NCBI RefSeq assembly: GCF_031430775.1
Contig: NZ_JANPCD010000170.1
Location: 6,003-70,002 of the forward strand
Reading direction: 5' to 3'
Length of the DNA stretch: 64,000 bases
Source of the DNA: Sandarakinorhabdus sp.
GTDB lineage: Bacteria > Pseudomonadota > Alphaproteobacteria > Sphingomonadales > Sphingomonadaceae
A program made the position numbers and the translations under genes. The notes beneath the pieces were generated by a model, which saw nothing but the letters and a program-made list of their open reading frames with translations, searched no databases and had not been told where the DNA came from. Position 1 is the first letter of the stretch, and the number at the start of each line of letters is the position of its first letter. Shown piece after piece: positions 1 to 64,000 of the stretch.

Positions 1-213
1 ACCAGCCGGCGCAAGGGAGGTGGCCGCAATGTCGCCGCCCGGCAGCAGTTGCTGTTCCGATAAGGCATCTCCCTGTCGGTGACGCTGCATTGGCCATGCA
101 GTGCGGCCATGCCGTCATGCACGGTGTGTCAATTGGATGGATTCGGGTTTGGGCAAACCGCGCCGCCGCGCTAAGGGTCACCAGGGAATATCAGGGCAAG
201 GCCGCACAAATCG

Positions 214-1545
214 ATGCCACGCACGCGCGCAGACGGAAAAAAGACCCAGATCGTCGTCGTCGGAGGCGGAGCGGGCGGGCTTGAGCTGGTCACGCGGCTT
301 GGTGCCAATCTGCCGCGTGCCGATTTCGACATCATCCTCGTCGATCGCAACCCGACGCACGTCTGGAAGCCGCTGTTGCATGAGGTCGCCGCTGGCAGCC
401 TCGACGCCAATCTCGACGAGGTCGGCTATCGCGGCCATGCCTTTCGCTGGGGTTATCGCTATTTCGATGGCGCGCTTGAAGGCGTTGACCGCGAGGCCAA
501 GGAAATCCTGATCGCGCCGATCAACGACGAGGATGGCAGCGAAGTCATCGGCCGGCACCGTATCCGATATGATTATCTGGTGCTGGCAGTCGGCAGCGTT
601 TCGAATGATTTCGGCATTACCGGCGTCAAGGAACATTGCCTCGCGCTGGAAACTCGTGCTGACGCTGACCGCTTCCGCCGCCGCCTGCTCAACCAGTGCC
701 TGCGAGTATCACGCCAGATGGTCGCCGATCCAGCCTGTGATGCCTTGGTCAAGGTCGTGATCGTTGGCGGCGGCGCCACCGGCGTCGAACTGGCCGCCGA
801 ATTGTTTTCCGCCGCCGATGCGTTGGCCTATTATGGCCTTGAGGTCTTCGACGCCAAGCGACTGAAGGTGACTTTGCTCGAGGCCGGGCCGCGCATTCTG
901 CCGCAATTGCCCGAGCGATTGGCCGAATCGGCCAAGGCCGAACTGGAAAATCTCGGTGTCACCGTGCTGACGCAGACGCAGGTGACCAGCGCGGCCGCCG
1001 ACGCCATTCATACCAAGGATGGTCAGATCATTGCAGCCGACCTGAAGGTTTGGGCCGCCGGCGTGCGCGGCGCCGATTTTCTGCATGAAATCGGAGGGCT
1101 GGAAACCACGCGGGGCAATCTGCTGGTGGTGTTGCCGACGTTGCAGACAACGCGCGACCCGAGCATTTTCGCCATTGGTGACTGCGCGTTCTTCAAGCCC
1201 GAAGGCGCCGACCGGCCCATCCCGCCGCGCGCCCAGGCCGCGCACCAGATGGCAGACGCTGCCTATCGCAACATTCGTGCCGCCATCGCCGGCAAGCCGC
1301 TGGTGCCATTCGTGTACAAGGACAATGGCAGCCTGGTCAGCCTTGCCCGTTATTCGACAGTCGGCAGCCTGATGGGCAATCTTGTCGGCGGCCGCATGGC
1401 CATCGAGGGCCGGCTGGCGCGGCTGGTCTATACGTCGCTGTATCGCATGCACCTGATCGCCATCCATGGCTGGATCAAGGGACTGTCGCTTCTGCTCGTC
1501 GGCCATGTCAACCAGGTGGTGCGGCCCAAGTTGAAGCTGCATTGA
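214..1545 (+). CDS. ndh: type II NADH dehydrogenase (NDH-2), FAD/NAD(P)-binding oxidoreductase
   Basis: 443-aa ORF; N-terminal dinucleotide motif IVVVGGGAGG and second Rossmann motif VIVGGGATGVE; NDH-2 length and layout. Confidence 0.9.
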   Translation: MPRTRADGKKTQIVVVGGGAGGLELVTRLGANLPRADFDIILVDRNPTHVWKPLLHEVAAGSLDANLDEVGYRGHAFRWGYRYFDGALEGVDREAKEILIAPINDEDGSEVIGRHRIRYDYLVLAVGSVSNDFGITGVKEHCLALETRADADRFRRRLLNQCLRVSRQMVADPACDALVKVVIVGGGATGVELAAELFSAADALAYYGLEVFDAKRLKVTLLEAGPRILPQLPERLAESAKAELENLGVTVLTQTQVTSAAADAIHTKDGQIIAADLKVWAAGVRGADFLHEIGGLETTRGNLLVVLPTLQTTRDPSIFAIGDCAFFKPEGADRPIPPRAQAAHQMADAAYRNIRAAIAGKPLVPFVYKDNGSLVSLARYSTVGSLMGNLVGGRMAIEGRLARLVYTSLYRMHLIAIHGWIKGLSLLLVGHVNQVVRPKLKLH

Positions 1546-1565
1546 GGTCGTGAATCACGATCGAT

Positions 1566-1605
1566 AAAAAAGGGGCCGCCGGCTTGCGCCGCCGGCCCCT
1601 TTTTC
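1566..1605. terminator. bidirectional intrinsic terminator between convergent ndh and the PEP-CTERM protease gene
   Basis: A-run, GC-rich hairpin AGGGGCCGCCGGC-TTGC-GCCGCCGGCCCCT (one internal mismatch), then T-run TTTTT. Confidence 0.6.
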
Positions 1606-1619
1606 GTGTTTGCGCGGAC

Positions 1620-2846
1620 TCAGGCAGCCACGGCTGTCTGGCGACGACGACGCATCGTTGCGCCAATCAAGCCAAAGCCGGCCATCAGCATGGCCCAGCT
1701 TGCCGGTTCCGGCACGGCGAGATCATAGCCCATGGTGTCAAAGGCGATGAGGTCGAGCTTGGTGATGTTCATCCGGGGACGGCTGCCGTTCGGGCCGCTT
1801 GCGGTCGGGTCCATGATGCCGATCGGCGGGAAGATGTTCAGCGCCGAATCGTCCTTCCAGTGACTGGCCTGGCGGCCATCACCATTGAACGATCCCGTCG
1901 ACAGCAAGGTCAGGCAATTCTGCCCGCCATTGATCGAGAAGCACGGGGTGCCGCCGATCGACCAGTCAAGGATACGGTCAGTGCCGAAATTGCCGTAACG
2001 GTTGAGGTCATGGACAGTGCCCCAGCCAATGTTGTTCAGGCCGCGGGCGCCATTGGGTGCGGCGCGGTTTGGCAGGGCGTTTTGATCGGCCAGATCGACG
2101 CCGGAACGAAAGCCGAGCGCATGGCCGATTTCATGGGCGGCAACGCCGACAAAATCGATGGCGCCCGGCGTGATGCCGTCGCTGGGGTCGAAGTCCCAGA
2201 TGAACAGCGTGCTGAACTGCACCGTGCCGTCGCGGCCGCCGGCATTGGTGCCAGCATTGTAGACAGGGTTGAGGCCGAGCGCCTTCACCTGTGCCGTGTT
2301 GATCTGGATGTTGTTGTTGTCGAAGGTGTTGTTGTTGTCGAGGAAGCGCAGGCGCGCATCGATCGGGCCGGTGACCGGCGGCTCGTTGCTGACGAACGAC
2401 AGCGGTCCGGCCTGCAACGCGGCAACAGATGAGCGGTCCCACACCGATTTGGCGTCGGTGCCCAGCACGCTCGCAAGGCCGGCATAGTTGATGGTGTTGG
2501 TCGTCGAACCGGTCGAACCCAGGATGTTGGGGCCAAGCTGCGCAAAGCGCACGTCGAGACGGATGGTGATCGGATCCTTCAGGACCCTGGACCACAAGGC
2601 GGCAGCCGCTTCAAAGCCGGCGCGCGCCTGGGAACCGACACCGACACCGCCCAGATCGTTGAGGAAGAACGTCATGCCGCCGCCAGCCGTGCTGGCAGAC
2701 TGTGCCAGAAGCGACGAGCCGCCGCCTGTGCCGACCGTGCCTTCGTTGCTGGTGAACTGATGTCCGCAGGTGCCGTTATGGACATGGCCCTGCGCCATGG
2801 CCGAGCCCGATGATGCAAGCAACAATGCCGCTGCAAGAATTCGCAT
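1620..2846 (-). CDS. secreted zinc metalloprotease with C-terminal PEP-CTERM sorting signal
   Basis: Signal peptide MRILAAALLLASSGSAMA from ATG 2846, preceded by an AGGGGA SD. HEIGHALG zinc motif. C-terminus VPEPASWAMLMAGFGLIGATMRRRRQ is PEP + TM helix + Arg cluster. Confidence 0.85.
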   Translation of the reverse strand: MRILAAALLLASSGSAMAQGHVHNGTCGHQFTSNEGTVGTGGGSSLLAQSASTAGGGMTFFLNDLGGVGVGSQARAGFEAAAALWSRVLKDPITIRLDVRFAQLGPNILGSTGSTTNTINYAGLASVLGTDAKSVWDRSSVAALQAGPLSFVSNEPPVTGPIDARLRFLDNNNTFDNNNIQINTAQVKALGLNPVYNAGTNAGGRDGTVQFSTLFIWDFDPSDGITPGAIDFVGVAAHEIGHALGFRSGVDLADQNALPNRAAPNGARGLNNIGWGTVHDLNRYGNFGTDRILDWSIGGTPCFSINGGQNCLTLLSTGSFNGDGRQASHWKDDSALNIFPPIGIMDPTASGPNGSRPRMNITKLDLIAFDTMGYDLAVPEPASWAMLMAGFGLIGATMRRRRQTAVAA

Positions 2847-2973
2847 GTGTATTCCCCTTTTGAAGATCAAGAATCGCTAGTCCCCGAACGCTCATTACAA
2901 TTCGTCAACGAGCGATGCAATTCGCAAAAAGACAGCCAAATCAAAATGATACATAGTTACATGAGTTGCGTCA

Positions 2974-4260
2974 TCACGCATCGAATTCAAGAATTTCAGG
3001 GATGCGGGTAAAGGCAATGCGAGGGCCGCCGGACCGCGTGGCGCCATGCAGATCGTGGCCCAATGTGACGGCATCGCGCCCCCAGCGGCTGTTGACCTTG
3101 TCCATGGCCTCCGACAGCGCCCGGCGCCGTGTTTCGGTATTTGCATCGACCAGTCCCGCGCAGTCCAGCAAGTCGCCCTGCACGGCATCGGCGTCGGTCA
3201 GTTCCGCCAGCGTGATGCCGACTTGCAGCAACCGGACCGCGCCGAATGCGTCCAGCATCTGCTGCCACAGCTGCTCCATCACGGCGACCAGCGACAGCGA
3301 ATCGATGATCTGCGGCAATTTCGTGCCGCCCTTCCAGCGCGTGCTGCGCGTTTCGCCCTCCCTGCGCGCCTCGCTCTTGACCATCAGGCCCAGCCAGCCG
3401 GCGCGCTTGCCGGCCTGCCGCAGTCGCGTGCCAGCCTTCATCACCAGCCGCCGCGTCACCAGCCGGGCGCGTTCGGGGCTTCGCTTGTCGGGACCGAGCA
3501 CGTGCGAATGGCCGATGCTTTTCTGGTCGTGGCGGGTTTCGGCAATTTCCGCACCCTTGAGCAGCCAGTGCATGCGCGCGCCCCAGACGCTGCCCCAGGC
3601 CAATTGTGCCTCGTGCGCCGACAGGGCCAGCAGCCGTTCCATGGTGACAATGCCGGCCGCCGCCAGCCGCCGTTCCATGTTGCGGCCCACGCCGGGAATG
3701 TCCGACAGCTTGAGGCGCGATAGCCGTTCGTGCAGCGTGTCTGCCGTCAATATGGTCAAGCCATCGGGCTTTTGCATGTCGGCGGCCATCTTGGCGAGCA
3801 GCCGGTTGGGCGCAGCGCCGATCGAGGATGTGAGGCAGGTGCCGACATTGGCAGCAACGCCGGCCTTGATGCGGGCCGCCAATGCCGCAACTGCTCCTGC
3901 GCTGTTTTCATTGTCCATCAACTGGCAGGCCACTTCGTCGATGGAACAGACCATCGTTACCGGGACATGGCGGGCGACCTCGGCGATGACCTTGTGGTGA
4001 AAGCGGACATAGTCGCCGTGACGGCCCGGCACCACGACCAGATCGCGGCACAGAGCCCGCGCCTCCCAGATCTTCGTGCCGGTGCGGATGCCGAATGCCT
4101 TTGCCTCGTAGCTGGCGGCAATGGCGCTGGTGGAATCCGTGTCCACCGGCGCCACCACCACGGGCCGTCCGCGTAGAGCCGGGTCGAGCTGCTGTTCGAC
4201 GCTGGCGAAATAGCTGTTCAGATCAAGGTACAGCCAGCGAAGGGGCGGCGAATCAATCAT
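2974..4260 (-). CDS. Y-family DNA polymerase (DinB/Pol IV-like, catalytic residues present)
   Basis: Motifs LDLNSYFASVEQ and CSIDEVACQL (catalytic Asp/Glu). Start set at MIDSPPLRWLYLD (ATG 4260); the longer ORF to 4386 is an unlikely extension. Confidence 0.85.
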   Translation of the reverse strand: MIDSPPLRWLYLDLNSYFASVEQQLDPALRGRPVVVAPVDTDSTSAIAASYEAKAFGIRTGTKIWEARALCRDLVVVPGRHGDYVRFHHKVIAEVARHVPVTMVCSIDEVACQLMDNENSAGAVAALAARIKAGVAANVGTCLTSSIGAAPNRLLAKMAADMQKPDGLTILTADTLHERLSRLKLSDIPGVGRNMERRLAAAGIVTMERLLALSAHEAQLAWGSVWGARMHWLLKGAEIAETRHDQKSIGHSHVLGPDKRSPERARLVTRRLVMKAGTRLRQAGKRAGWLGLMVKSEARREGETRSTRWKGGTKLPQIIDSLSLVAVMEQLWQQMLDAFGAVRLLQVGITLAELTDADAVQGDLLDCAGLVDANTETRRRALSEAMDKVNSRWGRDAVTLGHDLHGATRSGGPRIAFTRIPEILEFDA

Positions 4261-4280
4261 ATCTGTTTGTCGCACAAACG

Positions 4281-4295
4281 GAACAAAAAAGGAAC
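4281..4295 (-). promoter_or_regulatory. alphaproteobacterial LexA (SOS) box, GTTC-N7-GTTC
   Basis: GAACAAAAAAGGAAC on + strand (GTTCCTTTTTTGTTC on - strand), 21-35 nt upstream of the Y-family polymerase ATG. Confidence 0.6.
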
Positions 4296-4345
4296 AAGTG
4301 TGGCGAGGGCTGTTGCGCCGCGTCGCTTGCGGGTAAACCGGCACC

Positions 4346-5101
4346 ATGAGCGTCATCTCCGAAATTGCAGAACCCGCAGGTGTCACCGCTGTTGCCGCCG
4401 ATGCGCTGGCAGGCAGGCAACTGCGCTTTTATGATTTTGCCATGGCGGCGTTTGCCGTCATCCTGATCTGTTCCAACCTGATCGGTGCGGGCAAGCAGGC
4501 GGCCGTAACGCTGCCCTTTTTCGGCCAGATGACGTTCGGTGCCGGCATATTGTTCTTCCCGCTGGGCTATGTGCTCGGCGATGTGCTGACCGAAGTCTAT
4601 GGCTATGCCCGTGCGCGCCGGGTGGTCTGGGTCGGCTTTACCGCTTCGATCTTCACCGCTTTCATGGCCTTTGTCGTGGTCTCGATTCCCCCTGCGCCGG
4701 GCTGGGACGGGCAGGAAACGCTGGCCGCCGTTTTCGGCCAGACCCCGCGCATATTTCTTGCGTCCATCACGGCCTTTTGGGCCGGCGAGTTTGCCAATTC
4801 CTTCGTGCTGGCGCGCATGAAGGTCTGGACCGGCGGCAAGCACCTGTGGACGCGCACCATTGGTTCAACGGTCGTGGGGCAGGGGGTGGACAGCCTGATT
4901 TTCTATCCGCTGGCGTTTCTGGGCGTGTGGGACACGTCGGCAGTCATCACCGTGGCGTTGACCAACTACGGGCTCAAAGTGCTGTGGGAAGCGTTGCTGA
5001 CCCCGGTCACCTACCGCATCGTCGCCTGGTTCAAGCGCGCCGAGGGGTTGGACGTGTTCGACACGGCCACCGATTTCTCGCCGTTCAAGACTCGGGTGTA
5101 A
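4346..5101 (+). CDS. yhhQ: queuosine-precursor transporter family (YhhQ/DUF165, VUT family) membrane protein
   Basis: 251-aa polytopic membrane ORF with the family-typical FFPLGYVLGDVLTEVYGYARARRVVW segment. Confidence 0.75.
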   Translation: MSVISEIAEPAGVTAVAADALAGRQLRFYDFAMAAFAVILICSNLIGAGKQAAVTLPFFGQMTFGAGILFFPLGYVLGDVLTEVYGYARARRVVWVGFTASIFTAFMAFVVVSIPPAPGWDGQETLAAVFGQTPRIFLASITAFWAGEFANSFVLARMKVWTGGKHLWTRTIGSTVVGQGVDSLIFYPLAFLGVWDTSAVITVALTNYGLKVLWEALLTPVTYRIVAWFKRAEGLDVFDTATDFSPFKTRV

Positions 5102-6086
5102 ATGGCGGTGTTACGGGCGGCGTAACGGGGATTTCCATCAGGTCGCGCCCGACGATGATTGGTCCCTTGTAGGCGCGGGCTGCCGCGCCGGCCCATTGGC
5201 TGTCTGTTATGCTGCTGTCCCCGCCCGGCACGAAATGGCTGAGCACCAGCATGCCGACACCGGCCGCCGCTGCGATCTCGCCCGCCTGTTCTGCCGTCGT
5301 GTGGCTGGCGAGCAGATGTTCCCGCAGCCGCGTGGCGTTGGTTTCGGTGGCGAGCAGCCGCTCCAATGCCGGCATGTACATCGCCTCGTGAACCAGCACA
5401 TCGGCGCCGCGTGCCAGTGCGGCCAGTGCCTTGCTGGGGCGGGTATCGCCGGAAAACACCACTGACCGGCCCGGCGAGTCGAAACGATAGGCATAGCTGT
5501 TCGTCAGCGGCGGGTGTTCTACCCGCGCCGCAGTGACCTTCAATGCCGGCGTGTCGATCAGCACTGCTGGTCCGGTTATCTCGCGCGCCGATACCATGCG
5601 CGCCAGATCGGGCCGGCCTTCATCGGCCATGCGGGTGCGGATATCGACCGCCTGCATCTTCAGGAACTGGCGGGTCATTGCGGCCAGCGGCGGTGGGCCG
5701 AACAGCTGCACCTGCCGCGCCAGCGGACCAGACCAGGCCAGCCAGGGCAGGGTCATGAAATCGGCATTGTGATCGCTGTGATGGTGGCTGATGAACACCC
5801 CTGCCAGCGAACGGAGCGGCAAGCCGGCGGCGACCAATTGGCGTGCCACACCGTTGCCGGTATCGATGACATACAGGGCGTCTCCGACCATGACGGCGGC
5901 GCCAGGCGCGGCGCGGGCGGCCTTGGGCGTTGGTCCGCCGGCGGTGCCAAGCAGGATGATACGCATCACCGGCGCGTCGGCGGCCCGGGCCGTGCCTGTC
6001 AGAAAGGGCAACGCTAGCGCTGCGCCAAGCAGTTGCCGGCGATCAGCCAAGCGCGGAGGCCAGCGCCTCGAACATGCGGCGGCCAT
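5085..6086 (-). CDS. MBL-fold metallo-hydrolase with Tat signal peptide
   Basis: HHHSDH metal motif. N-terminal [21 protein letters not shown] twin-arginine signal. An in-frame TTG at 6050 is an alternative start that would cut the 44-nt overlap with purQ. Confidence 0.8.
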
Positions 6087-6708
6087 CGGTGCCGCCCTGT
6101 TCCGGTTCGATCAGCCGTTCGGGGTGCGGCATCAGGCCAAGCACATTGCCGGCGGCATTGAGAATTCCGGCAATTTGCCGGGCCGAACCATTGACCGGCT
6201 CGCCGTAGCGCAGCGCCACCCGGCCTTCGCCTTCGAGTCGGTCGAGCGTTTCGGCATCGGCGACGAAATTGCCGTCATGATGAGCTACGGGCAGCGTGAT
6301 CGTCTCGCCCGCGTCATAGCGGCTGGTAAACACTGACTGGGTACTTTCGACGATCAGCGGCACATCGCGGCAAACGAAATCAAGGCCGGCGTTGCGCATC
6401 AATGCGCCCGGCAGCAGCCCTGCTTCGGTGAGGATCTGGAAGCCGTTGCAGATGCCGAGCACGGCGCGGCCCTCGCTTGCGGCGCGCACCACCGCCTGCA
6501 TGACCGGCGAGCGCGACGCCATGGCACCGGAGCGCAGGTAATCGCCATAAGAAAAACCGCCTGGCACGCCGATGAGGTCGAGGCCGCCCGGCAAGTCGGT
6601 ATCGCCATGCCATACCATGTGCGGCGCGGTGCCGGTCACCTTGCGCAGCGCGTCGGCGAGATCCCGGTCGCAATTGGAGCCGGGGAACACGACGACTGCG
6701 GTCCTCAC
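6043..6708 (-). CDS. purQ: phosphoribosylformylglycinamidine synthase subunit PurQ (glutaminase)
   Basis: 221 aa; [19 protein letters not shown] (catalytic Cys), MPHPER motifs; GTG start overlaps purS stop (GTGA). Confidence 0.95.
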
Positions 6709-6935
6709 AGCACTTCGACCCGGTAATTTTCGATGACCGTGTTGGCGAGAAGCTTTTTCGCCATGTCCTCGATGACCGAAACGGGCGTCCCGTCGGCAAG
6801 GTCGAGTTCGATCACCTTGCCGGCACGGACATCACCGACGCCGGCAAAGCCGAGCCCGGACAGGGCAGCGGCAATCGCGCGCCCCTGCGGATCAAGTACG
6901 CCGGATTTCAGGGTGACGGTGACGCGGGCTTTCAT
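6705..6935 (-). CDS. purS: phosphoribosylformylglycinamidine synthase subunit PurS
   Basis: 76 aa [18 protein letters not shown]...[12 protein letters not shown] directly upstream of purQ; the upstream part of the 222-aa ORF is not coding. Confidence 0.95.
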
Positions 6936-7104
6936 GGGCGCGGCTTTAGGCCCTGAGCGCGCGCCGGGCAAGAGGCGCGAAACCGCTTGTCGGCGTGCTA
7001 TGAAAAATGGTGGAATCGGGTTAACCTGTTGCCAAGGCCGGGTACGCCGCCAGGCGCGCCCCTGACGCCAAGGACAAGTGTTTGCACCAGGGGAGTGAAC
7101 GACC

Positions 7105-8097
7105 ATGTCTGAGGATTGGGCAGCAGACGTCAGGAACCATGTTCCGGATGCCGACCCAGCAGCGATTGCCGGTATCGTGCGATATTGCGGCATAGCCCTT
7201 CGTAGCCGCGATGCGTCGCTGGTGTCGTTTTCGGATCCGGTGGAAACCGGCCGGGTGCGGGAGAACTTCCTCAAGAAGAAGTTGGCGCTGGCGGATGGCG
7301 ATGACGTTCTCGACGCCGCTGTCGCGCAGGTCGGAGTGCGGATGGCGGGCGAACCCACCAAGAACCGCGTCACTGTCTATTACCTGCTCGCCGAGCACTT
7401 TGGCCGGCTCGGCGATTTCATCAGCGCCAAGGATGCGGCGCTGAAAGCGAACGGTCCGGCCAACGATCCTGCATCGCCGCCCCTGCCATTGGCTGCGACC
7501 GATTCGCTACCGGCGCCGCCGGTCATGCCGCTGGGCCTTGCTGCTATGCCGGCGGCCGGGCCAGTGCATCATCGCCGCGCGCATGGCGGTTATGGCCTTG
7601 CTGGCTTGGGCCTCATCGGCCTTGCAGTGGCTGTCTTTGCGGGCATCGGCGTGCTGGTGACCGGCGGCTCGGCATCGTCACCGGCGGATGTCGCCGTGGC
7701 GCCGGCCGTCATGGCGGAGCCGGCCACGACCGTGATCGAAGCCCCTGATGGCGCCGGGGTGGTGGCACAGTTCATGGACGGCAAACCAAGCCTGTCCGTC
7801 TATTTCGACACCGCAAAGTCCGAAGTCATCGCCGATTTCGAGGCCGCCGCCGCGCCGCTCAAGGCCTGGCTCGATTTTCATCCTGCAGAACGGATCGTGG
7901 TATCGGGCTATAATGATGCGACAGGCAATGCAGCCCTCAATGCCGAATTGTCCAAGAACCGCGCTCGCGCCGTGCAGGCCGCGCTGGTATCGGCCGGCAT
8001 TCCCGCTGATCGCATCCTGCTGGAAAAACCTGCTGCCACAACGGATACGGACGTCAGTTCGGCCGAGGCGCGGCGCGTCGATGTGATGGTCCGCTAA
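7105..8097 (+). CDS. DUF2853-like N-terminal domain / TM helix / OmpA-MotB-like peptidoglycan-binding domain fusion protein
   Basis: N-terminus MSEDWAADVRNHVPDADPAAIAGIVRYCGIAL...ENFLKKKL. Pro/Ala linker, then TM helix GLAGLGLIGLAVAVFAGIGVLV. C-terminus SGYNDATGNAALNAELSKNRARAV is an OmpA-like motif. Confidence 0.8.
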   Translation: MSEDWAADVRNHVPDADPAAIAGIVRYCGIALRSRDASLVSFSDPVETGRVRENFLKKKLALADGDDVLDAAVAQVGVRMAGEPTKNRVTVYYLLAEHFGRLGDFISAKDAALKANGPANDPASPPLPLAATDSLPAPPVMPLGLAAMPAAGPVHHRRAHGGYGLAGLGLIGLAVAVFAGIGVLVTGGSASSPADVAVAPAVMAEPATTVIEAPDGAGVVAQFMDGKPSLSVYFDTAKSEVIADFEAAAAPLKAWLDFHPAERIVVSGYNDATGNAALNAELSKNRARAVQAALVSAGIPADRILLEKPAATTDTDVSSAEARRVDVMVR

Positions 8098-9626
8098 CCC
8101 AGCAGCTGCATCACCGCCGCGCCCAGGCCGGCAGCAAGCAGCAGCCATGGCGTGGACCAGCCGCTGCTCTGCCCGCGCTCAGGTGCGGGCGGCATCGGTG
8201 CCTGCGGCGGCGCGGCACCGGGCATCGGGTTGTCGGCGACGAACTGGCGGAATATGCGCGGCAACTGCGCCAGGGCGCGGGCATTGAGCACGATTCGATC
8301 GGCAATGACCGCCTCTGGCCCCATTTCGTCGCGTACCCAGTCGCGGACATAGGGTTCGGCGACTTCCCACATGTTGACATGCGGATCGAGCGTCAGCGCC
8401 ACGCCTTCGACCATCACCATGGTCTTTTGGAGCAGCAGCAGATGCGGCTGGACCGGCATGTCGAAACTGCGCGTGATCGAGAACAGACCTTCGAGCAGGT
8501 CGGTGATGGCGATGTCTTTGGCGCGCTTGCCGCGGATCGGCTCCCCCACCGCGCGCAGCGCCGTGGCAAAGGCCGCGACATTGTGGTGACCGGGCACATA
8601 GCCGGCCTCGAAATGGATCTCGGCCACACGCGCATAATTGCCGGTCACCAGCCCATGCAGGATTTCGGCCAGATACAGCCGCGCCCGGCGGTTGATGCGC
8701 CCCATGATGCCGAAATCTATGACTCCGATGCGGGCATGCGGGTGGCCATCGCCGGCCGGAATCACGAACAGATTGCCCTGATGCAGATCGGCGTGGAAAA
8801 ATCCCTTGGCAATCGCCTGTGCCAGAAAGCCGTTGACCAGCACCCGCGCCAGCCGCGTCCGGTCAAAGTCCAGAGCGGCCATGGCCGCCCGGTCCGAGAC
8901 CTTCACGCCGTCGATCCAGTCGATGACCAGCATGCGCCGGCCCGAACGCGCCCAATCAACGGCAGGAATGACATAGTCCGGCTCGCCGGCAAGTATCTCG
9001 GCAAGCTCCGACGCCGATGCTGCCTCGCGGCGCAGGTCAAGCTCGGTTTCGATCCAACCCTTGAACATGGCGATGACGGCGCGCGGCCGCAGCCGGGCAA
9101 ATTCCCCGCCCAGCGTTTCAAGATGCGCCGCGCCCCATTCGTAGGTGGCGATGGCGCGCGCTACTTCTGCCTCGATGCCGGGACGCAGCAACTTGATGGC
9201 CACGGCGCGGCCGTCACTGGTGACGGCACGGTGGACCTGGGCGATGGAGGCAGCCCCGACCGACACCGGGTCCACCGACTGGAACTGCTCCCGCCAGTTT
9301 GGCCCGAGCACCGGCTCCAGCGCCGCAAACGGCACCGGCGGCAAGGCATCCTGCAACCGCGCCAAGTCAGCTGCAGCCTCCTGCCCGATCAGGTCGGGCC
9401 GTGTCGCCAACGCCTGGCCGAGTTTGATGGCAGCAGGGCCGACTGCCGACAGCCCGCCGGCAAAATCAGGTATGGCGGGCGCGCGGGCGCCCAGCCGAGC
9501 GACACGGGCCACCAGGCGGATGGCCAGCGGCAGGGCAGGGCCTTCGAACGGGCGCAGGGCGCCATGCCGGGCAAGCCGCCGGCCCCAGACCAGCATCCGC
9601 CAGAAATGCACGATGGCAGGCGTCAT
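8094..9626 (-). CDS. ubiB: ubiquinone biosynthesis regulatory kinase-like protein UbiB
   Basis: 510 aa; ABC1/UbiB kinase-like motifs (AAASIAQVH, VAIKLLRPG, FHADLHQGN, DFG); C-terminal TM helix; adjacent to ubiE. Confidence 0.95.
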   Translation of the reverse strand: MTPAIVHFWRMLVWGRRLARHGALRPFEGPALPLAIRLVARVARLGARAPAIPDFAGGLSAVGPAAIKLGQALATRPDLIGQEAAADLARLQDALPPVPFAALEPVLGPNWREQFQSVDPVSVGAASIAQVHRAVTSDGRAVAIKLLRPGIEAEVARAIATYEWGAAHLETLGGEFARLRPRAVIAMFKGWIETELDLRREAASASELAEILAGEPDYVIPAVDWARSGRRMLVIDWIDGVKVSDRAAMAALDFDRTRLARVLVNGFLAQAIAKGFFHADLHQGNLFVIPAGDGHPHARIGVIDFGIMGRINRRARLYLAEILHGLVTGNYARVAEIHFEAGYVPGHHNVAAFATALRAVGEPIRGKRAKDIAITDLLEGLFSITRSFDMPVQPHLLLLQKTMVMVEGVALTLDPHVNMWEVAEPYVRDWVRDEMGPEAVIADRIVLNARALAQLPRIFRQFVADNPMPGAAPPQAPMPPAPERGQSSGWSTPWLLLAAGLGAAVMQLLG

Positions 9627-9633
9627 GCCGGGA

Positions 9634-10386
9634 TCAGACCTTCCAGCCGGAATGCACGGCCACTGCGCCGCCCAGAATCGGACGGTATTTGACGCGAGTA
9701 AAACCGGCAGCTTCGATCATCGCGGCAAATGCGGGCATGCGCGGAAAGCGCCGGATCGATTCGATCAGGTAACGGTAGGACTCGCCATCGCCGGCCACCA
9801 TCTGGCCAATGCGCGGCACCAGCTTTTCGGAATAGACGTCATACAACGAGGAAAAGCCCGCCCATTCGGTCGTGGAAAATTCGAGGCAGAAAAACCGCCC
9901 GCCAAATTTCAGCACGCGGTGCGCTTCGGCCAGGGCAGCGGGAATATCGGTGACGTTGCGGATGCCGAACGCGATCGTATAGGCGTCGAAATGCCGGTCC
10001 GGAAACGACAGCACTTCGGCATTTTCCTCGCGCCAGACAAGGCTGGTGAGGCCGCGCTCCGCCGCCCGGCCCATGCCGACTTCGAGCATGTGCGGGTTGA
10101 TGTCGGCGACAGTGACACTGGCGCCGGACCCGGCAATGCGAAATGCGATGTCGCCGGTGCCGCCGGCCATGTCGAGGATGTGCTCGCCGGCGCGCGGGCG
10201 CAATTGGGCGACGAAGTCGTCCTTCCAGACCCGGTGCATGCCTGCCGACATCAGGTCGTTCATGATGTCATAGCGCCGCGCCACCGAGGCAAAGACATCG
10301 CCGACGCGCCGGGTCTTTTCCTCCGGCGCCACGTCTTCATAGCCGAAGCTGACGGTTTTCTGGGTCACGGCGGCGTCCTTGCTCAT
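9634..10386 (-). CDS. ubiE: demethylmenaquinone / 2-methoxy-6-polyprenyl-1,4-benzoquinol methyltransferase UbiE
   Basis: Start [19 protein letters not shown] (ATG 10386); SAM motif [13 protein letters not shown]; FGIRNVTD motif. Confidence 0.95.
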
Positions 10387-10471
10387 GGCCGATGCCCCTA
10401 GCCGAGGCTTGGCGCCGGCGCAAACGCGCCCTATGTCGCGCGTCACGCCGCAATCGCCGGTTGGAGTCGCC

Positions 10472-11296
10472 ATGCCGGAACTGCCCGAAGTCGAAACCGT
10501 CATGCGCGGGCTGGAGCCGGTCTGGCTCGGGCAGCGGCTGGACGGCGTGATCCTGCATCGCCCCAACCTGCGCCGGCCCTTCCCGCAAGACCTGGGCCAG
10601 CGGCTGACCGGCGCTGTTATCATGCGCCTGCATCGCCGTGCCAAATACGGCCTGATGGACACCGACCGCGGCGACACGTTGATCATTCACCTGGGAATGT
10701 CGGGCCGGATGCGCGTCGATCCGGATACCATCGGCAAGCACGACCATGTCGTTTTCACCACTGGCAATGGCCGCACGGTTGCCTTCAACGATGCCCGGCG
10801 GTTTGGCAGTCTCGACCTTGTGTCCAGCGCCGACCTGGCGGCGCATCCACTGATTGCCGGCATCGGTCCCGAACCGCTTGGCCCCGAATTCGGCCTCGGC
10901 TTGCTGGAGCGTGCCTTTTCGGGCCGCATGGCGCCAGCCAAGGCGCTGCTGCTCGACCAGCGGCTGGTGGCCGGGCTGGGCAATATCTATGTGTGCGAAT
11001 CCCTGTTTCGTGCCGGCATTCATCCCGCAACGCCCGGCAGCCATGTCCCCCGCCCCCGGTTGAAGGCACTGGCCGCCGTGATTCCCGCTGTGCTGGCTGA
11101 GGCCATTGCTGCCGGCGGGTCGTCCCTGCGAGATCATGCGGCGCCCGATGGCACTTTGGGTTATTTCCAGACCGGCTTTCATGTGTATGGCCGTGAAGGC
11201 GCGCCTTGCACCGCGTGCGGCACGCCTGTGGCCCGCATCGTCCAGTCAGCCAGATCAAGCTTCTTCTGCCCGTCCTGCCAGCGTGGCCGAGGGTAA
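10472..11296 (+). CDS. mutM: formamidopyrimidine-DNA glycosylase
   Basis: Canonical [11 protein letters not shown]-terminus (ATG 10472); C-terminal zinc finger CTACGTPV...FFCPSCQ. Confidence 0.95.
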
Positions 11297-11463
11297 GGGC
11301 TTGACCCGGACCGCGCACTCACTTATGCGGCTGCGCTCTTGGTGCGAGGGGTTTCCTGGCGCCAGACCGGCCTTGTGCCGGCATCAGCGCCGGCACCTGC
11401 ACGGGTGACAGCACTGCCGCCGCGCCGGTTCATGCAATAGTTTTTACACCATCAAGGACGACC

Positions 11464-11733
11464 ATGGCCAACACGCCCCAGGCTGAAAAGCGCATTCGCC
11501 GCAATGCCCGCCGCGCCCTCACCAACAAGGCGCGCGTCAGCCGCATCCGTACCTTTGTGAAGAAGGTCGAATCAACGCTCGCCGGCGGCGATCCCGCTGC
11601 TGCTGCGGCTGCCCTGGTGGCTGCCCAGCCGGAAATGATGCGCGGTGTCTCCAAGGGCGTTCTCCACAAGAACACCGTTGCCCGCAAGATCAGCCGGCTG
11701 TCCAAGCGCGTGAAGGCCCTGGCCACCGCCTGA
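11464..11733 (+). CDS. rpsT: 30S ribosomal protein S20
   Basis: 89 aa [34 protein letters not shown]. Confidence 0.95.
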
Positions 11734-12018
11734 GTGTTTCGGCACGGCGCAAATGCGCCGCGCCCCTGCCTGCGCAATGCCTGTCGCCGTCTGTCCCATA
11801 TCCGGGGCGGGCGGCGATTTTCGTTTGGCTTTCTTGTCCCGGTCTGGCCGATTCGTTGCCGTGATTCGCGGAAGCCATTTGCCGATTCGCCGGGCCTGAA
11901 CCGTTGCCGGAAGGACAAAGGCGGAACATTGTGTCAGGTGCCAGACGGCTACCATGAAAAGCGAAATCGCAAGCCCGGGCACTTCTGTTTTCATGACAGG
12001 CACGCCGCGAATCGGCTC

Positions 12019-12027
12019 TGTGGATAA
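12019..12027 (-). promoter_or_regulatory. perfect DnaA box (TTATCCACA on - strand)
   Basis: TGTGGATAA read on + strand, about 500 nt upstream of dnaA in a lower-GC stretch. Confidence 0.55.
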
Positions 12028-12523
12028 TTGCAGTAGATTCAATGGATTGCGAATCTCTCGCCGGGGGCCTGTCATCAACGTGTCATGAATTTGTCACGTA
12101 AAATCAGACCCTTGCAGGTCTCTCCAAGGGTGGTCCCCGGCTTGGCCTGTCAATCGCTTTATTTGCGGCGCTGACAAATTCTGTTGCTTGCTTGACGACC
12201 GTCCGCTTGCTTATCTGTGCCTCGGTTCGAGGCCGCTGACGGACATTCCGTCTGGCGACATCAATCGGAAATTTTATGAGGCAAGGCAGGAAGCTCGCGT
12301 TTTCTGCATGCGGTGTAGCGTGCCCTGTGTCTTGCGCTTGGTTGCCCTGTTTTGGTGCGCCCAAGGGTAATCCGGACATCTTCACCTCCATGGGTTGCGC
12401 CCGGTCCGGTTGCGGACAGCGTGCGGACTGTGCGGCTGCATGTCTGTTTTGCTTGGGTTTCGGTGGCTGATCCGCGCTGTGGGTTGGGGGTAATGGTCAT
12501 AACGGCCAGGAGGTTGGGGTCAC

Positions 12524-14017
12524 GTGTCGGCATTGGTTGCATCATCTGTCGTGTCTGCATCCTCTGTGGCCGTTGACTCTCTTTCCGGACCTGGCTTGCG
12601 CATCCCTTCGCGTGGTCCCCAGTCTGGACCCCAGCCTGGCCAGGCTGCGCGTCCGATGGTGGCCGCAGATCTTCAGCCCCGGTTGGCCGCCGACGCTGAC
12701 AGCCTTGCATGGGGGCGCGTGCGCGCTGCCCTGCGTGCCGAAACCGGCGATTCGCTTTTTGACACCTGGCTTGCCCCGCTCGCCTTGATCGGCTGCGAAG
12801 GCGAAACCGTTCGTCTTGCCGCGCCATCGGCCTTTCTCGCCGATTGGGTCGGCGGCCAATACACCGACAAGTTGCGCCAGCATTGGGCGGCCCAGCGCCC
12901 CGGCAGCCGGCGTATCGCCCTGGTCGTGCAAGCTGTTCCGTCGGCGCCGACATCGCAGCACGCCGTGCAGCCGGCGCTCGAAACCAGCGGGCCGTTGCCC
13001 GTCGAGGCGCGCTACAGCTTTGACAGCTTCATTGTCGGCAAGTCCAACGAACTGGCCTATAATGCCGCCATGACAGTGGCCGAGGCTGGGCCTGTCGGGT
13101 TCAACCCGCTGTTCCTCCATGGCCCGACGGGGCTGGGCAAGACCCACCTGATGCACGCCATCGGCAATGCCGTGATGGCCCGGCAGCCCGATGCCCGCGT
13201 CGCCTATATGTCGGCGGAAAAATTTATGGTCGAGTTTTTGGCCGCCATGCGCGCCAAGGACACGATCAGCTTCAAGCAGCGGCTGCGTTCGGTGGACCTG
13301 CTCATGATCGACGATGTGCAGTTCATCGCCGGCAAGGAATCGACGCAGGAAGAATTCTTCCACACGATGAACGAAATCATCGGCGCCGGAAAACGTCTGG
13401 TCATCACCGCCGATCGCAGCCCGCAGAACCTCGAAGGCATTCAGGACCGCATCCTGTCGCGCATGGCCTGGGGCCTGGTCGCCGACATCAACCCGGCCGA
13501 CTATGAATTGCGGCTCAATATCCTGCATGCCAAGTTGGCCGGCATGGCCCAGCGCGTGGTCGTGCCCGATGAAGTCATCGAGTTTCTGGCACGCAAGATC
13601 ACGGCCAATGTCCGCGAACTCGAAGGCGCGCTGAACCGTGTCGTCGCCTATGCGGCGCTTGTCGGCCAGGCCGTCACCCTGGAATTCACTCGCGAGACGC
13701 TGGCCGATCTGCTGCGCGCCCATGAGAAAAAGCTGACCATCGACGAAATCCAGCGCAAGGTCGCCGAACACTATGGTCTGAAGATGCAGGATTTCTTGTC
13801 GGCCCGCCGTGCCCGCGAAGTTGCGCGGCCGCGCCAGCTTGCCATGTACCTGGCGAAAAAGCTCACGCCGCGCTCGCTCCCCGAAATCGGTCGGCGGTTC
13901 GGTGGCCGTGACCACACCACGGTTATGCACGCGGTCAAGCGCATCGAAGAACTGCGCGCCACCGACCGCGAGATCGACGCCGATGTGGTGCTGCTGACGC
14001 GGCTGCTCGACGCCTGA
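12524..14017 (+). CDS. dnaA: chromosomal replication initiator protein DnaA
   Basis: Walker [11 protein letters not shown], the [11 protein letters not shown] box and C-terminal DNA-binding segment [16 protein letters not shown] 12524 lies 10 nt after AGGAGG; ATG 12656 is an alternative start. Confidence 0.95.
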
Positions 14018-14025
14018 GCGCACGG

Positions 14026-14223
14026 ATGCGCACAGTTTATGCTGGCGCCGGCGTGCGCCTCTATCACCTCGATGACACTGATCCCGTCGCGCAGACGCTG
14101 TTCTACGGTCCGCTCGATGCCGCGCTGGACGTTGCCCGCCAGCAGCCCGAGGACATACAGGCCGGGCTGTGGCTCGCGACGGAAAATGACGTCGTGTCCT
14201 TTCTTGACATTGAGCAGGGCTGA
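14026..14223 (+). CDS. hypothetical small protein downstream of dnaA
   Basis: 65-aa ORF with high third-position GC and non-repetitive composition; no recognisable motif. Confidence 0.35.
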
Positions 14224-14263
14224 AACCCTTCCCACATTCATCCCGGGCCGCTAACCCGGCCCG

Positions 14264-15154
14264 GTGAACGGTTTCCTTCAGCGCGGCGCATTCTGGATGG
14301 TGGTGTCCTGCGCTGCCTTTGCGTCGATGTGGGTGATGATCCGCTATGCCTCGGCCAGCCTGCATGCCTTCGAGATCGTGTTCTTTCGCAATTTCATCGG
14401 GCTTGTCTGCCTGTTGCCGCTGCTGGCGCGCAATCCCGGCTTGATCCGGCTGGAAAACTGGCGCCTGCACCTGCGGCGCGCGACGTCGGGCTTCATCGCC
14501 ACCATGGGCACATTCTATGCCGTAGCCAATGCGCCCCTGGCGACGGCGCTATCGATCAATTACACGGCGCCGCTGTTCGCAACCGTGGGTGCCGTGCTGT
14601 TCCTGGGCGAACGCATCCGCTTCCGGCGTGTGCTGGCGCTGGCGTTTGGCTTCCTGGGCATGCTGATCGTCGTGCGCCCTGGCCAGCTGCCGATGACGCC
14701 GGGTGTGGTTGCTGCGGTCATCTCGGCTGTCTCCACGGCCTTTTCGGTGATTGCGATCCGCCAGCTTGTCGCCAGCGACGACAGCCGCGCCGTAGCGGCC
14801 TGGACCTTCATCCTCACGGTCATACCCAGCCTGATCGTAGCGATGTTTGTCTGGTCCTGGCCGGCACGGGACACCTGGCCGCTGCTGGCCGGAATCGGCG
14901 CCATGGCCGCCATAGGTCAGCTCAGCCTAAGCCGCGCCTTTTCGCTGTCCGAGGCGTCGGCGATCCTGCCTTATGATTTTGTGCGATTTGGCCTGGTCAC
15001 ACTGGCGGGCGTCGCGTTGTTCGGGGAGCGCTATGACGCGCTGACGCTGACGGGCGGCGCCATCATCCTGGCCAGCACCATCTATCTTGCCCTGCGCGAG
15101 GCCAAGGTCGCCCGCGATGCGCGCGCTGCCAGCCTGCCCGAAAGCCCCAACTGA
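14264..15154 (+). CDS. DMT-superfamily (EamA-like) transporter
   Basis: 296 aa, about 10 predicted TM helices in two EamA-like halves; GTG start. Confidence 0.85.
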   Translation: MNGFLQRGAFWMVVSCAAFASMWVMIRYASASLHAFEIVFFRNFIGLVCLLPLLARNPGLIRLENWRLHLRRATSGFIATMGTFYAVANAPLATALSINYTAPLFATVGAVLFLGERIRFRRVLALAFGFLGMLIVVRPGQLPMTPGVVAAVISAVSTAFSVIAIRQLVASDDSRAVAAWTFILTVIPSLIVAMFVWSWPARDTWPLLAGIGAMAAIGQLSLSRAFSLSEASAILPYDFVRFGLVTLAGVALFGERYDALTLTGGAIILASTIYLALREAKVARDARAASLPESPN

Positions 15155-15255
15155 CAAATGCAGGGGGCGGGGGCAGGGGGCTGGCGGAAATGGCCGGTTG
15201 CGCGCCGGCCCGCGCCTTCGCATAACCGCGATGCAATCTTTTGGGGAGACGCGAG

Positions 15256-16035
15256 ATGAAACTGGATGGTGTGTCGGCCGTGGTGACCGGCGGTGCTTCG
15301 GGCCTTGGTGCGGCGACGGCGCGTGCGCTTGCAGCGCATGGCGTTAAAGTGGCGATCTTCGACATGAACGCCGAAAAGGGCGAAGCCGTTGCAGCCGAGC
15401 TTGGCGGCGTGTTCTGCCACGTCAATGTCACGTCCGAGGACTCCGTTGATGCCGGCTTTGCCAAGGCCCGCGCGGCCATCGGCCAGGAACGCATCCTGAT
15501 CAACTGCGCCGGCACCGGCAATGCCATCAAGACCGCCAGCCGCTCCAAGGAGGATGGCAGCATCAAGCATTTCCCGCTCGATGCCTTCAACATGATCATC
15601 CAGATCAACCTGGTCGGCACGTTCCGCTGCATCGCCAAATCGGCCGCCGGCATGATGGCCCTGCCGCCGATGGAAGACGGGGAGCGCGGCGTGATCGTCA
15701 ACACCGCCAGCGTGGCAGCCGAGGATGGCCAGATCGGCCAGGCGTCCTATTCCGCGTCCAAGGGCGGCGTTGTCGGCATGACCCTGCCGATCGCGCGCGA
15801 TCTGGCTTCTGAATCGATCCGGGTGAACACCATCCTGCCCGGCATCTTTAACACGCCGTTGCTTCAGGGTGCACCGCAGAACGTCAAGGATGCGCTTGCC
15901 GCGTCGGTGCCCAACCCCAAGCGCCTGGGCGCGCCGGAGGAATATGCCTCGCTGGCAGTGGAAATGTGCCCCAATGGCTTTTTCAACGGCGAGGACGTGC
16001 GGCTCGAGGGCGCCATCCGGATGGCGCCGCGCTGA
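15256..16035 (+). CDS. SDR-family oxidoreductase (3-hydroxyacyl-CoA dehydrogenase type-2-like)
   Basis: MKLDGVSAVVTGGASGLG cofactor motif; catalytic YSASKGG; start at ATG 15256. Confidence 0.9.
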   Translation: MKLDGVSAVVTGGASGLGAATARALAAHGVKVAIFDMNAEKGEAVAAELGGVFCHVNVTSEDSVDAGFAKARAAIGQERILINCAGTGNAIKTASRSKEDGSIKHFPLDAFNMIIQINLVGTFRCIAKSAAGMMALPPMEDGERGVIVNTASVAAEDGQIGQASYSASKGGVVGMTLPIARDLASESIRVNTILPGIFNTPLLQGAPQNVKDALAASVPNPKRLGAPEEYASLAVEMCPNGFFNGEDVRLEGAIRMAPR

Positions 16036-16102
16036 GTTTTGCGCCGATTGACTCGCGCTTTGGGCGCAATAGGATGGCAACTGCAACCAAAGGGAGGACG
16101 CA

Positions 16103-16279
16103 ATGGGTCACAAGTTTGAAGTCTACAAGGACAAGGCTGGCGAATATCGCGTGCGCTTCATGTACAACAGCGAAGTGATGTTCTCGACCCAGGGCTATGC
16201 TTCCAAGTCGTCAGCCATCAGTGCCATCGAATCCATCAAGAAGAACGGTCCTGACGCACCGACCGAAGAAGCCGAATGA
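16103..16279 (+). CDS. YegP/DUF1508-family small protein
   Basis: 58 aa (below the ORF-track cut-off): MGHKFEVYKDKAGEYRVRFMYNSEVMFSTQGYASKSSAISAIESIKKNG. AGGGAGGA SD lies 5 nt upstream. Confidence 0.75.
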   Translation: MGHKFEVYKDKAGEYRVRFMYNSEVMFSTQGYASKSSAISAIESIKKNGPDAPTEEAE

Positions 16280-16284
16280 CATGA

Positions 16285-16313
16285 AACCGGGGCGGCCCAG
16301 TGCCGCCCCGGTT
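16285..16313. terminator. hairpin between convergent yegP-like and phhB genes
   Basis: AACCGGGGCGGC-CCAGT-GCCGCCCCGGTT, perfect 12-bp stem. Confidence 0.55.
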
Positions 16314-16315
16314 AT

Positions 16316-16597
16316 TCAAATCAGCGCGTCAATGGCAGTCGCCAGCTTGACGTCCCGCGCCGAAAGCCCGCCCGCGTCATGGGTGGTGAGCGCGATCTCC
16401 ACCTTGTTATAGACATTTGACCATTCCGGATGATGGTCTGCGGCCTCTGCCAGCAGCGCCACCCGGGTCATGAAGCCAAAGGCTTCGACAAATGTCTCGA
16501 AACGAAAACTGCGCTTGAGATGCTCGCCATCGACATGCCAGAGCGGCAATTGCGCGCCCAGCGCAGCCCGGGCATCGGCTTTGAGTTTCTCGACCAT
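16316..16597 (-). CDS. phhB: 4a-hydroxytetrahydrobiopterin (pterin-4-alpha-carbinolamine) dehydratase
   Basis: 93 aa from [10 protein letters not shown]; family motif [27 protein letters not shown]. Confidence 0.9.
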
Positions 16598-16624
16598 ATC
16601 GTGTCCCTTCGCTACTATGCGGCA

Positions 16625-17014
16625 ATGAAAACCCATGCGCCCAGCCTGCACCATATCGAGACCCTGGCCCGGACGGCCATGGCCAATCTGCCGGACCTGT
16701 TCCGCCAGCATCTCGCCCATGTCGTCCTCAAAGTCGAGGATTTCCCGGATGAGACGGTCATTGCCGAGATGGGGCTGGAGAGCGAGTGGGACATTCTCGG
16801 GCTTTATTGGGGCCGGCATGTCGGCATGAAGGGCGATGTGCCGACCGGCGCGCTGCCCGACATGATCTTTCTGTACCGCCAGCCCCTGCTGGCCGCCTGG
16901 TGTGAAGGCGAGGACAGCCTTGAGGCGCTGGTCACCCATGTTCTGGTGCATGAGGTGGGGCATCATTTCGGGCTGAGTGATGAGGCGATGGATCGTATCG
17001 CCGCGAGTGGCTAG
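16625..17014 (+). CDS. small zinc metallopeptidase-family protein (DUF1025-like)
   Basis: 129 aa from MKTHAPSL; C-terminal HEVGHHFG zinc motif. Confidence 0.75.
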
Positions 17015-17086
17015 CGCGCAGCGCTGGGCGCCGGCAGGCGAAAGATCGGCCGGCGGCGGCGGCGCAGGCCCGCGGTCGGACGAGTC

Positions 17087-17120
17087 AAAAAAGGGGCGGC
17101 CTGATGGCCGCCCCTTTTTC
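17087..17120. terminator. bidirectional intrinsic terminator
   Basis: AAAAAAGGGGCGGC-CTGAT-GGCCGCCCCTTTTT: A-run, GC stem, T-run. Confidence 0.65.
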
Positions 17121-17134
17121 GCTCGCCGTCCGGT

Positions 17135-17186
17135 CTTGCCAGAGTCGGCAGATAACACAGTGCGTTATCTGCGCGCCCGGCTGCGA
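17135..17186 (-). repeat. 52-nt REP-like hairpin element, copy A (abuts the TonB-receptor stop codon)
   Basis: CTTGCCAGAGTCGGCAGATAACACAGTGCGTTATCTGCGCGCCCGGCTGCGA. Same length and flanks as the copy at 29304-29355. Stem GCAGATAAC/GTTATCTGC. Confidence 0.7.
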
Positions 17187-19538
17187 CTAGAAGTTCACCC
17201 GTGCCGTCACGCCGAAATACCGATCCGCTTCGCGCGGAATGATATAGCGCAGCGAACCACCAGGGCCGCCGTTGGTGATCTGGGCTGCGAAGCTCTTGTC
17301 GAACAGGTTGCGCACCACGAACTGCACGCGGAACTTGTCTTCCTGCTCCACCAGCCCAAGCTGGAGATCGAACAGCGAATAGGCGCCGATGGTGCCGGCA
17401 GCGCGGACAGCGGCACTGGCATCGAACAGCGACAACTGGCTCGACTGGGTGGAGGCCTGCAAGCCGAAGGTCACATCGACCACGCCGCCAGTGCGCCAGC
17501 GATAATCGGCGCCGATGGCACCCTTCCACTCTGGTGCAAATGCCAGCGGTGTGCCGGCCGGCACGATCGCGGCACCCGGGGGTGCACGGAACGCATCGAC
17601 GCGCGCCTTGGTCCAGGCAACGCCGCCGGTGATGTTGAAATCACGGAACGGCGTGAAGGCGAAGTCCGCTTCTACGCCGCGGGTCGAAACATCGCCGGCG
17701 TTGGTGAAGCGGGTGATGATGACACCGGCGACCAGATCGGGGTTGTTGGCCTGGAAGTTGCGATACTTGGCGTAGAAGCCCGCAAGGTTCAGCGTCAGCT
17801 TGCCATCGAGGAACGTGTTCTTCAGGCCGATTTCGAACGAATCCGAAAGTTCGGGTTCGATGACGTTGGTGCCATTGGCATTGAGGTTGAAGAAAATGTT
17901 GTAGGCCGGGCCCTTGTAGCCCCGGGTCCAGCTGCCATAGGCCATGATGTCATCGCTGAAATCGAACTGCAGGCCGGCCTTGCCCGACAGGTTGGTGGCA
18001 TCGGTGGCGGCGCGATAAGGCACGCCGTTGGTGGCCAGCGGGTCGCCGTTGATGTTCGCCGGTGTCGAGGTCAGGAACACGCCCTGGTCGAAGTTGCGAT
18101 TGACGCCGGGGATGCCGCCGACGTTCGGCGAGGCGACACGGCTGTGAAAGCCTGTCAGGTTATCGACGGTGTAACGCAGGCCGACGATGCCGCGCAGGCG
18201 GTCGGAGAAATTCAGCACGCCCTGTCCGAACAACGCGATGTTGTCGAACGTCGAGCCGAACGTGGCCGAGCCGCTGAACTGGCTGGTGGCCGGGGCGCCG
18301 GCGCTGCCGCAGGGCACAAGCGCCACCACGGCCGGCGCCGGATTGCAGGTAATGACGTTGCGGGTGAACGTGCGCTGAGACGGCGCATGGCTGTAGAAAA
18401 CGCCTGCGACATAGGTGAAGAACTGATCGGTCGGCGATGCGATGCGCAGTTCCTGCGTGAAGGTGGTGCCGGTCTGCGGACCATCATCATGCAGCTGCGG
18501 CACGCCGGCCACGGCCTGGCCGATCCAGTCGCCATCGCGGATTTCGCGGTTCTTGTAGCTGCGATAGGCCGTGATCGAAGTGACGCTGTGCGTGCCCAGT
18601 TCGACGTCGAGCTGCAATGACCCGCCCCAGCTGTCTTCCTCGGTGCGGGTCACCAGATTCTGGCGGATGGTGCGGGTGCCGTCACCCTTGAAGTTGATGC
18701 CGGCCAGCGCCAGCGCGCCAACGCCGGTCGGTTGCGTGCCGATCACTTCGGCGCAGCAATTGTCCTTGGCCTGGCGCCAATCGAGGATAACCGTGGCCTT
18801 CACGGTGTCGCTGATGTCTGCCTCGGTCACGGCGCGCACGCCCCAGCGGCGATAGCCGTTGACGCGGCGGTTCACGTTCGGCGCATCATTGAAGATGTTG
18901 CCGTTCCAGGTGCCGTAAAAGCCCGTGATGCGGGTGCGCACGGTGTCGCTGAGCGGCACATTCAGCGCGCCGCGCATGCGATATTCCTCGCCATTGCCGC
19001 CAAAGAACGCGCCTTCCAGATAGCCGCCCAGTTCATCGGTCGGGCGCTTGGAGACGATGCTGACCACACCGGCAGAGGCGTTCTTGCCGAACAGCGTGCC
19101 CTGCGGGCCGCGCAGCACTTCGATCCGCTCGATATCCACCAGGTCACTGAACGCTTCACCGGCGCGGCTGAGCACCACGCCGTCGAGAACGGTCGAAACC
19201 GACGGTTCGCCGGCAATCGAGAACGTCGCGGTGCCAACGCCGCGCAGATACAGCGACTGGTTGATCGTGGTGCCCGACTTGCGGAAGTTCAGGGTCGGGA
19301 CGAGATACTGCGCGCCTTCGATGTTCAGAGCACCCTGCCGAGCCAATTGGTCACCGCCGACGACCGACACGGCCAGCGGGATGTCCTGAAGCTTTTCCGA
19401 GCGCTTTTGCGCAGTGACGACGATTTCCGCCGGCTCCCCTTCATCGGCGGCCACTTCGGCAGGCGCATTCTGCGCCATGGCCGGCGTGATGGCAAAAAGC
19501 ACAAGGGCAGCGCTGCCCAGCAATGATGCGATCTTCAT
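17187..19538 (-). CDS. TonB-dependent outer-membrane receptor
   Basis: 783 aa; signal peptide; plug-domain motifs (IVVTAQKR, VLRGPQGTLFGKNA); C-terminal ...RYFGVTARVNF. Confidence 0.9.
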   Translation of the reverse strand: MKIASLLGSAALVLFAITPAMAQNAPAEVAADEGEPAEIVVTAQKRSEKLQDIPLAVSVVGGDQLARQGALNIEGAQYLVPTLNFRKSGTTINQSLYLRGVGTATFSIAGEPSVSTVLDGVVLSRAGEAFSDLVDIERIEVLRGPQGTLFGKNASAGVVSIVSKRPTDELGGYLEGAFFGGNGEEYRMRGALNVPLSDTVRTRITGFYGTWNGNIFNDAPNVNRRVNGYRRWGVRAVTEADISDTVKATVILDWRQAKDNCCAEVIGTQPTGVGALALAGINFKGDGTRTIRQNLVTRTEEDSWGGSLQLDVELGTHSVTSITAYRSYKNREIRDGDWIGQAVAGVPQLHDDGPQTGTTFTQELRIASPTDQFFTYVAGVFYSHAPSQRTFTRNVITCNPAPAVVALVPCGSAGAPATSQFSGSATFGSTFDNIALFGQGVLNFSDRLRGIVGLRYTVDNLTGFHSRVASPNVGGIPGVNRNFDQGVFLTSTPANINGDPLATNGVPYRAATDATNLSGKAGLQFDFSDDIMAYGSWTRGYKGPAYNIFFNLNANGTNVIEPELSDSFEIGLKNTFLDGKLTLNLAGFYAKYRNFQANNPDLVAGVIITRFTNAGDVSTRGVEADFAFTPFRDFNITGGVAWTKARVDAFRAPPGAAIVPAGTPLAFAPEWKGAIGADYRWRTGGVVDVTFGLQASTQSSQLSLFDASAAVRAAGTIGAYSLFDLQLGLVEQEDKFRVQFVVRNLFDKSFAAQITNGGPGGSLRYIIPREADRYFGVTARVNF

Positions 19539-19689
19539 GGTCTCTCCCCGATTTGGCGCTGCATTGCAGCCGCCCGCCGGCTGACCCCGGCATTTCCCGC
19601 ATTGCCATGCCGGGATTTGGCGTTTCGCGTCAATTGGCCGGACAGAGAAGCCGCGCCTGTGTTGCTATCGTGTCACAGTTTCAGTCGCG

Positions 19690-20775
19690 TTACAGACCCA
19701 GTTCCGCCATCGTCACAACCCGGTGTTCGCGTGCTGAAATCTCGGCGGCCATGCCCATGGCGACTGCGCGCAGGCCGTCATCGGCGCTGACCATCACCGG
19801 GCCGGCGCCGCGCACGGCCTTGGCGAAATGCTGGTGCTGGAAGAAGGTCGAGCCGTGATGCTGGCCAGCCGCCAGCGCTTCGGCTGGCGTTTCGACATGC
19901 CAGCGCACAGCCTGCTTGGGGTTCATGAAGCCGACGCGTGGGCTATGGATGAGGTCGCCGGCCGGGATCAGCACATCCAGCCGTGCCTTGTCCCCCACCG
20001 CGATGATCTCCTCCTGCTGCTGCGCGCCATCGGCGAACATGTTGAGGTCGAGCATCGCCCGCGCGCCATTTGCAAAATCGACGGTGGTGTAGCTGTTGTC
20101 GATGATGTCCGGCGTCCGGCCATCATAGCGCTCGTCCTTGTGGTTCACGTCCATGGCGCCCGAGCAATGCACGCGAACCGGCTCCGACCCGATCACAAGG
20201 CGCATCAAGTCAAAGAAATGGCAGCATTTCTCCACCATGGTGCCGCCGGTATTGGCGACAAAGCGGTTCCAGTCGCCAACCTTGACCAAAAAGGGAAAGC
20301 GGTGTTCGCGGATCGACAGCGTCTTGAGGTCACCGACCTTGCCGGCGTGGACAAGCTGCACAAACTCGCTGACCGGCGGCATGAAGCGATATTCCATCGC
20401 CGTCCAGAATATCGGTCCATAGCTGCGGGCGGCATCGGCCACGGCGCGTGCGTCATCCATCGTCGTGCACAGCGGCTTTTCGCACAATATGTGCAGGCCC
20501 GCGTCCATCAGCGGCGTCAGCACCGCGCGGTGCGTGAAGTTCGGTGAAGCAATCACGACTGCATCGCACAGGCCAGAGGCGGCAAGGCCCGCCGCATCTT
20601 CAAAACGTGCCACTTCGCCGCCGATGGCCGCTGCGGCGCGGTCGAGGCAGGCCGGCACCGGATCTGCAATCGCGGTGATGACGGCGTTTTCCGTCAGCTT
20701 GATGTTGGCGACATGCTCCAGCGCCATCATCCCTGTGCCGACAATGCCCCAGCGGATAGTGTCTGTGCTTTTCAT
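19690..20775 (-). CDS. Gfo/Idh/MocA-family oxidoreductase
   Basis: N-terminal Rossmann IRWGIVGTGMMALEH; EKPL motif (LCEKPLC). Confidence 0.9.
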   Translation of the reverse strand: MKSTDTIRWGIVGTGMMALEHVANIKLTENAVITAIADPVPACLDRAAAAIGGEVARFEDAAGLAASGLCDAVVIASPNFTHRAVLTPLMDAGLHILCEKPLCTTMDDARAVADAARSYGPIFWTAMEYRFMPPVSEFVQLVHAGKVGDLKTLSIREHRFPFLVKVGDWNRFVANTGGTMVEKCCHFFDLMRLVIGSEPVRVHCSGAMDVNHKDERYDGRTPDIIDNSYTTVDFANGARAMLDLNMFADGAQQQEEIIAVGDKARLDVLIPAGDLIHSPRVGFMNPKQAVRWHVETPAEALAAGQHHGSTFFQHQHFAKAVRGAGPVMVSADDGLRAVAMGMAAEISAREHRVVTMAELGL

Positions 20776-20798
20776 GTGGGCTGTCCCCGGTCTATGGC

Positions 20799-21740
20799 AT
20801 GGTCATGAACGAAATCACCCTAAGCCCCAATCCGCGCCCGCTGGGCAAGTCCGAAATCATGGTCAGCCCGCTGGCCTGGGGCATGTGGCGCTTTGCCGGC
20901 GACGATGTGAAGGCCGCTCAGGCCAAGTGCGAAGCGGCGCTGGCTGCGGGCATCACCTTTTTCGACACCGCCGACATCTATGGTCCCGACAATGACGAGG
21001 CGTTCGGAGCGTCGGAGGCGCTGCTTGGCCGCGTGTTTGCTGCTGCGCCGCATCTCAAAGACCGTATCGTTCTGGCGTCCAAGGGCGGCATCCGCATGGG
21101 CGTGCCCTATGATAGCTCGCCCGCCTATCTGCGCGAAGCGGTCGAGGCATCGCTCACCCGGCTCGGTGTCGATCATATCGCGCTGTGGCAGATTCACCGC
21201 CCCGACATGCTGGCGCATCCAGCGCAGACTGCCGCCATGCTCGATACGCTGGTGGCCGAAGGCAAGATCGGCGCCATCGGCGTGTCCAATCACACCGTTG
21301 CCCAGTCGAGCGCGCTGAAAAAGCATTTGAAATCACCTCTGGTTTCCACCCAGCCGGAATTTTCGCCGCTGGCCACCGCGCCGCTGTTCGACGGCACGTT
21401 CGATTGGGCGATGAAGCATGGCCTGTCCGTGATGGCATGGTCACCGCTGGGGCAGGGCCGGCTGGGCGATGGTGATCCGCGTCCCGGCCGCCGGCAGGTG
21501 GAAGATCCGCGCACACTTCGCGTCAAGGCGGCGCTGGCTGCGCATGGCGCCAGCTTTGGCGTTGGCATCGCAGCCGCCGCCTATGCCTGGGCGATGGCGC
21601 ATCCCGCCGGCATCATCCCGATCATCGGCAGCCAGAACCCGGCCCGCATCGCCGAGGCCGCTGACGCGTTCAAGGTGACGTTCACCCGCGCGCAATGGTA
21701 TGCCATCCTTGTCGCCTCGCTTGGGGAGAATCTGCCATGA
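20799..21740 (+). CDS. aldo/keto reductase
   Basis: 313 aa; FFDTADIYG, LWQIHRPD, GVSNH motifs. Confidence 0.9.
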   Translation: MVMNEITLSPNPRPLGKSEIMVSPLAWGMWRFAGDDVKAAQAKCEAALAAGITFFDTADIYGPDNDEAFGASEALLGRVFAAAPHLKDRIVLASKGGIRMGVPYDSSPAYLREAVEASLTRLGVDHIALWQIHRPDMLAHPAQTAAMLDTLVAEGKIGAIGVSNHTVAQSSALKKHLKSPLVSTQPEFSPLATAPLFDGTFDWAMKHGLSVMAWSPLGQGRLGDGDPRPGRRQVEDPRTLRVKAALAAHGASFGVGIAAAAYAWAMAHPAGIIPIIGSQNPARIAEAADAFKVTFTRAQWYAILVASLGENLP

Positions 21741-22795
21741 AGCCTGTCGAAGTCAGCTGGTTTTCCGCCCTGTGTGACGATGATTACGAATTCCTGGGTG
21801 TTCCCGACCAGGCGCTGAAATCCAGCTGGGAGCATTGCCGCAACATCGTGCTGGCGGCGGAAAAGGGCGGCTTCGACAATATCCTGCTGCCGTCAGGCTA
21901 TGCGCTGGGTATCGACACGCAGATGTTTGCCGGCGCGATTGCGGCGCTGACCAAGCGCATTCGCCTGCTGATGGCGATCCGTGTCGGCGAAACCTGGCCG
22001 CCGCAGTTGGCGCGGGCGATTGCCACGCTGGACCAGATTGCGGGCGGACGTTTGACGGTGAACATCATCTCGTCGGACATGCCCGGCGAAACCCTGCCGT
22101 CAAAGCCGCGTTACGACCGCACCGTCGAAGTGATGGAAATCCTCAAGACAATCCTGAACGGCCAGCCGCTCGATCATCAGGGCGAATTCTACAAGCTCAA
22201 GCTCGATCCGCCCGGCGTCAAGACCGTCAGCGGCAAATGCCCGCCGCTGTATTTCGGCGGACTGTCGGAGGACGCGCGCGAAGCCTCGGCCCGCGCCGCC
22301 GATGTCTATCTGATGTGGCCGGACACGATGGACAAGGTGAAGGATGTTGTCGCCGACATGACGGCGCGCGCGGCGAAATATGGCCGCACGCTGAAATTCG
22401 GCTACCGCGTCCATGTCGTGGTGCGCGAGACGGAGGCCGAAGCCCGCACGGCGGCGAACCGGCTGTTGTCGAAACTCGATGCCGCCACCGGTGATGCCAT
22501 CCGCGCCAAATCCCTCGATGCCACAAGCGTCGGCGTCAAGCGCCAGGCCGAACTGCGCGATGCGGCGAGCGACGGCTATGTCGAGGACAATCTGTGGACC
22601 GGCATCGGCCGCGCCCGCTCAGGCTGCGGCGCGGCGCTAGTGGGCGACCCGGACCAGATCGTCGCCAAGCTGAACGCCTATGCCGAAGCGGGTATGGAGG
22701 CCTTCATCCTGTCGGGTTATCCGCACGCCGCAGAGGCCGATTTGTTCAGCCGGCATGTGCTGCCACGGCTCAACCACGGGCCTTTGGTTATGTAA
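21737..22795 (+). CDS. LLM-class flavin-dependent oxidoreductase (luciferase-like monooxygenase)
   Basis: Start MKPVEVSWF (ATG 21737, overlaps the upstream stop as ATGA); luciferase-like layout. Confidence 0.85.
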   Translation: MKPVEVSWFSALCDDDYEFLGVPDQALKSSWEHCRNIVLAAEKGGFDNILLPSGYALGIDTQMFAGAIAALTKRIRLLMAIRVGETWPPQLARAIATLDQIAGGRLTVNIISSDMPGETLPSKPRYDRTVEVMEILKTILNGQPLDHQGEFYKLKLDPPGVKTVSGKCPPLYFGGLSEDAREASARAADVYLMWPDTMDKVKDVVADMTARAAKYGRTLKFGYRVHVVVRETEAEARTAANRLLSKLDAATGDAIRAKSLDATSVGVKRQAELRDAASDGYVEDNLWTGIGRARSGCGAALVGDPDQIVAKLNAYAEAGMEAFILSGYPHAAEADLFSRHVLPRLNHGPLVM

Positions 22796-22816
22796 CGGCG
22801 ACGCCGGGCAGGCGTG

Positions 22817-23644
22817 CTACCGGCCCTTGAAAGCCGGCAGCCGCTTTTCGCGGTAACTCGCGAACGCCTCCCGGAAATCTTCTGTTCCTGTCGCCTTGTC
22901 TTGCTCAAGATCGGCGGCGGCAAAGGCCGTGCTGTAATCCTCGTCAATCGCCGTCCACACCTGCGCCTTCATCGCAGCCAGGCTGCGCGGAGCGGAATAG
23001 GCAGCGATGTTCCGCGCATACTCCATCACATGCGCCATCAGCGCATCGTCATCGAGCACGGCATTGACCAGCCCCAGCCGCTCTGCCTCGGTGCCGTCGA
23101 ACCGCCGCGCGCTGTAGAGCAGGTCCATCGCCCGTGCCGGCCCGATTGCCCGGGTCAGCAGCCAGGCCGAGCCCTTCTCGCCGGGCACGCCGATGCGCGC
23201 GAAGGTGGCGTTGAACATGGCCGAGCGCGCGGCAAAGCGGATGTCGCAGTGCAATGACAGGATGAAGCCCCAGCCGAACGCCGGGCCGTTCACCGCCGCG
23301 ATCGTCGGCTTGCGGCAGGTGATAAGCGCCGGCCAGCCGCCGGAATAATAGGGCGCCAGCGCCGGGCCGACATCATCGCCCCATTGCGGCGCGCTGTCCG
23401 GATGTGTCTCCACGCGCCCGCCGGCACCGGTGCCGATGATCGACAGGTCGAGCCCGGCTGAGAATCCGCGCCCGGCACCCGTCACCACGACCACCCTGAC
23501 CGCATCGTCCGCGCCCGCCCGTGCCACGGCGGCGAAGAACGCGCTCAGCATGTCCGGGGTCAGGGCGTTCAGCTTGTCCGGGCGGTTAAGGGTGATGACG
23601 GCCACCCCCTCGGCCACGGCATATAGAATGCTGTCGTCCGTCAT
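22817..23644 (-). CDS. enoyl-CoA hydratase/isomerase (crotonase) family protein
   Basis: Start MTDDSILYAVAEGVAVITLNRPDKLNAL; oxyanion-hole segment GAGRGFSAGLDL. Confidence 0.9.
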   Translation of the reverse strand: MTDDSILYAVAEGVAVITLNRPDKLNALTPDMLSAFFAAVARAGADDAVRVVVVTGAGRGFSAGLDLSIIGTGAGGRVETHPDSAPQWGDDVGPALAPYYSGGWPALITCRKPTIAAVNGPAFGWGFILSLHCDIRFAARSAMFNATFARIGVPGEKGSAWLLTRAIGPARAMDLLYSARRFDGTEAERLGLVNAVLDDDALMAHVMEYARNIAAYSAPRSLAAMKAQVWTAIDEDYSTAFAAADLEQDKATGTEDFREAFASYREKRLPAFKGR

Positions 23645-24615
23645 CACAGGAACCCCGGCAACCGCTTGGTGATGATGGCATGCGCATCGGCCATGATGGT
23701 GTCGATCAGCTGCTTGCAGGTCGGAATGTCGTGGATCAGGCCGACGACCATGCCGCACGACCAGGCGCCGGCTTCCATCGTGCCGTCCTTCATGATCTTG
23801 GGATACACGCCGGCGACTTCCTCGATGATGTCCTCGAACTTCAGGTTCGGGCCCAGCGCCTTTTCCTTGGCCAGCAGGCGCTCGACTGCCGCATTGTTGA
23901 GCACGCGTTCCGTGTTGCGCAGCGGCCGCATCACCAGCCGCGTGTCCAGCTCGGTGGCGTTCAAAATCGCCTGTTTGACATTGTCATGCACAGGCGCCTC
24001 GACGGTCGCGATGAAGCGCGTGCCCATGTTGACGCCGTCGGCACCCAGCGCCAGCGCCGCCACCAGCTGGCTGCCGGTGGCAACGCCGCCGGATGCCACA
24101 AACGGGATTTTCAGTTCCTGTGCGGCGCGGGGCAGCAGGATCCAGTTGGGCACGTCATCCTCGCCGGGATGGCCGCCGCATTCGAAGCCATCGACGCTGA
24201 CGGCATCACAACCGATCGATTCTGCCTTCAGGCTGTGGCGCACGCTGGTGCATTTGTGGATGACCTTGATGCCGGCCTCCTTGAGCACCGGCAGCCATTT
24301 TGCCGGATTGTTGCCGGCGGTTTCGACCGCCTTCACGCCGCCATCGATGATGGCCTTGATATAGCCGGGGTAATCTGGCGTCGCGAGGCTGGGCAGGAAT
24401 GTCAGGTTCACACCGAACGGCTTGTCGGTCATGTCGCGGCAGCGGGCGATTTCGCTGGCAAGATCATCGGGCGTGCGCTGCGTCAGGCCGGTGATGATGC
24501 CCAGTCCGCCGGCATTGGACACGGCGGCCGCCATTTCGGCAAAGCCGACAAAATGCATGCCGCCCTGGATGATCGGATGTTCGATGCCGAACATTTCGGT
24601 GATGCGCGTCTTCAT
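23644..24615 (-). CDS. NAD(P)H-dependent flavin oxidoreductase / nitronate monooxygenase family
   Basis: 323 aa; GIEHPIIQGGM, ASGGVATG, GADGVNMGTRF motifs. Confidence 0.9.
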   Translation of the reverse strand: MKTRITEMFGIEHPIIQGGMHFVGFAEMAAAVSNAGGLGIITGLTQRTPDDLASEIARCRDMTDKPFGVNLTFLPSLATPDYPGYIKAIIDGGVKAVETAGNNPAKWLPVLKEAGIKVIHKCTSVRHSLKAESIGCDAVSVDGFECGGHPGEDDVPNWILLPRAAQELKIPFVASGGVATGSQLVAALALGADGVNMGTRFIATVEAPVHDNVKQAILNATELDTRLVMRPLRNTERVLNNAAVERLLAKEKALGPNLKFEDIIEEVAGVYPKIMKDGTMEAGAWSCGMVVGLIHDIPTCKQLIDTIMADAHAIITKRLPGFL

Positions 24616-24682
24616 GGCCTTGTCCCCGATGCTGATCTTTTGCCATGGCTAACCCGCCCCCGCGCTGGCGGCAACGCCGCGT

Positions 24683-25807
24683 TTGTGGGAGGGTCAGGGC
24701 GTGATCGTATTCGGGGTGATGAGCATCACGTTGCTGGTGGGGGCAGCGCAGGGACTCGTGCTGGCCGCGCTGTTGTGGCGGGCGCCCGCCAACCGCGCTG
24801 CGAATCGCTGGCTGGCGCTGTTGATCCTGGCCGTGGCGGCACTGATCACGCCCTATATCATTGGCTATGCAGGCTTTTACGATCGCTGGCGCTGGCTGAG
24901 CTTTGCGCCGTTCCGATATACGCTGGCCTTCGGGCCGCTGCTCTGGCTTTACGCCGCGACATTGACGGGCAGGGCGCCGGGCCGGGTGTGGCCGCATTTT
25001 CTGCCGGTGGCGGTGCAGTTCGCGTCCGATGCGCTGGTGTTTCCATGGCCGCTGGCGGTCAAGAACTGGTGGGACGGCGCCGTCCATGCGCCCTATATCT
25101 CGCCCGCGCTCGATCTGGCGACGTTCGTTTCGCTGGCCATCTATGGCCGCCTTGCCTGGGCGTCATGGGCCGAATACCGGCGCTGGCTGGGCGAGAATGT
25201 TACCGATGCAGTGGATTTCGATCCCGGCTGGATTCGCAATTTCCTGATCGCGCTTGGCCTTGTCGTGATGGTCTGGCTGGGGTTTTTCATCGCCAATCTG
25301 CGTGACCCCGGCCGCAACTACTTCGACCAGTTCTGGCTCTATGTGACCTTTTCGGTGCTGGTCATCTATCTTGGGGTCGAGGGCTGGCGCCACGCCCGCA
25401 TGCGCTACCCCTTGCCGCCCGATACCCAGCCTGCCCGGCAAGCAGCAACAGCCGGAGATCCGACCGGCCGGGACTGGGCGGCGCTGGGCGCGCGTTTTGT
25501 GGGGGAGATCGAGACGCGCCGCCTGTGGCAGGACCCGGACCTGACCGCCACCAGCCTCGCCCGGGCGCTCGGCACCAACACCAACTACCTGGCGCGCGCC
25601 TTCAACGAAGGGCTCGGCGCCAATTTCAATGCCGTGATCAACCGTCGCCGCGTGACAGCGGTCCGGGCATGGCTGGAAGACCCCGCCGACAGCCGCGCCA
25701 TCTTGACCATGGCGATGGATGCCGGCTTCCGTTCCAAGGCCAGCTTCAACCGCGCATTTGCGGAGTTTGTCGGCATGTCGCCCAGCGCAGTACGTCTCAA
25801 ATCCTGA
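24683..25807 (+). CDS. membrane-anchored AraC-family transcriptional regulator
   Basis: About 6 N-terminal TM helices plus a C-terminal AraC HTH (LARALGTNTNYLARAFN...AGFRSKASFNRAF). GTG 24701 or ATG 24719 are alternative starts. Confidence 0.8.
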   Translation: MWEGQGVIVFGVMSITLLVGAAQGLVLAALLWRAPANRAANRWLALLILAVAALITPYIIGYAGFYDRWRWLSFAPFRYTLAFGPLLWLYAATLTGRAPGRVWPHFLPVAVQFASDALVFPWPLAVKNWWDGAVHAPYISPALDLATFVSLAIYGRLAWASWAEYRRWLGENVTDAVDFDPGWIRNFLIALGLVVMVWLGFFIANLRDPGRNYFDQFWLYVTFSVLVIYLGVEGWRHARMRYPLPPDTQPARQAATAGDPTGRDWAALGARFVGEIETRRLWQDPDLTATSLARALGTNTNYLARAFNEGLGANFNAVINRRRVTAVRAWLEDPADSRAILTMAMDAGFRSKASFNRAFAEFVGMSPSAVRLKS

Positions 25808-25893
25808 AAATCATCGGTATTTGGGAATTTCGGGCGATGCTGCCCGCGGAAATCGCAAGGGAAACGGCGTCAACCTTTCGGAGAACCGGCGCC

Positions 25894-27819
25894 ATGTTTT
25901 GCAAATCCTTGATTGCCGCCCTGCTGATGTCTGCGCCCGCCATGGCTGCCGACATGCCCGATGCCATGCTTACTGCCGAACAGGCCAGCAGCGATGTCGC
26001 GTTGCTGCGCCGCGCGCTGGAGACCGTTCACCCCGGCCTGTATCGCTACACGCCCAAGCGCGACATGGACGCCAGTTTTACCCGGCTCGAAGCCCTGGCG
26101 CGCCAGCCAATCGCCACGCTGGCGCTGCACCGCGAGATTGCGCGGCTGGTCGCCAGCATCCACTGCGACCACAGCAAACCCGAATTGCCCGATGCCATCG
26201 ACGCATGGCGCCGCATCAATCCCAGCCATCTGCCGCTGCGGTTCCGCCTGATTGAAGGGCGTATGGTGGTGCTTTCGGGCGCGCTGCCTGCCGGTTCCGA
26301 AATCACGGCCATCAATGGCCGGCCAGTGCCGCAAATTCTCGCCGCGCTGGCGCCGCTCGTCGCCTATGACGGCGACACCGATCAGGCCATCGCGGTCAAG
26401 ATCGCGGATGACAGCGATTTGTCGGGCAGCGATTTCGACGAATATTGGCCGGGATTGTACGGCGCCGCCAAGAGCTGGGACGTGGCATGGAAAATGCCCG
26501 GTGCCGGCAGGAACGAGCGCACGGCTCTGGCGCCCATCAGCTTCGATGCGTGGACGCGGCTTGCTGCGCCCGACGGCAATCATCGGCAAGAATTCTATAA
26601 CAGCATGACCTGGCGCATGGCAGGCAAGGTGGCGCGGTTGCAGATTGATACCTTCGTCAACTACCGCAATCCCGTGCAGCCCACGGCGTATCTCGGTGGC
26701 TTTTTCCGGGCCATGAAGGCGGCTGGCACGGATCATCTGATCCTCGATCTCAGGAACAACGGCGGCGGTTCCGAGGATGTTTCGATCGCGCTGGCCCGCT
26801 ATCTGTTCGATGCACCGTTCACCTGGTCCAAGCCAGTGCGCTACAAGGCCATCCGCTATGGCGATCTTGCACGACACATCAGCAGCTGGGGCGAGCGTGA
26901 TGCACTGTTCTACCCGCCGGAGGCCGCCTTCACCCGCACCGCCGATGGCTGGTACGACCGCATCCCGGCAGGGACCGACGAGCGCGACGACGATGACAGC
27001 ACCATATCGCACGACCCGCGGCCCGAGGCGGAACGCTTCACCGGCCGGCTGACCGTATTGACGGGGCCGCAAAATGGCTCAGGCGCCACCCGTACGGTGG
27101 CCTGGCTCAAGGAACGGCGGGGCGCGACGTTGGTCGGCGAGGAAGGATCGGGCAGTGCCGAGGGACCGACAGCGGGCCGGATCTTTCTTGTGACCCTGCC
27201 GAAAAGCGGCATCAAGGTGCGCGTGCCAAATGCCTGGAACCGCACCAATATCACGGCTTTCACGCCGCGCCGGGGTGTTGCCGCCGATGTGCTGGTGGTG
27301 CCGACACTCGCCGATTTCGAGGCCGCGCGCGACCGCGCCGTCGAAGTGGCCCGCGATTTGCCAGCTCCGCCTGCTGCACTTGATGCCGCCGCCACCCTTG
27401 CCGGCGCGCTGGCCGGAAATTGGGCAGGCACGCTGGATTACCGCGATTATGGCGACGACACGCGTGCCAGCCTGCCGACGCTGCTGACCGCCCGTGGCCT
27501 GAACTTGTCCTGGGCCTTTGATGATGGCCCGGCCAACACCGTTCGATCAATCGAAAACTGGGCCTTCACGCCAGACGGCAAGACCCTGACAATCATCAGC
27601 GGCAAGACCCGCGAGACGCTGGCAGTGTCGGAATTGCGCCGCAGCCGCGATGGCGCGTTGACCATGGTGCTGGACGGCAAGGGCACGGAAAACGACCGGC
27701 CGGTGACGATTCGCACCATCCTGACCCAGGACAAACAAGGACTGCGCATCACCCGCATGAGCCGCACGCGCGGACAGCCGTTCATCATGCGCCACAGCTA
27801 TCAGTTGCGCCCCGCCTGA
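25894..27819 (+). CDS. secreted S41-family peptidase-like protein
   Basis: Start MFCKSLIAALLMSAPAMA (signal peptide). DLRNNGGGS motif typical of S41/tail-specific proteases. The upstream 123 codons of the ORF overlap the AraC gene. Confidence 0.75.
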   Translation: MFCKSLIAALLMSAPAMAADMPDAMLTAEQASSDVALLRRALETVHPGLYRYTPKRDMDASFTRLEALARQPIATLALHREIARLVASIHCDHSKPELPDAIDAWRRINPSHLPLRFRLIEGRMVVLSGALPAGSEITAINGRPVPQILAALAPLVAYDGDTDQAIAVKIADDSDLSGSDFDEYWPGLYGAAKSWDVAWKMPGAGRNERTALAPISFDAWTRLAAPDGNHRQEFYNSMTWRMAGKVARLQIDTFVNYRNPVQPTAYLGGFFRAMKAAGTDHLILDLRNNGGGSEDVSIALARYLFDAPFTWSKPVRYKAIRYGDLARHISSWGERDALFYPPEAAFTRTADGWYDRIPAGTDERDDDDSTISHDPRPEAERFTGRLTVLTGPQNGSGATRTVAWLKERRGATLVGEEGSGSAEGPTAGRIFLVTLPKSGIKVRVPNAWNRTNITAFTPRRGVAADVLVVPTLADFEAARDRAVEVARDLPAPPAALDAAATLAGALAGNWAGTLDYRDYGDDTRASLPTLLTARGLNLSWAFDDGPANTVRSIENWAFTPDGKTLTIISGKTRETLAVSELRRSRDGALTMVLDGKGTENDRPVTIRTILTQDKQGLRITRMSRTRGQPFIMRHSYQLRPA

Positions 27820-27859
27820 GGGGCTGGCCGTGCGCCGGGCTGCATGCCACAAGGGGCGC

Positions 27860-29011
27860 ATGCAGGCTGGCACGACCATCTTCGAGCATATGTCGGGCCT
27901 CGCCCGCGCCCATGATGCCGTCAATCTGGGCCAAGGCTTTCCCGATTTTGGATGGTCCGATGCGGTGCTGGGGGCGGCGGCAGAAGCCGTTCAGCGCGGC
28001 AACAACCAATATCCCCCGATGCGCGGCCTGCCTGAGCTGCGCCGTGCCGTATGCGATCATTATGCCGTGCACCAGGGGCTGGTGCTGTCGCCCGATCAGG
28101 TCATCATCACATCCGGGGCCACGGAGGCACTGGCGGCGGGCATATTGGCGGTGGTTCAGCCCGGCGACGAAGTCATCGTCTTCGAACCATTGTACGACGC
28201 CTATCTGCCGCTCATCCGCCGCGCCGGCGGTGTGCCGGTGCCGGTGCGCCTCAATCCGCCCGACTGGCGCATCGATGCCGGGGCGCTGGCTGCCGCCATC
28301 TCTCCGCGCACCCGCGCGCTCATTCTCAACAACCCGCAAAACCCGGCGGCATCGGTTTGCCCGGCTGCCGATCTCGATATCATTGCCGCGACCTGCGCCG
28401 CACACGACCTGATCGCCATTTCCGACGAGGTCTGGGAACATGTGCTGACCGGCGACGCGCCGCATATTCCGCTCGCCAGCCGCCCCGGCATGGCGGCGCG
28501 TACCATCAAGATCGGCTCGGCCGGCAAGATACTGGCGCTGACCGGCTGGAAGGTTGGTTGGGCGGTGGCCGAGCCGAGCCTGGCCGAGCGGGTGGCGGGG
28601 ATGCACCAATTCCTGACCTTCACGACGCCGCCGCCGCTTCAGAGCGCGGTTGCCGTCGGCCTGGCATTGCCGCCTGACTGGTTCGCGGCATCCCGCGCGC
28701 GGCTGACGGCCGCCAAGGCGCGCCTGTCGGAGACATTGTTTGCCGCTGGCTGGCACCTGCTGCCTTCCGCCGGCTCCTATTTCATATCCGTCGATCTCGC
28801 GGCGTCCGGCGTTGCCATGGATGACATCGCCTTTTGCGAGCGCGCTGTGCGCGAGGTTGGTGTCGCGGCGATCCCCATGTCGGCCTTTTACGCCGCCGCG
28901 CCCGAAACCGGACTTGTGCGGCTGTGTTTTGCCAAAAGCGATGCCGTGCTTGATGAAGGGGCGCTGCGGTTGGCACGGGCGCGGGATTTGTTCAGCAAGG
29001 GAGCGGCGTGA
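27860..29011 (+). CDS. PLP-dependent aminotransferase (YbdL/methionine aminotransferase-like)
   Basis: NLGQGFPDF, NNPQNP and SAGKILALTGWKVGW (PLP-lysine) motifs; ATG 27860 follows AAGGGG. Confidence 0.9.
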   Translation: MQAGTTIFEHMSGLARAHDAVNLGQGFPDFGWSDAVLGAAAEAVQRGNNQYPPMRGLPELRRAVCDHYAVHQGLVLSPDQVIITSGATEALAAGILAVVQPGDEVIVFEPLYDAYLPLIRRAGGVPVPVRLNPPDWRIDAGALAAAISPRTRALILNNPQNPAASVCPAADLDIIAATCAAHDLIAISDEVWEHVLTGDAPHIPLASRPGMAARTIKIGSAGKILALTGWKVGWAVAEPSLAERVAGMHQFLTFTTPPPLQSAVAVGLALPPDWFAASRARLTAAKARLSETLFAAGWHLLPSAGSYFISVDLAASGVAMDDIAFCERAVREVGVAAIPMSAFYAAAPETGLVRLCFAKSDAVLDEGALRLARARDLFSKGAA

Positions 29012-29163
29012 TGGAGAAGAAGGAAGTTGTCAGATCCGGCATCGGCTTTGGCTCGGCACTGGCCATGGTCATCAGCTGGAGCCTGCACAAATCGATCCTG
29101 TGGGCGATCGTGCACGGGTTCTTGACCTGGTTTTATGTGATTTATTACGCGGTGACGCGGTAG
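29011..29163 (+). CDS. 50-aa two-TM small membrane protein
   Basis: Below the ORF-track cut-off. ATG overlaps the aminotransferase stop (TGATG). MEKKEVVRSGIGFGSALAMVISWSLHKSILWAIVHGFLTWFYVIYYAVTR. Confidence 0.5.
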   Translation: MEKKEVVRSGIGFGSALAMVISWSLHKSILWAIVHGFLTWFYVIYYAVTR

Positions 29164-29303
29164 GCGCATCTGACTGCGGCCGCCGGCAAAGCCGTCGAGT
29201 CCGCTGAAGCGAAAAGCAAGCAAGGCAGGTTGCGGGCAAGGCCCGCGCGTCGGACGGGCCGAACGTGCCGGCCTGTAGGCCGGTCGTTCGCCCGCCGGCC
29301 GCG

Positions 29304-29355
29304 CTTGCCGGAGTCGGCAAATTGCGTTGCGCGCAATTTGCGCGCCCGGCTGCGC
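29304..29355 (-). repeat. 52-nt REP-like hairpin element, copy B (abuts the 3' end of tRNA-Gly)
   Basis: CTTGCCGGAGTCGGCAAATTGCGTTGCGCGCAATTTGCGCGCCCGGCTGCGC. Collinear with copy A. Stem GCAAATTGCG/CGCAATTTGC carries compensatory changes. Confidence 0.7.
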
Positions 29356-29429
29356 TGGAGCGGGCAGCGGGAATCGAACCCGCACGAGCAGCATGGGAAG
29401 CTGCCAGGCTACCACTACATCATGCCCGC
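29356..29429 (-). tRNA. tRNA-Gly (anticodon CCC)
   Basis: Reverse complement GCGGGCATGATGTAGTGGTAGCCTGGCAGCTTCCCATGCTGCTCGTGCGGGTTCGATTCCCGCTGCCCGCTCCA. It has a 7-bp acceptor stem, anticodon loop TTCCCAT, T-arm GGTTCGATTCC, discriminator U and CCA. D-stem pairing is weak by eye. Confidence 0.8.
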
Positions 29430-29523
29430 CTGAGGGCCGCTTGCCATGGCGCGGGGCCGCAGGTCAACTGTCGGCGTCGCGGTGGCCGAATTCACCGTAC
29501 CAGTCATGCAGAACACTCTTGAC

Positions 29524-29564
29524 GACTACGGATGTAGTCAGTATTGATGACTACAGTTGTAATC
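29524..29564 (+). promoter_or_regulatory. two BlaI/CopY-type operator palindromes (TAC-N4-GTA core)
   Basis: GACTAC-GGAT-GTAGTC (29524-29539, perfect) and GACTAC-AGTT-GTAATC (29549-29564), 25 bp apart, just upstream of the blaI-like ATG. Confidence 0.5.
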
Positions 29565-29579
29565 ATCGAGTCGCAGCCC

Positions 29580-29957
29580 ATGCCAGCACCGCCCACAGAA
29601 CGCATCAGCGAAGCCGAACTGGCGGTCATGGAAGTGCTTTGGCGGCAAAGCCCCGCCACCGCGCAAGACGTGGCGGCGCAGCTTGGCGACATGGCCTGGA
29701 CGCTGGCAACCGTCAAAACCCTGTTGTCGCGGCTTGCCGCCAAGGGCGTGCTGGCGTTTGCCGAGGATGGCCGCCGGTATCTGTATCGCCCCAATGTCGC
29801 ACGCTCGGATTATGTCGCGGGCGAATCGCGGCGGCTGGTTGATCGGTTGTATGGCGGTCGCCCGGCGCCGCTGGTGGCCCATCTGGCAACGCGCGGCGAC
29901 CTGACAGAAGCCGATATCGCCGAACTCGAAGCCCTTGTCCGGGAGCTGCGTTCATGA
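29580..29957 (+). CDS. BlaI/MecI/CopY-family transcriptional repressor
   Basis: MPAPPTERISEAELAVMEVLW... winged-helix N-terminus. The stop overlaps the start of the M56 gene. An upstream ATG at 29547 is possible but would sit within operator 2. Confidence 0.85.
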   Translation: MPAPPTERISEAELAVMEVLWRQSPATAQDVAAQLGDMAWTLATVKTLLSRLAAKGVLAFAEDGRRYLYRPNVARSDYVAGESRRLVDRLYGGRPAPLVAHLATRGDLTEADIAELEALVRELRS

Positions 29958-31609
29958 CCGTCTGGCTGATCGAGGCCCTTGTCGGGTCAAGTCTGTTGAT
30001 GCTGTTCGTTGCGCTGGTGCGCCGGCCGATGGCGCGCATGTTCGGGGCGCGTATCGCCTATGCGCTTTGGCTGTTGCCGGTGCTGCGCATGATGCTGCCG
30101 GCGCTGCCCGGTTGGCAGCCGCTCTATGTCCCGGTCGCGGGCGAAACGCCGGCGGGCGGCGCCGCATTCGCCCTGATGGACCCGGCAAGCGCAGCAGCGA
30201 TGCCCCCGATCCTGCCACCGGTCCTGACCACTACCGCGCCGCCGCCGACCGCCGGCTTGATCGCCGATCCGGTTCAGGTCTTGCTGCTGCTCTGGCTGGC
30301 GGGCGCCATTGTCTGGTTCGGCTGGCAGATGGCACGCTATGTCCTGTTCCTGCGCCGCGCGATGACGGACAGCGAACTGCTCAGCCGCCAGGCCGGCATC
30401 GACATCGTCATCAGCCCCAATGTCGATGGCCCGATGGCGGCTGGCATTGTCTCGCGCCGCATCTTCCTGCCTGCGGATTTTCGCACCCGATATACGCCGG
30501 AGGAACGCCGCCTGGCACTGCTGCACGAAGGCGCGCACCATGACCGGCGCGATATCTGGGCCAATTTTGCCGGCCTGCTGTTCGTGGCGCTGCACTGGTG
30601 GAACCCCATCGCCCACATCGCGTGGCGCGCCTTTCGTGCCGATCAGGAGCTGGCTTGCGACGCCTCTGTCCTGTCCGGTGCCGCCGCAAATGCCCGCGCC
30701 GCTTATGGCAGCGCCGTCCTGAAATCCGCCTGCGCCCGCACCCCGACTGCGGCTTGCGCCATGAACCACAAATCCCAACTCAAGGAACGCATCCTCATGA
30801 TGAAATATCGCAATTTCGGACGTGCCCGCCTTGCTGCCGGCGCCGCCACCATCGCTTCTGCCATTGTCCTTGGCCTGATCGCCACGGCCAGTGGTGCCCA
30901 GGTGCAGCCGGCGCCGGTTGTCCCGCCGGTGCCTGCAGCCCCGCAGGCACCGGCGGCTCCCGCTGCGCCGCACCCGGCGGCGGCTCCGGCCGTGCCCGCT
31001 GCACCGAAGCCGCCACACATCGAGATAATCCGCGTGGAAGCCGGCAAGGATGTGAAGCCGGGCGAGAAGCGCATCATCCGCACCATGGTCATCAAGGACG
31101 GCCAGGTTGTAACGGATGATGTCGGCGGACCGGACGCGCCCGATGCGGTGGTGGGCGGCGATGGCAAGCACCGGACCGTGATGATCCGGCGGTTCGCCGA
31201 CGGCAAGGACGCGGCGGAGGCTGACAAGGCGATGACCGAAGCCCATGGCGCCATGGGCCAAGCGCATCGCGCCATGGACCAGGCCCATAAGGACATGATT
31301 CGCGCCGAACATGTGCGCCTGAACATGCCAAGTCGCGAAGCCATGATGGCCAAGGTGCGCGCGGACATGACAGAGCGCTGCAACGCAGCCGGCACGCCGA
31401 TGGACAAGAACGCCGAGCTGTCCCGGCTGGCGACCTGCGGTGTCGATTATCGCGAACAGGTCGCCAAGGCGCTGGCAACTGCGCGCACCAGCATCGCGCG
31501 TGACCGCAATCTGTCCGACGCGCAGCGCGCCGAGGCGCTCAAGGGCATCGACCAGGCTGTGAACAGTCAGATGCGAAACGGCGACCGCATCATCATCAAG
31601 ACCAACTGA
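29954..31609 (+). CDS. BlaR1-like M56-family membrane metallopeptidase / signal transducer
   Basis: N-terminal TM helices, HEGAHHDRRD zinc motif (HExxH), Pro/Ala-rich linker, about 250-aa extracytoplasmic C-terminal domain. Confidence 0.85.
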   Translation: MTVWLIEALVGSSLLMLFVALVRRPMARMFGARIAYALWLLPVLRMMLPALPGWQPLYVPVAGETPAGGAAFALMDPASAAAMPPILPPVLTTTAPPPTAGLIADPVQVLLLLWLAGAIVWFGWQMARYVLFLRRAMTDSELLSRQAGIDIVISPNVDGPMAAGIVSRRIFLPADFRTRYTPEERRLALLHEGAHHDRRDIWANFAGLLFVALHWWNPIAHIAWRAFRADQELACDASVLSGAAANARAAYGSAVLKSACARTPTAACAMNHKSQLKERILMMKYRNFGRARLAAGAATIASAIVLGLIATASGAQVQPAPVVPPVPAAPQAPAAPAAPHPAAAPAVPAAPKPPHIEIIRVEAGKDVKPGEKRIIRTMVIKDGQVVTDDVGGPDAPDAVVGGDGKHRTVMIRRFADGKDAAEADKAMTEAHGAMGQAHRAMDQAHKDMIRAEHVRLNMPSREAMMAKVRADMTERCNAAGTPMDKNAELSRLATCGVDYREQVAKALATARTSIARDRNLSDAQRAEALKGIDQAVNSQMRNGDRIIIKTN

Positions 31610-32101
31610 TCAAAAATCGTCGCTGGCGTCCAGAAACAGCGCCGCCAGCGCCTCAAGCCCGGCCCGGTCGCCTTCATCGAAGCGGCCGGGCCTCGGGCTG
31701 TCGAGGTCGAGCACGCCAATGATGACGCCGTCGCGCAGCAGCGGCACGACAATTTCGGAACGGCTGTCGGCATCACAGGCGATATGGCCGGGAAAAGCAT
31801 GGACATCGGCAACGACCTGCGTCTCGCGCGTCGCCGCCGCCGTGCCGCAGACGCCGCGTCCCAACGGGATGCGGATGCAAGCCGGCTTGCCCTGGAACGG
31901 CCCCAGCACCAGTTCGCCGCTGCGCATCAGATACAGCCCCGCCCAATTGAGGCCATCCAGCTGTGTGTAGATGAGCGCGGCCATGTTGGCGGCATTGGCG
32001 ATGAAATCGCGCTCGTCGGCCATGAGACCGCCCAGCTGCGAGGCCAGTTCGGCATATTGTTCGGGCTTGGTGCCTGAAAGGGCAGGGGCGGCAAACGACA
32101 T
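31610..32101 (-). CDS. msrC: GAF-domain free methionine-(R)-sulfoxide reductase (YebR/MsrC-like)
   Basis: 163 aa; GPFQGKPACIRIPLGRGVCGTAA...HIACDADSRSEIVVPL closely follows the YebR pattern. Confidence 0.85.
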   Translation of the reverse strand: MSFAAPALSGTKPEQYAELASQLGGLMADERDFIANAANMAALIYTQLDGLNWAGLYLMRSGELVLGPFQGKPACIRIPLGRGVCGTAAATRETQVVADVHAFPGHIACDADSRSEIVVPLLRDGVIIGVLDLDSPRPGRFDEGDRAGLEALAALFLDASDDF

Positions 32102-34911
32102 CAGCCCAGCCTCTGCAGTGCGGCCGCCAGCCGCTGCGCTTCTTCGTTTCGCGCGGCATGATCTTCCCGCGCCTTTTCCACCGCTTCGGGCTTGGCCTTT
32201 TCGGTAAAGCCGGGGTTGGAAAGCCGGCCCGCCAGTGCGTCGCGTTCTTTGATCGCCCCGGCCATGGCCTTTTCCAGCCGGGCCCGTTCGGATGCCAGAT
32301 CGATGACATCGCCAATCGGGATCAACAGCGTCGCCTCCCCGTGCACGACCTGGAGCCGCCCACCGCCTGCTGCTGCGTCACCTGGTGCAATCCGTGCCAG
32401 TCGCTCGATTGCGGGAGCCTGCGCTACCAGCCGCGCCAGCGTCGCAGCGTCAGCGCCTTCCACGCTGTATGACAGCCGTGCGCCGGGCGGCACATTCAGT
32501 TCTGTTCGCGCCGAGCGCACTTCCGAAATCAGCCCGATCAGCCAGTCGATGTCGGCGCTTGCTGCTGCGTCGAAAGGCAGCGCGCCGGTTTGCACCCAGC
32601 CCGATCCGATCAGGTCACGGCTGCGCACTGCCAGCTTGTGCCAAAGCTCCTCGGTCAGGAACGGCATCACCGGGTTGAGCATGACCAATATCTGGTCGAG
32701 CGCCCAGCCAGCAACGGCGCGAGTCTCCGCCGCCACCGCAGCATCTGCGCCTTCAGCCAGCAGCGGCTTGATCAACTCGACATACCAGTCGCAAAACCGG
32801 TTCCACACCAGTTTGTAGATGGCATCGGCATAGGCATCGAAGCGGAAGTCGGCGATGGCCTGTTCCAGCGCCTGTGCCGCCTGTTTCACTTCGCCGATGA
32901 TCCAGCGGTTGACCGGCTGGAGGGCGGCGGGCGGCAAGGCGCTGTCATGGCCCGAAATGCCGTTGGACTGGCAGAATCGCGCGGCATTCCACAGCTTGGT
33001 GGCAAAGTTGCGATAGCCTTCGATGCGGCTTTCGTTCAGCTTGATATCGCGGCCTTGCGTTTCCATCGCGGTCAGCGTGAAACGCAGCGCATCGGCGCCA
33101 TATTTGTCGATGAGGGTGAGCGGATCGACGGTGTTGCCCTTGGATTTCGACATTTTCTGGCCCTGGGCGTCGCGCACCAGGCCATGGCAATAGACGGTCT
33201 TGAATGGCACGCGATCAGCGGGGTCGCTCCGCTCCGGGCCCATGAAATGCAGCCCCTGCATCATCATGCGGGCGACCCAGAAGAAGATGATGTCGAAGCC
33301 GGTGACCAGCACATCGCCGGGATAATGGCGGGCCAGATCATAGCCGGGATCGCCGGGTTGCAGCCCCCGTGTTTCGTCATTCCCGCGAAGGCGGGAAGCC
33401 ATCTCCGGCGTGTCGCGACCTGCATCTCCGGTCGGGCGATGGACCCCCGCCTGCGCGGGGGTGACGGGATCGATTGGCCAGCCGAGGGTGGCAAAGGGCC
33501 CGAGTGCAGAGGAGAACCAGGTGTCGAGGACGTCCTCGTCGCGCGTCAGCACCAGGCTCCCGGCCATTGTCTGCGCCTCGTTCTCGGTCTCGGCCACGAA
33601 GCACTCACCGCCCGGACCATACCAGGCCGGAATGCGGTGACCCCACCAAAGCTGGCGGCTCACGCACCAGGGCTGAATATTCTCCATCCAGTTGAAATAG
33701 GTCTTTTCCCAGGTCTTGGGCACGAACTGGGTGCGGCCATCCTGCACCGCAGCAAGCGCGTCCTTGGCCAGTTCGGCGGCATTCACATACCATTGGTCGG
33801 TCAGCCACGGTTCGATCACCACGCCCGAACGATCGCCATAGGGCATCTGGATGGTCTTTTGCTCGATCGATTCGATCAGGCCGAGCGCTTCCAGGTCGGC
33901 CACGACCTTTTTGCGCGCCTCCTCGCGGGCGAGCCCGATATAATCGGCCGGCACGCCGTCAGCGGCACAGATCTGCGCCTTGCCATCGAGGATGTTGATG
34001 TAGCCGATGGTCTTGTTGCGCTCATAGACCTGCCAGTCGTTGAAATCATGGGCCGGTGTGATCTTGACGGCGCCGCTGCCCAGTTCGGCATCGGCATGTT
34101 CATCGGCAATGATCGGGATGCGGCGGCCGGTGATGGGCAGCACCACGAACTTGCCGATCACCGACGCATAGCGCGCATCGTCCGGGTTCACGGCGACGGC
34201 GGTGTCGCCCAGCATCGTTTCGGGGCGCGTCGTTGCCACGATGATATGGTCCGCGCCGCTGTCCAGCACCGCGCCGTCCGCCAGTGGATAGCGGATATGG
34301 GTGAAGCTGCCGGCCACTTCGCGGGTTTCCACCTCAAGGTCGGAAATCGCCGTGCCCAGCTTGGGGTCCCAGTTCACCAGCCGCTTGTCGCGGTACAGCA
34401 AGCCCTGTCTGTGCAACTCGACGAACACCTTGATGACGGCGGTGTTGAAACCCTCGTCCATGGTGAAGCGCTCGTTTGCCCAGTCGCAACTGGCGCCCAG
34501 CCGGCGCAACTGGCCGGTGATGGTGCCGCCGCTTTCTTCCTTCCATTCCCAGACCTTGGCCACAAACGCCTCGCGGCCCATGGCGGTGCGGCCCGGCAAC
34601 CGGCTTTCCATCAGCTGGCGTTCCACCACCATCTGCGTGGCGATGCCGGCATGGTCGGTGCCGACCACCCAGCGCGCATCGCGGCCTTGCAGCCGGTGCC
34701 AGCGGATCAGCAGATCCTGCAACGTGTTGTCCAGCGCATGACCGATATGCAGGCTGCCTGTCACATTGGGCGGCGGGATGACGATGGTGAACGGCTTGGC
34801 ATCGGGCCGCGCCGGGCGAAAGGCGCCGGTGGCTTCCCAATGCGTATACCAGCGGCTTTCGATGCTCGCCGGGTCAAAGGTCTTGTCAATAAGGGTCGGG
34901 CTGTCGGTCAT
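32101..34911 (-). CDS. valS: valine--tRNA ligase (with an in-frame palindromic-element insert)
   Basis: [13 protein letters not shown] (HIGH) and KMSKSKGN (KMSKS) motifs; C-terminal coiled coil; start [14 protein letters not shown] at ATG 34911. Confidence 0.95.
33375..33466. repeat. 92-bp palindromic MITE/REP-like element inserted in frame in valS
   Basis: Terminal inverted repeats CGTCATTCCCGC / GCGGGGGTGACG. Internal hairpins TTCCCGC-GAAG-GCGGGAA (33380-33397) and CCCCCGC-CTGC-GCGGGGG (33444-33461). Confidence 0.65.
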
Positions 34912-34992
34912 GGAACCGCTGTTAGCGGGTGCGGCAGTCGCGCGAAAGCCCGCAAAAGCCCCCAAAGAGTTACCGACGGGTATGCGTTGGCG

Positions 34993-35286
34993 CTACATCT
35001 TGCCAGTCAGCCGGCGGATTTCCTCACGCGCCAGCCGCTCGACGATTTCCGGCATATGGGCGTCGAGCCAGGCCTTGAGCATCGGTGTCATCATCTGGCG
35101 CATGAGCGTGTCCAGCGTCATGGCGCCGATTGTGGGCGTGATCTCCACGGCGCCGACCTCGGCGATCATGACCGGCGGCGGCGGCGGTGCCACCAGCGCC
35201 GCTCCCTCGTCTTCGGCATCATCGCCCGTCACACGGGCGCGGATGGAGGCGAGGATGGCGTCAATGGTGGGAGGCAAGTCGCTCAT
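34993..35286 (-). CDS. DUF2497 (PopZ C-terminal-like) domain protein
   Basis: 97 aa: acidic/Pro-rich centre, conserved C-terminus LDTLMRQMMTPMLKAWLDAHMPEIVERLAREEIRRL. Confidence 0.75.
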   Translation of the reverse strand: MSDLPPTIDAILASIRARVTGDDAEDEGAALVAPPPPPVMIAEVGAVEITPTIGAMTLDTLMRQMMTPMLKAWLDAHMPEIVERLAREEIRRLTGKM

Positions 35287-35357
35287 ACGAAGTCATCATA
35301 AGGCGCAGACAGCGCGATGACCAGAGAGTGTGAATACCCTTTAACGATTTGCAGCTC

Positions 35358-36044
35358 TCAAAAGGCGAATTTTTTCGGCCGGGCAAAGCCGGGAAGCGGA
35401 TATGCTGCCACTTCGAGGAAGGGCAGGCCGGCAATTGCGCCATCCGCGAGCACCGATCCGGCATAGGCGCCGCCGACTCCACTGGTTCGCACCACCGCTG
35501 CAATGCGGCCACCGCCAGCCAACTGCGCCCACAATGCTGCCGGCACATGTTCGATGGCGCCTTCGAACAGCATGAGGTCATAGGGTGCTCCGGGCGCCCA
35601 GCCATCTGCCAGCGGGCCTGTGCGGGTGACTACACCGGCCGATTCGGCCAGCGCCGCCAGCGCCGTATCTGATTCGAGTGCGGTCACCTGCGCCCCCATA
35701 TGCGCCAGCACGGCTGCGGAATAGCCGCTGCCGCTGCCAACGACCAGAACGCGCATCCCCGGTGTCACGCCGGCATTCTGGAGCAGCAGCGCCAGCACCA
35801 GCGGCTCCAGCAGCCAGCGGCCCGGCGCCAGCGGCTGCGCGGCATCGGCATAGGCCAGGCTCTGCTGTTTCTGCCCAAGGAATATCTCGCGCGGCACCGT
35901 GCCCATGGCGGCCAGCAAGCTGGCATCGGTGATCCCGACCGTCTTGAGCTGGCTGTCGATCATGCTCTGGCGCATGGCGGAAAAATCGCTGGTCACTCGC
36001 ACACTCTTGCAATTCGGGGGCGTCGGCACGCGTTCTGTAACCAT
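35358..36044 (-). CDS. pcm: protein-L-isoaspartate O-methyltransferase
   Basis: SAM motif VLVVGSGSGYSAAVLA; start uncertain (36062, 36044 or 35975). Confidence 0.85.
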   Translation of the reverse strand: MVTERVPTPPNCKSVRVTSDFSAMRQSMIDSQLKTVGITDASLLAAMGTVPREIFLGQKQQSLAYADAAQPLAPGRWLLEPLVLALLLQNAGVTPGMRVLVVGSGSGYSAAVLAHMGAQVTALESDTALAALAESAGVVTRTGPLADGWAPGAPYDLMLFEGAIEHVPAALWAQLAGGGRIAAVVRTSGVGGAYAGSVLADGAIAGLPFLEVAAYPLPGFARPKKFAF

Positions 36045-36105
36045 GAAGGTTGCCCTCGCCAAGCGTCATTGCTAGGGGAGCATTCCCGCGCAGGCATCGC
36101 GATGG

Positions 36106-36179
36106 GGCCCGATGGCGGAGTGGTGACGTAACGGACTGCAAATCCGTGCACCCGGGTTCGATTCCCGGTCGGGCCTCCA
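36106..36179 (+). tRNA. tRNA-Cys (anticodon GCA); prophage integration site
   Basis: GGCCCGATGGCGGAGTGGTGACGTAACGGACTGCAAATCCGTGCACCCGGGTTCGATTCCCGGTCGGGCCTCCA. Anticodon loop CTGCAAA, discriminator U, CCA. The integrase gene ends 10 nt downstream. Confidence 0.9.
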
Positions 36180-36188
36180 CCTACCTTG

Positions 36189-37271
36189 TTATAGTCGTTT
36201 TATATCAACGCCTTGACCTGATAAATTGGCGAACCTTTTAGGGGGGTTCGCCAATTTGTCGGCGGCGCTGTCGGCCAGCTGGCTGCGATTCGCGGCCTCC
36301 ACATATCGGGTCACTTCCTTGTCGCTGCTGTGGCCGGTCCAGCTTTTTATTTCTTGTTGTGATGCGCCGGCGTTGGCGAGGCGGACGGATGCCGCCTTGC
36401 GCAGGCCGTGGGCGCGGCCTGGTACGCCGGCGGCGATGCAGCGTTCGGCGAACCAGTTGCCGAAGCCGGCGTCGGTGAAGGGCTTGCCCTGTTCGGTGAC
36501 CAGATAGGTCATGTGGCCGCTGGTGAAGCCGTCCAGCGCCTCGTGCAGTTCGGCGATGATTGGCAGATCGAGCGCCTTGTCGGTCTTGCGCTGCTTGAAG
36601 GACAGGCGGCCGCCGCGCACGTTCTGCCGGCCCAGCCTGATCGCATCGCTGCGCCGCTGGGCGGTGTTGAGCATCAGCGCCAGCGCCAGCCATTCGCGCG
36701 TGCCGGGCGGCCAGCGGCGTTTGTATTGGGCAATCTCGGCCTCGGTCCAGGTGTGGAAGCCGCCCTTGACCTGATAGGGCCGCACCAGTTTCCACGGATT
36801 GTCGGCGACGATTTTCATGCGCATGCCTTCGTCCCAGATGCGGGACAGCAGCTTGCGCAGTTTGTTGCCGGCGTTGGGCCGGTCGGCGAACTTGGCCATG
36901 ATGGCGCTGGATTCCTCATAGCCAAAGCTGGCGACGGGAATGTGTTGGAACGGCTGCCGGAACCGTTCAATGACCAGGCGGAAGCTGTGGCGGGTGCGGT
37001 CGCTGGGCCGCTGCCAATCGGCGCTGCCATAATAGCGGGCAATCAGGTCGCCGATGGTGCCGGGCACGCTGCGCGCCTCGCCGGGAGTGATCGCGGGCGC
37101 GGCAAGGCCGGCCTTGCATGCGGCATATTCGGCCCACCATGCCGGGCTGAACGGTTCGGATTTGAAGTCATGGGCGGCGTGGCCGGTGCGGCGAAAGCGG
37201 GTGCGCAGTTTTCCGTGCCGGTCGCGGTAGGCGCTGACATTGGCAGGGAAGGGGCTGCGCGGGCGCGTCAC
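36189..37271 (-). CDS. int: tyrosine-type phage integrase
   Basis: 360 aa; catalytic-domain motifs LNTAQRRSD, AHGLRKAA, GHSSDKEVTRYV; GTG start overlaps the upstream stop (GTGA). Confidence 0.95.
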   Translation of the reverse strand: MTRPRSPFPANVSAYRDRHGKLRTRFRRTGHAAHDFKSEPFSPAWWAEYAACKAGLAAPAITPGEARSVPGTIGDLIARYYGSADWQRPSDRTRHSFRLVIERFRQPFQHIPVASFGYEESSAIMAKFADRPNAGNKLRKLLSRIWDEGMRMKIVADNPWKLVRPYQVKGGFHTWTEAEIAQYKRRWPPGTREWLALALMLNTAQRRSDAIRLGRQNVRGGRLSFKQRKTDKALDLPIIAELHEALDGFTSGHMTYLVTEQGKPFTDAGFGNWFAERCIAAGVPGRAHGLRKAASVRLANAGASQQEIKSWTGHSSDKEVTRYVEAANRSQLADSAADKLANPPKRFANLSGQGVDIKRL

Positions 37272-37459
37272 AGGGCCGTGCCGGCGATCAGGTCACGCAG
37301 TGCGTCTTTTCCGGTGGGCATCGGCCTTGCCTCGCAGGGTGTCATGCGGATCGTGCCGTCTGATGTAATCTCAATGGCCATGGTAACGCCAGCCTTTGCC
37401 GCGCCAGACAGCGCACGGGCGATATCCGCCTGTGTGAACCGGGCGCGGCGGGCGGTCAT
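37268..37459 (-). CDS. hypothetical small protein upstream of int (excisionase-like by position only)
   Basis: 63 aa MTARRARFTQADIARALSGAAKAGV...; ATGA overlap with the upstream ORF. Confidence 0.45.
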   Translation of the reverse strand: MTARRARFTQADIARALSGAAKAGVTMAIEITSDGTIRMTPCEARPMPTGKDALRDLIAGTAL

Positions 37460-37689
37460 GGCCATAGTCCGGGGTTGACAACATCGCGGCCGTTCACACG
37501 CAGCACACAAAGCGGAGAAATATCGTCAATGCCGGAAATCGATACGATCCAATGCCCGTCCCAGTTCGCCATTGTAAAAGTTGATCGACCGCCGCACCGG
37601 GCCACCAGAAGCTGATTGCCCGGCCGCAAGACAGTTCTTGCCCATTGCAATGCAAGACCGCGCCGAAAGTCCCGCTGCTCGTGGGACAT
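37456..37689 (-). CDS. hypothetical phage protein
   Basis: 77 aa from MSHEQRDFRRGLALQW; the Arg/Pro-rich upstream part of the ORF is judged non-coding. Confidence 0.4.
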   Translation of the reverse strand: MSHEQRDFRRGLALQWARTVLRPGNQLLVARCGGRSTFTMANWDGHWIVSISGIDDISPLCVLRVNGRDVVNPGLWP

Positions 37690-37739
37690 GGTGGTCCATG
37701 ACAGCAGATAATAGGGATGCTGCAGCAGCGGTGCGCCGC

Positions 37740-38045
37740 TCACAGCGCCAGCTCGGCGATGATGCGGGCGATTGTTTGGGTCTGGGTGACGACGGCGGCG
37801 CGGCGGCATCGGTCGATGACCCGTCGCGGCAACGGTTCTTCGCTGTGCGTGACCGCTGCGAGCATCAGGCCGTTGACGATGCCGTCGCGCAGGCACAGGC
37901 GGTGCACCTGGATGATGCGCGCCACGACTTCGCCCAGATCTTCACGCGGGACATCGGCCAGCGCCGTCTGCATGTCGGCCGCCATCTGGTAATGGCCGGG
38001 GCTGGTGATGTTCAGCTTGAGCGGTTCAAACGGCATGGTCGGCAT
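37740..38045 (-). CDS. hypothetical phage protein
   Basis: About 101 aa from MPTMPFEPLKLNITSPGHYQ; protein-like composition. Confidence 0.45.
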   Translation of the reverse strand: MPTMPFEPLKLNITSPGHYQMAADMQTALADVPREDLGEVVARIIQVHRLCLRDGIVNGLMLAAVTHSEEPLPRRVIDRCRRAAVVTQTQTIARIIAELAL

Positions 38046-38259
38046 CCGCGTCGATCTGTTCGATTGCGAGCAGCAGAAAGGCGGCGGCGCGCACCAGATC
38101 GGAACGGCGCGGCGCGGTATCGGCGGTGTGGGCCAGACTGAGCACAGCCTCGGCCCGCCTGTTGGCGGCGGGTTCGCGCGCCCATGGGCTGCGCAGCGTG
38201 TCGAGCACGTCCAGCACATCGTGTGCGGCGGGGGTGACGCCTTGGCGAAGGTCAGTCAT
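38026..38259 (-). CDS. hypothetical phage protein
   Basis: 77 aa; ATGA overlap with the upstream ORF. Confidence 0.45.
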   Translation of the reverse strand: MTDLRQGVTPAAHDVLDVLDTLRSPWAREPAANRRAEAVLSLAHTADTAPRRSDLVRAAAFLLLAIEQIDADADHAV

Positions 38260-38579
38260 TGCGGCGTCTCCCCCTGTGAGAAACTGTCAACGCCGGCCAC
38301 CATGGCAAACTCAAGCAAATCCCGCAGGTTTTGCTGATGATCTTCGTTAAACATGGTCACGCCTTGAGATGATGCGTAGAGTTGCAGAGTGGCAAACATC
38401 ATCCCCACCAACAAAGCCCCTTGATCTTGTCGCGGCGCTTTGAGCCGGGCCGTGCAATGCGCCAAGGCTTTGCGCCGCTCCCGCTCGCACGCTGCATTAA
38501 AGAGGTCTGCGGCGTTGAACGCGCCCCAAGTTTCGGGCGGCCCTAGTCTGGCAAATGCCCTGTCTCTGGCGCCGCTCAT
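38256..38579 (-). CDS. hypothetical phage protein
   Basis: 107 aa; ATGA overlap with the upstream ORF. Confidence 0.5.
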   Translation of the reverse strand: MSGARDRAFARLGPPETWGAFNAADLFNAACERERRKALAHCTARLKAPRQDQGALLVGMMFATLQLYASSQGVTMFNEDHQQNLRDLLEFAMVAGVDSFSQGETPQ

Positions 38580-38770
38580 GCCGCCACCTGCATGGCGTTG
38601 AGGGTGGCGGTGAGCACCTGGAGGCGGGCGGCGTGGTGGGCGCGGTCGCGGGGGTCTGGCGCGTGGTGGGCCATGGCGCGGGCGCGGGCGATGATGTGGC
38701 GGGTGCTGTCGATGACGCCGGCGCGAATCTTGGGGTCGGCCAGCAGGACCGAGGCGGGGCGCGGGGTCAT
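38576..38770 (-). CDS. hypothetical phage protein
   Basis: 64 aa from MTPRPASVLLADPKIRAG; ATGA overlap with the upstream ORF. Confidence 0.4.
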   Translation of the reverse strand: MTPRPASVLLADPKIRAGVIDSTRHIIARARAMAHHAPDPRDRAHHAARLQVLTATLNAMQVAA

Positions 38771-38979
38771 CGGGCTACGCCGATGTGCTGCGCCCGGCGC
38801 CCGGCGCGGATCGATTCCAGTGCAGCGCGGTTGTCGACGCGCTGCTGCGCCTGATCGATGCGGTGGCGCCGGATGAGCATGATGCGCGTCGTGGCGCAGA
38901 ACAGCGGCCAGCCAATGACCAGACCGGCCAGTGTGCCGGTGAAGATGCCGGCCCCGAAGATATCCCAAAATGCCATCAT
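38767..38979 (-). CDS. small phage membrane protein (first gene of the leftward operon)
   Basis: 70 aa; N-terminal TM helix FWDIFGAGIFTGTLAGLVIGWPLF. Confidence 0.45.
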   Translation of the reverse strand: MMAFWDIFGAGIFTGTLAGLVIGWPLFCATTRIMLIRRHRIDQAQQRVDNRAALESIRAGRRAQHIGVAR

Positions 38980-39004
38980 GGCCTCCCGTTGTGGAAGCGC
39001 AAAA

Positions 39005-39052
39005 ATTGCAGATTGTGATTATTGGTGCAAGCGAATTTATTGCAGATTGTGA
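39005..39052 (-). promoter_or_regulatory. two perfect 14-bp direct repeats ATTGCAGATTGTGA (putative leftward operator/promoter region)
   Basis: Copies at 39005-39018 and 39039-39052 (34-bp period), in the low-GC gap between the repressor stop and the first leftward gene. Confidence 0.5.
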
Positions 39053-39061
39053 AGTCGGGTA

Positions 39062-39391
39062 TTATGCCGCCGGCTTGTGCCTGAAATTCAGCACGGTTTC
39101 GGCGAGGGCTATGATCTGGCGCTGCTCACCCTTGTCGGCGTTGTTCCAAATTTCCAGGATGCTTGCGTCAAGATCATATGGGTTGTGATCCAACAGCAGC
39201 CCCGGCGTTGTTTCCAAACAGGGAGCCAGTCTTCTCAGCCATTTAGCCGAGAGTTGCCGTTCGCCATTTTCGAGCATCGATACGACTGAAGCGGTCGTCC
39301 CGGCAGCGTGCGCCAGATCTTCCTGGGTCAGCTTTCGAAAATCGCGCCAATCGCGAAGATGGTTTGGGCCGCCATTTTTGCTGTTGTCCAT
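39062..39391 (-). CDS. XRE-family (cI-like) phage repressor without a peptidase domain
   Basis: 109 aa from MDNSKNGG; HTH LTQEDLAHAAGTTASVVSMLENGERQLS; divergent from the cro-like gene. Confidence 0.8.
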   Translation of the reverse strand: MDNSKNGGPNHLRDWRDFRKLTQEDLAHAAGTTASVVSMLENGERQLSAKWLRRLAPCLETTPGLLLDHNPYDLDASILEIWNNADKGEQRQIIALAETVLNFRHKPAA

Positions 39392-39485
39392 GGTCACAGC
39401 TTGCCACGAACCCGCGTTTTGCGCCTTTGCGCGACTGTGAAAAAACACGCTTGACGCAATTGTCACAATCTGTGAAGTCTGGGGC
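39392..39485. promoter_or_regulatory. divergent repressor/cro switch region
   Basis: 94-bp gap containing TTGACG (39451-39456), the palindrome ATTGTCACAAT, and TCACAATCTG (39463-39472), which is the inverted 10-nt core of the 39005/39039 repeats. Confidence 0.5.
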
Positions 39486-39725
39486 ATGCAAGAAGCCTCA
39501 ACCATAAAGCCGCCCAAGGTAATCGAGATTGCTGCTCGGCTTGGTATTTCGCAGCCTTATGCGTCGATGCTGGTCAACGGGCGGCGTCCATGGCCGGTGC
39601 CGCTTGCGGCGCGGGCATGGCAGCGCCTCGGCCTCAAGTACGGGCCGCTGGTCGATCTTGACGACGCCGCGTGCGCCGCGCTGGCACGCGCACACGGCGC
39701 ACCTGCCTCTGCTGTTCAAAACTAG
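39486..39725 (+). CDS. Cro-like HTH regulator
   Basis: 79 aa; VIEIAARLGISQPYASMLVNGRR HTH; divergent from the repressor. Confidence 0.65.
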   Translation: MQEASTIKPPKVIEIAARLGISQPYASMLVNGRRPWPVPLAARAWQRLGLKYGPLVDLDDAACAALARAHGAPASAVQN

Positions 39726-39737
39726 GAGATGCGTCGC

Positions 39738-40100
39738 ATGTTCCACTATCTGAACCCCATCCAGATACCCTGGGGGCCGACGCCGAAGGTAACGGCCGGC
39801 GCCACATGGTCAAAGGTCATCGCGTGGACGACGACGCCAGCCGTCATCGACGAGCATGGTGTCGAGCGCCGCGGCGAGATCTTCCGCGTTTTGTCGGGTA
39901 AGGAGGATTTGATAGCAGCGTTCGTCCGCCGTGGTAACCATGAGCGCGCCGAGGCCCTGAGGATGTCCGCCGGGGAGGCCGATTTCAGTCTTGACGGGCT
40001 GGATGACGATGTTGCGCATGGCGATGGTTCCTGTGGGCGAAATGTGCCCGGCGTGCAGCCTAATCCGGCCAGCGGCGACGGCCAAGGCCGGCCCGCATGA
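39738..40100 (+). CDS. hypothetical phage protein
   Basis: AGGAG lies 9 nt upstream of ATG 39738. High GC3. The stop overlaps the next start (ATGA). A competing antisense ORF was rejected. Confidence 0.45.
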   Translation: MFHYLNPIQIPWGPTPKVTAGATWSKVIAWTTTPAVIDEHGVERRGEIFRVLSGKEDLIAAFVRRGNHERAEALRMSAGEADFSLDGLDDDVAHGDGSCGRNVPGVQPNPASGDGQGRPA

Positions 40101-40384
40101 TCCAGCATCTGACGACTTTCAGCCTGGCGCCCTATGCCATCCGGCGCCCGGTGCCGGTGCCCAGCGTGCAGACCATCGTGGCTGCCGGCGCCGATGACGC
40201 GCCGATGGCGGCTGCCGATGGCGGCGTGTTGCGGGGCGGGGTGGGCGTGGATCATGCCGCACCATCGCGCCGCGCGGCCACCCTGTCATGCGGAAAGGCG
40301 GGCGGCGTTTCCGCCTGTGTGGTGCCGTCAGTTGTCAAGGGTTCCTTGACAACTGGTGCGCCGGCCGCAGGCGGTGCCCTGTGA
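40097..40384 (+). CDS. hypothetical phage protein
   Basis: 95 aa; high GC3; coupled at both ends. Confidence 0.4.
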   Translation: MIQHLTTFSLAPYAIRRPVPVPSVQTIVAAGADDAPMAAADGGVLRGGVGVDHAAPSRRAATLSCGKAGGVSACVVPSVVKGSLTTGAPAAGGAL

Positions 40385-40581
40385 TGGCCGACATCGTGCT
40401 GGGCGTCGGGCTGGTGGTGGCCTTGGTGCTTGATGGCAGTGTGTGCGCCATCGCCATCTGGTTGATGCACGACAGCTGGAACATCGGTGATTGGGCCGGC
40501 GTGCGGCGCAACGCGGCGGTGCTGCTGTGCCTGATTGCCGTCACCGGATGGACCGTGCCGCAAATTCTGGGGGTGATGTGA
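40384..40581 (+). CDS. small two-TM phage membrane protein
   Basis: 65 aa from MADIVLGVGLVVALVLDG; TGATG coupling. Confidence 0.5.
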   Translation: MADIVLGVGLVVALVLDGSVCAIAIWLMHDSWNIGDWAGVRRNAAVLLCLIAVTGWTVPQILGVM

Positions 40582-41030
40582 TGACCCCGCGTGACCAGGC
40601 CATGAAGCGCGCCACCCGCGCCCTGATCGAGGCAGTGGGCGGTATCGAGGCCGCCGCCGTGCTGTGCCGGGTCGGCAAGACCAAGCTGGCGGAATATGCC
40701 AGCGTCAACCACCCCGAGGCATGGATGCCCGCCGATGTGGTGCGCGACCTGATGGCGGTGACGCGGGGCTGTGCCGGGCGTCATGCCCTGCTGGCGATGC
40801 TGGCGGCAGACGCCGGCGCCGCGCTGGTGATGCTGCCCGACCATGCGCTGGCGCCCACCGACCTGATCGAGGTCATCCCGGCGTTGGCCAAGGAAAGCGC
40901 CGATGTGGTCAGCCGGCTTGTCGATGCTGCTGCCGGGCGCGGCAATGCGCGCGCATTGATCAAGGACATTGATGAGGCCGTCGCCGTGCTGGTGACGCTG
41001 CGCGCCGCTGTTGTGGAGGGTGAGGGATAA
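40581..41030 (+). CDS. hypothetical phage regulatory-like protein (CII-like by position and HTH-like N-terminus; tentative)
   Basis: 149 aa from MTPRDQAMKRATRALIEAVGGIEAAAVLCRVGKTKLAEYAS. Confidence 0.5.
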   Translation: MTPRDQAMKRATRALIEAVGGIEAAAVLCRVGKTKLAEYASVNHPEAWMPADVVRDLMAVTRGCAGRHALLAMLAADAGAALVMLPDHALAPTDLIEVIPALAKESADVVSRLVDAAAGRGNARALIKDIDEAVAVLVTLRAAVVEGEG

Positions 41031-41491
41031 TGAAAAGCGGGGGAATGATCATGGGCGGGCGCGGGGGTTTTTCGGGGCCGTGCGGTGACGTCGTGCCGGC
41101 CGCCGACACGCTGTCGGATGATGCGTTGATCGGCCGGCTGAATGCCTGGGTGGTCAAGGCGCAGCCGGGCGCGGTGATGGACCTGATCACGGTGCCGATG
41201 ACGCATCTGGTGGGGGCCGATCTGGGCCGGCGGGTGCAGGTGCTGGATGGTGCCGCGTTGATCATTGCGATGTGGCGGCGCGGGCGCCGGGACGGGGACT
41301 GGACTTGGCGCGTGACGCGCCTGCGCCGTCCGGTGCCGGGCAGCTGGCCCAAGGTCATTGCCTCGCCGCAACTGTCGGCGGGCGGGCGGAACGTGGATAC
41401 AGAGGCGATGATCGAGGCCGAACGGCGTGCCCAGCATGCCGGCCGTGAACGCAGGCGCCGCGACGCAGCGCGCGCCATGGTGACGGCATAA
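41030..41491 (+). CDS. hypothetical phage protein
   Basis: 153 aa; TAATG coupling at both ends. Confidence 0.5.
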   Translation: MKSGGMIMGGRGGFSGPCGDVVPAADTLSDDALIGRLNAWVVKAQPGAVMDLITVPMTHLVGADLGRRVQVLDGAALIIAMWRRGRRDGDWTWRVTRLRRPVPGSWPKVIASPQLSAGGRNVDTEAMIEAERRAQHAGRERRRRDAARAMVTA

Positions 41492-41775
41492 TGCGCGTGT
41501 CCTGGACAGATGCGGGATGGGTGGGCGCGCTGGCCGACAGGCTGGAAATGCTGTCGGCCGCGCCCAGTGCCGCGCGCCTTGCCGATCTGAAGGCGCATCT
41601 GGCGGAGCAGCCCGACAGCTATCTGGGCGATGATGCCTATCGGTTGATCGAGGCGGCGCAGACGTGGCTGGCCGATGCCGACCGGGCGGTGCCGCGTTTT
41701 CGGGGCGCGCAATTGATTGCCCGGGCGCGGGCCGGTGCCGTGCCGGCCGTGCCGGCGCCGTGGGCGGGCATGTGA
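41491..41775 (+). CDS. hypothetical phage protein
   Basis: 94 aa. Confidence 0.45.
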   Translation: MRVSWTDAGWVGALADRLEMLSAAPSAARLADLKAHLAEQPDSYLGDDAYRLIEAAQTWLADADRAVPRFRGAQLIARARAGAVPAVPAPWAGM

Positions 41776-41817
41776 ACCTAGCGGGCATGAACTGACATTT
41801 AGGGACGGGGAGTGGTT

Positions 41818-42822
41818 ATGAGCGGGGATTTTCTTTCCAAGACGGAATCACGCGTCTGCCTGGCGCGCGGTATCGATGACCGGGTGGCGGTGGTCCGTGA
41901 CCTGAACGCGCTGGTCGACCGCAACGGTCTGGCGGGCGCCGAGGCGGTGCTGGGCTTTGCCGGCGCCACCATCGGGCCAATCGTGGAGCGGCGCATCGGC
42001 ATCACCGAGCGCATTCTGGAAGCGCTGTACGGCCCGCGGGGCCGCAAGCTGCGCGCCGATCTGGGGGCGGCGAGCGACCCGATGAGCCGGATCATGGCGG
42101 CGGTGCGTCCGGTTGAGGCCCTGGCGGTAGTGCCTATGGTGCCTGTGGCTGCTGCGCCGTCTGTGCCCGATTCATGGGCGGCGGCCGGCACCAGCGCGGC
42201 CGAAATCGCGGCTATTCTGGCGGACGCGCGCAACCTGGGCATGACCTGGGCGCAGATCGCTGCGGCGTGCGGCGCGCATGACAAGACGCTGGGCAATCTG
42301 TTCGTCGGGCGGTTTAGGCCGGGCGTGGATCTGCTGCACAAGGTGCTGACCCTGCGCCCCGTGATTGCGCAGCACCGGGCCGTGCAGGCGCAGCGCAGTG
42401 ATGAGATTGAAGCGCCGCCGATAGAAGTGGCGGCGAATGCTGCCGCGCCCGCGCCAGTGGCAGAACAACAGGTTTCCGATGCGGTAACGGAAGATGCCGC
42501 ACCGGAACGGGGGGCGGCGGCTTGCCCGGCGGCTGATGCCGATGGGGTGCAGCCTGATGTATTGCCGCCCCCTGACGTGTTGCCGGTCATGTTCACGGCC
42601 CAGAGCGAGGCCAGCGGTGATGTGATCGCCGATGCTGCCGCTGCGCTGGCGGCGCGCATGACGTTTCTGGATGATGTGCAGGCCGAAGCGTGGCAGCGTG
42701 CGAGCCGGCTTCAGGGCGAGCTGGACGCAGCGCGGGCGGCGCTGGATGCTGCCGCCGATGAGCAGGTGCGTGTCGGTGCGGCGCTGAAAGCCTTGAACGG
42801 CCTGACGGCGTTGGCGGCATGA
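41818..42822 (+). CDS. hypothetical phage protein with C-terminal coiled coil
   Basis: ATG 41818 follows GGGGAG; 334 aa; the stop overlaps the methyltransferase start (ATGA). Confidence 0.55.
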   Translation: MSGDFLSKTESRVCLARGIDDRVAVVRDLNALVDRNGLAGAEAVLGFAGATIGPIVERRIGITERILEALYGPRGRKLRADLGAASDPMSRIMAAVRPVEALAVVPMVPVAAAPSVPDSWAAAGTSAAEIAAILADARNLGMTWAQIAAACGAHDKTLGNLFVGRFRPGVDLLHKVLTLRPVIAQHRAVQAQRSDEIEAPPIEVAANAAAPAPVAEQQVSDAVTEDAAPERGAAACPAADADGVQPDVLPPPDVLPVMFTAQSEASGDVIADAAAALAARMTFLDDVQAEAWQRASRLQGELDAARAALDAAADEQVRVGAALKALNGLTALAA

Positions 42823-43397
42823 GCGCGCCGGCTGCGATGATTGCGCGCGACCCGGCCAATACCGATGCGACCGATTTCACGCCGACACCGGAGCCGGTGG
42901 CGCGGGCGATGGTGGCGCTGGAGCCCTGGGGGCCGCGCGTGTGGGAACCGGCGTGCGGCGATGGCGCCTTGAGCGGGCAATTCCTGCGGGCCGGCATCGA
43001 TGTGGTCGAAACCGATTTGGCCCCGCGCGGCGTGGGCAGCCGGCTTGATTTCCTGCACGCGCGGCACCTGCTGGCGCCGGAGATCTGCACCAACCCGCCG
43101 TACCGCGACGGCCTGACCGATGCGTTCGCGGCCAAGGCGCTGGAACTGGGGGCGCGGCGGGTGATGCTGTTGATGCCGCTGGGCTGGATGCAGGCGGTGC
43201 AGGCGCCGCGCCCGCAGTTGCTGCGGCGTGGTTTGGCGCGGGTGTGGGTATCGAGCCGGCGCATCGCGTTCAAGCGCGGCGGGTGGGACGAAGGCCAGGG
43301 CGGCGGATCGATGCACAAGCATGCGCTGTATGTCTGGGAGGCCGGATACGCCGGCGACCCGGTGTTGAAATTCTTTGATTGGCGGGAGTGGGAATGA
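42819..43397 (+). CDS. small SAM-dependent N6-adenine-type DNA methyltransferase (orphan)
   Basis: Motif I WEPACGDG and motif IV CTNPPY in a 192-aa protein. Confidence 0.7.
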   Translation: MSAPAAMIARDPANTDATDFTPTPEPVARAMVALEPWGPRVWEPACGDGALSGQFLRAGIDVVETDLAPRGVGSRLDFLHARHLLAPEICTNPPYRDGLTDAFAAKALELGARRVMLLMPLGWMQAVQAPRPQLLRRGLARVWVSSRRIAFKRGGWDEGQGGGSMHKHALYVWEAGYAGDPVLKFFDWREWE

Positions 43398-45355
43398 TGG
43401 CGGGACGTTCACGAAAATTGCCTGTTGCGGTGGCTGATGTGGTCGATGCTGCGGTGACGGTGCCGGTGGAAACGGGCGATGTGCGGCTGCTGCCGCTGTC
43501 GGCGCTGCGGTTGGCGTCGGGCAATGTGCGCCGGGGCAAGCGGGCCGATCTGCTGCCGTTGGCGGAATCCATCGCCGCGCTGGGCGTGCTGCAAAATCTG
43601 GGGGTGGTTGTGCATGCCGGCGGTGACGCCGAGGTGCATTACGGCAGCCGGCGCCTGGCGGCGTTGCAGCAGCTGGCCAAGGCGGGGCGGATCGCCGGTG
43701 ATTATTCGGTGCCGTGCCGCGTTTTGCGCGAAGCGCCGGCGCGCGAATCGGCGCTGGCGGAGAATTTCCAGCGGGTGGCGATGGGCGCGGCCGATGAGGT
43801 CAGGGCGTTTGCCGCGCTGGTGGCCGGCGGGGCGACGATCGAGGTTGTGGCGGCGCGGTTCGGCCAGACGGTGCGGTTCGTGCGGCAGCGGCTGCGCCTG
43901 GCCGGGCTGCATGCCGATGTGCTGGCGGCGCTGGAGGCCGGCACGATCACGCTGGATGTGGCGCAGGCCTTTGCATCGGTCGATGACCCGGCGCGGCAGG
44001 CCGCCGTGTTGAAGAACGCGGGCGGGTATGTCCTGATGCGCGCAGCGCTGGTTTCCGAGCAGATGCGGCATTCCAGCTGCACGGCAACCGACATTGCGGC
44101 GGTGTATGCCGGGCGCGAAGCCTATGTGGCGCGCGGCGGGCGGATATCGGCGGACCTGTTCAGCGAGGCCGAGGATGAATTGTGGCTGGACGGCGATATG
44201 GTCGACGCCATCGTGCAGGAGAAACTGCGCGCCGAGGCGCCGGAATGGCAGGCCCGGCATGGGTTTGGCCGGGTGCTGGTGGCCGGCGATGAGGAGCCCG
44301 AGGATCTGGCCAGCATCATCGGCGAATGGGTGCAGCCCGGCGCCGCGATGCAGATGCCGACGGAGCAGCGCGCCGGCCTGATCGTGACGATCGGATTGCG
44401 CCGCGCGGGCGTGGAGGTGACCGGCGCGAACCGCATGGTCGATGCGGTGCCGGTATCGGATGCTTTTTCGCCGGCGCGGGCCGATGAGGGCGAACCGGAT
44501 GATGCCGAACTGGCGCAGCCGGAAGCCGAGGCAGCACCGGCGGCCTTCAGCGGCGAGATTACCCAGTCGGCCAAGGCCGCGATGGCGATGCGCGGGCGTG
44601 ATCTGCTGGCGTCGCGGCTGTTGCGCGCTGGTGACCCGGCCGCGTTCGATGTGTGTTTTCGCCTGGTGGCGTTTACCATGGCCGATGACATGGTGCGCCG
44701 GTTCGGCAAGAAGTTCCCCGGCGCCGCCCATACCCGGCTGTGTGCGGTGGAATTTGCCACGCAGGTGCAAGACCCGTTGGCGCCCGGCAAGGATGGCCAG
44801 CCCTGGGCCGGTGATGCGCTTGATACGGTGTTGCAGAACCATTTCACCGAACGTGCCGACGATGGTCTGAATTGGGCATGGGCGATGTCTGCCGATGCCG
44901 ATGACAGGTTTGCGGCGTTCTGTGCGCTGGATGCCGATGTGGCGTGCCAATGGTTCATGCGGGCGACGGCGGCGAGCCTGCGGGCGTTGCAGGGTGCCAC
45001 GCTGCGCAACCAGGCGGCGCTGGTGGCCGGGCAATTGGACGGTGAGACGGGGGTGCCGTTGTGGCGGCCGACTGCGGAGAATTATTTCCTGCGATCGAGC
45101 GGCAAGAACGCGTGTTTGGAGATGATCGCCGAATGTTTCGGTGAGGGCGCCGATGTGTCGGGCTGGGCCAAGTGGAAGAAAGCCGATCTGGCGGCGGCGT
45201 GCGAGGCGCTGGCGCGCGGCGATGCCGCCAAGCTGGGCGCGGACATTACCGCCTATGGTAAGTGGAAAGGGCCAGACACTGCCATCGAACCTGTTGTCGC
45301 CGCCGCGGGCGCGGTGTGGATGCCCGCCATCATGCGCATCGGCGGTGATGCGTGA
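43394..45355 (+). CDS. ParB/Srx-fold N-terminal domain protein (653 aa)
   Basis: LPLSALRLASGNVRR, VHYGSRRLAAL and ALAENFQR motifs of the ParB N-terminal domain; long uncharacterised C-terminal region. Confidence 0.8.
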   Translation: MMAGRSRKLPVAVADVVDAAVTVPVETGDVRLLPLSALRLASGNVRRGKRADLLPLAESIAALGVLQNLGVVVHAGGDAEVHYGSRRLAALQQLAKAGRIAGDYSVPCRVLREAPARESALAENFQRVAMGAADEVRAFAALVAGGATIEVVAARFGQTVRFVRQRLRLAGLHADVLAALEAGTITLDVAQAFASVDDPARQAAVLKNAGGYVLMRAALVSEQMRHSSCTATDIAAVYAGREAYVARGGRISADLFSEAEDELWLDGDMVDAIVQEKLRAEAPEWQARHGFGRVLVAGDEEPEDLASIIGEWVQPGAAMQMPTEQRAGLIVTIGLRRAGVEVTGANRMVDAVPVSDAFSPARADEGEPDDAELAQPEAEAAPAAFSGEITQSAKAAMAMRGRDLLASRLLRAGDPAAFDVCFRLVAFTMADDMVRRFGKKFPGAAHTRLCAVEFATQVQDPLAPGKDGQPWAGDALDTVLQNHFTERADDGLNWAWAMSADADDRFAAFCALDADVACQWFMRATAASLRALQGATLRNQAALVAGQLDGETGVPLWRPTAENYFLRSSGKNACLEMIAECFGEGADVSGWAKWKKADLAAACEALARGDAAKLGADITAYGKWKGPDTAIEPVVAAAGAVWMPAIMRIGGDA

Positions 45356-45681
45356 TGCGCAGCGTGACGGATACGGATTTTGAAAGCGCGATTGCGCGGC
45401 CTGGCCCGGTGCTGGTGGTGTTCGAGGCGGTGTGGTGCCGGCCCTGCGTGCGGATGCGCGACGAAGTGGCCGAGGCCGCCGGGCGGCTGGCATGGCCGGT
45501 GCTGACCGCCGAGCTTGACGCCGCGCAGAATGCCGCGCTGGCGTCCAAGGTGCGGGCGGTGCCGTCGGCGGCGCTGTACCGCGACGGCGTGCTGTTGGCG
45601 ACCAAGCCCGGCGCCTGGCCGGCCTCGGCGTTGCTGGGCTGGATTCAGGGCGCGCTGGCTGCGCCCGGCAGCGCTGGCTGA
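45355..45681 (+). CDS. phage-encoded thioredoxin (WCRPC active site)
   Basis: 108 aa; VLVVFEAVWCRPCVRM; cis-Pro segment RAVPSAALY; ATG shares its A with the ParB-like stop (TGATG). Confidence 0.85.
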   Translation: MRSVTDTDFESAIARPGPVLVVFEAVWCRPCVRMRDEVAEAAGRLAWPVLTAELDAAQNAALASKVRAVPSAALYRDGVLLATKPGAWPASALLGWIQGALAAPGSAG

Positions 45682-45769
45682 ACCATGGCGGGACGGGGAC
45701 ATGATGACGCCGCAGACGCGGCGAACGACGGGTCGCCTGTGCTGGCTGCCGCGCTGCGGGGGTGTGTTC

Positions 45770-46981
45770 ATGGATGATGATCTGTTTGAGCGTGCGCGCG
45801 CCATGCTGATCCAGGACGTGGTCGCGCAGCGCGGCGGGCGCCTGATCGGCGGCGGTGATCGCCGGCGGTCGCATTGCCCGCTGTGTGGCGGCGGCGAGGC
45901 ATCGAAGTCGACGCCGCTGTCGGTCGATGTGCGGCGCGGCCTGTTCAAATGCTTTTCGTGCGGCGCGGGTGGCGATGCCGTGCGGTTCGAACAGATTGCC
46001 GGCGCGCATGCCACCGCCGCCGATGCCGCGCGCGCGTTGACTGGTGACCGGGAGGGTGAACTGTCCGTAGTGTCCAGATACATGGCGAAGCGCCACCGGG
46101 CTTCGTCTGCGTCTGATGCCCTTGCGATCGTGGACAGTGCGGCGGTAGCGAAGTGGATGCGCAGCGCGGCGGTGGCTGCCGATGACAGCAGCCCGGTGGC
46201 GATGTGGCTGGCGGCGCGCGGGCTGAAGCCGGATGGCGTACCGGGTGCGCTGGCGCGTCTTGGCTGGCTGCGCGCGGCGCCAGTGTCGGCGTGGCGGGTG
46301 CGATTCCCGGCCGATGCGGTGCGGCCGCCCGATAGTGTCGGCGTGTGCCCGGCGATGGTGGCCGGCCTGGTTGATGCAACCGGCGCGGCGGTCGATGCCG
46401 TGCATGTCACCTATCTGGCAGACGGGGGCCGGTCCAAGGCCGATCTGCGCCGCCGCGACGGGTCGGCGATGCCGTCGCGCAAGATGTACGGCAGTGTTCA
46501 CCGCGCCTGTTTTGCCCTGACAGACCTGCACGGCGCCGGGCCGTTGATTGTCGGCGAAGGCATTGAAACGGTGTGGGCCTTGGCGCAGGAACTGGCGCTG
46601 GCTGGGCCGGTGCGGGCGGTGGCCGTGTTGAGCCTGGACAATTTGCAGGGCGGTATCCTGACCGATGACGCGCGTGCGTTTCGCCTGGATGCGCCGCTGG
46701 CCGACCCGGACCGGGCGCCATTCGTGATGGCCATGCCGGGCGCCGTCATCATCGCTGTGGATGCCGATATGAGCCCGGTGAAAATGACGGTGCGGGAGCG
46801 GCGCGGGGGCAAGCCGGTGCAGCGATTGTTGACGGCGATGGACCGCGCGCAGCTGTGCGGCACATTGGCAGCGCAGGCGTGGCGCCGGGCCGGTGCCAGC
46901 GACGTGCGGGTTATGCGCCCGCGCCTTGGCATGGATTTCAATGATGTGGTGGCGCAGCGGCGCATGGGCGCGCCGTCATGA
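45770..46981 (+). CDS. CHC2 zinc-finger + Toprim domain protein (primase-associated)
   Basis: HCPLCGG...FKCFSCGAGGD zinc finger; Toprim IVGEGIETV ... IIAVDAD; ATG 45701 is an alternative start. Confidence 0.8.
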   Translation: MDDDLFERARAMLIQDVVAQRGGRLIGGGDRRRSHCPLCGGGEASKSTPLSVDVRRGLFKCFSCGAGGDAVRFEQIAGAHATAADAARALTGDREGELSVVSRYMAKRHRASSASDALAIVDSAAVAKWMRSAAVAADDSSPVAMWLAARGLKPDGVPGALARLGWLRAAPVSAWRVRFPADAVRPPDSVGVCPAMVAGLVDATGAAVDAVHVTYLADGGRSKADLRRRDGSAMPSRKMYGSVHRACFALTDLHGAGPLIVGEGIETVWALAQELALAGPVRAVAVLSLDNLQGGILTDDARAFRLDAPLADPDRAPFVMAMPGAVIIAVDADMSPVKMTVRERRGGKPVQRLLTAMDRAQLCGTLAAQAWRRAGASDVRVMRPRLGMDFNDVVAQRRMGAPS

Positions 46982-48534
46982 CCGGCGAAGCGTTCCCGCT
47001 GGGCAGCGACATGGCGGTCGTCGACAATGGCCGTCTGGCGTGGCTCGAGGCCAATGACATCGGCAATGCCGAGCGGCTGAAGGCGCGATTCGGCAACCGT
47101 CTGGCCTGGCTGCCGCATGTGCAGTCCTGGGCTTTTTATGAAGGCCGATACTGGTCTGTTGAGGATGGCCCCCGGCAGGCGATGCTGGCGGCGCAAGTGA
47201 CGGTCAGGGCCATTGCCGACGAAATCGACGCCATGAAGGCGCTGGCCGAGCGGTCGCAGGATTGGCCGGAGTGGATGACTGCGGCGCTGTTGCGGGCGAG
47301 AATCAGCACGCTGGCGCAGTGGCGGATCAAGGCCGGCAACAGCAACCGCCTGTCAGGGCTGTTGATGCAGGCCACGGCCATGATGACGGTGGCGGATGAG
47401 GCCTTTGATGCCGACCCGCTGGCCATTAACTGCCGCAACGGCACGCTGCGCCTATGGCGTGAAGATGGCGTGCCGGTGATGCAACTGTTCGACCATGATC
47501 CTGCCGACAGGCTGACCAAGATGGCGCGGGTGGACTGGAACCCCAAGGCCGTCGCTCCAAGCTGGGAGCGCCATTTGGCAACGTGTCTGCCCAGCGGCGA
47601 TGTGCGGGCGTTTTTTCAGCAGGCCATGGGATATTGCGCCACCGGCCTGACCGATGAACAATGCGTGTTCCTGCTCCAGGGCAAGGGCGGCGACGGCAAG
47701 TCCACATCGATGCTGGTGATCATGCATGTGCTGGGCAGCTATGCGCTGACGGCCGGCGTCAATACCTTTTTGACATCGGGCAAGGTCAAGGATGGCGGCG
47801 GGCCGAGTTCCGATGTGGCGCGCCTGTCTGGCGATCTGCGCCTGGTATCGGCCGGCGAGCCCAAGAAGGATGCGATGATCGACGACAGCCGGGTGAAGCA
47901 GTTCACTGGCAGCGGCGAAATGACGGCGCGGCATCTGCACAAAGCCGAGATCAACTTCAAGCCGCGCGGCAAGTTGGTATTCGAATGCAATGGTCGGCCA
48001 AAGATATCGGGTGATGACGACGGCATCTGGCGGCGCATCGTCTTGATCCTTTGGCCGCACCAGTTCGACAAGAGCGCCCGCGTGCTCGGGTTCGAGAAAC
48101 AGCTGATGGAAGAAGGCCCTGGCGTGCTGGCGTGGCTGGTGCGCGGCATCATGGCCTGGATGAGCGCCGGCAAGCTTGTTCTGCCTGCCGAGGTTGAAAG
48201 CGCTGTCGAGGAGTACAGGCGATCGAACAGTCACTTTGGCAATTGGCTGACGGATCGGACGATCAAGGACGAGCAGGCGCTGACACCTTCAAAGGCACTG
48301 TATGCCGACTACAAGGACTGGTGCGAGCGCAACGACATCGATGAGCGCACCATGCTGACCACCACGAAGTTCGGCCTCGAACTGGGTGACAGGCAGTTCC
48401 TGACCAAGAAGAACAGCAAGGGCAACATCGAGCGGCGCGGTGTCAGGCTGCGTGTCGCGGCCGATGTCCTCGGCGATGACGACGCCATGGCGGCCTATGA
48501 CGACATGGCGGCGGCGTATGACGATGCGTTCTGA
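46978..48534 (+). CDS. P4/D5-family phage primase-helicase (SF3 helicase)
   Basis: 518 aa; Walker A LLQGKGGDGKST; P4-family C-terminal layout. Confidence 0.85.
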   Translation: MTGEAFPLGSDMAVVDNGRLAWLEANDIGNAERLKARFGNRLAWLPHVQSWAFYEGRYWSVEDGPRQAMLAAQVTVRAIADEIDAMKALAERSQDWPEWMTAALLRARISTLAQWRIKAGNSNRLSGLLMQATAMMTVADEAFDADPLAINCRNGTLRLWREDGVPVMQLFDHDPADRLTKMARVDWNPKAVAPSWERHLATCLPSGDVRAFFQQAMGYCATGLTDEQCVFLLQGKGGDGKSTSMLVIMHVLGSYALTAGVNTFLTSGKVKDGGGPSSDVARLSGDLRLVSAGEPKKDAMIDDSRVKQFTGSGEMTARHLHKAEINFKPRGKLVFECNGRPKISGDDDGIWRRIVLILWPHQFDKSARVLGFEKQLMEEGPGVLAWLVRGIMAWMSAGKLVLPAEVESAVEEYRRSNSHFGNWLTDRTIKDEQALTPSKALYADYKDWCERNDIDERTMLTTTKFGLELGDRQFLTKKNSKGNIERRGVRLRVAADVLGDDDAMAAYDDMAAAYDDAF

Positions 48535-48540
48535 TGCGGC

Positions 48541-48777
48541 ACGGAGAGTTGCGGATGGTCGACTGTCCGTTGGCTTTATTTCAGGGCGCGGGCGCGAATG
48601 GCGGCGGGCGGACGTGCCGCTGCAACTGTCCGTAACGGAGAGTTGTCGGGCAAGACGGGCGGTGCAAGTTCAATGGCTTGGGGGCGGCGACGGATAGACG
48701 GACAGTTGCCGCAGCAGTTTCGACATTTCTGCAAGCGGGCCATGCATAACAACAGACTTTCTCTCTAAACTCTCCGT
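48541..48777. repeat. cluster of six 11-mers ACGGA(C/G)AGTTG in both orientations (putative phage origin iterons)
   Basis: + strand copies at 48541-48551, 48635-48645 and 48698-48708. - strand copies at 48560-48570 (10/11), 48623-48633 and 48767-48777 (10/11). 48623-48645 forms a near-perfect palindrome. Confidence 0.7.
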
Positions 48778-48794
48778 AGAAAAGGATATCAGTT

Positions 48795-49403
48795 ATGAAA
48801 GAAATAAAAGCAGGACGGCCATGGGCCGGTGGTTCGGTGGCGGTCGATGCGCTGGTGGTGTGGGCGCTGCGCGATCAGCGGGCCGGCGATCCGCTTGAAG
48901 GGCTGTTCGGCATCGAGGCCGAGGCCATGGGCATGACGCCGCGCCGGTCCAGCACAGATGGCTGTGCCGCCGTGGAGCGCATCGCGGCCATGGGCTGCCA
49001 GGTGGACGGCGGCGGGTATAGCAGCGACGGTGCCGACCCGATCGCGGATCTGGTGGCCATGATGGCGGTGCAGGTCGGCGGTGAGGCGGCGCGGATGATC
49101 ATGGAGCATGGGCGGGCCGGGACGGAACCCGCAGGCTGGAACGTGCCGGCGCATTGGCTGGTCCCGGAACGGTGGGAAGCTGACGGTGATCTGGCGATGA
49201 CGACGTATGTGAACGGCAAACAGGGGCAGCACTGCCCGCTGATGCGCGTGAACTCGCCCGAGGGTGTCGAGGCGGCGCGCGAGCGGTATCTAATGTGGTG
49301 GGACGGGCTGGAGCTGCTGGGCTTTCATCTGTCGACGCGGGCGCTGGGCTTTGTGGTGCAGCAGCCCGGCGTGCCGCGAACGCCGTGGGAAGTGGGGGCT
49401 TGA
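48795..49403 (+). CDS. hypothetical phage protein (possible late regulator by position)
   Basis: 202 aa; the low-GC 5' end follows the iteron cluster; a strong terminator follows the gene. Confidence 0.55.
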   Translation: MKEIKAGRPWAGGSVAVDALVVWALRDQRAGDPLEGLFGIEAEAMGMTPRRSSTDGCAAVERIAAMGCQVDGGGYSSDGADPIADLVAMMAVQVGGEAARMIMEHGRAGTEPAGWNVPAHWLVPERWEADGDLAMTTYVNGKQGQHCPLMRVNSPEGVEAARERYLMWWDGLELLGFHLSTRALGFVVQQPGVPRTPWEVGA

Positions 49404-49462
49404 CGGCGAGCGATTGCATCGGGTAACCAGTCAGCATCTGGAAATTGTGAGTGCAGAAGAAC

Positions 49463-49495
49463 AGCCCGCCCGGCCTTGCCGCGGCGGGCTTTTTC
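49463..49495 (+). terminator. intrinsic terminator ending the early/replication region
   Basis: AGCCCGCC-(12-nt loop)-GGCGGGCT followed by TTTTC. Confidence 0.7.
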
Positions 49496-49625
49496 GTCCT
49501 GGGAAACCGTAGGTTCCTTTTAGGTGCTTACAGAGCGGGGTGCTTGCGCGATTGATTGCGCGACGTTTGCGTTCCGTGGAAAAGGCGCAAAGGCTGCAAC
49601 GGCTTAGGCCGCATTTGGAGAATTG

Positions 49626-51542
49626 ATGATCACACTTGGTGCCTCGCCGGCTCGGCGGGGCGGTCGCTTCCCCATTGGCGCTGCGTCAGCAGGTGCGGCG
49701 CCGTCCAGCGCCATTGTGCTGACGGGTGATGTGTGGGCGTTTGGTGCGTCGTCCATGGCCGGCGGCCAGATTGCGGCGGCCTCGTCTGGCGGCACCGAGG
49801 ATGCGCTGACCAATGTGGTGCGCGCGATCGAGGGGCTGGCGCCTGGCAGTCTGGCGTACACGACCGTTGGCGGTTCGCAGATCACGCGACCGGATATCGA
49901 TTACAATCTGACCGGCGCCAACAGCGCCCGCAAGATCAGGAACCGAGGCGCCGGCGGCGGTACCAGCGGCAGCGGCGGCACAATCGTGACAAAGATCACT
50001 GCGGCTGCCGGCAGTTTTGGCGCAAACGATTTCATCTTGCTACACCAGGGCGATAATGGTTTGTCGGTGCCCGGCCCCAATGTGGTCGAGACGCTGGCCG
50101 GTGGATATTCGGCAATGCGCACCCAGGCCGGCGCACGAAACTATATCCAGATCGTGAACACGCGCGGCGGGCGCGGTTCCGCCGATGCGGCGAATGGCGA
50201 GCCTTCAGGCACCGTGTGGAGCTTCATCAAGGAAGCGGCCTATCGCGTCGAGAATGATTTGAACCCCGGCAAGGTGTTCAGCTTTCACCAAACGCTGGTT
50301 GAGCGTGCGACCGGCCTTGACGGCGCCGAGCTGACCAATCTGGCGCAAGGCGTAATGCCGCGCACCTTTGCCATGAACGATGGCAGCCACCAGATCGGCA
50401 AGGGATATAACCTTCAGTCCGACGCGGTGCTGACCAATGTGATCGATGCCATAGCGGGCGGCACGCCGTTTCCGCTGCGCCAGATCATCGACGTGCAGCA
50501 GCCGGCCACCCCGGCGGCGGGCGATGTCATTGGCATGCTGGTGGCTTATGGCAGCGGCGGCACGTTTGCCCTTGATGCCAGCAACACCCAAAGCGATTAT
50601 GCCATCAGCTCGTCGGGCCAGATCACCCGCATTGGGGCCACGCCGCCGCTGCGCGATGTGACATGGATGGCGGTCAAGATCAGCAAGGCCGGCCGGTTTG
50701 ACAAGGTGCAGCCGTTGATCGGTATTGCCGAGCGCGCCGCGCCGGGTGTGTCGCGCCTGGTCGAGTTCGACGGGGACTGCATCATCGGACAGCCCGACAG
50801 CAAGCTCGCCAATGGCAGCAAGGTGACGCTGCTTTTCAGGGTGCAGGCGATCGAGGCCGTGCTCACCAACGTCATGGGGGCGTTTTCCACCACTGGCCTG
50901 CGCGTGCAGATTTCCGCTGCCGGCAACATCGATGTGCTTTGGCGCAACGCCGCCGTCACTACTGTGTCAATTCTGTCCAAGACTTCGGCAGGTGCGCTGT
51001 TCACACCAGCCAGCCCGGCGCGCTGGGTCGCGGTTTGCATCGACCTGTCGAACCCGGCGGCCGAGCGCACCGAACTTCATACCTGGGTGGACCCTGCCAG
51101 CGCCACGCGCGACGTAACGGTGCTGGCCGGTGCGAATCAGCCCGGCGTCGACACCACCACCAACTTCAATGTGGTGTTGAACCAGCCATGGTGCCTCGGG
51201 CATCAGACCATCAGTTTCAGCGGCACCCCGCCCGCGTTCGGCAAATCGCGCATCGGTGATTTTACCGTGTGGAATGACTTTGTAGACTTCGATGTGCTGG
51301 CCAACCGGCAGGCGGTGGCGAACGCCGATGGCACGCCCAAGACCGCATGGGTCAGCGGCGGCGGCGTCACCGATGGCAAGACGCCGTACATGCGCCTGGC
51401 CGGCAATGCCGCCAATTTCCGCATGGCGCGCATCACCGGTAGCGGCGCGCCCGCCACGCCCGGCGCATCGGGGCAATATTTCGCCTTTGCCAACCGGACG
51501 CGCGGCGCGGGCGGCGTGCCGGCGTTCCTGACGACAATCTAG
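49626..51542 (+). CDS. SGNH/GDSL-type hydrolase domain + LamG/concanavalin-like C-terminal domain protein
   Basis: Putative SGNH blocks: I VWAFGASSMAGG, III LLHQGDNG, V MNDGSHQ (DxxH). Beta-rich C-terminal half. GGAG lies 5 nt before ATG 49626. Confidence 0.65.
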   Translation: MITLGASPARRGGRFPIGAASAGAAPSSAIVLTGDVWAFGASSMAGGQIAAASSGGTEDALTNVVRAIEGLAPGSLAYTTVGGSQITRPDIDYNLTGANSARKIRNRGAGGGTSGSGGTIVTKITAAAGSFGANDFILLHQGDNGLSVPGPNVVETLAGGYSAMRTQAGARNYIQIVNTRGGRGSADAANGEPSGTVWSFIKEAAYRVENDLNPGKVFSFHQTLVERATGLDGAELTNLAQGVMPRTFAMNDGSHQIGKGYNLQSDAVLTNVIDAIAGGTPFPLRQIIDVQQPATPAAGDVIGMLVAYGSGGTFALDASNTQSDYAISSSGQITRIGATPPLRDVTWMAVKISKAGRFDKVQPLIGIAERAAPGVSRLVEFDGDCIIGQPDSKLANGSKVTLLFRVQAIEAVLTNVMGAFSTTGLRVQISAAGNIDVLWRNAAVTTVSILSKTSAGALFTPASPARWVAVCIDLSNPAAERTELHTWVDPASATRDVTVLAGANQPGVDTTTNFNVVLNQPWCLGHQTISFSGTPPAFGKSRIGDFTVWNDFVDFDVLANRQAVANADGTPKTAWVSGGGVTDGKTPYMRLAGNAANFRMARITGSGAPATPGASGQYFAFANRTRGAGGVPAFLTTI

Positions 51543-51555
51543 AAGGACTAGCCCC

Positions 51556-51909
51556 ATGCCCATGGCAAATGACCCCTATCAGTCCGAAGATCGCTTCGCG
51601 CTTTCGGGCGTCGCCAGCAACGCGTTCGAGGCCACGCCCAGCAACACGGTCGATCTGCCGGTCGGCGTCAAGGCCGTCGACATCGTCAACCGCGACGCCG
51701 CCTGGCAGCGTGTTGATCTGGTGCCTGTCAATTCCCTGCCGCCAACTGCCGATGGCGCCGCCGCCGGCCGTGTCGTCCAGTTCTGGACCCCGCCCAACTC
51801 CATCCGCCCGGTGCCGATGCGCGTGCAGCGCGTGATGCTGGCCAACCTCGGCGCCAATGTCACCGTCATCTGCTACACCGACGGCAACAACGTGGCCGGC
51901 ACTATCTGA
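51556..51909 (+). CDS. hypothetical beta-rich phage protein
   Basis: 117 aa; the stop overlaps the terS-like start (TGATG). Confidence 0.55.
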   Translation: MPMANDPYQSEDRFALSGVASNAFEATPSNTVDLPVGVKAVDIVNRDAAWQRVDLVPVNSLPPTADGAAAGRVVQFWTPPNSIRPVPMRVQRVMLANLGANVTVICYTDGNNVAGTI

Positions 51910-52541
51910 TGACCGACGCTGCTGTCCTTGACAGCAAGTCACAGTTTGCCGTGCGTGTCGGCCGCAACCCGTCGCAGGTGACGCGCTGGATCGCCAAGGG
52001 CCTGCTGACGGGCGATGCCCTGGTCGGCACCGGCACCAGCGCGCGCATCAATGTCGCCGAGGCGCTGCGCCAGTTGAGCAAGAAGCTCGATCTGTCGCAG
52101 CAGTTGGCGCAAGCCCACCCCCTTATCGGCCTCCCGACTGCCGCCGCCCCTGACCCGACGACGGCGGCATCTTCGGTGACGCGCGCCCCGGCTGCCGCCC
52201 CCTTGGCAGCCGGGGCTGATGCGCTGGCCGATGCGCGCAATGAACAGATCGAACTGCGCAACGCCAAGCTGCGCGCCGATATCGAACGCGGCGCCCGCGA
52301 AGATGCCGTCGCATCCGGCCAGCTGGTCGACATCGGCGCGGTCAAGCGCGCGCTGGGCCGGCAACTGCAACCGCTCGCCACCGTGTTCGACCAGGTGCCG
52401 GCCGCCGTCGCCAAGCCGCTCGCCGAACAGTTCGGCCTGCCATATAACGAAGTGCTGATCGCGGTGCGCCACGCGATGCGCCATCAGCGCCATCAGCTGT
52501 CCGAAACCCTGTCCAGCATGGCCGAAGGCACGGCCGCCTGA
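51909..52541 (+). CDS. terminase small subunit (Nu1-like)
   Basis: N-terminal HTH SQFAVRVGRNPSQVTRWIAKGLL; Nu1-like helical segment NEQIELRNAKLRADIERG; directly precedes and is coupled to GpA-type terL. Confidence 0.6.
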   Translation: MTDAAVLDSKSQFAVRVGRNPSQVTRWIAKGLLTGDALVGTGTSARINVAEALRQLSKKLDLSQQLAQAHPLIGLPTAAAPDPTTAASSVTRAPAAAPLAAGADALADARNEQIELRNAKLRADIERGAREDAVASGQLVDIGAVKRALGRQLQPLATVFDQVPAAVAKPLAEQFGLPYNEVLIAVRHAMRHQRHQLSETLSSMAEGTAA

Positions 52542-54583
52542 TGCTGCACGAAGCCGCCTCTTTCCGTCATCCGCCCTATGCCGATGCCGATGCCCTGGTG
52601 GCCGACGCCATTGCCGCTGCATTGCGCCCGCCGCCGCCCGTCGATCTGGTGGCCTGGACATCGCGCAACATCATTTTCGGCCAGAACGATCCGTTCCCCG
52701 GGCCCTATGATTTCGACAAGTTCCCGTTCTTCCGCCGCCTCCTGGCGGTGTGCGGCCCCGAAGATCCGGCGCGCACCATCACGTTCCGCAAAAGCGCGCA
52801 GATCGGCGGCACTGTCGTCGGCGATGCGTTCCTGCTCGGCCTGCTCGATCTGTCGCCGGCGCTGTCGATGTGCGTGCATCCCACGCTGCCGCAGGGCCGC
52901 GCCTGGGTGAACAACAAGGTCAAGACCAAGGTGCGCGCCAGCGTTGGCCTGCAAGCCATCCTGTCGTTCGACAATCCCAAGGATGCCAAGGCGACCGAAC
53001 TGCTGTTCGAACGCATCGACGCGCGCGGCGGCGTCATCGTCACCGGCGCCAATTCCGCCGCCAGCCTGTCGCAACACACCGTGAAATATCAGCATCAGGA
53101 CGATCTGTCGAAATGGCAAAACAATGATGCCGGCGACCCGGAAACACAGGCCGACAGCCGCAGCCAGGCATTCGAAGATGCCAAGGTTCTCAAGACCGGC
53201 ACGCCCATGGAACAGGGCAACTGCCGCGTCACCAGCGCGTTCGAGGCCGGCAGCCAGGAACATTACCATGTGCCCTGCCCGCATTGCGGTCACGTCCAGG
53301 CGCTGGAATGGCCGAACCTTCAGGCCAACATCGATGCCGCGCTGGCCGCCGACACGCCCGCCACCGATGGCGCGTTCTTCACCTGCGCCAGCGGCAACGG
53401 CTGCGTCATCGAAGAAAAGCACCGCAGCTGGATGGTCGATCCGGCCAACGGCGCCGCATGGGTCGCGCACAACACCGCTGCGCCGGCCACGCGGCTCAGC
53501 TTCCACCTGTGGACGGTCTATGCACCGCTGATGAGCTGGTCGCGCGTTGCCGAGGCCTATGTCACCGCCAAGGGTGACCAGGCCAAGGATCGCGCCTTTT
53601 TGAACGACGTGTGCGGCATCGCCGTGCAAACCGCCGGCGAAGCCCCCGACTATAATGTTCTCCACGAACGCGGCAGCGCCGCCGGCATCGACCGCGCCCG
53701 CGTCGCGCCGGGCTATTATTACCTGTTCGCCGGCGCCGATGTGCAGGCCAACCGTGTCGAGATTGGCATCTGGGCGTTCGGCCCCGATCTGCGCCGCCAC
53801 CCGGTCGATCACATCGTCATCGCCGGCAGCATCGCCGGCGCCGAGGAAGCCGACGTCAAGGCCGAGCTGGACAAGCTGATGGCGCGCAGCTGGCCCGATG
53901 CCTGGGGCAAGCCGGTAACGCTGACCGCCCTTGCCATCGATGTCGGCTATGAACGGCAAAAAGTGCTGGACTGGGTCAAGCGTCACCCGCCGAGCCGCGT
54001 GACGCCCGTGGTCGGCAGCAAGAACGATCACGCTGCCGTCATCGGCGCGGTGCAAACCAAGGAAACACTGGCCGGCGGCAAGCGCCGCCGCGCCGAACGC
54101 ATCGTCTATGAAGTCGGCGCAGCCCAGCTCAAGGCATTCCTGTACGGCGATTTGCGCAAGACCGACCCGATGACCCGCGCTGCCGTCGCCCTGGTGCGCG
54201 GTTTCTCGCTGGATTGGTATGAACAGCTGACCGCCGAAGTGCGGCTCGAGGTCGAGGACAAGCGCCACCGCAAGGCCTGGCGCTGGGACGTGCTCAAGGG
54301 CCGCCGTAACGAAGTGCTCGACTGCGCCGTCTATGCCCATTGGCTGGCCGAACTGCGCGGTTGGAAACGCATCACCGCCGAGCAATGGCAGACCGTCGCC
54401 GCCAACATGGACGGCCCCGGCCGCGACACGCAGGGCGCGCTGTTCAGCGATGCCCTGCCCGACCAGGTCGCCGCCGCGGCGCCGGGCCCGGCTGCCGTGC
54501 AACAGAACGAAACCCCGCCCGCATCATCTGCGCCGCGCCGCGCCGAATCCGATGCAGACGATTATTGGAACAGGTTCAGCTGA
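52541..54583 (+). CDS. terminase large subunit, GpA family
   Basis: 680 aa; zinc-ribbon-like YHVPCPHCGHVQALEW typical of GpA; lambda-like gene order. Confidence 0.9.
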   Translation: MLHEAASFRHPPYADADALVADAIAAALRPPPPVDLVAWTSRNIIFGQNDPFPGPYDFDKFPFFRRLLAVCGPEDPARTITFRKSAQIGGTVVGDAFLLGLLDLSPALSMCVHPTLPQGRAWVNNKVKTKVRASVGLQAILSFDNPKDAKATELLFERIDARGGVIVTGANSAASLSQHTVKYQHQDDLSKWQNNDAGDPETQADSRSQAFEDAKVLKTGTPMEQGNCRVTSAFEAGSQEHYHVPCPHCGHVQALEWPNLQANIDAALAADTPATDGAFFTCASGNGCVIEEKHRSWMVDPANGAAWVAHNTAAPATRLSFHLWTVYAPLMSWSRVAEAYVTAKGDQAKDRAFLNDVCGIAVQTAGEAPDYNVLHERGSAAGIDRARVAPGYYYLFAGADVQANRVEIGIWAFGPDLRRHPVDHIVIAGSIAGAEEADVKAELDKLMARSWPDAWGKPVTLTALAIDVGYERQKVLDWVKRHPPSRVTPVVGSKNDHAAVIGAVQTKETLAGGKRRRAERIVYEVGAAQLKAFLYGDLRKTDPMTRAAVALVRGFSLDWYEQLTAEVRLEVEDKRHRKAWRWDVLKGRRNEVLDCAVYAHWLAELRGWKRITAEQWQTVAANMDGPGRDTQGALFSDALPDQVAAAAPGPAAVQQNETPPASSAPRRAESDADDYWNRFS

Positions 54584-54789
54584 TGGCTTTCACCCAATCA
54601 GACCTTGACGCGATCGACCGCGCCATCGGCTCGGGCCTCACCAGCGTCAAATATGCCGATGGCAGCACCGCCGCCTATCGCAGCCTGGATGAAATGCTGC
54701 GCGTGCGCGACATGATCGCCGGGCAGGTGGCGCCTACGCCGCGCGCGGCCGGCGTCAACCCGCGCACCGCCTTGGCGACGTTCGAATGA
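54583..54789 (+). CDS. gpW-family head-tail joining protein
   Basis: 68 aa MAFTQSDLDAIDRAIGSGLTSVKYADGSTAAYRSLDEMLRVRDMI, between terL and portal. Confidence 0.8.
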   Translation: MAFTQSDLDAIDRAIGSGLTSVKYADGSTAAYRSLDEMLRVRDMIAGQVAPTPRAAGVNPRTALATFE

Positions 54790-56330
54790 GCTTTCTTGAT
54801 GACATCATCGGCGCGTTCGCGCCCGGCATGGCCCTTGACCGGGTACGCGCCCGCATGGCGCTGGACAAGCTGCGCGAATATGAAGCCGCGCGCCCCGGTA
54901 ACCGCCGTGTCGAAAGCTGGCGGCGCCGCGATGCCGGCCCGCAGGGAGAAGTGGCGCGCGGTGCCAGTGATGTCCGCCGCCTGGTGCGCGACCTGCTGCG
55001 CAACAATGGCTATGCGACGCGCGCCCACCGCAAGCTGGTGTCGGCAACCATCAGCACCGGCATCACCGGCGCCGTGCTGGACGCCAAGGGCCGCCCGGCA
55101 TCGGCAGCGCTGCGCGATACCTGGAACCGTTATGTCGATGAGGCCGACTGGTGCGGCGAACATGACCTTTACGGTCTGCAAATGCTCATCGCGCGCGCCG
55201 TTTATTCCGACGGCGAAGCGCTGCTGCGCCGCTATCGCACCAGCTTTGATGCCAACACCCGCACGCCGCCGTTCCGCTGGCAGGTGCTCGAGGTCGATCA
55301 CATCGACGCCGGCAAGTTCGATCTGGTGCGCGGGGCCGCCGACAATGGCTTCATTGATCGCGGCATCGAATATGACGCGCGGGGCCGCAAGGTCGCGCTG
55401 TGGCTGTATCCAGATCACCCGCAGAACCTGACGCCCTATCTGCGCAGCCGCTTCGAATCCGAACGCGTGCCGATCGGCGAAGTCGTGCAGATCTATGACA
55501 CGCTGCGACCGGGACAGGACCGTGGCGTCTCGATTTTCTCGCCGGCGATCATGCCGCTGAGCGACCTGGCCGATTACCTGACCAAGGAAGCAATGCGCAA
55601 AAGCATCGAGGCGGCGCTGGCGGTGTTCATCACCACGCCCGAAAATCCCGATCAGGGCGGCCTGACGCTGGGTGCCGGCGCCGGCAGTGACGCCGCCAGC
55701 ACCGACGGCGCCGGCAATACCCTGTCGCGTCTGATGCCCGGCATGATCACCCGGTTGAAACCCGGTGAAGCGGTCGACCCCGGCCCGGTGGCGCCCGTCG
55801 GCGATATGTCGCCGTTCGTGCAGCAAATGGGCTTTCTGGCGGCGGCCGGCGTCGGCGTGATGTACGAGCATATGACCGGCGATTTTCGTAACGTGAATTA
55901 CAGCAGTTTTCGCGTCGGTAGCTTCGACTTTGGCCAGTTCATCGAACAGCAGCAATGGCTTGTGTTCGGTCAGCGCATGTGCCGCCCGATGGCGCAGGGC
56001 TTTACCGAAGGCGTGGCCGCGCTGGGTATCAGCGGCGCCGCCGGCGTCAACCTGCGCTGGACGCCGCCGAACCCGGTGGTAAGCCCCGACCCCGAAAAGG
56101 ACGCCCGCGCCGACAAGCTGCAAGTTGAAATGCTGGTCAAGGCACCGTCGGAAATATCCGGCGCCCGTGGCTGGCAGCACGGCGAAATGCTGGAACGCAT
56201 CGCCGCCGACATGCTTGCCGCCGACGCTGCGCTGCCGCCCGGCAGCCGCAGCACCGCAGATCCGCGCAACCCCAAGGCCGGCACCGCCCCCGCGCCCGCG
56301 CCCAATCAGGAGAACCCCCCCAATGCCTGA
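54786..56330 (+). CDS. phage portal protein, lambda family
   Basis: 514 aa following terL-gpW; lambda-B-like length and N-terminus. Confidence 0.9.
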   Translation: MSFLDDIIGAFAPGMALDRVRARMALDKLREYEAARPGNRRVESWRRRDAGPQGEVARGASDVRRLVRDLLRNNGYATRAHRKLVSATISTGITGAVLDAKGRPASAALRDTWNRYVDEADWCGEHDLYGLQMLIARAVYSDGEALLRRYRTSFDANTRTPPFRWQVLEVDHIDAGKFDLVRGAADNGFIDRGIEYDARGRKVALWLYPDHPQNLTPYLRSRFESERVPIGEVVQIYDTLRPGQDRGVSIFSPAIMPLSDLADYLTKEAMRKSIEAALAVFITTPENPDQGGLTLGAGAGSDAASTDGAGNTLSRLMPGMITRLKPGEAVDPGPVAPVGDMSPFVQQMGFLAAAGVGVMYEHMTGDFRNVNYSSFRVGSFDFGQFIEQQQWLVFGQRMCRPMAQGFTEGVAALGISGAAGVNLRWTPPNPVVSPDPEKDARADKLQVEMLVKAPSEISGARGWQHGEMLERIAADMLAADAALPPGSRSTADPRNPKAGTAPAPAPNQENPPNA

Positions 56331-58287
56331 CACCCTGGCACAGCCGCGCACGCTGCCGACGCAGCAGCGCAGCCTGACGATCCGCGCCGACACCTTCGAT
56401 CCGGCCACGCTCGAGCTTGAAGTGGTGGCCAGCACCGGCGCCCGCCGCACAATGTTCGATTGGGACCGCTGGCAGCAGGTTGACGAAGAACTGGCGATCG
56501 ATGCCACCGCCATCCGGCTCGACCGGATGAACAACGGCGCGCCGGTGCTGAACAGCCACCAGTCGCATGAACTGGAAAACCAGATCGGCGTTGTCATCCC
56601 CGGCAGCACGCGGATCGAGGGCGGCCAGTTGCTGGCCCGCGTCCGCCTGTCGCCGCGCGCATCGATCGCCGATGTCGTCGCCGACATTCAGGCCGGCATC
56701 ATCCGCAATATTTCCGTGGGCTATATCGTCCATGAATACACGATTACCGACCGTCCCGGCGAGCGCCCGCTGATGCGCGCCACCGACTGGGAACCGGCTG
56801 AAATTTCGTTCGTGCCCGTCCCCGCCGATCCCGGCGCCGGCGCACGCAGCGAATCCGCGCAGGGCGGCACCCCCTGCATCATCCGCCGCGCGGCCATTGT
56901 GGCGCCGGCCAACCCGGAGGCAACCATGCCCGAAACCACCCCGGTGGCGGAAAACCCATCCGCTCCCATCGTCGCCCGTGCTGCTGATCCGGCGCCGGTT
57001 TCTGCTGTCACCCACGAACCGGCTGTCACTGGCACCGTGCTGCTCACTGCCGCGCGCAATGCCAACCTGTCGCAGGATGACATCGCCGCGCTTCAGGATG
57101 TCCATGCCGCCACCCCGCTGACGCGCACCGCGCTGATGGCCAACATCGGCGAACGCTTTGCTGCTCGTGACATCGCAGCGCCCACCAATGGCCGCGTGCA
57201 GGTCACGCGCGACGCCGGCGATACCGCCCGCGCCGGCTTTGAAGATGTGCTGCTCAGCCGCATGAATGCCCGCCACCAGATGACCGATCTGGGCCGCCAG
57301 TTCCGCGGCATGCGCATGATCGACATGGCCCGCGACATGCTGTCCCAGCGCGGCGCCGATGTCCGCACGCTGGTGCCCAATGAAATCGCTATTCGTGCCC
57401 TTGGCATGGGGACCAGCGATTTCCCGGCACTGATGGCCAATGTGCTCAACAAGCGCCTGCGCGATCAGTATCAGGAAAATCAGCCGACCTACATGCAGTG
57501 GGCACGCCGCGCGGCACCGCTGCCCGATTTCAAGGCGCGTTCCGTCGCGCAGTTGTCGGGCGCGCCCGATCTGCTGCCGGTGAACGAGGCCGGCGAAATC
57601 AAGCACGGTGCCTGGAGCGACAACGGCGTCAGCTATCGTCTGGCGACCTATGCCCGCAACACCACCATCAACCGTCACACGCTGATCAATGACGATCTGG
57701 GCGCGCTCGAACGCTGGGCCGTCGGCTATGCCGCCGCCGCCCGTCGTCTTGAAAACCGTCTGGTCTATGCGCAGCTGACCGGTGCCGGCACCTATGGCGG
57801 CGCGGATCTGTTCACGGTCGGCAATGCCAACCTTGCCGCCGCCGGCGGTGCCATCGGCGCCACCACTCTGGGTGCAGCGCGCACGGCGATGCGGGTGCAG
57901 AAAGGCCGGCAGCTCGAAGAACTGAACGTCGCCCCGCGTTACCTCATCGCCCCGGCGGCGCTGGAGCAGGTCGCGCTCAACTTCACCAGCGCCAACATGC
58001 TGGCCAATGCGGCCGGCAGCATCAACCAGTTCGCGGAAAACGGCCGCACGCCGCTGATCCCGATCATTGATGCCGTGCTTGACGGCGCCAGCGCAACCCG
58101 CTGGTATTTGGCCGCCGACAGCAGCCAGATCGACACCATCGAATATTGCTATCTCGAAGGCGCCGAAGGCGTCCAGCTGGCCAGCAAGGAACTGGGCGGC
58201 GTCGATGGCATCATGTTCGAGGCGCTGATCGACTTTGTCGCTGCCGCCATCGATCACCGCGGCCTGTACGCCAACCCCGGCGCGTAA
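56323..58287 (+). CDS. prohead protease / major capsid protein fusion
   Basis: The N-terminal 190 aa or so are HK97-type prohead-protease-like (NISVGY, EISFVPVPADPGA). An Ala/Pro linker leads to an HK97-fold capsid-like C-terminal domain of about 400 aa. Confidence 0.85.
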   Translation: MPDTLAQPRTLPTQQRSLTIRADTFDPATLELEVVASTGARRTMFDWDRWQQVDEELAIDATAIRLDRMNNGAPVLNSHQSHELENQIGVVIPGSTRIEGGQLLARVRLSPRASIADVVADIQAGIIRNISVGYIVHEYTITDRPGERPLMRATDWEPAEISFVPVPADPGAGARSESAQGGTPCIIRRAAIVAPANPEATMPETTPVAENPSAPIVARAADPAPVSAVTHEPAVTGTVLLTAARNANLSQDDIAALQDVHAATPLTRTALMANIGERFAARDIAAPTNGRVQVTRDAGDTARAGFEDVLLSRMNARHQMTDLGRQFRGMRMIDMARDMLSQRGADVRTLVPNEIAIRALGMGTSDFPALMANVLNKRLRDQYQENQPTYMQWARRAAPLPDFKARSVAQLSGAPDLLPVNEAGEIKHGAWSDNGVSYRLATYARNTTINRHTLINDDLGALERWAVGYAAAARRLENRLVYAQLTGAGTYGGADLFTVGNANLAAAGGAIGATTLGAARTAMRVQKGRQLEELNVAPRYLIAPAALEQVALNFTSANMLANAAGSINQFAENGRTPLIPIIDAVLDGASATRWYLAADSSQIDTIEYCYLEGAEGVQLASKELGGVDGIMFEALIDFVAAAIDHRGLYANPGA

Positions 58288-58321
58288 CCGCCGGCCACGC
58301 TTCCTCCCCAAGGAACCGACT

Positions 58322-58359
58322 GACGGGCTGGCAGGCAACTGCCGGCCCGTCGTCTTTTT
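58322..58359 (+). terminator. hairpin + T-tract after the capsid gene
   Basis: GACGGGCTGGCAG-GCAA-CTGCCGGCCCGTC followed by GTCTTTTT. Confidence 0.6.
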
Positions 58360-58386
58360 CCGCCCAGCCCAGGAAAGGCTCAATCC

Positions 58387-58722
58387 ATGCGCAATTACGT
58401 TCAGCCGGGTGAGATTCTCACCCTCACCGCTCCCTATGCCGTCACCGCCGGCCAGGGTGCGCTTGTCGGCGCCGCCTTTGGCGTTGCCATCAACGATGTC
58501 GCCAACGCCGCCGCCGGTGAATTCGGCCTCACTGGCGTGTTCGACCTGACCAAGGCCGCTGGTGCCAGCACCGGCGGCGCCCAGGGTGCCGCTGCGTTCT
58601 GGAACAACAGCACCCGCGTCGTCACTGCCGTGTCGTCCGGCAACACCCGCATCGGTGTGTTCGCCAACACCGTGGCCGATGGTGACCTGGTCGCCCGCGT
58701 CCGCCTCAACGGCAGCTTCTAA
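58387..58722 (+). CDS. DUF2190-family head decoration/cement-like protein
   Basis: 111 aa MRNYVQPGEILTLTAPYAVTAGQGALVG...; position after the capsid gene. Confidence 0.75.
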   Translation: MRNYVQPGEILTLTAPYAVTAGQGALVGAAFGVAINDVANAAAGEFGLTGVFDLTKAAGASTGGAQGAAAFWNNSTRVVTAVSSGNTRIGVFANTVADGDLVARVRLNGSF

Positions 58723-58728
58723 GCTGCC

Positions 58729-59058
58729 ATGCCATCCCCGCTGCTCGCCTTGCGCACTGTGCTTTTTGCTACGGGTGCATCCGAGGTTGTTACTTATCTT
58801 GCGCCCGTCACGCCGTCGGACCCCAATCCCACGGCAATATCGGTCCGCATGGTGCGCAGCGGGGACATGGCCGGCAGCCTGTCCGGTCAGGGCAACCCCC
58901 TGACCGGCATCAGTTTTGAAATACCCCGCGGCGTGTTGCCGGCTGCGCCGCTGCAAACCGGCGCGATCACCGACACCGCCGGCACGGTCTATCGCATCAC
59001 GCAAGTGACCAATCAGGACTTCACCAACAGCTTCGTCTGCGTGGTGATCCAGCAATGA
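58729..59058 (+). CDS. putative head-tail connector protein
   Basis: 109 aa; assigned by position only. Confidence 0.5.
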   Translation: MPSPLLALRTVLFATGASEVVTYLAPVTPSDPNPTAISVRMVRSGDMAGSLSGQGNPLTGISFEIPRGVLPAAPLQTGAITDTAGTVYRITQVTNQDFTNSFVCVVIQQ

Positions 59059-59486
59059 CGGCCCGGCGCGAATTGATCATTCAGGGCGTGCTGGCGGCGC
59101 TGGCCGCTGTGCCCGGCCTGGCGCTGCCGCCGCTGCGCCAGCCCAATGCCGACCCGACCAGCTACCCGGCGCTCAAGATCGACGATCTGGGCCACACCAA
59201 GCTGGAAAGCGACGCCACGCACAGCCTGTACCGCCTGCGCCTGATGGTGTCCGGCTATGTCCAGGGCGGCACCGAGGCGGCGACCGATGCGGCCCTGAAC
59301 GAACTTTATGGCGATGTGGTGCGCGCCGTGATGGTCGATCCGCAACTCGGCGGCCTGTGCGACCTGATCGACGAAGGCGATCTCGAGCGCGAAGTGTCGG
59401 CGCTGTCGTCCCGTTCCACCGGCGCCATGGACCTGATGCTGTTTATCGAATTCCGCACCCGCACCCACAACCCCGATCTGATTTAA
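59055..59486 (+). CDS. putative tail completion/terminator protein
   Basis: 143 aa; assigned by position; ATGA coupling. Confidence 0.5.
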   Translation: MTARRELIIQGVLAALAAVPGLALPPLRQPNADPTSYPALKIDDLGHTKLESDATHSLYRLRLMVSGYVQGGTEAATDAALNELYGDVVRAVMVDPQLGGLCDLIDEGDLEREVSALSSRSTGAMDLMLFIEFRTRTHNPDLI

Positions 59487-59498
59487 GGAGACATCATC

Positions 59499-60737
59499 AT
59501 GGCTGACGGTCCCATCATTCTTGGCCGGCAGGAGGCAATCCTGTTCAAATTGCAGGCATCGCCCGGCACCGATGCCGCGCCAGTGCCGACGCTCGATGCG
59601 GTCCCGTTCAACCGGGGCACCTATTCCGACGGTGAAGCCACGCGGCTGATCGAGGCCGTGGAAGCGAGCGATGGCCTTGCCGCCGGCGCGCCGGTCATCG
59701 CCGGCCAGTCCGTGCCGATCAGCTTCACGTTCCAGCTCAAGGGCGCCGGCGCCGGCACCACCTACACCTCGGTGATCCGCCCGCCGCATCATGCCGTTTA
59801 TGCCGCCTGCGGCCTCAAGCCGTTTTTTCAGGCGGCTGTGGCCACGACGCTGGCCACCGCCGGCACCACCACCGCCGCCACGTTGCAGACGCCCTATGTC
59901 GCCACGGCGCAGGCGTATCGCGGCATGCCGATGAATGTGACCGCCGGGCCGAATTCCGGCGAGGCGCTGCTGTGTTCCGATTATACCGTGGGCCGTGTTG
60001 CGACCTTTGCCGATCTGCTCGGCACGGCCATGACAGCGGCCTCCAGCATCGCTGTGCCGGCCAACTGGACCTATGCGCCCACGTCGCCGGCCGATGCCGC
60101 CGCCCGCGCCACCGACCATCCCGGCGCGACGCTGTACCGTTATGTCGGCGGCAAGCTGCGCAAGTTCATCGATGTGCGCGGCCAGATCACCATCAACGGC
60201 AATAGCTCGAACGTCGGCACCGCCACGTTCCAGGGCACCGGCACGTTCGTCGATGAAACCGATGCGGCGTTCCCGACCACGCTGGCCATCGCCGGCCATA
60301 GCGCGCCGCTGATCTTGCAGGGCAACAACGTGTCCGAGGCGTTCCTGATCAACCGCCGCCCGCTGGCCATCAGCCAGTTCAGCCTGGCCATGTCGGCCAC
60401 CATCGAAACCCCAGACGATCCGAACACGGCCAATGGCTTTGGCGAAGCGATCATCGGCGGGCGCACGCCGCTGTTCAGCTGCGACCCGCTGCAATCGCAG
60501 GTCGCCACGCGCAACACGCTGGCCGATATCGTGGCTGGCAACCGCTACACCGGCGCGATCCGGGGCGGCTATACCGCCGGCAACCGCTGGGGCCTGACCA
60601 TGCCGCTGATGCAGCCCGTCAGCCGTGCCGAGGCCGACCGGGGCGAAGCGCGCAGCGAAAACACGCAGCTGCGCGTGCTCAACCCCGGCAAGGATGCGCA
60701 GGGCCGGGACAATGACTTCGTCCTGAACTTCTCGTGA
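59499..60737 (+). CDS. putative major tail (tube) protein
   Basis: 412 aa; strong AAGGAG SD; position upstream of the chaperone pair. Confidence 0.5.
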   Translation: MADGPIILGRQEAILFKLQASPGTDAAPVPTLDAVPFNRGTYSDGEATRLIEAVEASDGLAAGAPVIAGQSVPISFTFQLKGAGAGTTYTSVIRPPHHAVYAACGLKPFFQAAVATTLATAGTTTAATLQTPYVATAQAYRGMPMNVTAGPNSGEALLCSDYTVGRVATFADLLGTAMTAASSIAVPANWTYAPTSPADAAARATDHPGATLYRYVGGKLRKFIDVRGQITINGNSSNVGTATFQGTGTFVDETDAAFPTTLAIAGHSAPLILQGNNVSEAFLINRRPLAISQFSLAMSATIETPDDPNTANGFGEAIIGGRTPLFSCDPLQSQVATRNTLADIVAGNRYTGAIRGGYTAGNRWGLTMPLMQPVSRAEADRGEARSENTQLRVLNPGKDAQGRDNDFVLNFS

Positions 60738-61441
60738 TCCCGTCCAGTCTGGCCCCGATTCGCCGCACGCCGCCCTGGCGTTGCGGCGATGACGGGGCGC
60801 CGTTGCCCGGTGCCGTCACCTTTCTGGTGCGGCCCGGCACGGTTATCGAACGCGCCACGCTTGAGGCTGATCTGGCTGGCCCGCCGTACAATGCGCCGTC
60901 GGTGATGCGCCACGAACGGCTCGATACGGCGCTGGCGGCGGTGCACAAGCTGCTCGACGGCGAAGCCCGCGATCAGGCCGCCGAGGCGTTGCAGGCCGTG
61001 CGTGCCGCCTATGTCGCCGGCGAGGCCAAGGACACGCTGGATGATGACCATCAGCAGTTGATCACCGCGCTGGAACCGGGCCTGCGCCTGTGGCCGGATT
61101 ATGCCGCGCTGCTTCAGGCCGAGGCCCGCCGCCAGACCCTGTTGCCCGTCGTGGCGGTGCAGCGGTTCCTGGTCGGGTGGGAGGGTATCGACGACGCGTT
61201 TGAACGTGACCGTTACGGGCTGGTCACCGATGCGTGCATGGCCAAGATCAGCAGCATCGATCTGACATGGCTGGGCTGGCAGGTCTATCAGATGCTGTAT
61301 GCGGAACAGCATCGCCCTTTCTTGCAGCCGCCGTCGCCGTCCGGCGGGAACCGGCCAGTTTCCAGGGCGGGCGCAAGGCGCCGTTTGGCGGCGAAGGCTG
61401 GGACATCGGCGGGCGCATCTGGACCGAAAACCCCCGCCTGA
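60734..61441 (+). CDS. putative tail assembly chaperone (0-frame product)
   Basis: GTG overlaps the upstream stop (GTGA). The sequence is protein-like up to ...QMLYAEQHRPF and low-complexity Pro/Arg/Ala/Gly-rich afterwards. Confidence 0.5.
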   Translation: MIPSSLAPIRRTPPWRCGDDGAPLPGAVTFLVRPGTVIERATLEADLAGPPYNAPSVMRHERLDTALAAVHKLLDGEARDQAAEALQAVRAAYVAGEAKDTLDDDHQQLITALEPGLRLWPDYAALLQAEARRQTLLPVVAVQRFLVGWEGIDDAFERDRYGLVTDACMAKISSIDLTWLGWQVYQMLYAEQHRPFLQPPSPSGGNRPVSRAGARRRLAAKAGTSAGASGPKTPA

Positions 61442-61623
61442 CCCTGCCGCCATGGGTGTGGCCGGTCATCGATATCTGGATGGTGGCGCGCACCCCCGGC
61501 CCGATGGGCGGCATGATGAAACTGTTGCCCTGCGGCGGCGCTGCCGGTGAACAGCCCGCCGCGCTGATGGACGCGCTCGATATGGTCGACGGCCTCATCA
61601 ACCCGCCAAAGGACGACGCATGA
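60734..61623 (+). CDS. putative -1 frameshift fusion product of the tail chaperone (G-T-like), about 296 aa
   Basis: The -1 frame ORF (61234-61623) has no convincing start of its own downstream of the slip site. Its stop overlaps the next gene's ATG (ATGA), which implies ribosomes reach its end. Confidence 0.4.
61315..61321 (+). promoter_or_regulatory. candidate -1 slippery heptamer C CCT TTC
   Basis: X XXY YYZ pattern in the 0 frame of the 60734 ORF; the -1 frame stays open to 61623. Confidence 0.4.
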
Positions 61624-62312
61624 CAGGCCTTGCCGAACTGGTGTTCGATACCGCCGATCTGCGGCGTTTCGCCGGCCGGCTCGAGCGGGCTGTGCTCGAG
61701 GTCGCCCGCGACACGGTGCGCGACGAAGCGCGCAGCCTTGAACGGCAATATGAAAACGCCTTTGAGGCAGCGGGCGCCGGCAAGCTGTCGCGCGCCTGGG
61801 CCAGCGCTGTGTTCCCCAAGACCGGCCTGTCCGAGGCGCCGACCGGCACGGTGTTTCCCAAGGGCAAGGCGCGCACGCGCGGCGCGGTGCAGGCCTTTGC
61901 CGGCGGCGCCCGCATCAAAAGCCGCAGCGGCGATCTGCTGGCGATTCCGCTGCGCGCGGCGGGCCGGCGGTTCGCCGGGCGCGGCAAGGTGCCGCTGTCG
62001 CCGCGCGAATGGGAACAGCGCACCGGGCTGGAACTGTACCCGGTCAAGCTCAAGGGCAAGCTGTATCTGGCCACCGATGGCATCGCGGGCCGCAAGACGG
62101 GGCGGGTCGCGGTCGCCGCCACGCAGCGCCGCCTGGCGCAGGGCCGCGCGGTCAAGCGGCTGCTGATTTTCATCCTGCTGCCGCCGTTCGATTTTGCCCA
62201 GCGCGTCAATCTGGATGGCCTGAACGCCGCCGCACAGGCATCGCTGCCCCGCACGTTCCTCAATCGGTTTCAGGCGCGCGTCGATGCGCTGGAAGGGGCT
62301 GGCGGGGCGTGA
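61620..62312 (+). CDS. hypothetical phage tail-module protein
   Basis: 230 aa, basic; assigned by position. Confidence 0.55.
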   Translation: MTGLAELVFDTADLRRFAGRLERAVLEVARDTVRDEARSLERQYENAFEAAGAGKLSRAWASAVFPKTGLSEAPTGTVFPKGKARTRGAVQAFAGGARIKSRSGDLLAIPLRAAGRRFAGRGKVPLSPREWEQRTGLELYPVKLKGKLYLATDGIAGRKTGRVAVAATQRRLAQGRAVKRLLIFILLPPFDFAQRVNLDGLNAAAQASLPRTFLNRFQARVDALEGAGGA

Positions 62313-62323
62313 CGGATTGCATT

Positions 62324-62563
62324 ATGACCATGGGAATGAACGGTGATGCGTTCCCAGCAAATGTGGCCCAGATCCCCGATGGGTCCGGCTACCGCCACGG
62401 CGCGCAGGCGCTGGCGTTCGTCGGCCTTGCCTGTCTTTTTATCGATGTGTCTGCCGGGCTGGCCTTTCTGGGCGCGTCCGGCATGGTCGCCCTGATCGGG
62501 CAGATCATCGGTTATCTGCACATTCTCGAGCGGCGCCTGATCGCGCTGCACCGGAAACCTTAG
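62324..62563 (+). CDS. small phage membrane protein
   Basis: 79 aa from MTMGMNGDAF; two TM helices. Confidence 0.45.
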   Translation: MTMGMNGDAFPANVAQIPDGSGYRHGAQALAFVGLACLFIDVSAGLAFLGASGMVALIGQIIGYLHILERRLIALHRKP

Positions 62564-62589
62564 CACCAAACCTTAACCGGCACCCATGG

Positions 62590-62616
62590 CCCTGGCAGGA
62601 AACTGCCGGGGTTTTT
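62590..62616 (+). terminator. hairpin + T-tract before the tape-measure gene
   Basis: CCCTGGCAG-GAAA-CTGCCGGGG followed by TTTTT; the 18-nt core is 17/18 identical to the hairpin at 58328. Confidence 0.5.
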
Positions 62617-62635
62617 CGTGTCATCAGGAGCCCCA

Positions 62636-64000
62636 ATGGCATCATCGGCCGAAATCGGCGCCCGCATGACCCTGAACAGCCGGCAGTTCCTGTCGCAGTT
62701 CAGTGGCACCATCGACCAGGCGACGGCGCGCGCCCGTGACGGTGGCCGGCAGATCGGCGCGGCGCTGGGTGAGGAAGCCGGCGCCGGCCTGCGCAACCTG
62801 GCCGGCAACATCCCCGTCATCGGCTCCAGCCTGACCGCCCTGTCGGGGCCGTTGCTGGGTGTGGCCGCCGGTGTCGGCGCCGTGTCGGCTGCGTTCGCGC
62901 TGGGCATCACCGAGGCGGAAAGCTATGGCGATGCCACCCGCCAGCTTGACGCCGTGCTCAAGGCCACCGGCAACACCACCGGCCTGACATCGCAGCAGCT
63001 GCGCGACTTTGCCGACGAACTCGAGGGCAGTTTCGCCATCGGCGCCGAAGAAATCCTGAAGGCCGAACAGGTGCTGTCATCGTTTGGCGGCGTGGCCGGG
63101 TCCACCTTCACCGATGCCATCCGCCTCGCTGGGGATCTGTCGGCAGTTTATGGCGGCGATTTGTCCAGCAATTCCGAAAAGCTGGGCACGGTGCTGCAAA
63201 ATCTGGCGCAGGGCAGCGTCGACGGGCTGTCCAAGGGCTTCAAGTTTCTTGGTGTCGCCCAGATCGAGGCCATCGAGGCGCTGGCCAAGTCCGGCCAGAC
63301 CTATGAGGCGCAGCGCGCGCTGCTCGATGCCCTGAAAAACACAGTCGGCGGCGCGGGTGAAGCAAATGCCGGCGGGCTGTCGGGTGCGTTCTTCAGGTTG
63401 AAGGATGCGTTCGGCGATGGAGCGCGCCAGCTGGCCACCGACACCGGCGCCTATGAGGGCGCGATCGGCGCGCTGGATGGCATGACCAGCGCGGTCGAGC
63501 GCAACCTGAACGCGCTGGAGCGCATCCGCCGCGATGGCATCGGCACCGAATTCGTGCGCGAACTGCGCGAGCTGGCCGGCCTGCCCGTGGGCGCCGATGC
63601 GCCGCGCGTGGCAGCGGCAAAGCCGTTCACCGCCAGCGACCGGGCGCGCGTGGGTCTGGGCGGTGTCGATGATATCGCCGCCCGCGCCGCTGCCGACACG
63701 GCACGGGCCGAAGGCGATGCCGCCCGCGCCACCGAAGCGTTGGCGGCCGCCGCCAAGAAAGTCGCCGACGAACAGGAACGCGCCGGCAAGGCCGTGCTGG
63801 CGCAGGAAAAGGCGCTGCGCGACCTGATCGCCGATGCCGAATTTCAGGCCAGCCTGGCGTTCAAGACCAAGGACGCCGCCGAACAACTGCTGGCCATCCG
63901 CCGCGCCGAACGCGCCGTGGGCCGCGAACTGACAGCGCAGGAACGCGACCGGCTGCTGATCGCCGGCGAGCGCGCCCGCCTGGGCCCGGCGGGCGCGGGC
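62636..64000 (+). CDS. tail tape measure protein (5' partial; continues past the window end)
   Basis: Not in the ORF track because no stop is reached. AGGAG lies 5 nt before ATG 62636. The frame is open for 455 codons. The product is Ala/Gly/Leu-rich and helical with a TM-like segment (PLLGVAAGVGAVSAAFALGI), as in lambda-type TMPs. Confidence 0.85.
   Translation, partial: MASSAEIGARMTLNSRQFLSQFSGTIDQATARARDGGRQIGAALGEEAGAGLRNLAGNIPVIGSSLTALSGPLLGVAAGVGAVSAAFALGITEAESYGDATRQLDAVLKATGNTTGLTSQQLRDFADELEGSFAIGAEEILKAEQVLSSFGGVAGSTFTDAIRLAGDLSAVYGGDLSSNSEKLGTVLQNLAQGSVDGLSKGFKFLGVAQIEAIEALAKSGQTYEAQRALLDALKNTVGGAGEANAGGLSGAFFRLKDAFGDGARQLATDTGAYEGAIGALDGMTSAVERNLNALERIRRDGIGTEFVRELRELAGLPVGADAPRVAAAKPFTASDRARVGLGGVDDIAARAAADTARAEGDAARATEALAAAAKKVADEQERAGKAVLAQEKALRDLIADAEFQASLAFKTKDAAEQLLAIRRAERAVGRELTAQERDRLLIAGERARLGPAGAG

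Follow-up and report, generated by a model that had tools for sequence, protein, structure and literature searches.

The 92-nt inverted dimer at positions 33375-33466 of the window, i.e., the whole 64,000-nt stretch of DNA analyzed here, is very probably a CGTC-1-type REP pair that, together with about 31 nt of linker, forms an in-frame 123-nt insertion in valS and is read as 41 extra residues (VTPAQAG...SRLRGNDE...PGDPGY) in ValRS. In-frame insertions of REPs and of Rickettsia palindromic elements (RPEs) date back in the literature to 2000, and those of CGTC REPs were catalogued in 2013, so that one more case is unsurprising. As a host of in-frame CGTC-1 insertions valS is new, and what else is new at this locus is the recurrent landing site and the unusually preserved hairpins. 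The features are as follows.

32101..34911, minus strand: valS (valine--tRNA ligase), 936 aa counted from the ATG at 34911 (ORF list).
33340..33474, minus strand: expanded ValRS loop of 45 codons, ending in PGDPGY (alignments with relatives).
33340..33374, minus strand: 3' linker, 35 nt (DNA alignment); its last 18 nt (PGDPGY) are common to the valS inserts of P0267, P0273 and P0295.
33375..33466, no strand assigned: inverted dimer, 92 nt, of CGTC-1 REP / SRM hairpins with the CGTC tags outward (inverted-repeat search, SRM regular expression, DNA fold and like architecture in other contigs).
33375..33402, plus strand: REP unit A, CGTCATTCCCGCGAAGGCGGGAAGCCAT, with a 7-bp stem and a GAAG loop; the coding strand reads ..MASRLRGND.
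33403..33438, no strand assigned: 36-nt spacer between units A and B, with complementary ends (CGCC / GGAG..ATGG region).
33439..33466, minus strand: REP unit B, CGTCACCCCCGCGCAGGCGGGGGTCCAT, with an 8-bp stem and a GCAG loop; it encodes VTPAQAGVH.
33467..33474, minus strand: 5' linker ATCGATCC, 8 nt, comprising the codons for I, D and part of P; its counterpart in P0267, P0273 and P0295 is V-E/D-x-x.

The valS ORF is unbroken at 32101..34965 on the minus strand, where the open frame runs back to a TTG at 34965; the ORF list agrees with the first-pass annotation, a reading of the letters that preceded this analysis and that had described the ORF as intact. Both the HIGH and KMSKS motifs are found in the encoded protein, which shares 81-87% identity with Sandarakinorhabdus ValRS and matches T. 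thermophilus ValRS (1GAX) with E = 2.7e-190. Between GWP and DLARH, the 45-codon loop replaces a usual counterpart of four codons (EQTT, DATP, ENTA and similar), a net gain of 41 aa or 123 nt. The distance from LGWP to YPGDV is 9 residues in 165 of 180 related ValRSs vs 50 in the window's ValRS, in agreement with the approximately 49 residues counted earlier between these conserved blocks, and the expanded form of the loop occurs in 15 of the 180. 1GAX is also short-looped, and its alignment with the window's ValRS breaks between residues 471 and 475. It had been proposed that an insert conserved in all related ValRS orthologues, together with a lack of other genomic copies of the 92-mer, would speak against a mobile repeat; since 165 of 180 are without any insert, this is not the situation encountered, and the absence from most orthologues points to an insertion and not to an ancestral loop. 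The flanks of valS around the insert are colinear with those of the orthologues. As judged from the alignments, the site is probably a tolerant surface loop. An AlphaFold2 model of ValRS (15-sequence alignment) had a mean pLDDT of 42 and was left out of use. The loop is variable and hydrophilic, and unrelated insertions are observed elsewhere in related ValRS genes too.

Each hairpin unit follows the same 28-nt plan of CGTCA, a stem of 7-8 bp, a 4-nt loop and CCAT. The two hairpins described previously, TTCCCGC-GAAG-GCGGGAA and ACCCCCGC-CTGC-GCGGGGGT, are exact; the 12-bp terminal inverted repeats described with them are present, but match at only 10 of 12 positions, being the ends of 32-nt extended arms (33375-33406 and 33435-33466) with 78% complementarity. 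Folding as single-stranded DNA yields -8.4 kcal/mol (z -3.5) for one arm, -10.7 kcal/mol (z -3.9) for the other, and -29.8 kcal/mol (z -3.75) for the whole 92-mer, which 0 of 200 shuffles equal. The resulting insert of 92-nt dimer and linker is stop-free. In the two 92-nt dimers for which frames were checked, one frame runs into a stop, the TGA of AATGACG, and the frame that encodes VIPA..RLRGND is open; the remaining one is open in the window's dimer and has a spacer stop in the dimer of contig L001. All three frames are open in some of 18 dimers examined. A common reading frame was considered as a sign of targeting and dropped, given that the 92-nt dimers examined in this way have no more than two frames free of stops.

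CGTC-1 REPs are known as dRS3/NTS in Neisseria, as the Ssn-related motif (SRM) generally, and as RPE-6 in Rickettsia (PMC3733652; PMC11893778). The SRM motif, HGTCWYN(0-2)YYVSBRHN(0-5)WNVSBRGN(0-2)RNCYNB, has two matches in the window, which are the two arms (mononucleotide shuffles give a mean of 0.8 per 64 kb). Relative to the canonical 28-nt NTS, CGTCATTCCCGCGMAVGCGGGAATCYRG, unit A has 2 mismatches and the other arm 5, both beyond the canonical limit of at most 1, and the units are best classed as SRM-like and not as canonical NTS. In viral_contigs, 59 stretches contain a degenerate 28-nt arm pattern, many of them as inverted pairs of 70-92 nt. Furthermore, a 92-93-nt subfamily with like extended arms (..CCATCGCCCGA) is present in the metagenome contigs L065, L070, L073, L077 and L081, where it is seemingly intergenic. 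Unit B differs from the L070/L077 arms by one mismatch, and the spacer of the window's dimer is identical to that of intergenic L081 at 27 of 36 positions and to that of the L001 valS copy at 22 of 36 (counted by eye); the valS 3' linker is missing in the non-valS copies of the dimer. The earlier description of a non-autonomous, palindromic REP-like repeat in valS is thus strengthened, with arms that fit the CGTC-1 / SRM definition and 92-nt dimers that are also intergenic. A compensatory TT>CC / AA>GG change in one arm was considered and ruled out, as the ACCCCCGC arm type occurs as such in other copies; the valS element is therefore a heterodimer.

The repeat is sparse around valS. No second copy was found in the 64-kb window by BLAST, mismatch search or regular expression, and related valS loci contain 0-1 additional hairpins per 5-23 kb. 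An Rfam search returned sub-threshold noise alone, and a metagenome scan for the right arm joined to the valS flank gave 0 matches; the same pattern in genome_contigs identified one new locus, L061. Profile search of a set of 5.8 billion proteins with the insert and its flanks recovered just short, insert-less ValRS fragments, and the query proteins themselves were unrecovered. When the 36-aa insert was compared with 1.84 billion representatives using phmmer, 7 weak matches were obtained, mostly spurious ORFs over REP arrays, and these led to L081.

The variability and hydrophilicity of the loop, and the unrelated insertions elsewhere in these ValRS genes, are what one would expect of an ordinary lineage-specific protein loop whose DNA looks palindromic by coincidence; however, dozens of unrelated contigs contain the 28-nt repeat family that the arms match, two published motif definitions fit the arms as well, and a 21-nt arm pattern with at most 3 mismatches has 0 expected matches in the shuffled window, which makes such a coincidence highly improbable. 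An error of assembly or binning, by which a repeat was mis-joined into the valS of a metagenome-assembled contig, deserves mention because the traced homologous copies come from metagenome assemblies or MAG records. It is more improbable still: the reading frame is kept, the flanks are colinear with the orthologues, and the insertion with its co-diverged linker is present in independent NCBI, ENA and JGI assemblies.

Our data do not lend support for the label MITE that was given to the element initially. Inverted repeats are present, and the sole flanking direct repeat is the 8-bp CGATCCCG at 33345-52 and 33465-72 (120 nt apart). This was examined as a target-site duplication and rejected, since P0267, P0273 and P0295, in which the same insertion is present, lack its 5' copy, and because the repeat is no target-site duplication, a transposon-style MITE designation is not established.

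In three or more additional lineages the same four-codon ValRS loop is occupied by REP dimers of other kinds, and different REP variants have entered these four codons independently at least four times. The insert of L001/P0119 is a homodimer with near-perfect arms (fold z = -8.7); its nearest relative, P0108, is insert-less despite a 99% identical flank, and L001 and L063 form a filled/empty pair with flanks that are 99% identical. P0266/P0284 and P0273/P0265 are further filled/empty pairs. The insert of L061/P0248 differs in its spacer, and that of the P0266 group has ATCCCGGC stems and places the element 5' of the ancestral xTAP residues. Linker sequence of 31-53 nt flanks the valS dimers. 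Origin of the window and L001 inserts by shared descent was ruled out because the intergenic L081 spacer is closer to that of the window than the L001 spacer is, and because similarity to the window is not raised in the flanks of L001.

A different relationship holds for the valS genes of the window, P0267, P0273 and P0295. DNA alignment reveals a common heterodimer in these four genes, with one ACCCCCGC arm and one ATTCCCGC arm, and a common linker, CCCGGnGAyCCCGGyTAy (..PGDPGY), and all four carry one old shared insertion. The suggestion that the valS insertion is private or recent therefore does not hold, as three other ValRS lineages carry it, linker included. The four carriers do not form a clade: they are 73-83% identical in ValRS among themselves vs 80-90% to insert-less relatives, and every one of them has nearer relatives without the insert. 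Either lateral spread of a segment or repeated clean losses is therefore needed.

A short valS segment with the insert may have spread among related Sphingosinicellaceae through homologous recombination, as opposed to vertical descent with many losses, a possibility to which we give somewhat less than even chances. In addition to the closer insert-less relatives of each carrier, it is consistent with the similarity in 40-codon windows at the site, where the window's valS scores 0.84-0.88 to the carriers vs 0.76-0.82 to its overall nearest relative, a reversal of the gene-wide pattern, and with the insert-less genes, 0 of 165 of which contain an excision footprint, all being exactly short-looped. 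Quartet-informative sites favor grouping by species by approximately four to one in the rest of valS summed; in the 150 nt downstream of the insert they favor grouping by insertion (3:1 and 4:2), however, informative sites near the insertion are few because the flanks are highly conserved, and these counts are just suggestive. Furthermore, linker and gene have diverged equally at synonymous sites, which is evidence against a recent transfer, and the internal branches of the neighbor-joining tree are very short.

In the shared insertion, the arms are conserved at the nucleotide level while the spacer and linker diverge like the gene. Third-position identity across the four copies is 1.0 and 0.889 in the arms vs a gene mean of 0.57; among 861 other 9-codon windows none reaches 1.0 and 0.2% reach 0.889. 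The linker (0.64) and the spacer (0.61) lie near the gene mean, and at the amino-acid level the spacer and inter-arm peptide are 0.36 identical. Over the seven inserts, 13 of the 14 expected arms were scored as hairpins at a cut-off of 6 stem pairs of 8: ten have 7-8 of 8 pairs, two have 6 and a G-T wobble, and one has 6. The right arm of P0295 has decayed below the cut-off.

This pattern raises the question of whether the valS hairpins are kept as a domesticated element, for use to the cell or to the repeat system, which we regard as doubtful. The synonymous invariance or near-invariance of the arms in four lineages and the 7-8 pairs kept by most stems point in this direction, as does the persistence of the insertion across lineages in which ValRS is just 73-83% identical. 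SsnA, moreover, cuts such single-stranded hairpins and affects the integration of transforming DNA in Neisseria (PMC11893778). The roles that could be envisaged, i.e., a site for an Ssn-type ssDNA nuclease in recombination or transformation, a structure in the mRNA through which valS translation is tuned, or an additional peptide module of ValRS, are taken together equally doubtful. On the other hand, the same synonymous conservation would result, with no function involved, if other REP copies converted the arms or if repair were templated by the hairpin, the spacer and peptide between the arms are poorly conserved, 165 of 180 relatives live without the insert, one arm has decayed, and no Ssn-like GIY-YIG gene (ssnA) was found in the window or at 10 related valS loci by phmmer and regular expression. 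The broader proposal that the four-codon ValRS loop is a preferred target of CGTC-REP dimers, whose hairpins are actively maintained as a substrate of an Ssn-type nuclease or other hairpin-binding protein or as mRNA structure, and whose presence and absence are exchanged between species by recombination so that the insert is no passive scar, is more speculative still, and we consider it improbable.

With regard to mechanism, the dimer may have arrived in a transposition-like event of a non-autonomous element, mobilized in trans by an enzyme that acts on ssDNA hairpins. Candidates would be a GIY-YIG nuclease of the Ssn type and a RAYT, neither of them an established mobilizer; a regular-expression search of the window, a weak test, gave no ORF with the RAYT / HUH-Y motif, and the related valS loci likewise yielded no HUH gene. 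Survivors in an essential gene would be those insertions that fall in one of two stop-free frames, have a frame-keeping length and occupy a tolerant surface loop. The arms might have stayed intact because the hairpins, as DNA or as RNA, are still recognized or used, or because gene conversion with copies elsewhere in the genome homogenizes them. In the unrelated contigs L016, L017 and L030, such hairpins flank GIY-YIG genes in the order NTS-gene-NTS.

The ValRS site provides a natural series, with alleles of the essential valS gene that contain or lack an insert, repeated arrivals and one old insertion in which the arms resisted synonymous change while the spacer and linker drifted. A dedicated transposase is not known for CGTC REPs; the junction sequences and the selection signal of this locus could therefore help in testing the mechanisms proposed for their movement.

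CGTC-1 elements are defined by a CGTC tag, a stem of about 8 bp, a 4-nt loop and a CCA tail, form inverted dimers with spacers of 20-100 bp, and occur mainly in Alphaproteobacteria, including sphingomonads (Di Nocera, De Gregorio & Rocco 2013, BMC Genomics 14:522, PMC3733652). Both valS units begin with CGTCA, where the definition has CGTC or TGTC, both end in CCAT, and they are paired in inverted orientation across a 36-nt spacer with complementary ends. The defined stem has 8 bp with A-T as first and second pairs; in unit B all 8 pairs form, with C-G as the second, in unit A 7 of 8 form, with the first broken (A/G), and both loops are 4 nt. In-frame intragenic CGTC-1 dimers encode VxPAxAG.. 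and ..RLRGND peptides, double matches in a single gene are listed, and no RAYT flanked by CGTC units was found by these authors (PMC3733652). The first-pass annotation had regarded an apparently tolerated insertion in an aminoacyl-tRNA synthetase of this lineage as notable. In-frame dimers in IleRS and GlyRS-beta of Erythrobacter litoralis, a member of the Sphingomonadales, and also in dnaE2, truB and other genes, are already catalogued (PMC3733652, Additional file 3), so the valS case is less novel than supposed; however, valS is not among the listed host genes and is new as such, and the paper reports no recurrently struck orthologous loop, no insertion shared across diverged lineages and no synonymous-site conservation of arms.

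It was not until 2025 that the Ssn nuclease was described: SsnA is a GIY-YIG ssDNA nuclease that recognizes NTS/SRM hairpins in Neisseria (Nat Commun 2025, PMC11893778), and SRM-rich genomes include Sphingomonas, Rhizorhabdus, Rickettsia and Wolbachia (PMC11893778). Both valS arms match the SRM search motif of that study, which deals with hairpin clusters around genes; intragenic or in-frame units are unmentioned in a text search of it. Two inverted REPs with a short spacer that form one long hairpin are likewise the architecture of REPINs in the REPIN/RAYT system (Bertels & Rainey 2011), and the Neisseria REPIN master sequence, ATTCCCGCGCAGGCGGGAATC, has the same hairpin core (bioRxiv 10.1101/2021.07.10.451892). 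The valS dimer differs from REPINs in that the 64-kb window holds no population of near-identical copies.

RPEs in frame within protein-coding genes were reportedly described by Ogata and co-workers in 2000. They are of the same CGTC superfamily as the valS insert (PMC3733652), which resembles them in that a palindrome lies in frame in a housekeeping gene and is read as an extra peptide; the valS ORF is interrupted without stop or frameshift, by an insert absent from most orthologues. The host is different, being free-living, GC-rich and sphingomonad-type, the 92-nt dimer contrasts with the longer RPE-1, and the repeat is sparse in the available sequence. RPE-6 and RPE-4 have been equated with CGTC-1 and CGTC-4, respectively (PMC3733652), and the analogy with Rickettsia RPEs drawn at the outset holds.

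valS is intact in the window and encodes a valyl-tRNA synthetase (ValRS) whose nearest relatives are Sandarakinorhabdus ValRS proteins, with 81–87% identity.

32101..34965, minus strand: valS, 936 aa when started at the ATG at 34911, with intact HIGH and KMSKS motifs

In this protein, 50 residues separate ..TLGWP from the downstream conserved block, as compared with 9 residues at the same loop in 165 of 180 related ValRS. The loop is also short in T. thermophilus ValRS (1GAX), where the alignment breaks between residues 471 and 475, and it has four residues (EQTT, EQTP, DATP or the like) in 118 of the 120 closest proteins. Judged by sequence comparison, the window segment is an insertion, with a net gain of 41 codons (123 nt) at 33340-33474. 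From its variable, hydrophilic sequence the loop probably lies on the ValRS surface; structure prediction (mean pLDDT 42) failed as a basis for placing it.

Two other sites in the gene vary in length. An 8-residue insertion after ..GLHFM (approximately 33190-33225, minus strand) is common to the window, P0083 and P0115 (GPERSDPKDRV and GPERSDPKERV in the latter two) and absent in the remaining close relatives, a second patchy indel. After IPAWYGP (alignment columns ~440-580; window ~33520-33620), where the window has the short form, many relatives, including P0083, P0114-P0117, P0119 and P0248, carry unrelated insertions of 35-100 residues.

The core of the loop insert (33375-33466) forms an imperfect palindrome whose two 32-nt arms are 78% complementary; within each arm a small hairpin pairs exactly (TTCCCGC-GAAG-GCGGGAA in one, ACCCCCGC-CTGC-GCGGGGGT in the other). 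Folding energies for single-stranded DNA are -8.4 and -10.7 kcal/mol for the arms (z -3.5 and -3.9) and -29.8 kcal/mol for the 92-mer, a value equalled by 0 of 200 shuffles. The first-pass annotation described terminal inverted repeats and two GC hairpins, and this is accurate, since loop, palindrome arms, hairpins and folding were all measured as such. Each arm contains a 28-nt unit in the order CGTCA, 7-8 bp stem, 4-nt loop, return stem, CCAT. CGTC-tagged REPs combine a stem of 8-9 bp with a loop of 4-5 nt and a CCA tail, occur mostly as inverted dimers, and are commonest in Alphaproteobacteria, including Sphingomonas wittichii, Sphingopyxis alaskensis and Erythrobacter litoralis; they have been equated with Neisseria dRS3 and with Rickettsia RPE-6 and RPE-4 (Di Nocera et al. 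2013, PMC3733652). dRS3 was later widened to a 28-nt hairpin, NTS, and a degenerate Ssn-related motif (SRM), and the GIY-YIG protein SsnA was shown to cut the single-stranded NTS hairpin (Chenal et al. 2025, PMC11893778). Within the 64 kb the SRM is matched only twice, once by each arm of the insert, and one arm is 2 mismatches off the NTS consensus; Rfam has no entry for the insert region.

Similar elements occur outside valS. A degenerate 28-nt arm pattern found 59 stretches of a viral-contig collection, many of them inverted pairs of 70-92 nt with outward-pointing CGTC ends, and complementary changes among these copies affect the top two pairs of the stem (TT/AA, CC/GG, CT/AG, TC/GA). A search with the window's extended arm (..CCATCGCCCGA) returned 92-93-nt dimers of like build in metagenome contigs L065, L070, L073 and L077, which look intergenic because the open frames across them are only short or implausible. 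Contig L081 has a further copy immediately upstream of a gene that matches PF00499, an NADH dehydrogenase subunit family; by a count made by eye, the spacer of this copy agrees with the window's at 27 of 36 nucleotides. The earlier reading as a palindromic repeat is supported and given a family: an inverted dimer of CGTC-1 REP/SRM hairpins, translated within ValRS.

The same loop is expanded in 15 of 180 ValRS, a tally reached after adding relatives of L061, and 13 of the 15 have CGTC-REP peptide signatures. P0119 (contig L001, a Sphingomonadales MAG) has a homodimer of 92 nt whose arms are close to perfect (fold z -8.7); its nearest relative, P0108, has no insert, and the 50 codons downstream are 99% identical in DNA. 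L061, from an uncultured Sphingomonadaceae MAG found in a genome scan for the right arm with a valS flank, has in this loop a REP dimer with a different spacer and, after the right arm, a 21-nt tandem duplication. The insert groups differ in stem type, spacer and placement relative to the ancestral four residues: the P0266 group has ATCCCGGC stems and ancestral xTAP residues 3' of the element, the window's group has ENA-like residues 5' of it, and the P0119 and P0248 inserts are each a case apart. On a conservative reading, REP dimers would have arrived in this loop independently at least four times, and a four-codon loop as a recurrent landing site is of modest interest. When the three frames of two 92-nt dimers were compared, a TGA within AATGACG always closed one of them, leaving no more than two free of stops, so that the frame used tells nothing about targeting.

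Further repeats were seen in and around valS. L061 valS (CAXTSL010000035.1) holds a further in-frame dimer with a different type of stem (CGTCATGCTGGCGAACGCCAGCATCCA and an inverted copy), at 5340-5433 in the C-terminal part, encoding PRHAGERQHP...DAGVRQHDG. P0277 and P0282 have 38-residue inserts in the same loop that lack CGTC signatures (..PPSLQGRGPGGG...PFPEGEGAS) and may represent another repeat family translated in frame. Lone CGTC/TGTC hairpins of further stem types (CGTCATGCTGAACTTGGTTCAGCATCCA; TGTCACCCCGGACTAGATCCGGGGTCCGT) lie at L063 3117 and L001 4720-4748, in the intergenic DNA that borders valS on its upstream or downstream side in these related genomes.

The window, P0267, P0273 and P0295 share a single heterodimer that pairs a ACCCCCGC arm with a ATTCCCGC arm, and a 3' linker ending PGDPGY (CCCGGnGAyCCCGGyTAy) that is missing from non-valS copies, which points to descent from a single insertion event. 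Third-position identity among the four is 0.64 in the linker, 0.61 in the spacer and 0.57 in the gene; the insert has therefore diverged along with valS. An 8-bp direct repeat at the window copy is ruled out as a target-site duplication, being missing from the other three. The carriers are 73-83% identical to one another and are not mutual nearest relatives, each having insert-less relatives at 80-90%. In 40-codon windows over the site, window valS is nearer the other carriers than its overall nearest relative; in the 150 nt downstream, quartet-informative sites favor grouping by insertion 3:1 and 4:2, in small counts, and the rest of valS, summed, favors grouping by species about four to one. 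Both signals are weak, and they suggest that recombination may have moved a short segment carrying the insert; one old insertion, patchily distributed, is modestly interesting.

The arms are more conserved than the gene around them. At third codon positions the four carriers have a mean pairwise identity of 1.0 for the left arm and 0.889 for the right; of 861 other 9-codon windows of valS, none attains the former value and 0.2% the latter. Where residues are identical, codon identity stands at 0.94 for the arms versus 0.60 gene-wide. Across the seven inserts with DNA, 13 of 14 expected arms scored as hairpins, with 7-8 of 8 stem pairs in ten, 6 plus a G-T wobble in two and 6 in one; one P0295 arm has decayed. 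Two accounts fit the arm hairpins: continued selection on their DNA or RNA form, or else repair or homogenisation, whether through gene conversion with other copies or through intrastrand templating. This resistance to synonymous change is of modest interest.

With respect to mobility, no transposase dedicated to CGTC REPs was found by Di Nocera et al. (PMC3733652), the Neisseria version has been treated as a REPIN served by a Group 2 RAYT (Bertels & Rainey; bioRxiv 10.1101/2021.07.10.451892), and the NTS-ssnA-NTS arrangement has been likened to an insertion sequence (Chenal et al., PMC11893778). Three contigs carry a 99-aa GIY-YIG gene (PF01541, E = 7e-14) with CGTC hairpins or dimers on both sides, which is the arrangement described for Ssn nucleases.

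L017, 1586-2190: GIY-YIG gene with flanking CGTC hairpins
L016, ~6047-6479: GIY-YIG gene with flanking CGTC hairpins
L030, ~2789-3220: GIY-YIG gene with flanking CGTC hairpins

Neither a GIY-YIG gene (phmmer, regex) nor an HUH gene (in the window, by a weak regex) was found in the window or ten related valS loci. Every valS insert has a 31-53 nt linker beyond the REP dimer (L001 3189-3225; window 33340-33374; L061), and, since 92 is not divisible by three, some added nucleotides are required for the insert to stay in frame. The L001 linker starts GAACTTGG and resembles the empty-site GAACTGGCC of the relative L063.

In-frame CGTC-1 copies have been listed in many housekeeping genes, with the peptide signatures seen here (VxPAxAG, SRLRGND, IPAFAGMT, SFPRKRES); dnaE2 and truB are hit repeatedly in different species, E. 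litoralis isoleucyl-tRNA synthetase and glycyl-tRNA synthetase beta contain CGTC-1 dimers, and valS is not among the hosts (Di Nocera et al., Additional file 3, PMC3733652). The first-pass annotation held that a tolerated insertion in a synthetase of this lineage would be notable; the in-frame element in ValRS stands, but its kind was known from these two E. litoralis enzymes. In-frame CGTC-REP insertion is therefore an established phenomenon, aminoacyl-tRNA synthetases of Sphingomonadales included, to which valS is added as a new host gene.

What the first reader, a model, noticed from the sequence alone, without database searches (positions are those of the whole stretch)
42819..45681. Translationally coupled NPPY methyltransferase, ParB/Srx-fold protein and WCRPC thioredoxin
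Three consecutive early genes overlap stop to start: ATGA at 43394-43397 and TGATG at 45353-45357. The upstream 334-aa gene is coupled as well. The first gene is a minimal N6-adenine-type methyltransferase (EPACGDG, NPPY). The second is a 653-aa protein whose N-terminus is the ParB/sulfiredoxin fold, with about 450 aa of unknown function. The third is a thioredoxin with a non-canonical WCRPC site. Sulfiredoxin-fold enzymes are functionally linked to thiol reductants, and ParB-like proteins act in DNA-modification systems (for example DndB and DpdB). A phage-encoded ParB/Srx plus Trx pair next to a methyltransferase may therefore be a DNA-modification, anti-restriction or redox-dependent replication accessory module that has not been characterised. 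The alternative is a plain partition/processivity set.
Basis: inference. Interest (0 to 1): 0.6.

Follow-up and report, generated by a model that had tools for sequence, protein, structure and literature searches.

The report
Prophage HerB-like ParB, methylase, thioredoxin
Three tightly packed early genes of an integrated phage encode a small DNA adenine methylase, a relative of the plasmid protein HerB (a ParB-type DNA clamp that reprograms host gene expression) and an unusual thioredoxin; they look like accessory cargo beside the phage's replication genes, not a sulfiredoxin-style redox enzyme system.

Summary
The overlaps are not special to these three genes, because 6 of the 8 junctions from the cII-like gene to the helicase overlap by 1 or 4 nt.

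- **The 653-aa "ParB/Srx + 450 aa unknown" protein** is a full-length homologue of F-plasmid HerB/YfjB (profile-profile probability 100, E 8.8e-43, HerB residues 36-637 of 652). HerB is a CTP-binding ParB-type HTH clamp that reprograms host transcription after plasmid entry (2026 preprint). The protein has the arginine box GSRRLAAL and no sulfiredoxin-type cysteine. No ParA gene was found.
- **The 192-aa methyltransferase** is an M.TaqI-like catalytic core from a widespread family of small phage methylases.
- **The thioredoxin** is divergent (WCRPC, and it lacks the usual Asp/Trp before the site).

The trio does not co-occur among the relatives I could fetch. Of 173 HerB-like loci, 2 had the small methyltransferase and 0 had a thioredoxin. 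A related phage (L280) runs directly from methyltransferase to primase, so herB-like+trx sits in a variable cargo slot.

Matching contig lengths hint that the closest HerB-like relatives also sit beside a thioredoxin or this methyltransferase.

Verdict: a new member of a known kind, of moderate interest.

The parts
36106..36179 (+). tRNA-Cys, the probable attachment site at the left prophage end
   Evidence: ARAGORN. The integrase gene starts 10 nt away.
36189..37271 (-). Tyrosine integrase
   Evidence: phrog_1 integrase, E 3.4e-26.
39062..39517 (-). cI-like HTH repressor
   Evidence: HTH_3 E 3.1e-08 and HTH_31 E 4e-08. Transcribed divergently from the early operon.
39486..39725 (+). cro-like small HTH protein, the first gene of the rightward early operon
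   Evidence: Weak HTH_3 match, E 0.0028, plus its position.
40491..41030 (+). cII-like activator
   Evidence: phrog_101, E 1.7e-10. Homologues in related phage loci L280, L289 and L107.
41818..42822 (+). 334-aa protein of unknown function, coupled to the methyltransferase by ATGA
   Evidence: No hit in Pfam, PHROGs, NCBIfam or PADLOC. Only a weak HTH-like structural lead for residues 124-207, TM <= 0.23 by query.
42819..43397 (+). Small orphan gamma-class (M.TaqI-like) N6-adenine-type DNA methyltransferase, catalytic core only
   Evidence: phrog_799, E 1e-35. Motifs EPACGDG and NPPY. Model pLDDT 86.7. Best fold match M.TaqI 1g38_A, E 5.5e-08, TM 0.59-0.62. Found in 68 phage records. Homologues up to 73% identity.
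43394..45355 (+). HerB-family ParB-like protein: D1 ParB-CTPase fold (about 30-130), D2 HTH (about 135-210), D3 (about 210-336, then a disordered 337-386), D4 helical C-terminal domain (about 390-650)
   Evidence: hhalign of family alignment A1 against F-plasmid HerB: probability 100, E 8.8e-43, 584 columns, HerB residues 36-637 of 652. BLASTP 31% identity over 308 aa, E 1e-21. Foldseek and VIA match ParB, Noc, KorB and Spo0J. Box II GSRRLAAL at residue 84, box III ENFQR at 123, D4 motif WRPTAENYF at 557.
45355..45681 (+). Divergent single-domain thioredoxin, WCRPC
   Evidence: PF00085, E 5.3e-13, 49.3 bits against a cut-off of 23.5. Below the TrxA/thioredoxin equivalog cut-offs. Best solved relative 3vfi_A, E 9.8e-13. 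Nearest single-domain relatives 48-50% identical, with a variable WCxPC.
45701..46981 (+). Primase: CHC2 zinc ribbon + DUF7146 + Toprim (start inferred)
   Evidence: PF01807 and PF23639. phrog_510, E 1.7e-27. Same domain set as the primases of L280 and L278 and of the ICE-type locus L001.
46978..48534 (+). D5_N / P4-family replicative helicase, coupled to the primase by ATGA
   Evidence: PF08706, E 1.9e-19. TIGR01613, 198.6 bits against a cut-off of 108.7. phrog_1156, E 6.5e-102.
48551..48570 (+). Terminator-like hairpin, the probable end of the early operon
   Evidence: Consensus scan, 8-pair stem followed by a T-rich tail. The scan as a whole was not enriched over shuffles (12 found against a mean of 8.0).

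Best explanation
The three genes are part of one long, translationally coupled early (cro-side) operon of a temperate tailed phage integrated at tRNA-Cys.

The conserved backbone of this operon is cII-like gene, small methyltransferase, zinc-ribbon/DUF7146/Toprim primase, then D5/P4 helicase. Between methyltransferase and primase lies a slot whose content varies among related phages. Here the slot holds a two-gene cargo: a HerB-family ParB-like protein and a divergent thioredoxin.

Proposed working:
1. After infection or induction the operon is transcribed as a unit.
2. The M.TaqI-like methyltransferase methylates adenines in replicating phage DNA and so blunts host restriction. Its class is shown; its activity and target are inferred.
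3. The HerB-like protein dimerises through its C-terminal D4 domain, binds CTP with its ParB fold, and loads on DNA through its HTH as a clamp. By analogy with F-plasmid HerB it remodels host transcription and physiology during the establishment and replication window. It does not partition DNA. Homology and motifs are shown; function is inferred.
4. The thioredoxin supplies or tunes thiol-reducing power at the same time. Its target is unknown.

This is not a sulfiredoxin-type enzyme with its reductant.
For: **HerB homology**
- Full-length profile-profile match to F-plasmid HerB: probability 100, E 8.8e-43, 584 columns covering D1-D4.
- Direct BLASTP E 1e-21, with the shared W(R/Q)PTxxN(Y/F)F motif in D4.
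- The N-terminal half folds like CTP-bound ParB, Noc and KorB with an HTH.
- Boxes II and III are present.
- HerB properties are taken from PMC13370423 (abstract and sections 6, 10, 11, 34 read).

**Distribution of the family**
- It is abundant on conjugative elements. At least 5000 plasmid records were hit, 3512 of them conjugative.
- In 173 loci anchored on HerB-like genes, a DUF7146-Toprim primase lies within the flanks in 81 and a methyltransferase-helicase fusion in 111. All are on the same strand as the HerB-like gene.

**Variable slot**
- Related phage L280 has cII-like gene, methyltransferase, then the primase 3 nt later, then the D5 helicase, with nothing in between.
- L278 and L289 carry other genes there: RusA/DUF1376/SF2 helicase, and SSB.

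**Methyltransferase**
- phrog_799.
- Best fold match is M.TaqI.
- Found in 68 phage records.
- Orphan methyltransferases protecting phages and plasmids: passages of PMC11541004.

**No partition role**
- No ParA among the 27 ORFs scanned.
- No ParA-binding motif.
- TIGR00180 scores 36.6 bits against a cut-off of 58.45.
Against: - All function is by homology. No expression, binding or methylation data exist for this element, and the genome is a metagenome-assembled one.
- HerB was studied in a conjugative plasmid that enters as single-stranded DNA. Its role in a phage may differ, and the preprint itself calls its three cyanophage homologues unexplained.
- D3 and the linker are poorly modelled (pLDDT < 50 at residues 337-386 and 439-469), and identity to HerB in D3-D4 is low.
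- The thioredoxin has no assigned role in this explanation. It lacks the Asp and Trp that typical thioredoxins carry before the active site, so even its reductase activity is uncertain.
- The 'cargo slot' rests on three related phage loci whose proteins are only 33-42% identical to the window's.
- The genome and metagenome locus sets overlap in part and are dominated by Sphingomonadales, so the neighbour counts are not independent.
Confidence: 0.62

Rival explanations
1. HerB-like protein and thioredoxin form a dedicated functional pair. The thioredoxin reduces, or is a structural partner of, the HerB-like clamp (for instance through cysteines in D4). Alternatively the two together reset host redox metabolism. 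The cassette moves as a unit.
For: - The two genes overlap stop to start (TGATG) and lie together in the variable slot.
- The thioredoxin relative P0127 (48% identity) and the HerB-like relative P0006 (40% identity over 95% of the query) both come from a JGI contig of exactly 4692 nt.
- C574 and C603 are invariant in the 7-sequence close clade. C574 is absent from the wider family.
- The HerB preprint reports effects on host redox balance.
Against: - No thioredoxin was found within the flanks of any of the 173 HerB-like loci, and no ParB-like gene in any of the 80 thioredoxin-anchored viral loci.
- Co-location on the 4692-nt contig is inferred from equal length only. I could not read the DNA.
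- C603 is also common in family members that have no thioredoxin nearby.
- F-plasmid HerB works without a plasmid thioredoxin.
Confidence: 0.15
2. The HerB-like protein acts on the phage's own DNA as a replication or transcription accessory. It could be a KorB-like CTP-dependent regulator, or a loader or organiser for the adjacent primase-helicase.
For: - The gene sits inside the replication module, between the methyltransferase and the primase.
- HerB-like genes on conjugative elements are very often on the same strand as a DUF7146-Toprim primase (81 of 173 loci) and a helicase fusion (111 of 173).
- The fold matches KorB as well as it matches ParB (8qa9_B, TM by target 0.65; 1r71_A, Z 10.8).
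Against: - Related phage L280 has the same primase and helicase without any such protein, so it is not needed for that replication system.
- For F-plasmid HerB, ChIP-seq found host chromosomal sites and no parS-like motif.
- No convincing repeated site was seen in 38000-49700.
Confidence: 0.15
3. One reading: a ParB/sulfiredoxin-fold enzyme working with its thioredoxin reductant and a methyltransferase, as a DNA-modification (Dnd/Dpd-like) or redox-dependent module.
For: - The ParB N-terminal fold is shared with sulfiredoxin (6ky4: Foldseek E 1.8e-02; Z 9.6 over 87 residues).
- A thioredoxin is translationally coupled downstream.
- ParB-methyltransferase fusions are enriched in prophages (PMC12704722, passages).
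Against: - ParB, Noc and KorB match far better than sulfiredoxin and include the HTH (E 1.6e-08; Z 13.4).
- Box II has arginines and no cysteine.
- There was no PADLOC hit to any defence or modification ParB-like model.
- The rest of the protein is HerB D3-D4.
- The methyltransferase family stands alone in 79 of 80 viral loci.
- The word 'thioredoxin' does not occur in the main text of the ParB-fold survey.
Confidence: 0.04
4. A plain plasmid-type partition protein, with thioredoxin as a polymerase processivity factor.
For: Sources annotate family members as 'ParB/RepB/Spo0J partition protein'. T7 DNA polymerase uses host thioredoxin (recalled; solved complexes such as 1skr appear).
Against: - No ParA among the 27 ORFs scanned.
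- No ParA-binding motif.
- The score is below the TIGR00180 cut-off.
- The prophage is integrated and has an integrase.
- No DNA polymerase gene lies in the early region, 39.5-48.6 kb.
Confidence: 0.03

Closest known systems
HerB (YfjB) of the F plasmid leading region (PMC13370423, bioRxiv July 2026)
   Same: - Nearly the same length (653 against 652 aa).
- The same four-part architecture: ParB-CTPase D1, HTH D2, D3, helical D4.
- Full-length profile match.
- Box II G-x-R-R-L-A-A-L and box III EN-x-x-R are present.
- The D4 motif W(R/Q)PTxxN(Y/F)F is shared.
- Both are encoded on a mobile element among genes expressed first after entry, with an orphan methyltransferase upstream on the same strand (F).
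   Different: - It lies in a phage early operon, not a plasmid leading region. No ssb, psiB or ardA neighbours were identified among the operon genes scanned.
- Only 31% identity in D1-D2, and much less beyond.
- It is coupled to a thioredoxin.
- The preprint found 426 plasmid homologues and only 3 phage ones, all in cyanophages.
- CTP binding, dimerisation and host reprogramming are untested here.
HerB-like genes of alphaproteobacterial ICEs and plasmids, with Toprim-DUF7146 primase and methyltransferase/Strawberry-notch-type helicase (loci L001, L013, L015 and others)
   Same: The same protein family over its full length (30-33% identity over 89-95% of the query). The same functional set lies nearby on one strand: methyltransferase, primase with zinc ribbon/DUF7146/Toprim, and helicase.
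   Different: There the methyltransferase is fused to an SF2 helicase (AAA_34/Helicase_C_4), not a 192-aa stand-alone enzyme. The helicase here is an SF3 D5/P4 type. None of those loci has a thioredoxin.
Small stand-alone phage methyltransferases (phrog_799; for example Rhizobium phage 16-3 p096) and the catalytic domain of M.TaqI
   Same: The motif order is X ('DFTPTP'), then I ('EPACGDG'), then IV ('NPPY'). The fold is closest to M.TaqI and type I HsdM. Identity to annotated phage methyltransferases is 30-39% over about 90% of the length.
   Different: It is about half the size of M.TaqI, with no target-recognition domain. No Pfam model matches. The target sequence is unknown. It is unrelated to the PF01555 methylase of the F leading region.
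Thioredoxin (TrxA family; the closest solved chain is 3vfi_A)
   Same: Thioredoxin fold by Pfam. CxxC with the proline kept. The conserved cis-proline position (P70) and G78 are invariant in the alignment.
   Different: - WCRPC in place of WCGPC.
- Val and Glu stand where typical thioredoxins have Asp and Trp ('VDFWA').
- It scores far below the equivalog cut-offs (39 against 96.8 bits).
- Only 33% identical to the genome's best other thioredoxin-like match, which has a TGA inside it.
ParB-CTPase/methyltransferase fusion proteins of prophages (PMC12704722)
   Same: A ParB fold and a DNA methyltransferase are associated in a prophage. The suggested role is anti-defence or phage-host interaction (passages).
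   Different: Here they are two separate genes. The ParB-like protein has its own HTH and D3-D4. The methyltransferase family normally occurs without any ParB: only 1 of 80 loci had one, L279.

Membership tests
HerB family (F-plasmid YfjB) | D1: ParB-CTPase fold with nucleotide-binding boxes II and III | tested here: met
   - Foldseek best match is CTP-analogue-bound ParB 7bnr_A, E 1.6e-08.
- Spo0J 1vz0_A, Z 13.4.
- GSRRLAAL at residue 84 and ENFQR at 123, aligned to HerB GGRRLAAL and ENGHR.
HerB family (F-plasmid YfjB) | D2: ParB-type HTH DNA-binding domain | tested here: met
   PF17762 HTH_ParB, 27.6 bits against a cut-off of 22.6. ParB DNA-binding domain 6s6h_B, Z 11.6, and KorB DNA-binding domain 1r71_A, Z 10.8.
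HerB family (F-plasmid YfjB) | D3 and D4 homologous to HerB over at least 80% of each domain (the preprint's own criterion) | tested here: met
   The hhalign match of family alignment A1 to HerB spans HerB residues 36-637: probability 100, E 8.8e-43, 584 columns. That is a family profile; the single-sequence BLASTP reaches D4 only as a weak HSP, E 0.059. By that span D1 (residues 14-136) is covered from 36, about 82%.
HerB family (F-plasmid YfjB) | D4-mediated homodimer forming a V-shaped clamp; CTP binding; nucleoid foci; host transcriptional reprogramming | not testable with these tools
   These need protein biochemistry, imaging, ChIP-seq and RNA-seq. The D4 fold has no solved match in my searches (best Z 4.8), in line with the preprint calling it novel.
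HerB family (F-plasmid YfjB) | Encoded in the leading region of a conjugative or mobilisable plasmid (typical context, not a structural criterion) | tested here: not met
   Here it lies in the early operon of an integrated tailed prophage with integrase, terminase, portal and capsid genes.
Canonical partition ParB (ParABS) | Adjacent ParA, an N-terminal ParA-binding motif, and a score above TIGR00180 | tested here: not met
   - No ParA among the 27 prophage ORFs scanned.
- The motif [LFI]G[KR]G[LFI] is absent (motif taken from a passage of PMC12704722).
- TIGR00180 scores 36.6 bits against a cut-off of 58.45.
Sulfiredoxin | Single-domain ParB fold with a catalytic cysteine in the phosphate-binding motif (motif recalled, not from a call) | tested here: not met
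   The box II position reads G-S-R-R, and the nearest cysteine is C108. The protein has an HTH and two further domains. Sulfiredoxin matches are much weaker than ParB, Noc or KorB.
DndB / DpdB-type ParB-like proteins of DNA-modification systems | Match to the family models; neighbouring modification genes | tested here: not met
   No PADLOC model hit at E <= 0.001 for the ParB-like protein. The neighbours are a methyltransferase, a thioredoxin and replication genes only.
Thioredoxin (PF00085) | Pfam score above the gathering cut-off; CxxC active site; conserved cis-proline | tested here: met
   49.3 bits against a cut-off of 23.5. WCRPC at residue 27. P70 is invariant in the alignment.
TrxA / thioredoxin equivalogs (TIGR01068, NF006898) | Score above NCBIfam's curated cut-off | tested here: not met
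   39 bits against 96.8, and 33 bits against 138. It lacks the Asp and Trp of 'VDFWA'.
Gamma-class N6-adenine DNA methyltransferase | AdoMet motif I before catalytic motif IV (N/D)PP(Y/F), on a class-I methyltransferase fold closest to DNA adenine methyltransferases | tested here: met
   EPACGDG at residue 43, NPPY at 92. Both are invariant or nearly so in 24 homologues. M.TaqI is the top fold match.
Gamma-class N6-adenine DNA methyltransferase | Target-recognition domain and demonstrated m6A formation on DNA | not testable with these tools
   At 192 aa it covers only the catalytic domain of the 393-aa M.TaqI chain. rRNA and tRNA methyltransferases also appear lower in the list, so the substrate is inferred.

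The most novel reading that the evidence does not exclude
The HerB-like clamp and the divergent thioredoxin are a mobile two-gene cassette in which the thioredoxin is the clamp's dedicated redox partner. It would keep or switch clade-specific cysteines in the D4 dimerisation domain (C574, C603), or act jointly with the clamp on host redox metabolism. A temperate phage would then use a redox-gated, CTP-dependent host-reprogramming device that is otherwise known only from conjugative plasmids.
Probability: 0.12. Interest if true: 0.65.

Novelty: new member of a known kind. Interest (0 to 1): 0.4.

Why it matters
HerB was described only in 2026, as a plasmid leading-region protein that reprograms the recipient cell. 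Its authors found just three phage homologues, all in cyanophages, and left them unexplained.

A full-length homologue in the early operon of a lambda-like (cI/cro/cII-type) prophage, sitting in an exchangeable slot of the replication module, suggests that host reprogramming by ParB-type clamps is shared between plasmid and phage establishment. It also offers a second, genetically simple setting in which to test this.

The finding removes a tempting but wrong sulfiredoxin-thioredoxin reading. It shows that the methyltransferase belongs with the replication backbone rather than with the ParB-like gene. The thioredoxin remains the one unexplained part.

Tried and rejected
- **Complex prediction.** HerB-like protein (alignment A1) with thioredoxin (A3): no answer, score 0.00 against a mark of 0.32. 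This is no evidence either way.
- **Sequencing runs.** Two DNA holders from one study, which may be the source of this DNA, and no RNA holder listed.
- **DNA-level relatives of 41800-48600.** None in the phage collection. In 60 other genomes of the genus there were only short matches; the longest was 250 nt at 68% identity in the cII region.
- **Single-protein locus scans.** These found nothing for the ParB-like protein in genome contigs or for the thioredoxin in viral contigs. Alignments were then used.
- **Close clade of HerB-like proteins (P0002-P0006).** It was not recovered as DNA in any collection. The scan of viral contigs with alignment A4 returned only L013.
- **Metagenome scan with thioredoxin alignment A3.** It failed because the alignment had no conserved stretch to search with.
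- **Order-level genome search with the methyltransferase.** 12 of 401 genomes matched at E <= 1e-15, the window's own genome included. The other matches are 30-39% identical.
- **Solved fold for D4.** None was found (Foldseek; VIA wide, best Z 4.8 over residues 416-531). The whole 653-residue model was searched, not the domain alone, so this is inconclusive.
- **F-plasmid leading-region methylase against the small methyltransferase family.** Not related (hhalign probability 3.6).
- **N-terminus of the ICE methyltransferase-helicase against the window's methyltransferase.** BLASTP found nothing significant.
- **Repeats and inverted repeats in 38000-49700.** Only GC-rich low-identity pairs; no parS-like or iteron set.
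- **Promoter scan.** Not above shuffles.
- **Protein-atlas search for the 334-aa protein.** Only sub-threshold HTH leads.
- **Earlier notes of this scan.** Nothing on this stretch.

Full report
**1. What is in the sequence**

The window is a 64-kb stretch of a 70-kb contig from a 2.8-Mb metagenome-assembled genome. From tRNA-Cys at 36106-36179 rightwards it carries a prophage, with these genes:
- integrase (36189-37271, minus strand);
- divergent cI-like and cro-like HTH genes;
- a cII-like gene (40491-41030);
- late genes for small and large terminase, portal, protease-capsid fusion, head decoration and tail terminator.

The finding lies in the rightward early operon. All reported coordinates, motifs and overlaps are correct:
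- methyltransferase 42819-43397 (EPACGDG, NPPY);
- ParB-like gene 43394-45355 (653 aa from the ATG inside ATGA);
- thioredoxin 45355-45681 (WCRPC; TGATG junction);
- the 334-aa gene upstream, which ends in ATGA at the methyltransferase start.

The same packing runs through the operon. The cII/g153 and g153/g94 junctions are TAATG, and the primase/helicase junction is ATGA. So 6 of the 8 junctions between the cII-like gene and the helicase overlap. The coupling is real but does not mark the three genes as a unit.

**2. The ParB-like protein is a HerB homologue**

*Family and fold.*
- Pfam sees only HTH_ParB. PHROGs gives phrog_7783 (unknown function, E 5.7e-43) and several ParB-like families.
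- A word-indexed search found 144 proteins at E <= 0.001 among 8000 scored candidates. Most are 640-700 aa. Five are about 40% identical over 94-100% of the query, and many from Sphingomonadales are 30-33% identical over 89-95%.
- A 26-sequence alignment is conserved end to end, including C-terminal motifs such as WRPTxxNYFxR and KKxxL.
- The AlphaFold model is of moderate quality (pLDDT 69.4).
- Its first ~220 residues match CTP-bound ParB, Noc, KorB and Spo0J, HTH included (Foldseek E 1.6e-08; VIA Z 13.4).
- Sulfiredoxin matches only as the bare fold (E 1.8e-02; Z 9.6 over 87 residues).
- The C-terminal half found no solved relative.

*Link to HerB.*
- A literature search turned up a July 2026 preprint on F-plasmid YfjB, renamed HerB (PMC13370423; I read the abstract and sections 6, 10, 11 and 34).
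- HerB is 652 aa, with a CTP-binding ParB domain D1, an HTH domain D2, and two new domains D3 and D4.
- D4 forms a domain-swapped dimer, giving a V-shaped clamp.
- HerB is made immediately after conjugative entry, forms nucleoid foci, binds many chromosomal sites without a parS-like motif, reprograms host transcription and lowers the cost of plasmid acquisition.
- I fetched the F-plasmid gene (L370:9539-11497, between ssb/DUF905 and psiB).
- BLASTP gives 31% identity over 308 residues (E 1e-21), plus a weak HSP over the D4 motif.
- The family profile aligns to HerB residues 36-637 with probability 100 and E 8.8e-43 over 584 columns.
- That meets the preprint's own criterion of at least 80% coverage of each domain, at profile level.
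- Box II (GSRRLAAL) and box III (ENFQR) are present.

*What this excludes.*
- There is no cysteine at the sulfiredoxin position.
- There is no ParA-binding motif, and no ParA among the 27 prophage ORFs scanned.
- No PADLOC model hit.
- The partition, sulfiredoxin and Dnd/Dpd readings are therefore not supported.

**3. The methyltransferase**
- It has no Pfam or NCBIfam hit but matches phrog_799 (E 1e-35).
- It has relatives in 68 phage records, 62 of them covering at least 80% of the query. Hosts include Rhizobium, Listeria, Staphylococcus, Streptococcus and Campylobacter.
- Metagenomic homologues reach 73% identity.
- In 24 homologues the motifs DFxPTP, WEPACGDGAI and TNPP(F/Y) are invariant or nearly so.
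- The model is confident (pLDDT 86.7), and its best structural matches are M.TaqI and type I HsdM subunits.
- It is a catalytic core with no target-recognition domain. The target and even the substrate class remain inferred.

**4. The thioredoxin**
- It is a real thioredoxin-fold protein (PF00085, 49.3 bits) but far below the TrxA equivalog cut-offs.
- An exhaustive HMMER search gave 3218 matches at E <= 0.001, of which 57 reach E <= 1e-10. The closest single-domain proteins are 48-50% identical.
- In these near relatives the residue between Cys and Pro varies (K, P, A, Q, W, R). The Asp and Trp of the usual 'VDFWA' are replaced.
- The genome's best other thioredoxin-like match is 33% identical and has a TGA inside it, so this is not a recent host copy.
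- The early region has no DNA polymerase or ribonucleotide reductase gene, so the two textbook phage uses of thioredoxin have no partner here.

**5. Do the three genes travel together?**

I built HMMs from the three alignments and searched six-frame ORFs of every fetched locus.

| Anchor of the loci | Loci | Small methyltransferase | ParB-like | Thioredoxin |
|---|---|---|---|---|
| HerB-like gene (13 viral, 80 genomic, 80 metagenomic; flanks up to 5-6 kb) | 173 | 2 | (anchor) | 0 |
| Thioredoxin (viral) | 80 | 0 | 0 | (anchor) |
| Methyltransferase (viral) | 80 | (anchor) | 1 | 0 |

- The two methyltransferase hits among the HerB-like loci (L010, L013) lie 3-4 kb away on the other strand.
- The single ParB-like hit among the methyltransferase loci is L279, where a 277-aa ParB-like protein lies directly upstream.
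- What does recur beside HerB-like genes is a zinc-ribbon/DUF7146/Toprim primase (81 of 173 loci) and a methyltransferase fused to a Strawberry-notch-type helicase (111 of 173). Both are always on the same strand.
- These sets overlap in part and are dominated by Sphingomonadales, so the counts are not independent.
- The functional classes methyltransferase, primase and helicase thus accompany HerB-like genes on conjugative elements as they do here, but through unrelated proteins.

**6. The backbone and the slot**

Three methyltransferase-anchored viral loci also carry homologues of the window's cII, primase or helicase.
- **L280:** the methyltransferase (5944-6549) is followed 3 nt later by a primase with the same zinc ribbon, DUF7146 and Toprim (6553-7755). 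A D5 helicase follows (8185-9774). Nothing lies in between.
- **L278:** RusA, DUF1376 and an SF2 helicase lie between the methyltransferase and the primase.
- **L289:** an unknown gene and SSB precede a PrimPol-D5 fusion.

So the methyltransferase belongs with the replication backbone, and herB-like+trx occupies a variable cargo position.

The closest relatives could not be read as DNA, but two coincidences stand out:
- HerB-like P0006 and thioredoxin P0127 both come from a JGI contig of 4692 nt.
- HerB-like P0005 and methyltransferase P0279 (66% identity) are each on two Logan contigs, the longest 15455 nt.

This suggests that the local order is kept in the nearest clade. It is inference from lengths only.

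**7. How it most likely works**

*Shown:* operon structure, family memberships, motifs and folds.

*Inferred:*
- After infection or induction the operon is read through to a terminator-like hairpin at 48551-48570.
- The methyltransferase protects phage DNA, as orphan methyltransferases do in phages and plasmid leading regions (passages of PMC11541004).
- The HerB-like dimer loads on DNA in a CTP-dependent way and alters host transcription to favour establishment or replication.
- The thioredoxin acts in the same time window on an unknown target.

I put 0.62 on this.

**8. Novelty and score**

The family is known (2026 preprint), and so are small phage methyltransferases and phage thioredoxins. 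The survey of the ParB-CTPase fold (PMC12704722, passages) already notes ParB-methyltransferase fusions in prophages; it does not mention thioredoxin in its main text.

New here:
- a full-length HerB homologue in a cI/cro/cII-type prophage early operon;
- its placement in an exchangeable slot of a P4-type replication module;
- its coupling to a divergent thioredoxin.

I searched papers for YfjB / ParB-like / leading region, for phage-encoded thioredoxin / prophage / ParB, and for thioredoxin / temperate phage / early operon / primase. Judging by titles and abstract openings, none of the papers listed addresses such a pairing. I rate it a new member of a known kind, interest 0.4.

Noticed in passing
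window 45515-45700: The longest primase ORF starts at TTG 45515 and would overlap the thioredoxin gene by 167 nt. An in-frame ATG at 45701, behind GGGGA and 19 nt after the thioredoxin stop, is the likelier start, giving a 426-aa primase.
   Followed up: partly
window 49623-51542 and 48795-49403: A 639-aa ORF with no PHROG hit and a 202-aa ORF (phrog_9306, unknown function) lie between the early operon and the small terminase gene. Their function is unknown.
   Followed up: no
window 39009-39041 and 39440-39472: An AT-rich 33-nt inverted repeat (76% complementary) flanks the cI-like gene in an otherwise 65-70% GC region. These may be operator or promoter sites of the immunity switch.
   Followed up: no
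L009:4523-10927: A viral contig carries a reverse transcriptase (RVT_1) directly upstream of a 649-aa ParB-like gene related to HerB, with a C-5 cytosine methyltransferase downstream.
   Followed up: no
L006:4224-9002: A viral contig has a DUF6551 protein, a 590-aa ParB-like protein, an MT-A70 methyltransferase and a DUF4326 protein in a row. This is another ParB-like/methyltransferase neighbourhood, built from different families.
   Followed up: no
L067:668-6020 and L014:113-6163: The betaproteobacterial ParB-like genes most similar in their N-terminal part (43-44% identity) sit beside a CBASS-like pair (patatin + DncV-like nucleotidyltransferase; L067), or beside a resolvase and an AAA_22 ATPase (transposon-like; L014).
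   Followed up: partly
L003:5392-5634 and L005:5254-5514: GapR-like DNA-binding proteins lie just upstream of shorter (about 500-520 aa) ParB-like genes on viral contigs, followed by DnaA-C-like or HerA-like genes. The ParB-like proteins match the window's protein only over its first ~300 residues.
   Followed up: no
window 41818-42822: The 334-aa, alanine-rich protein coupled to the methyltransferase has no family in four libraries. It has only a weak HTH-like structural lead at residues 124-207, and no homologue in any fetched locus.
   Followed up: partly
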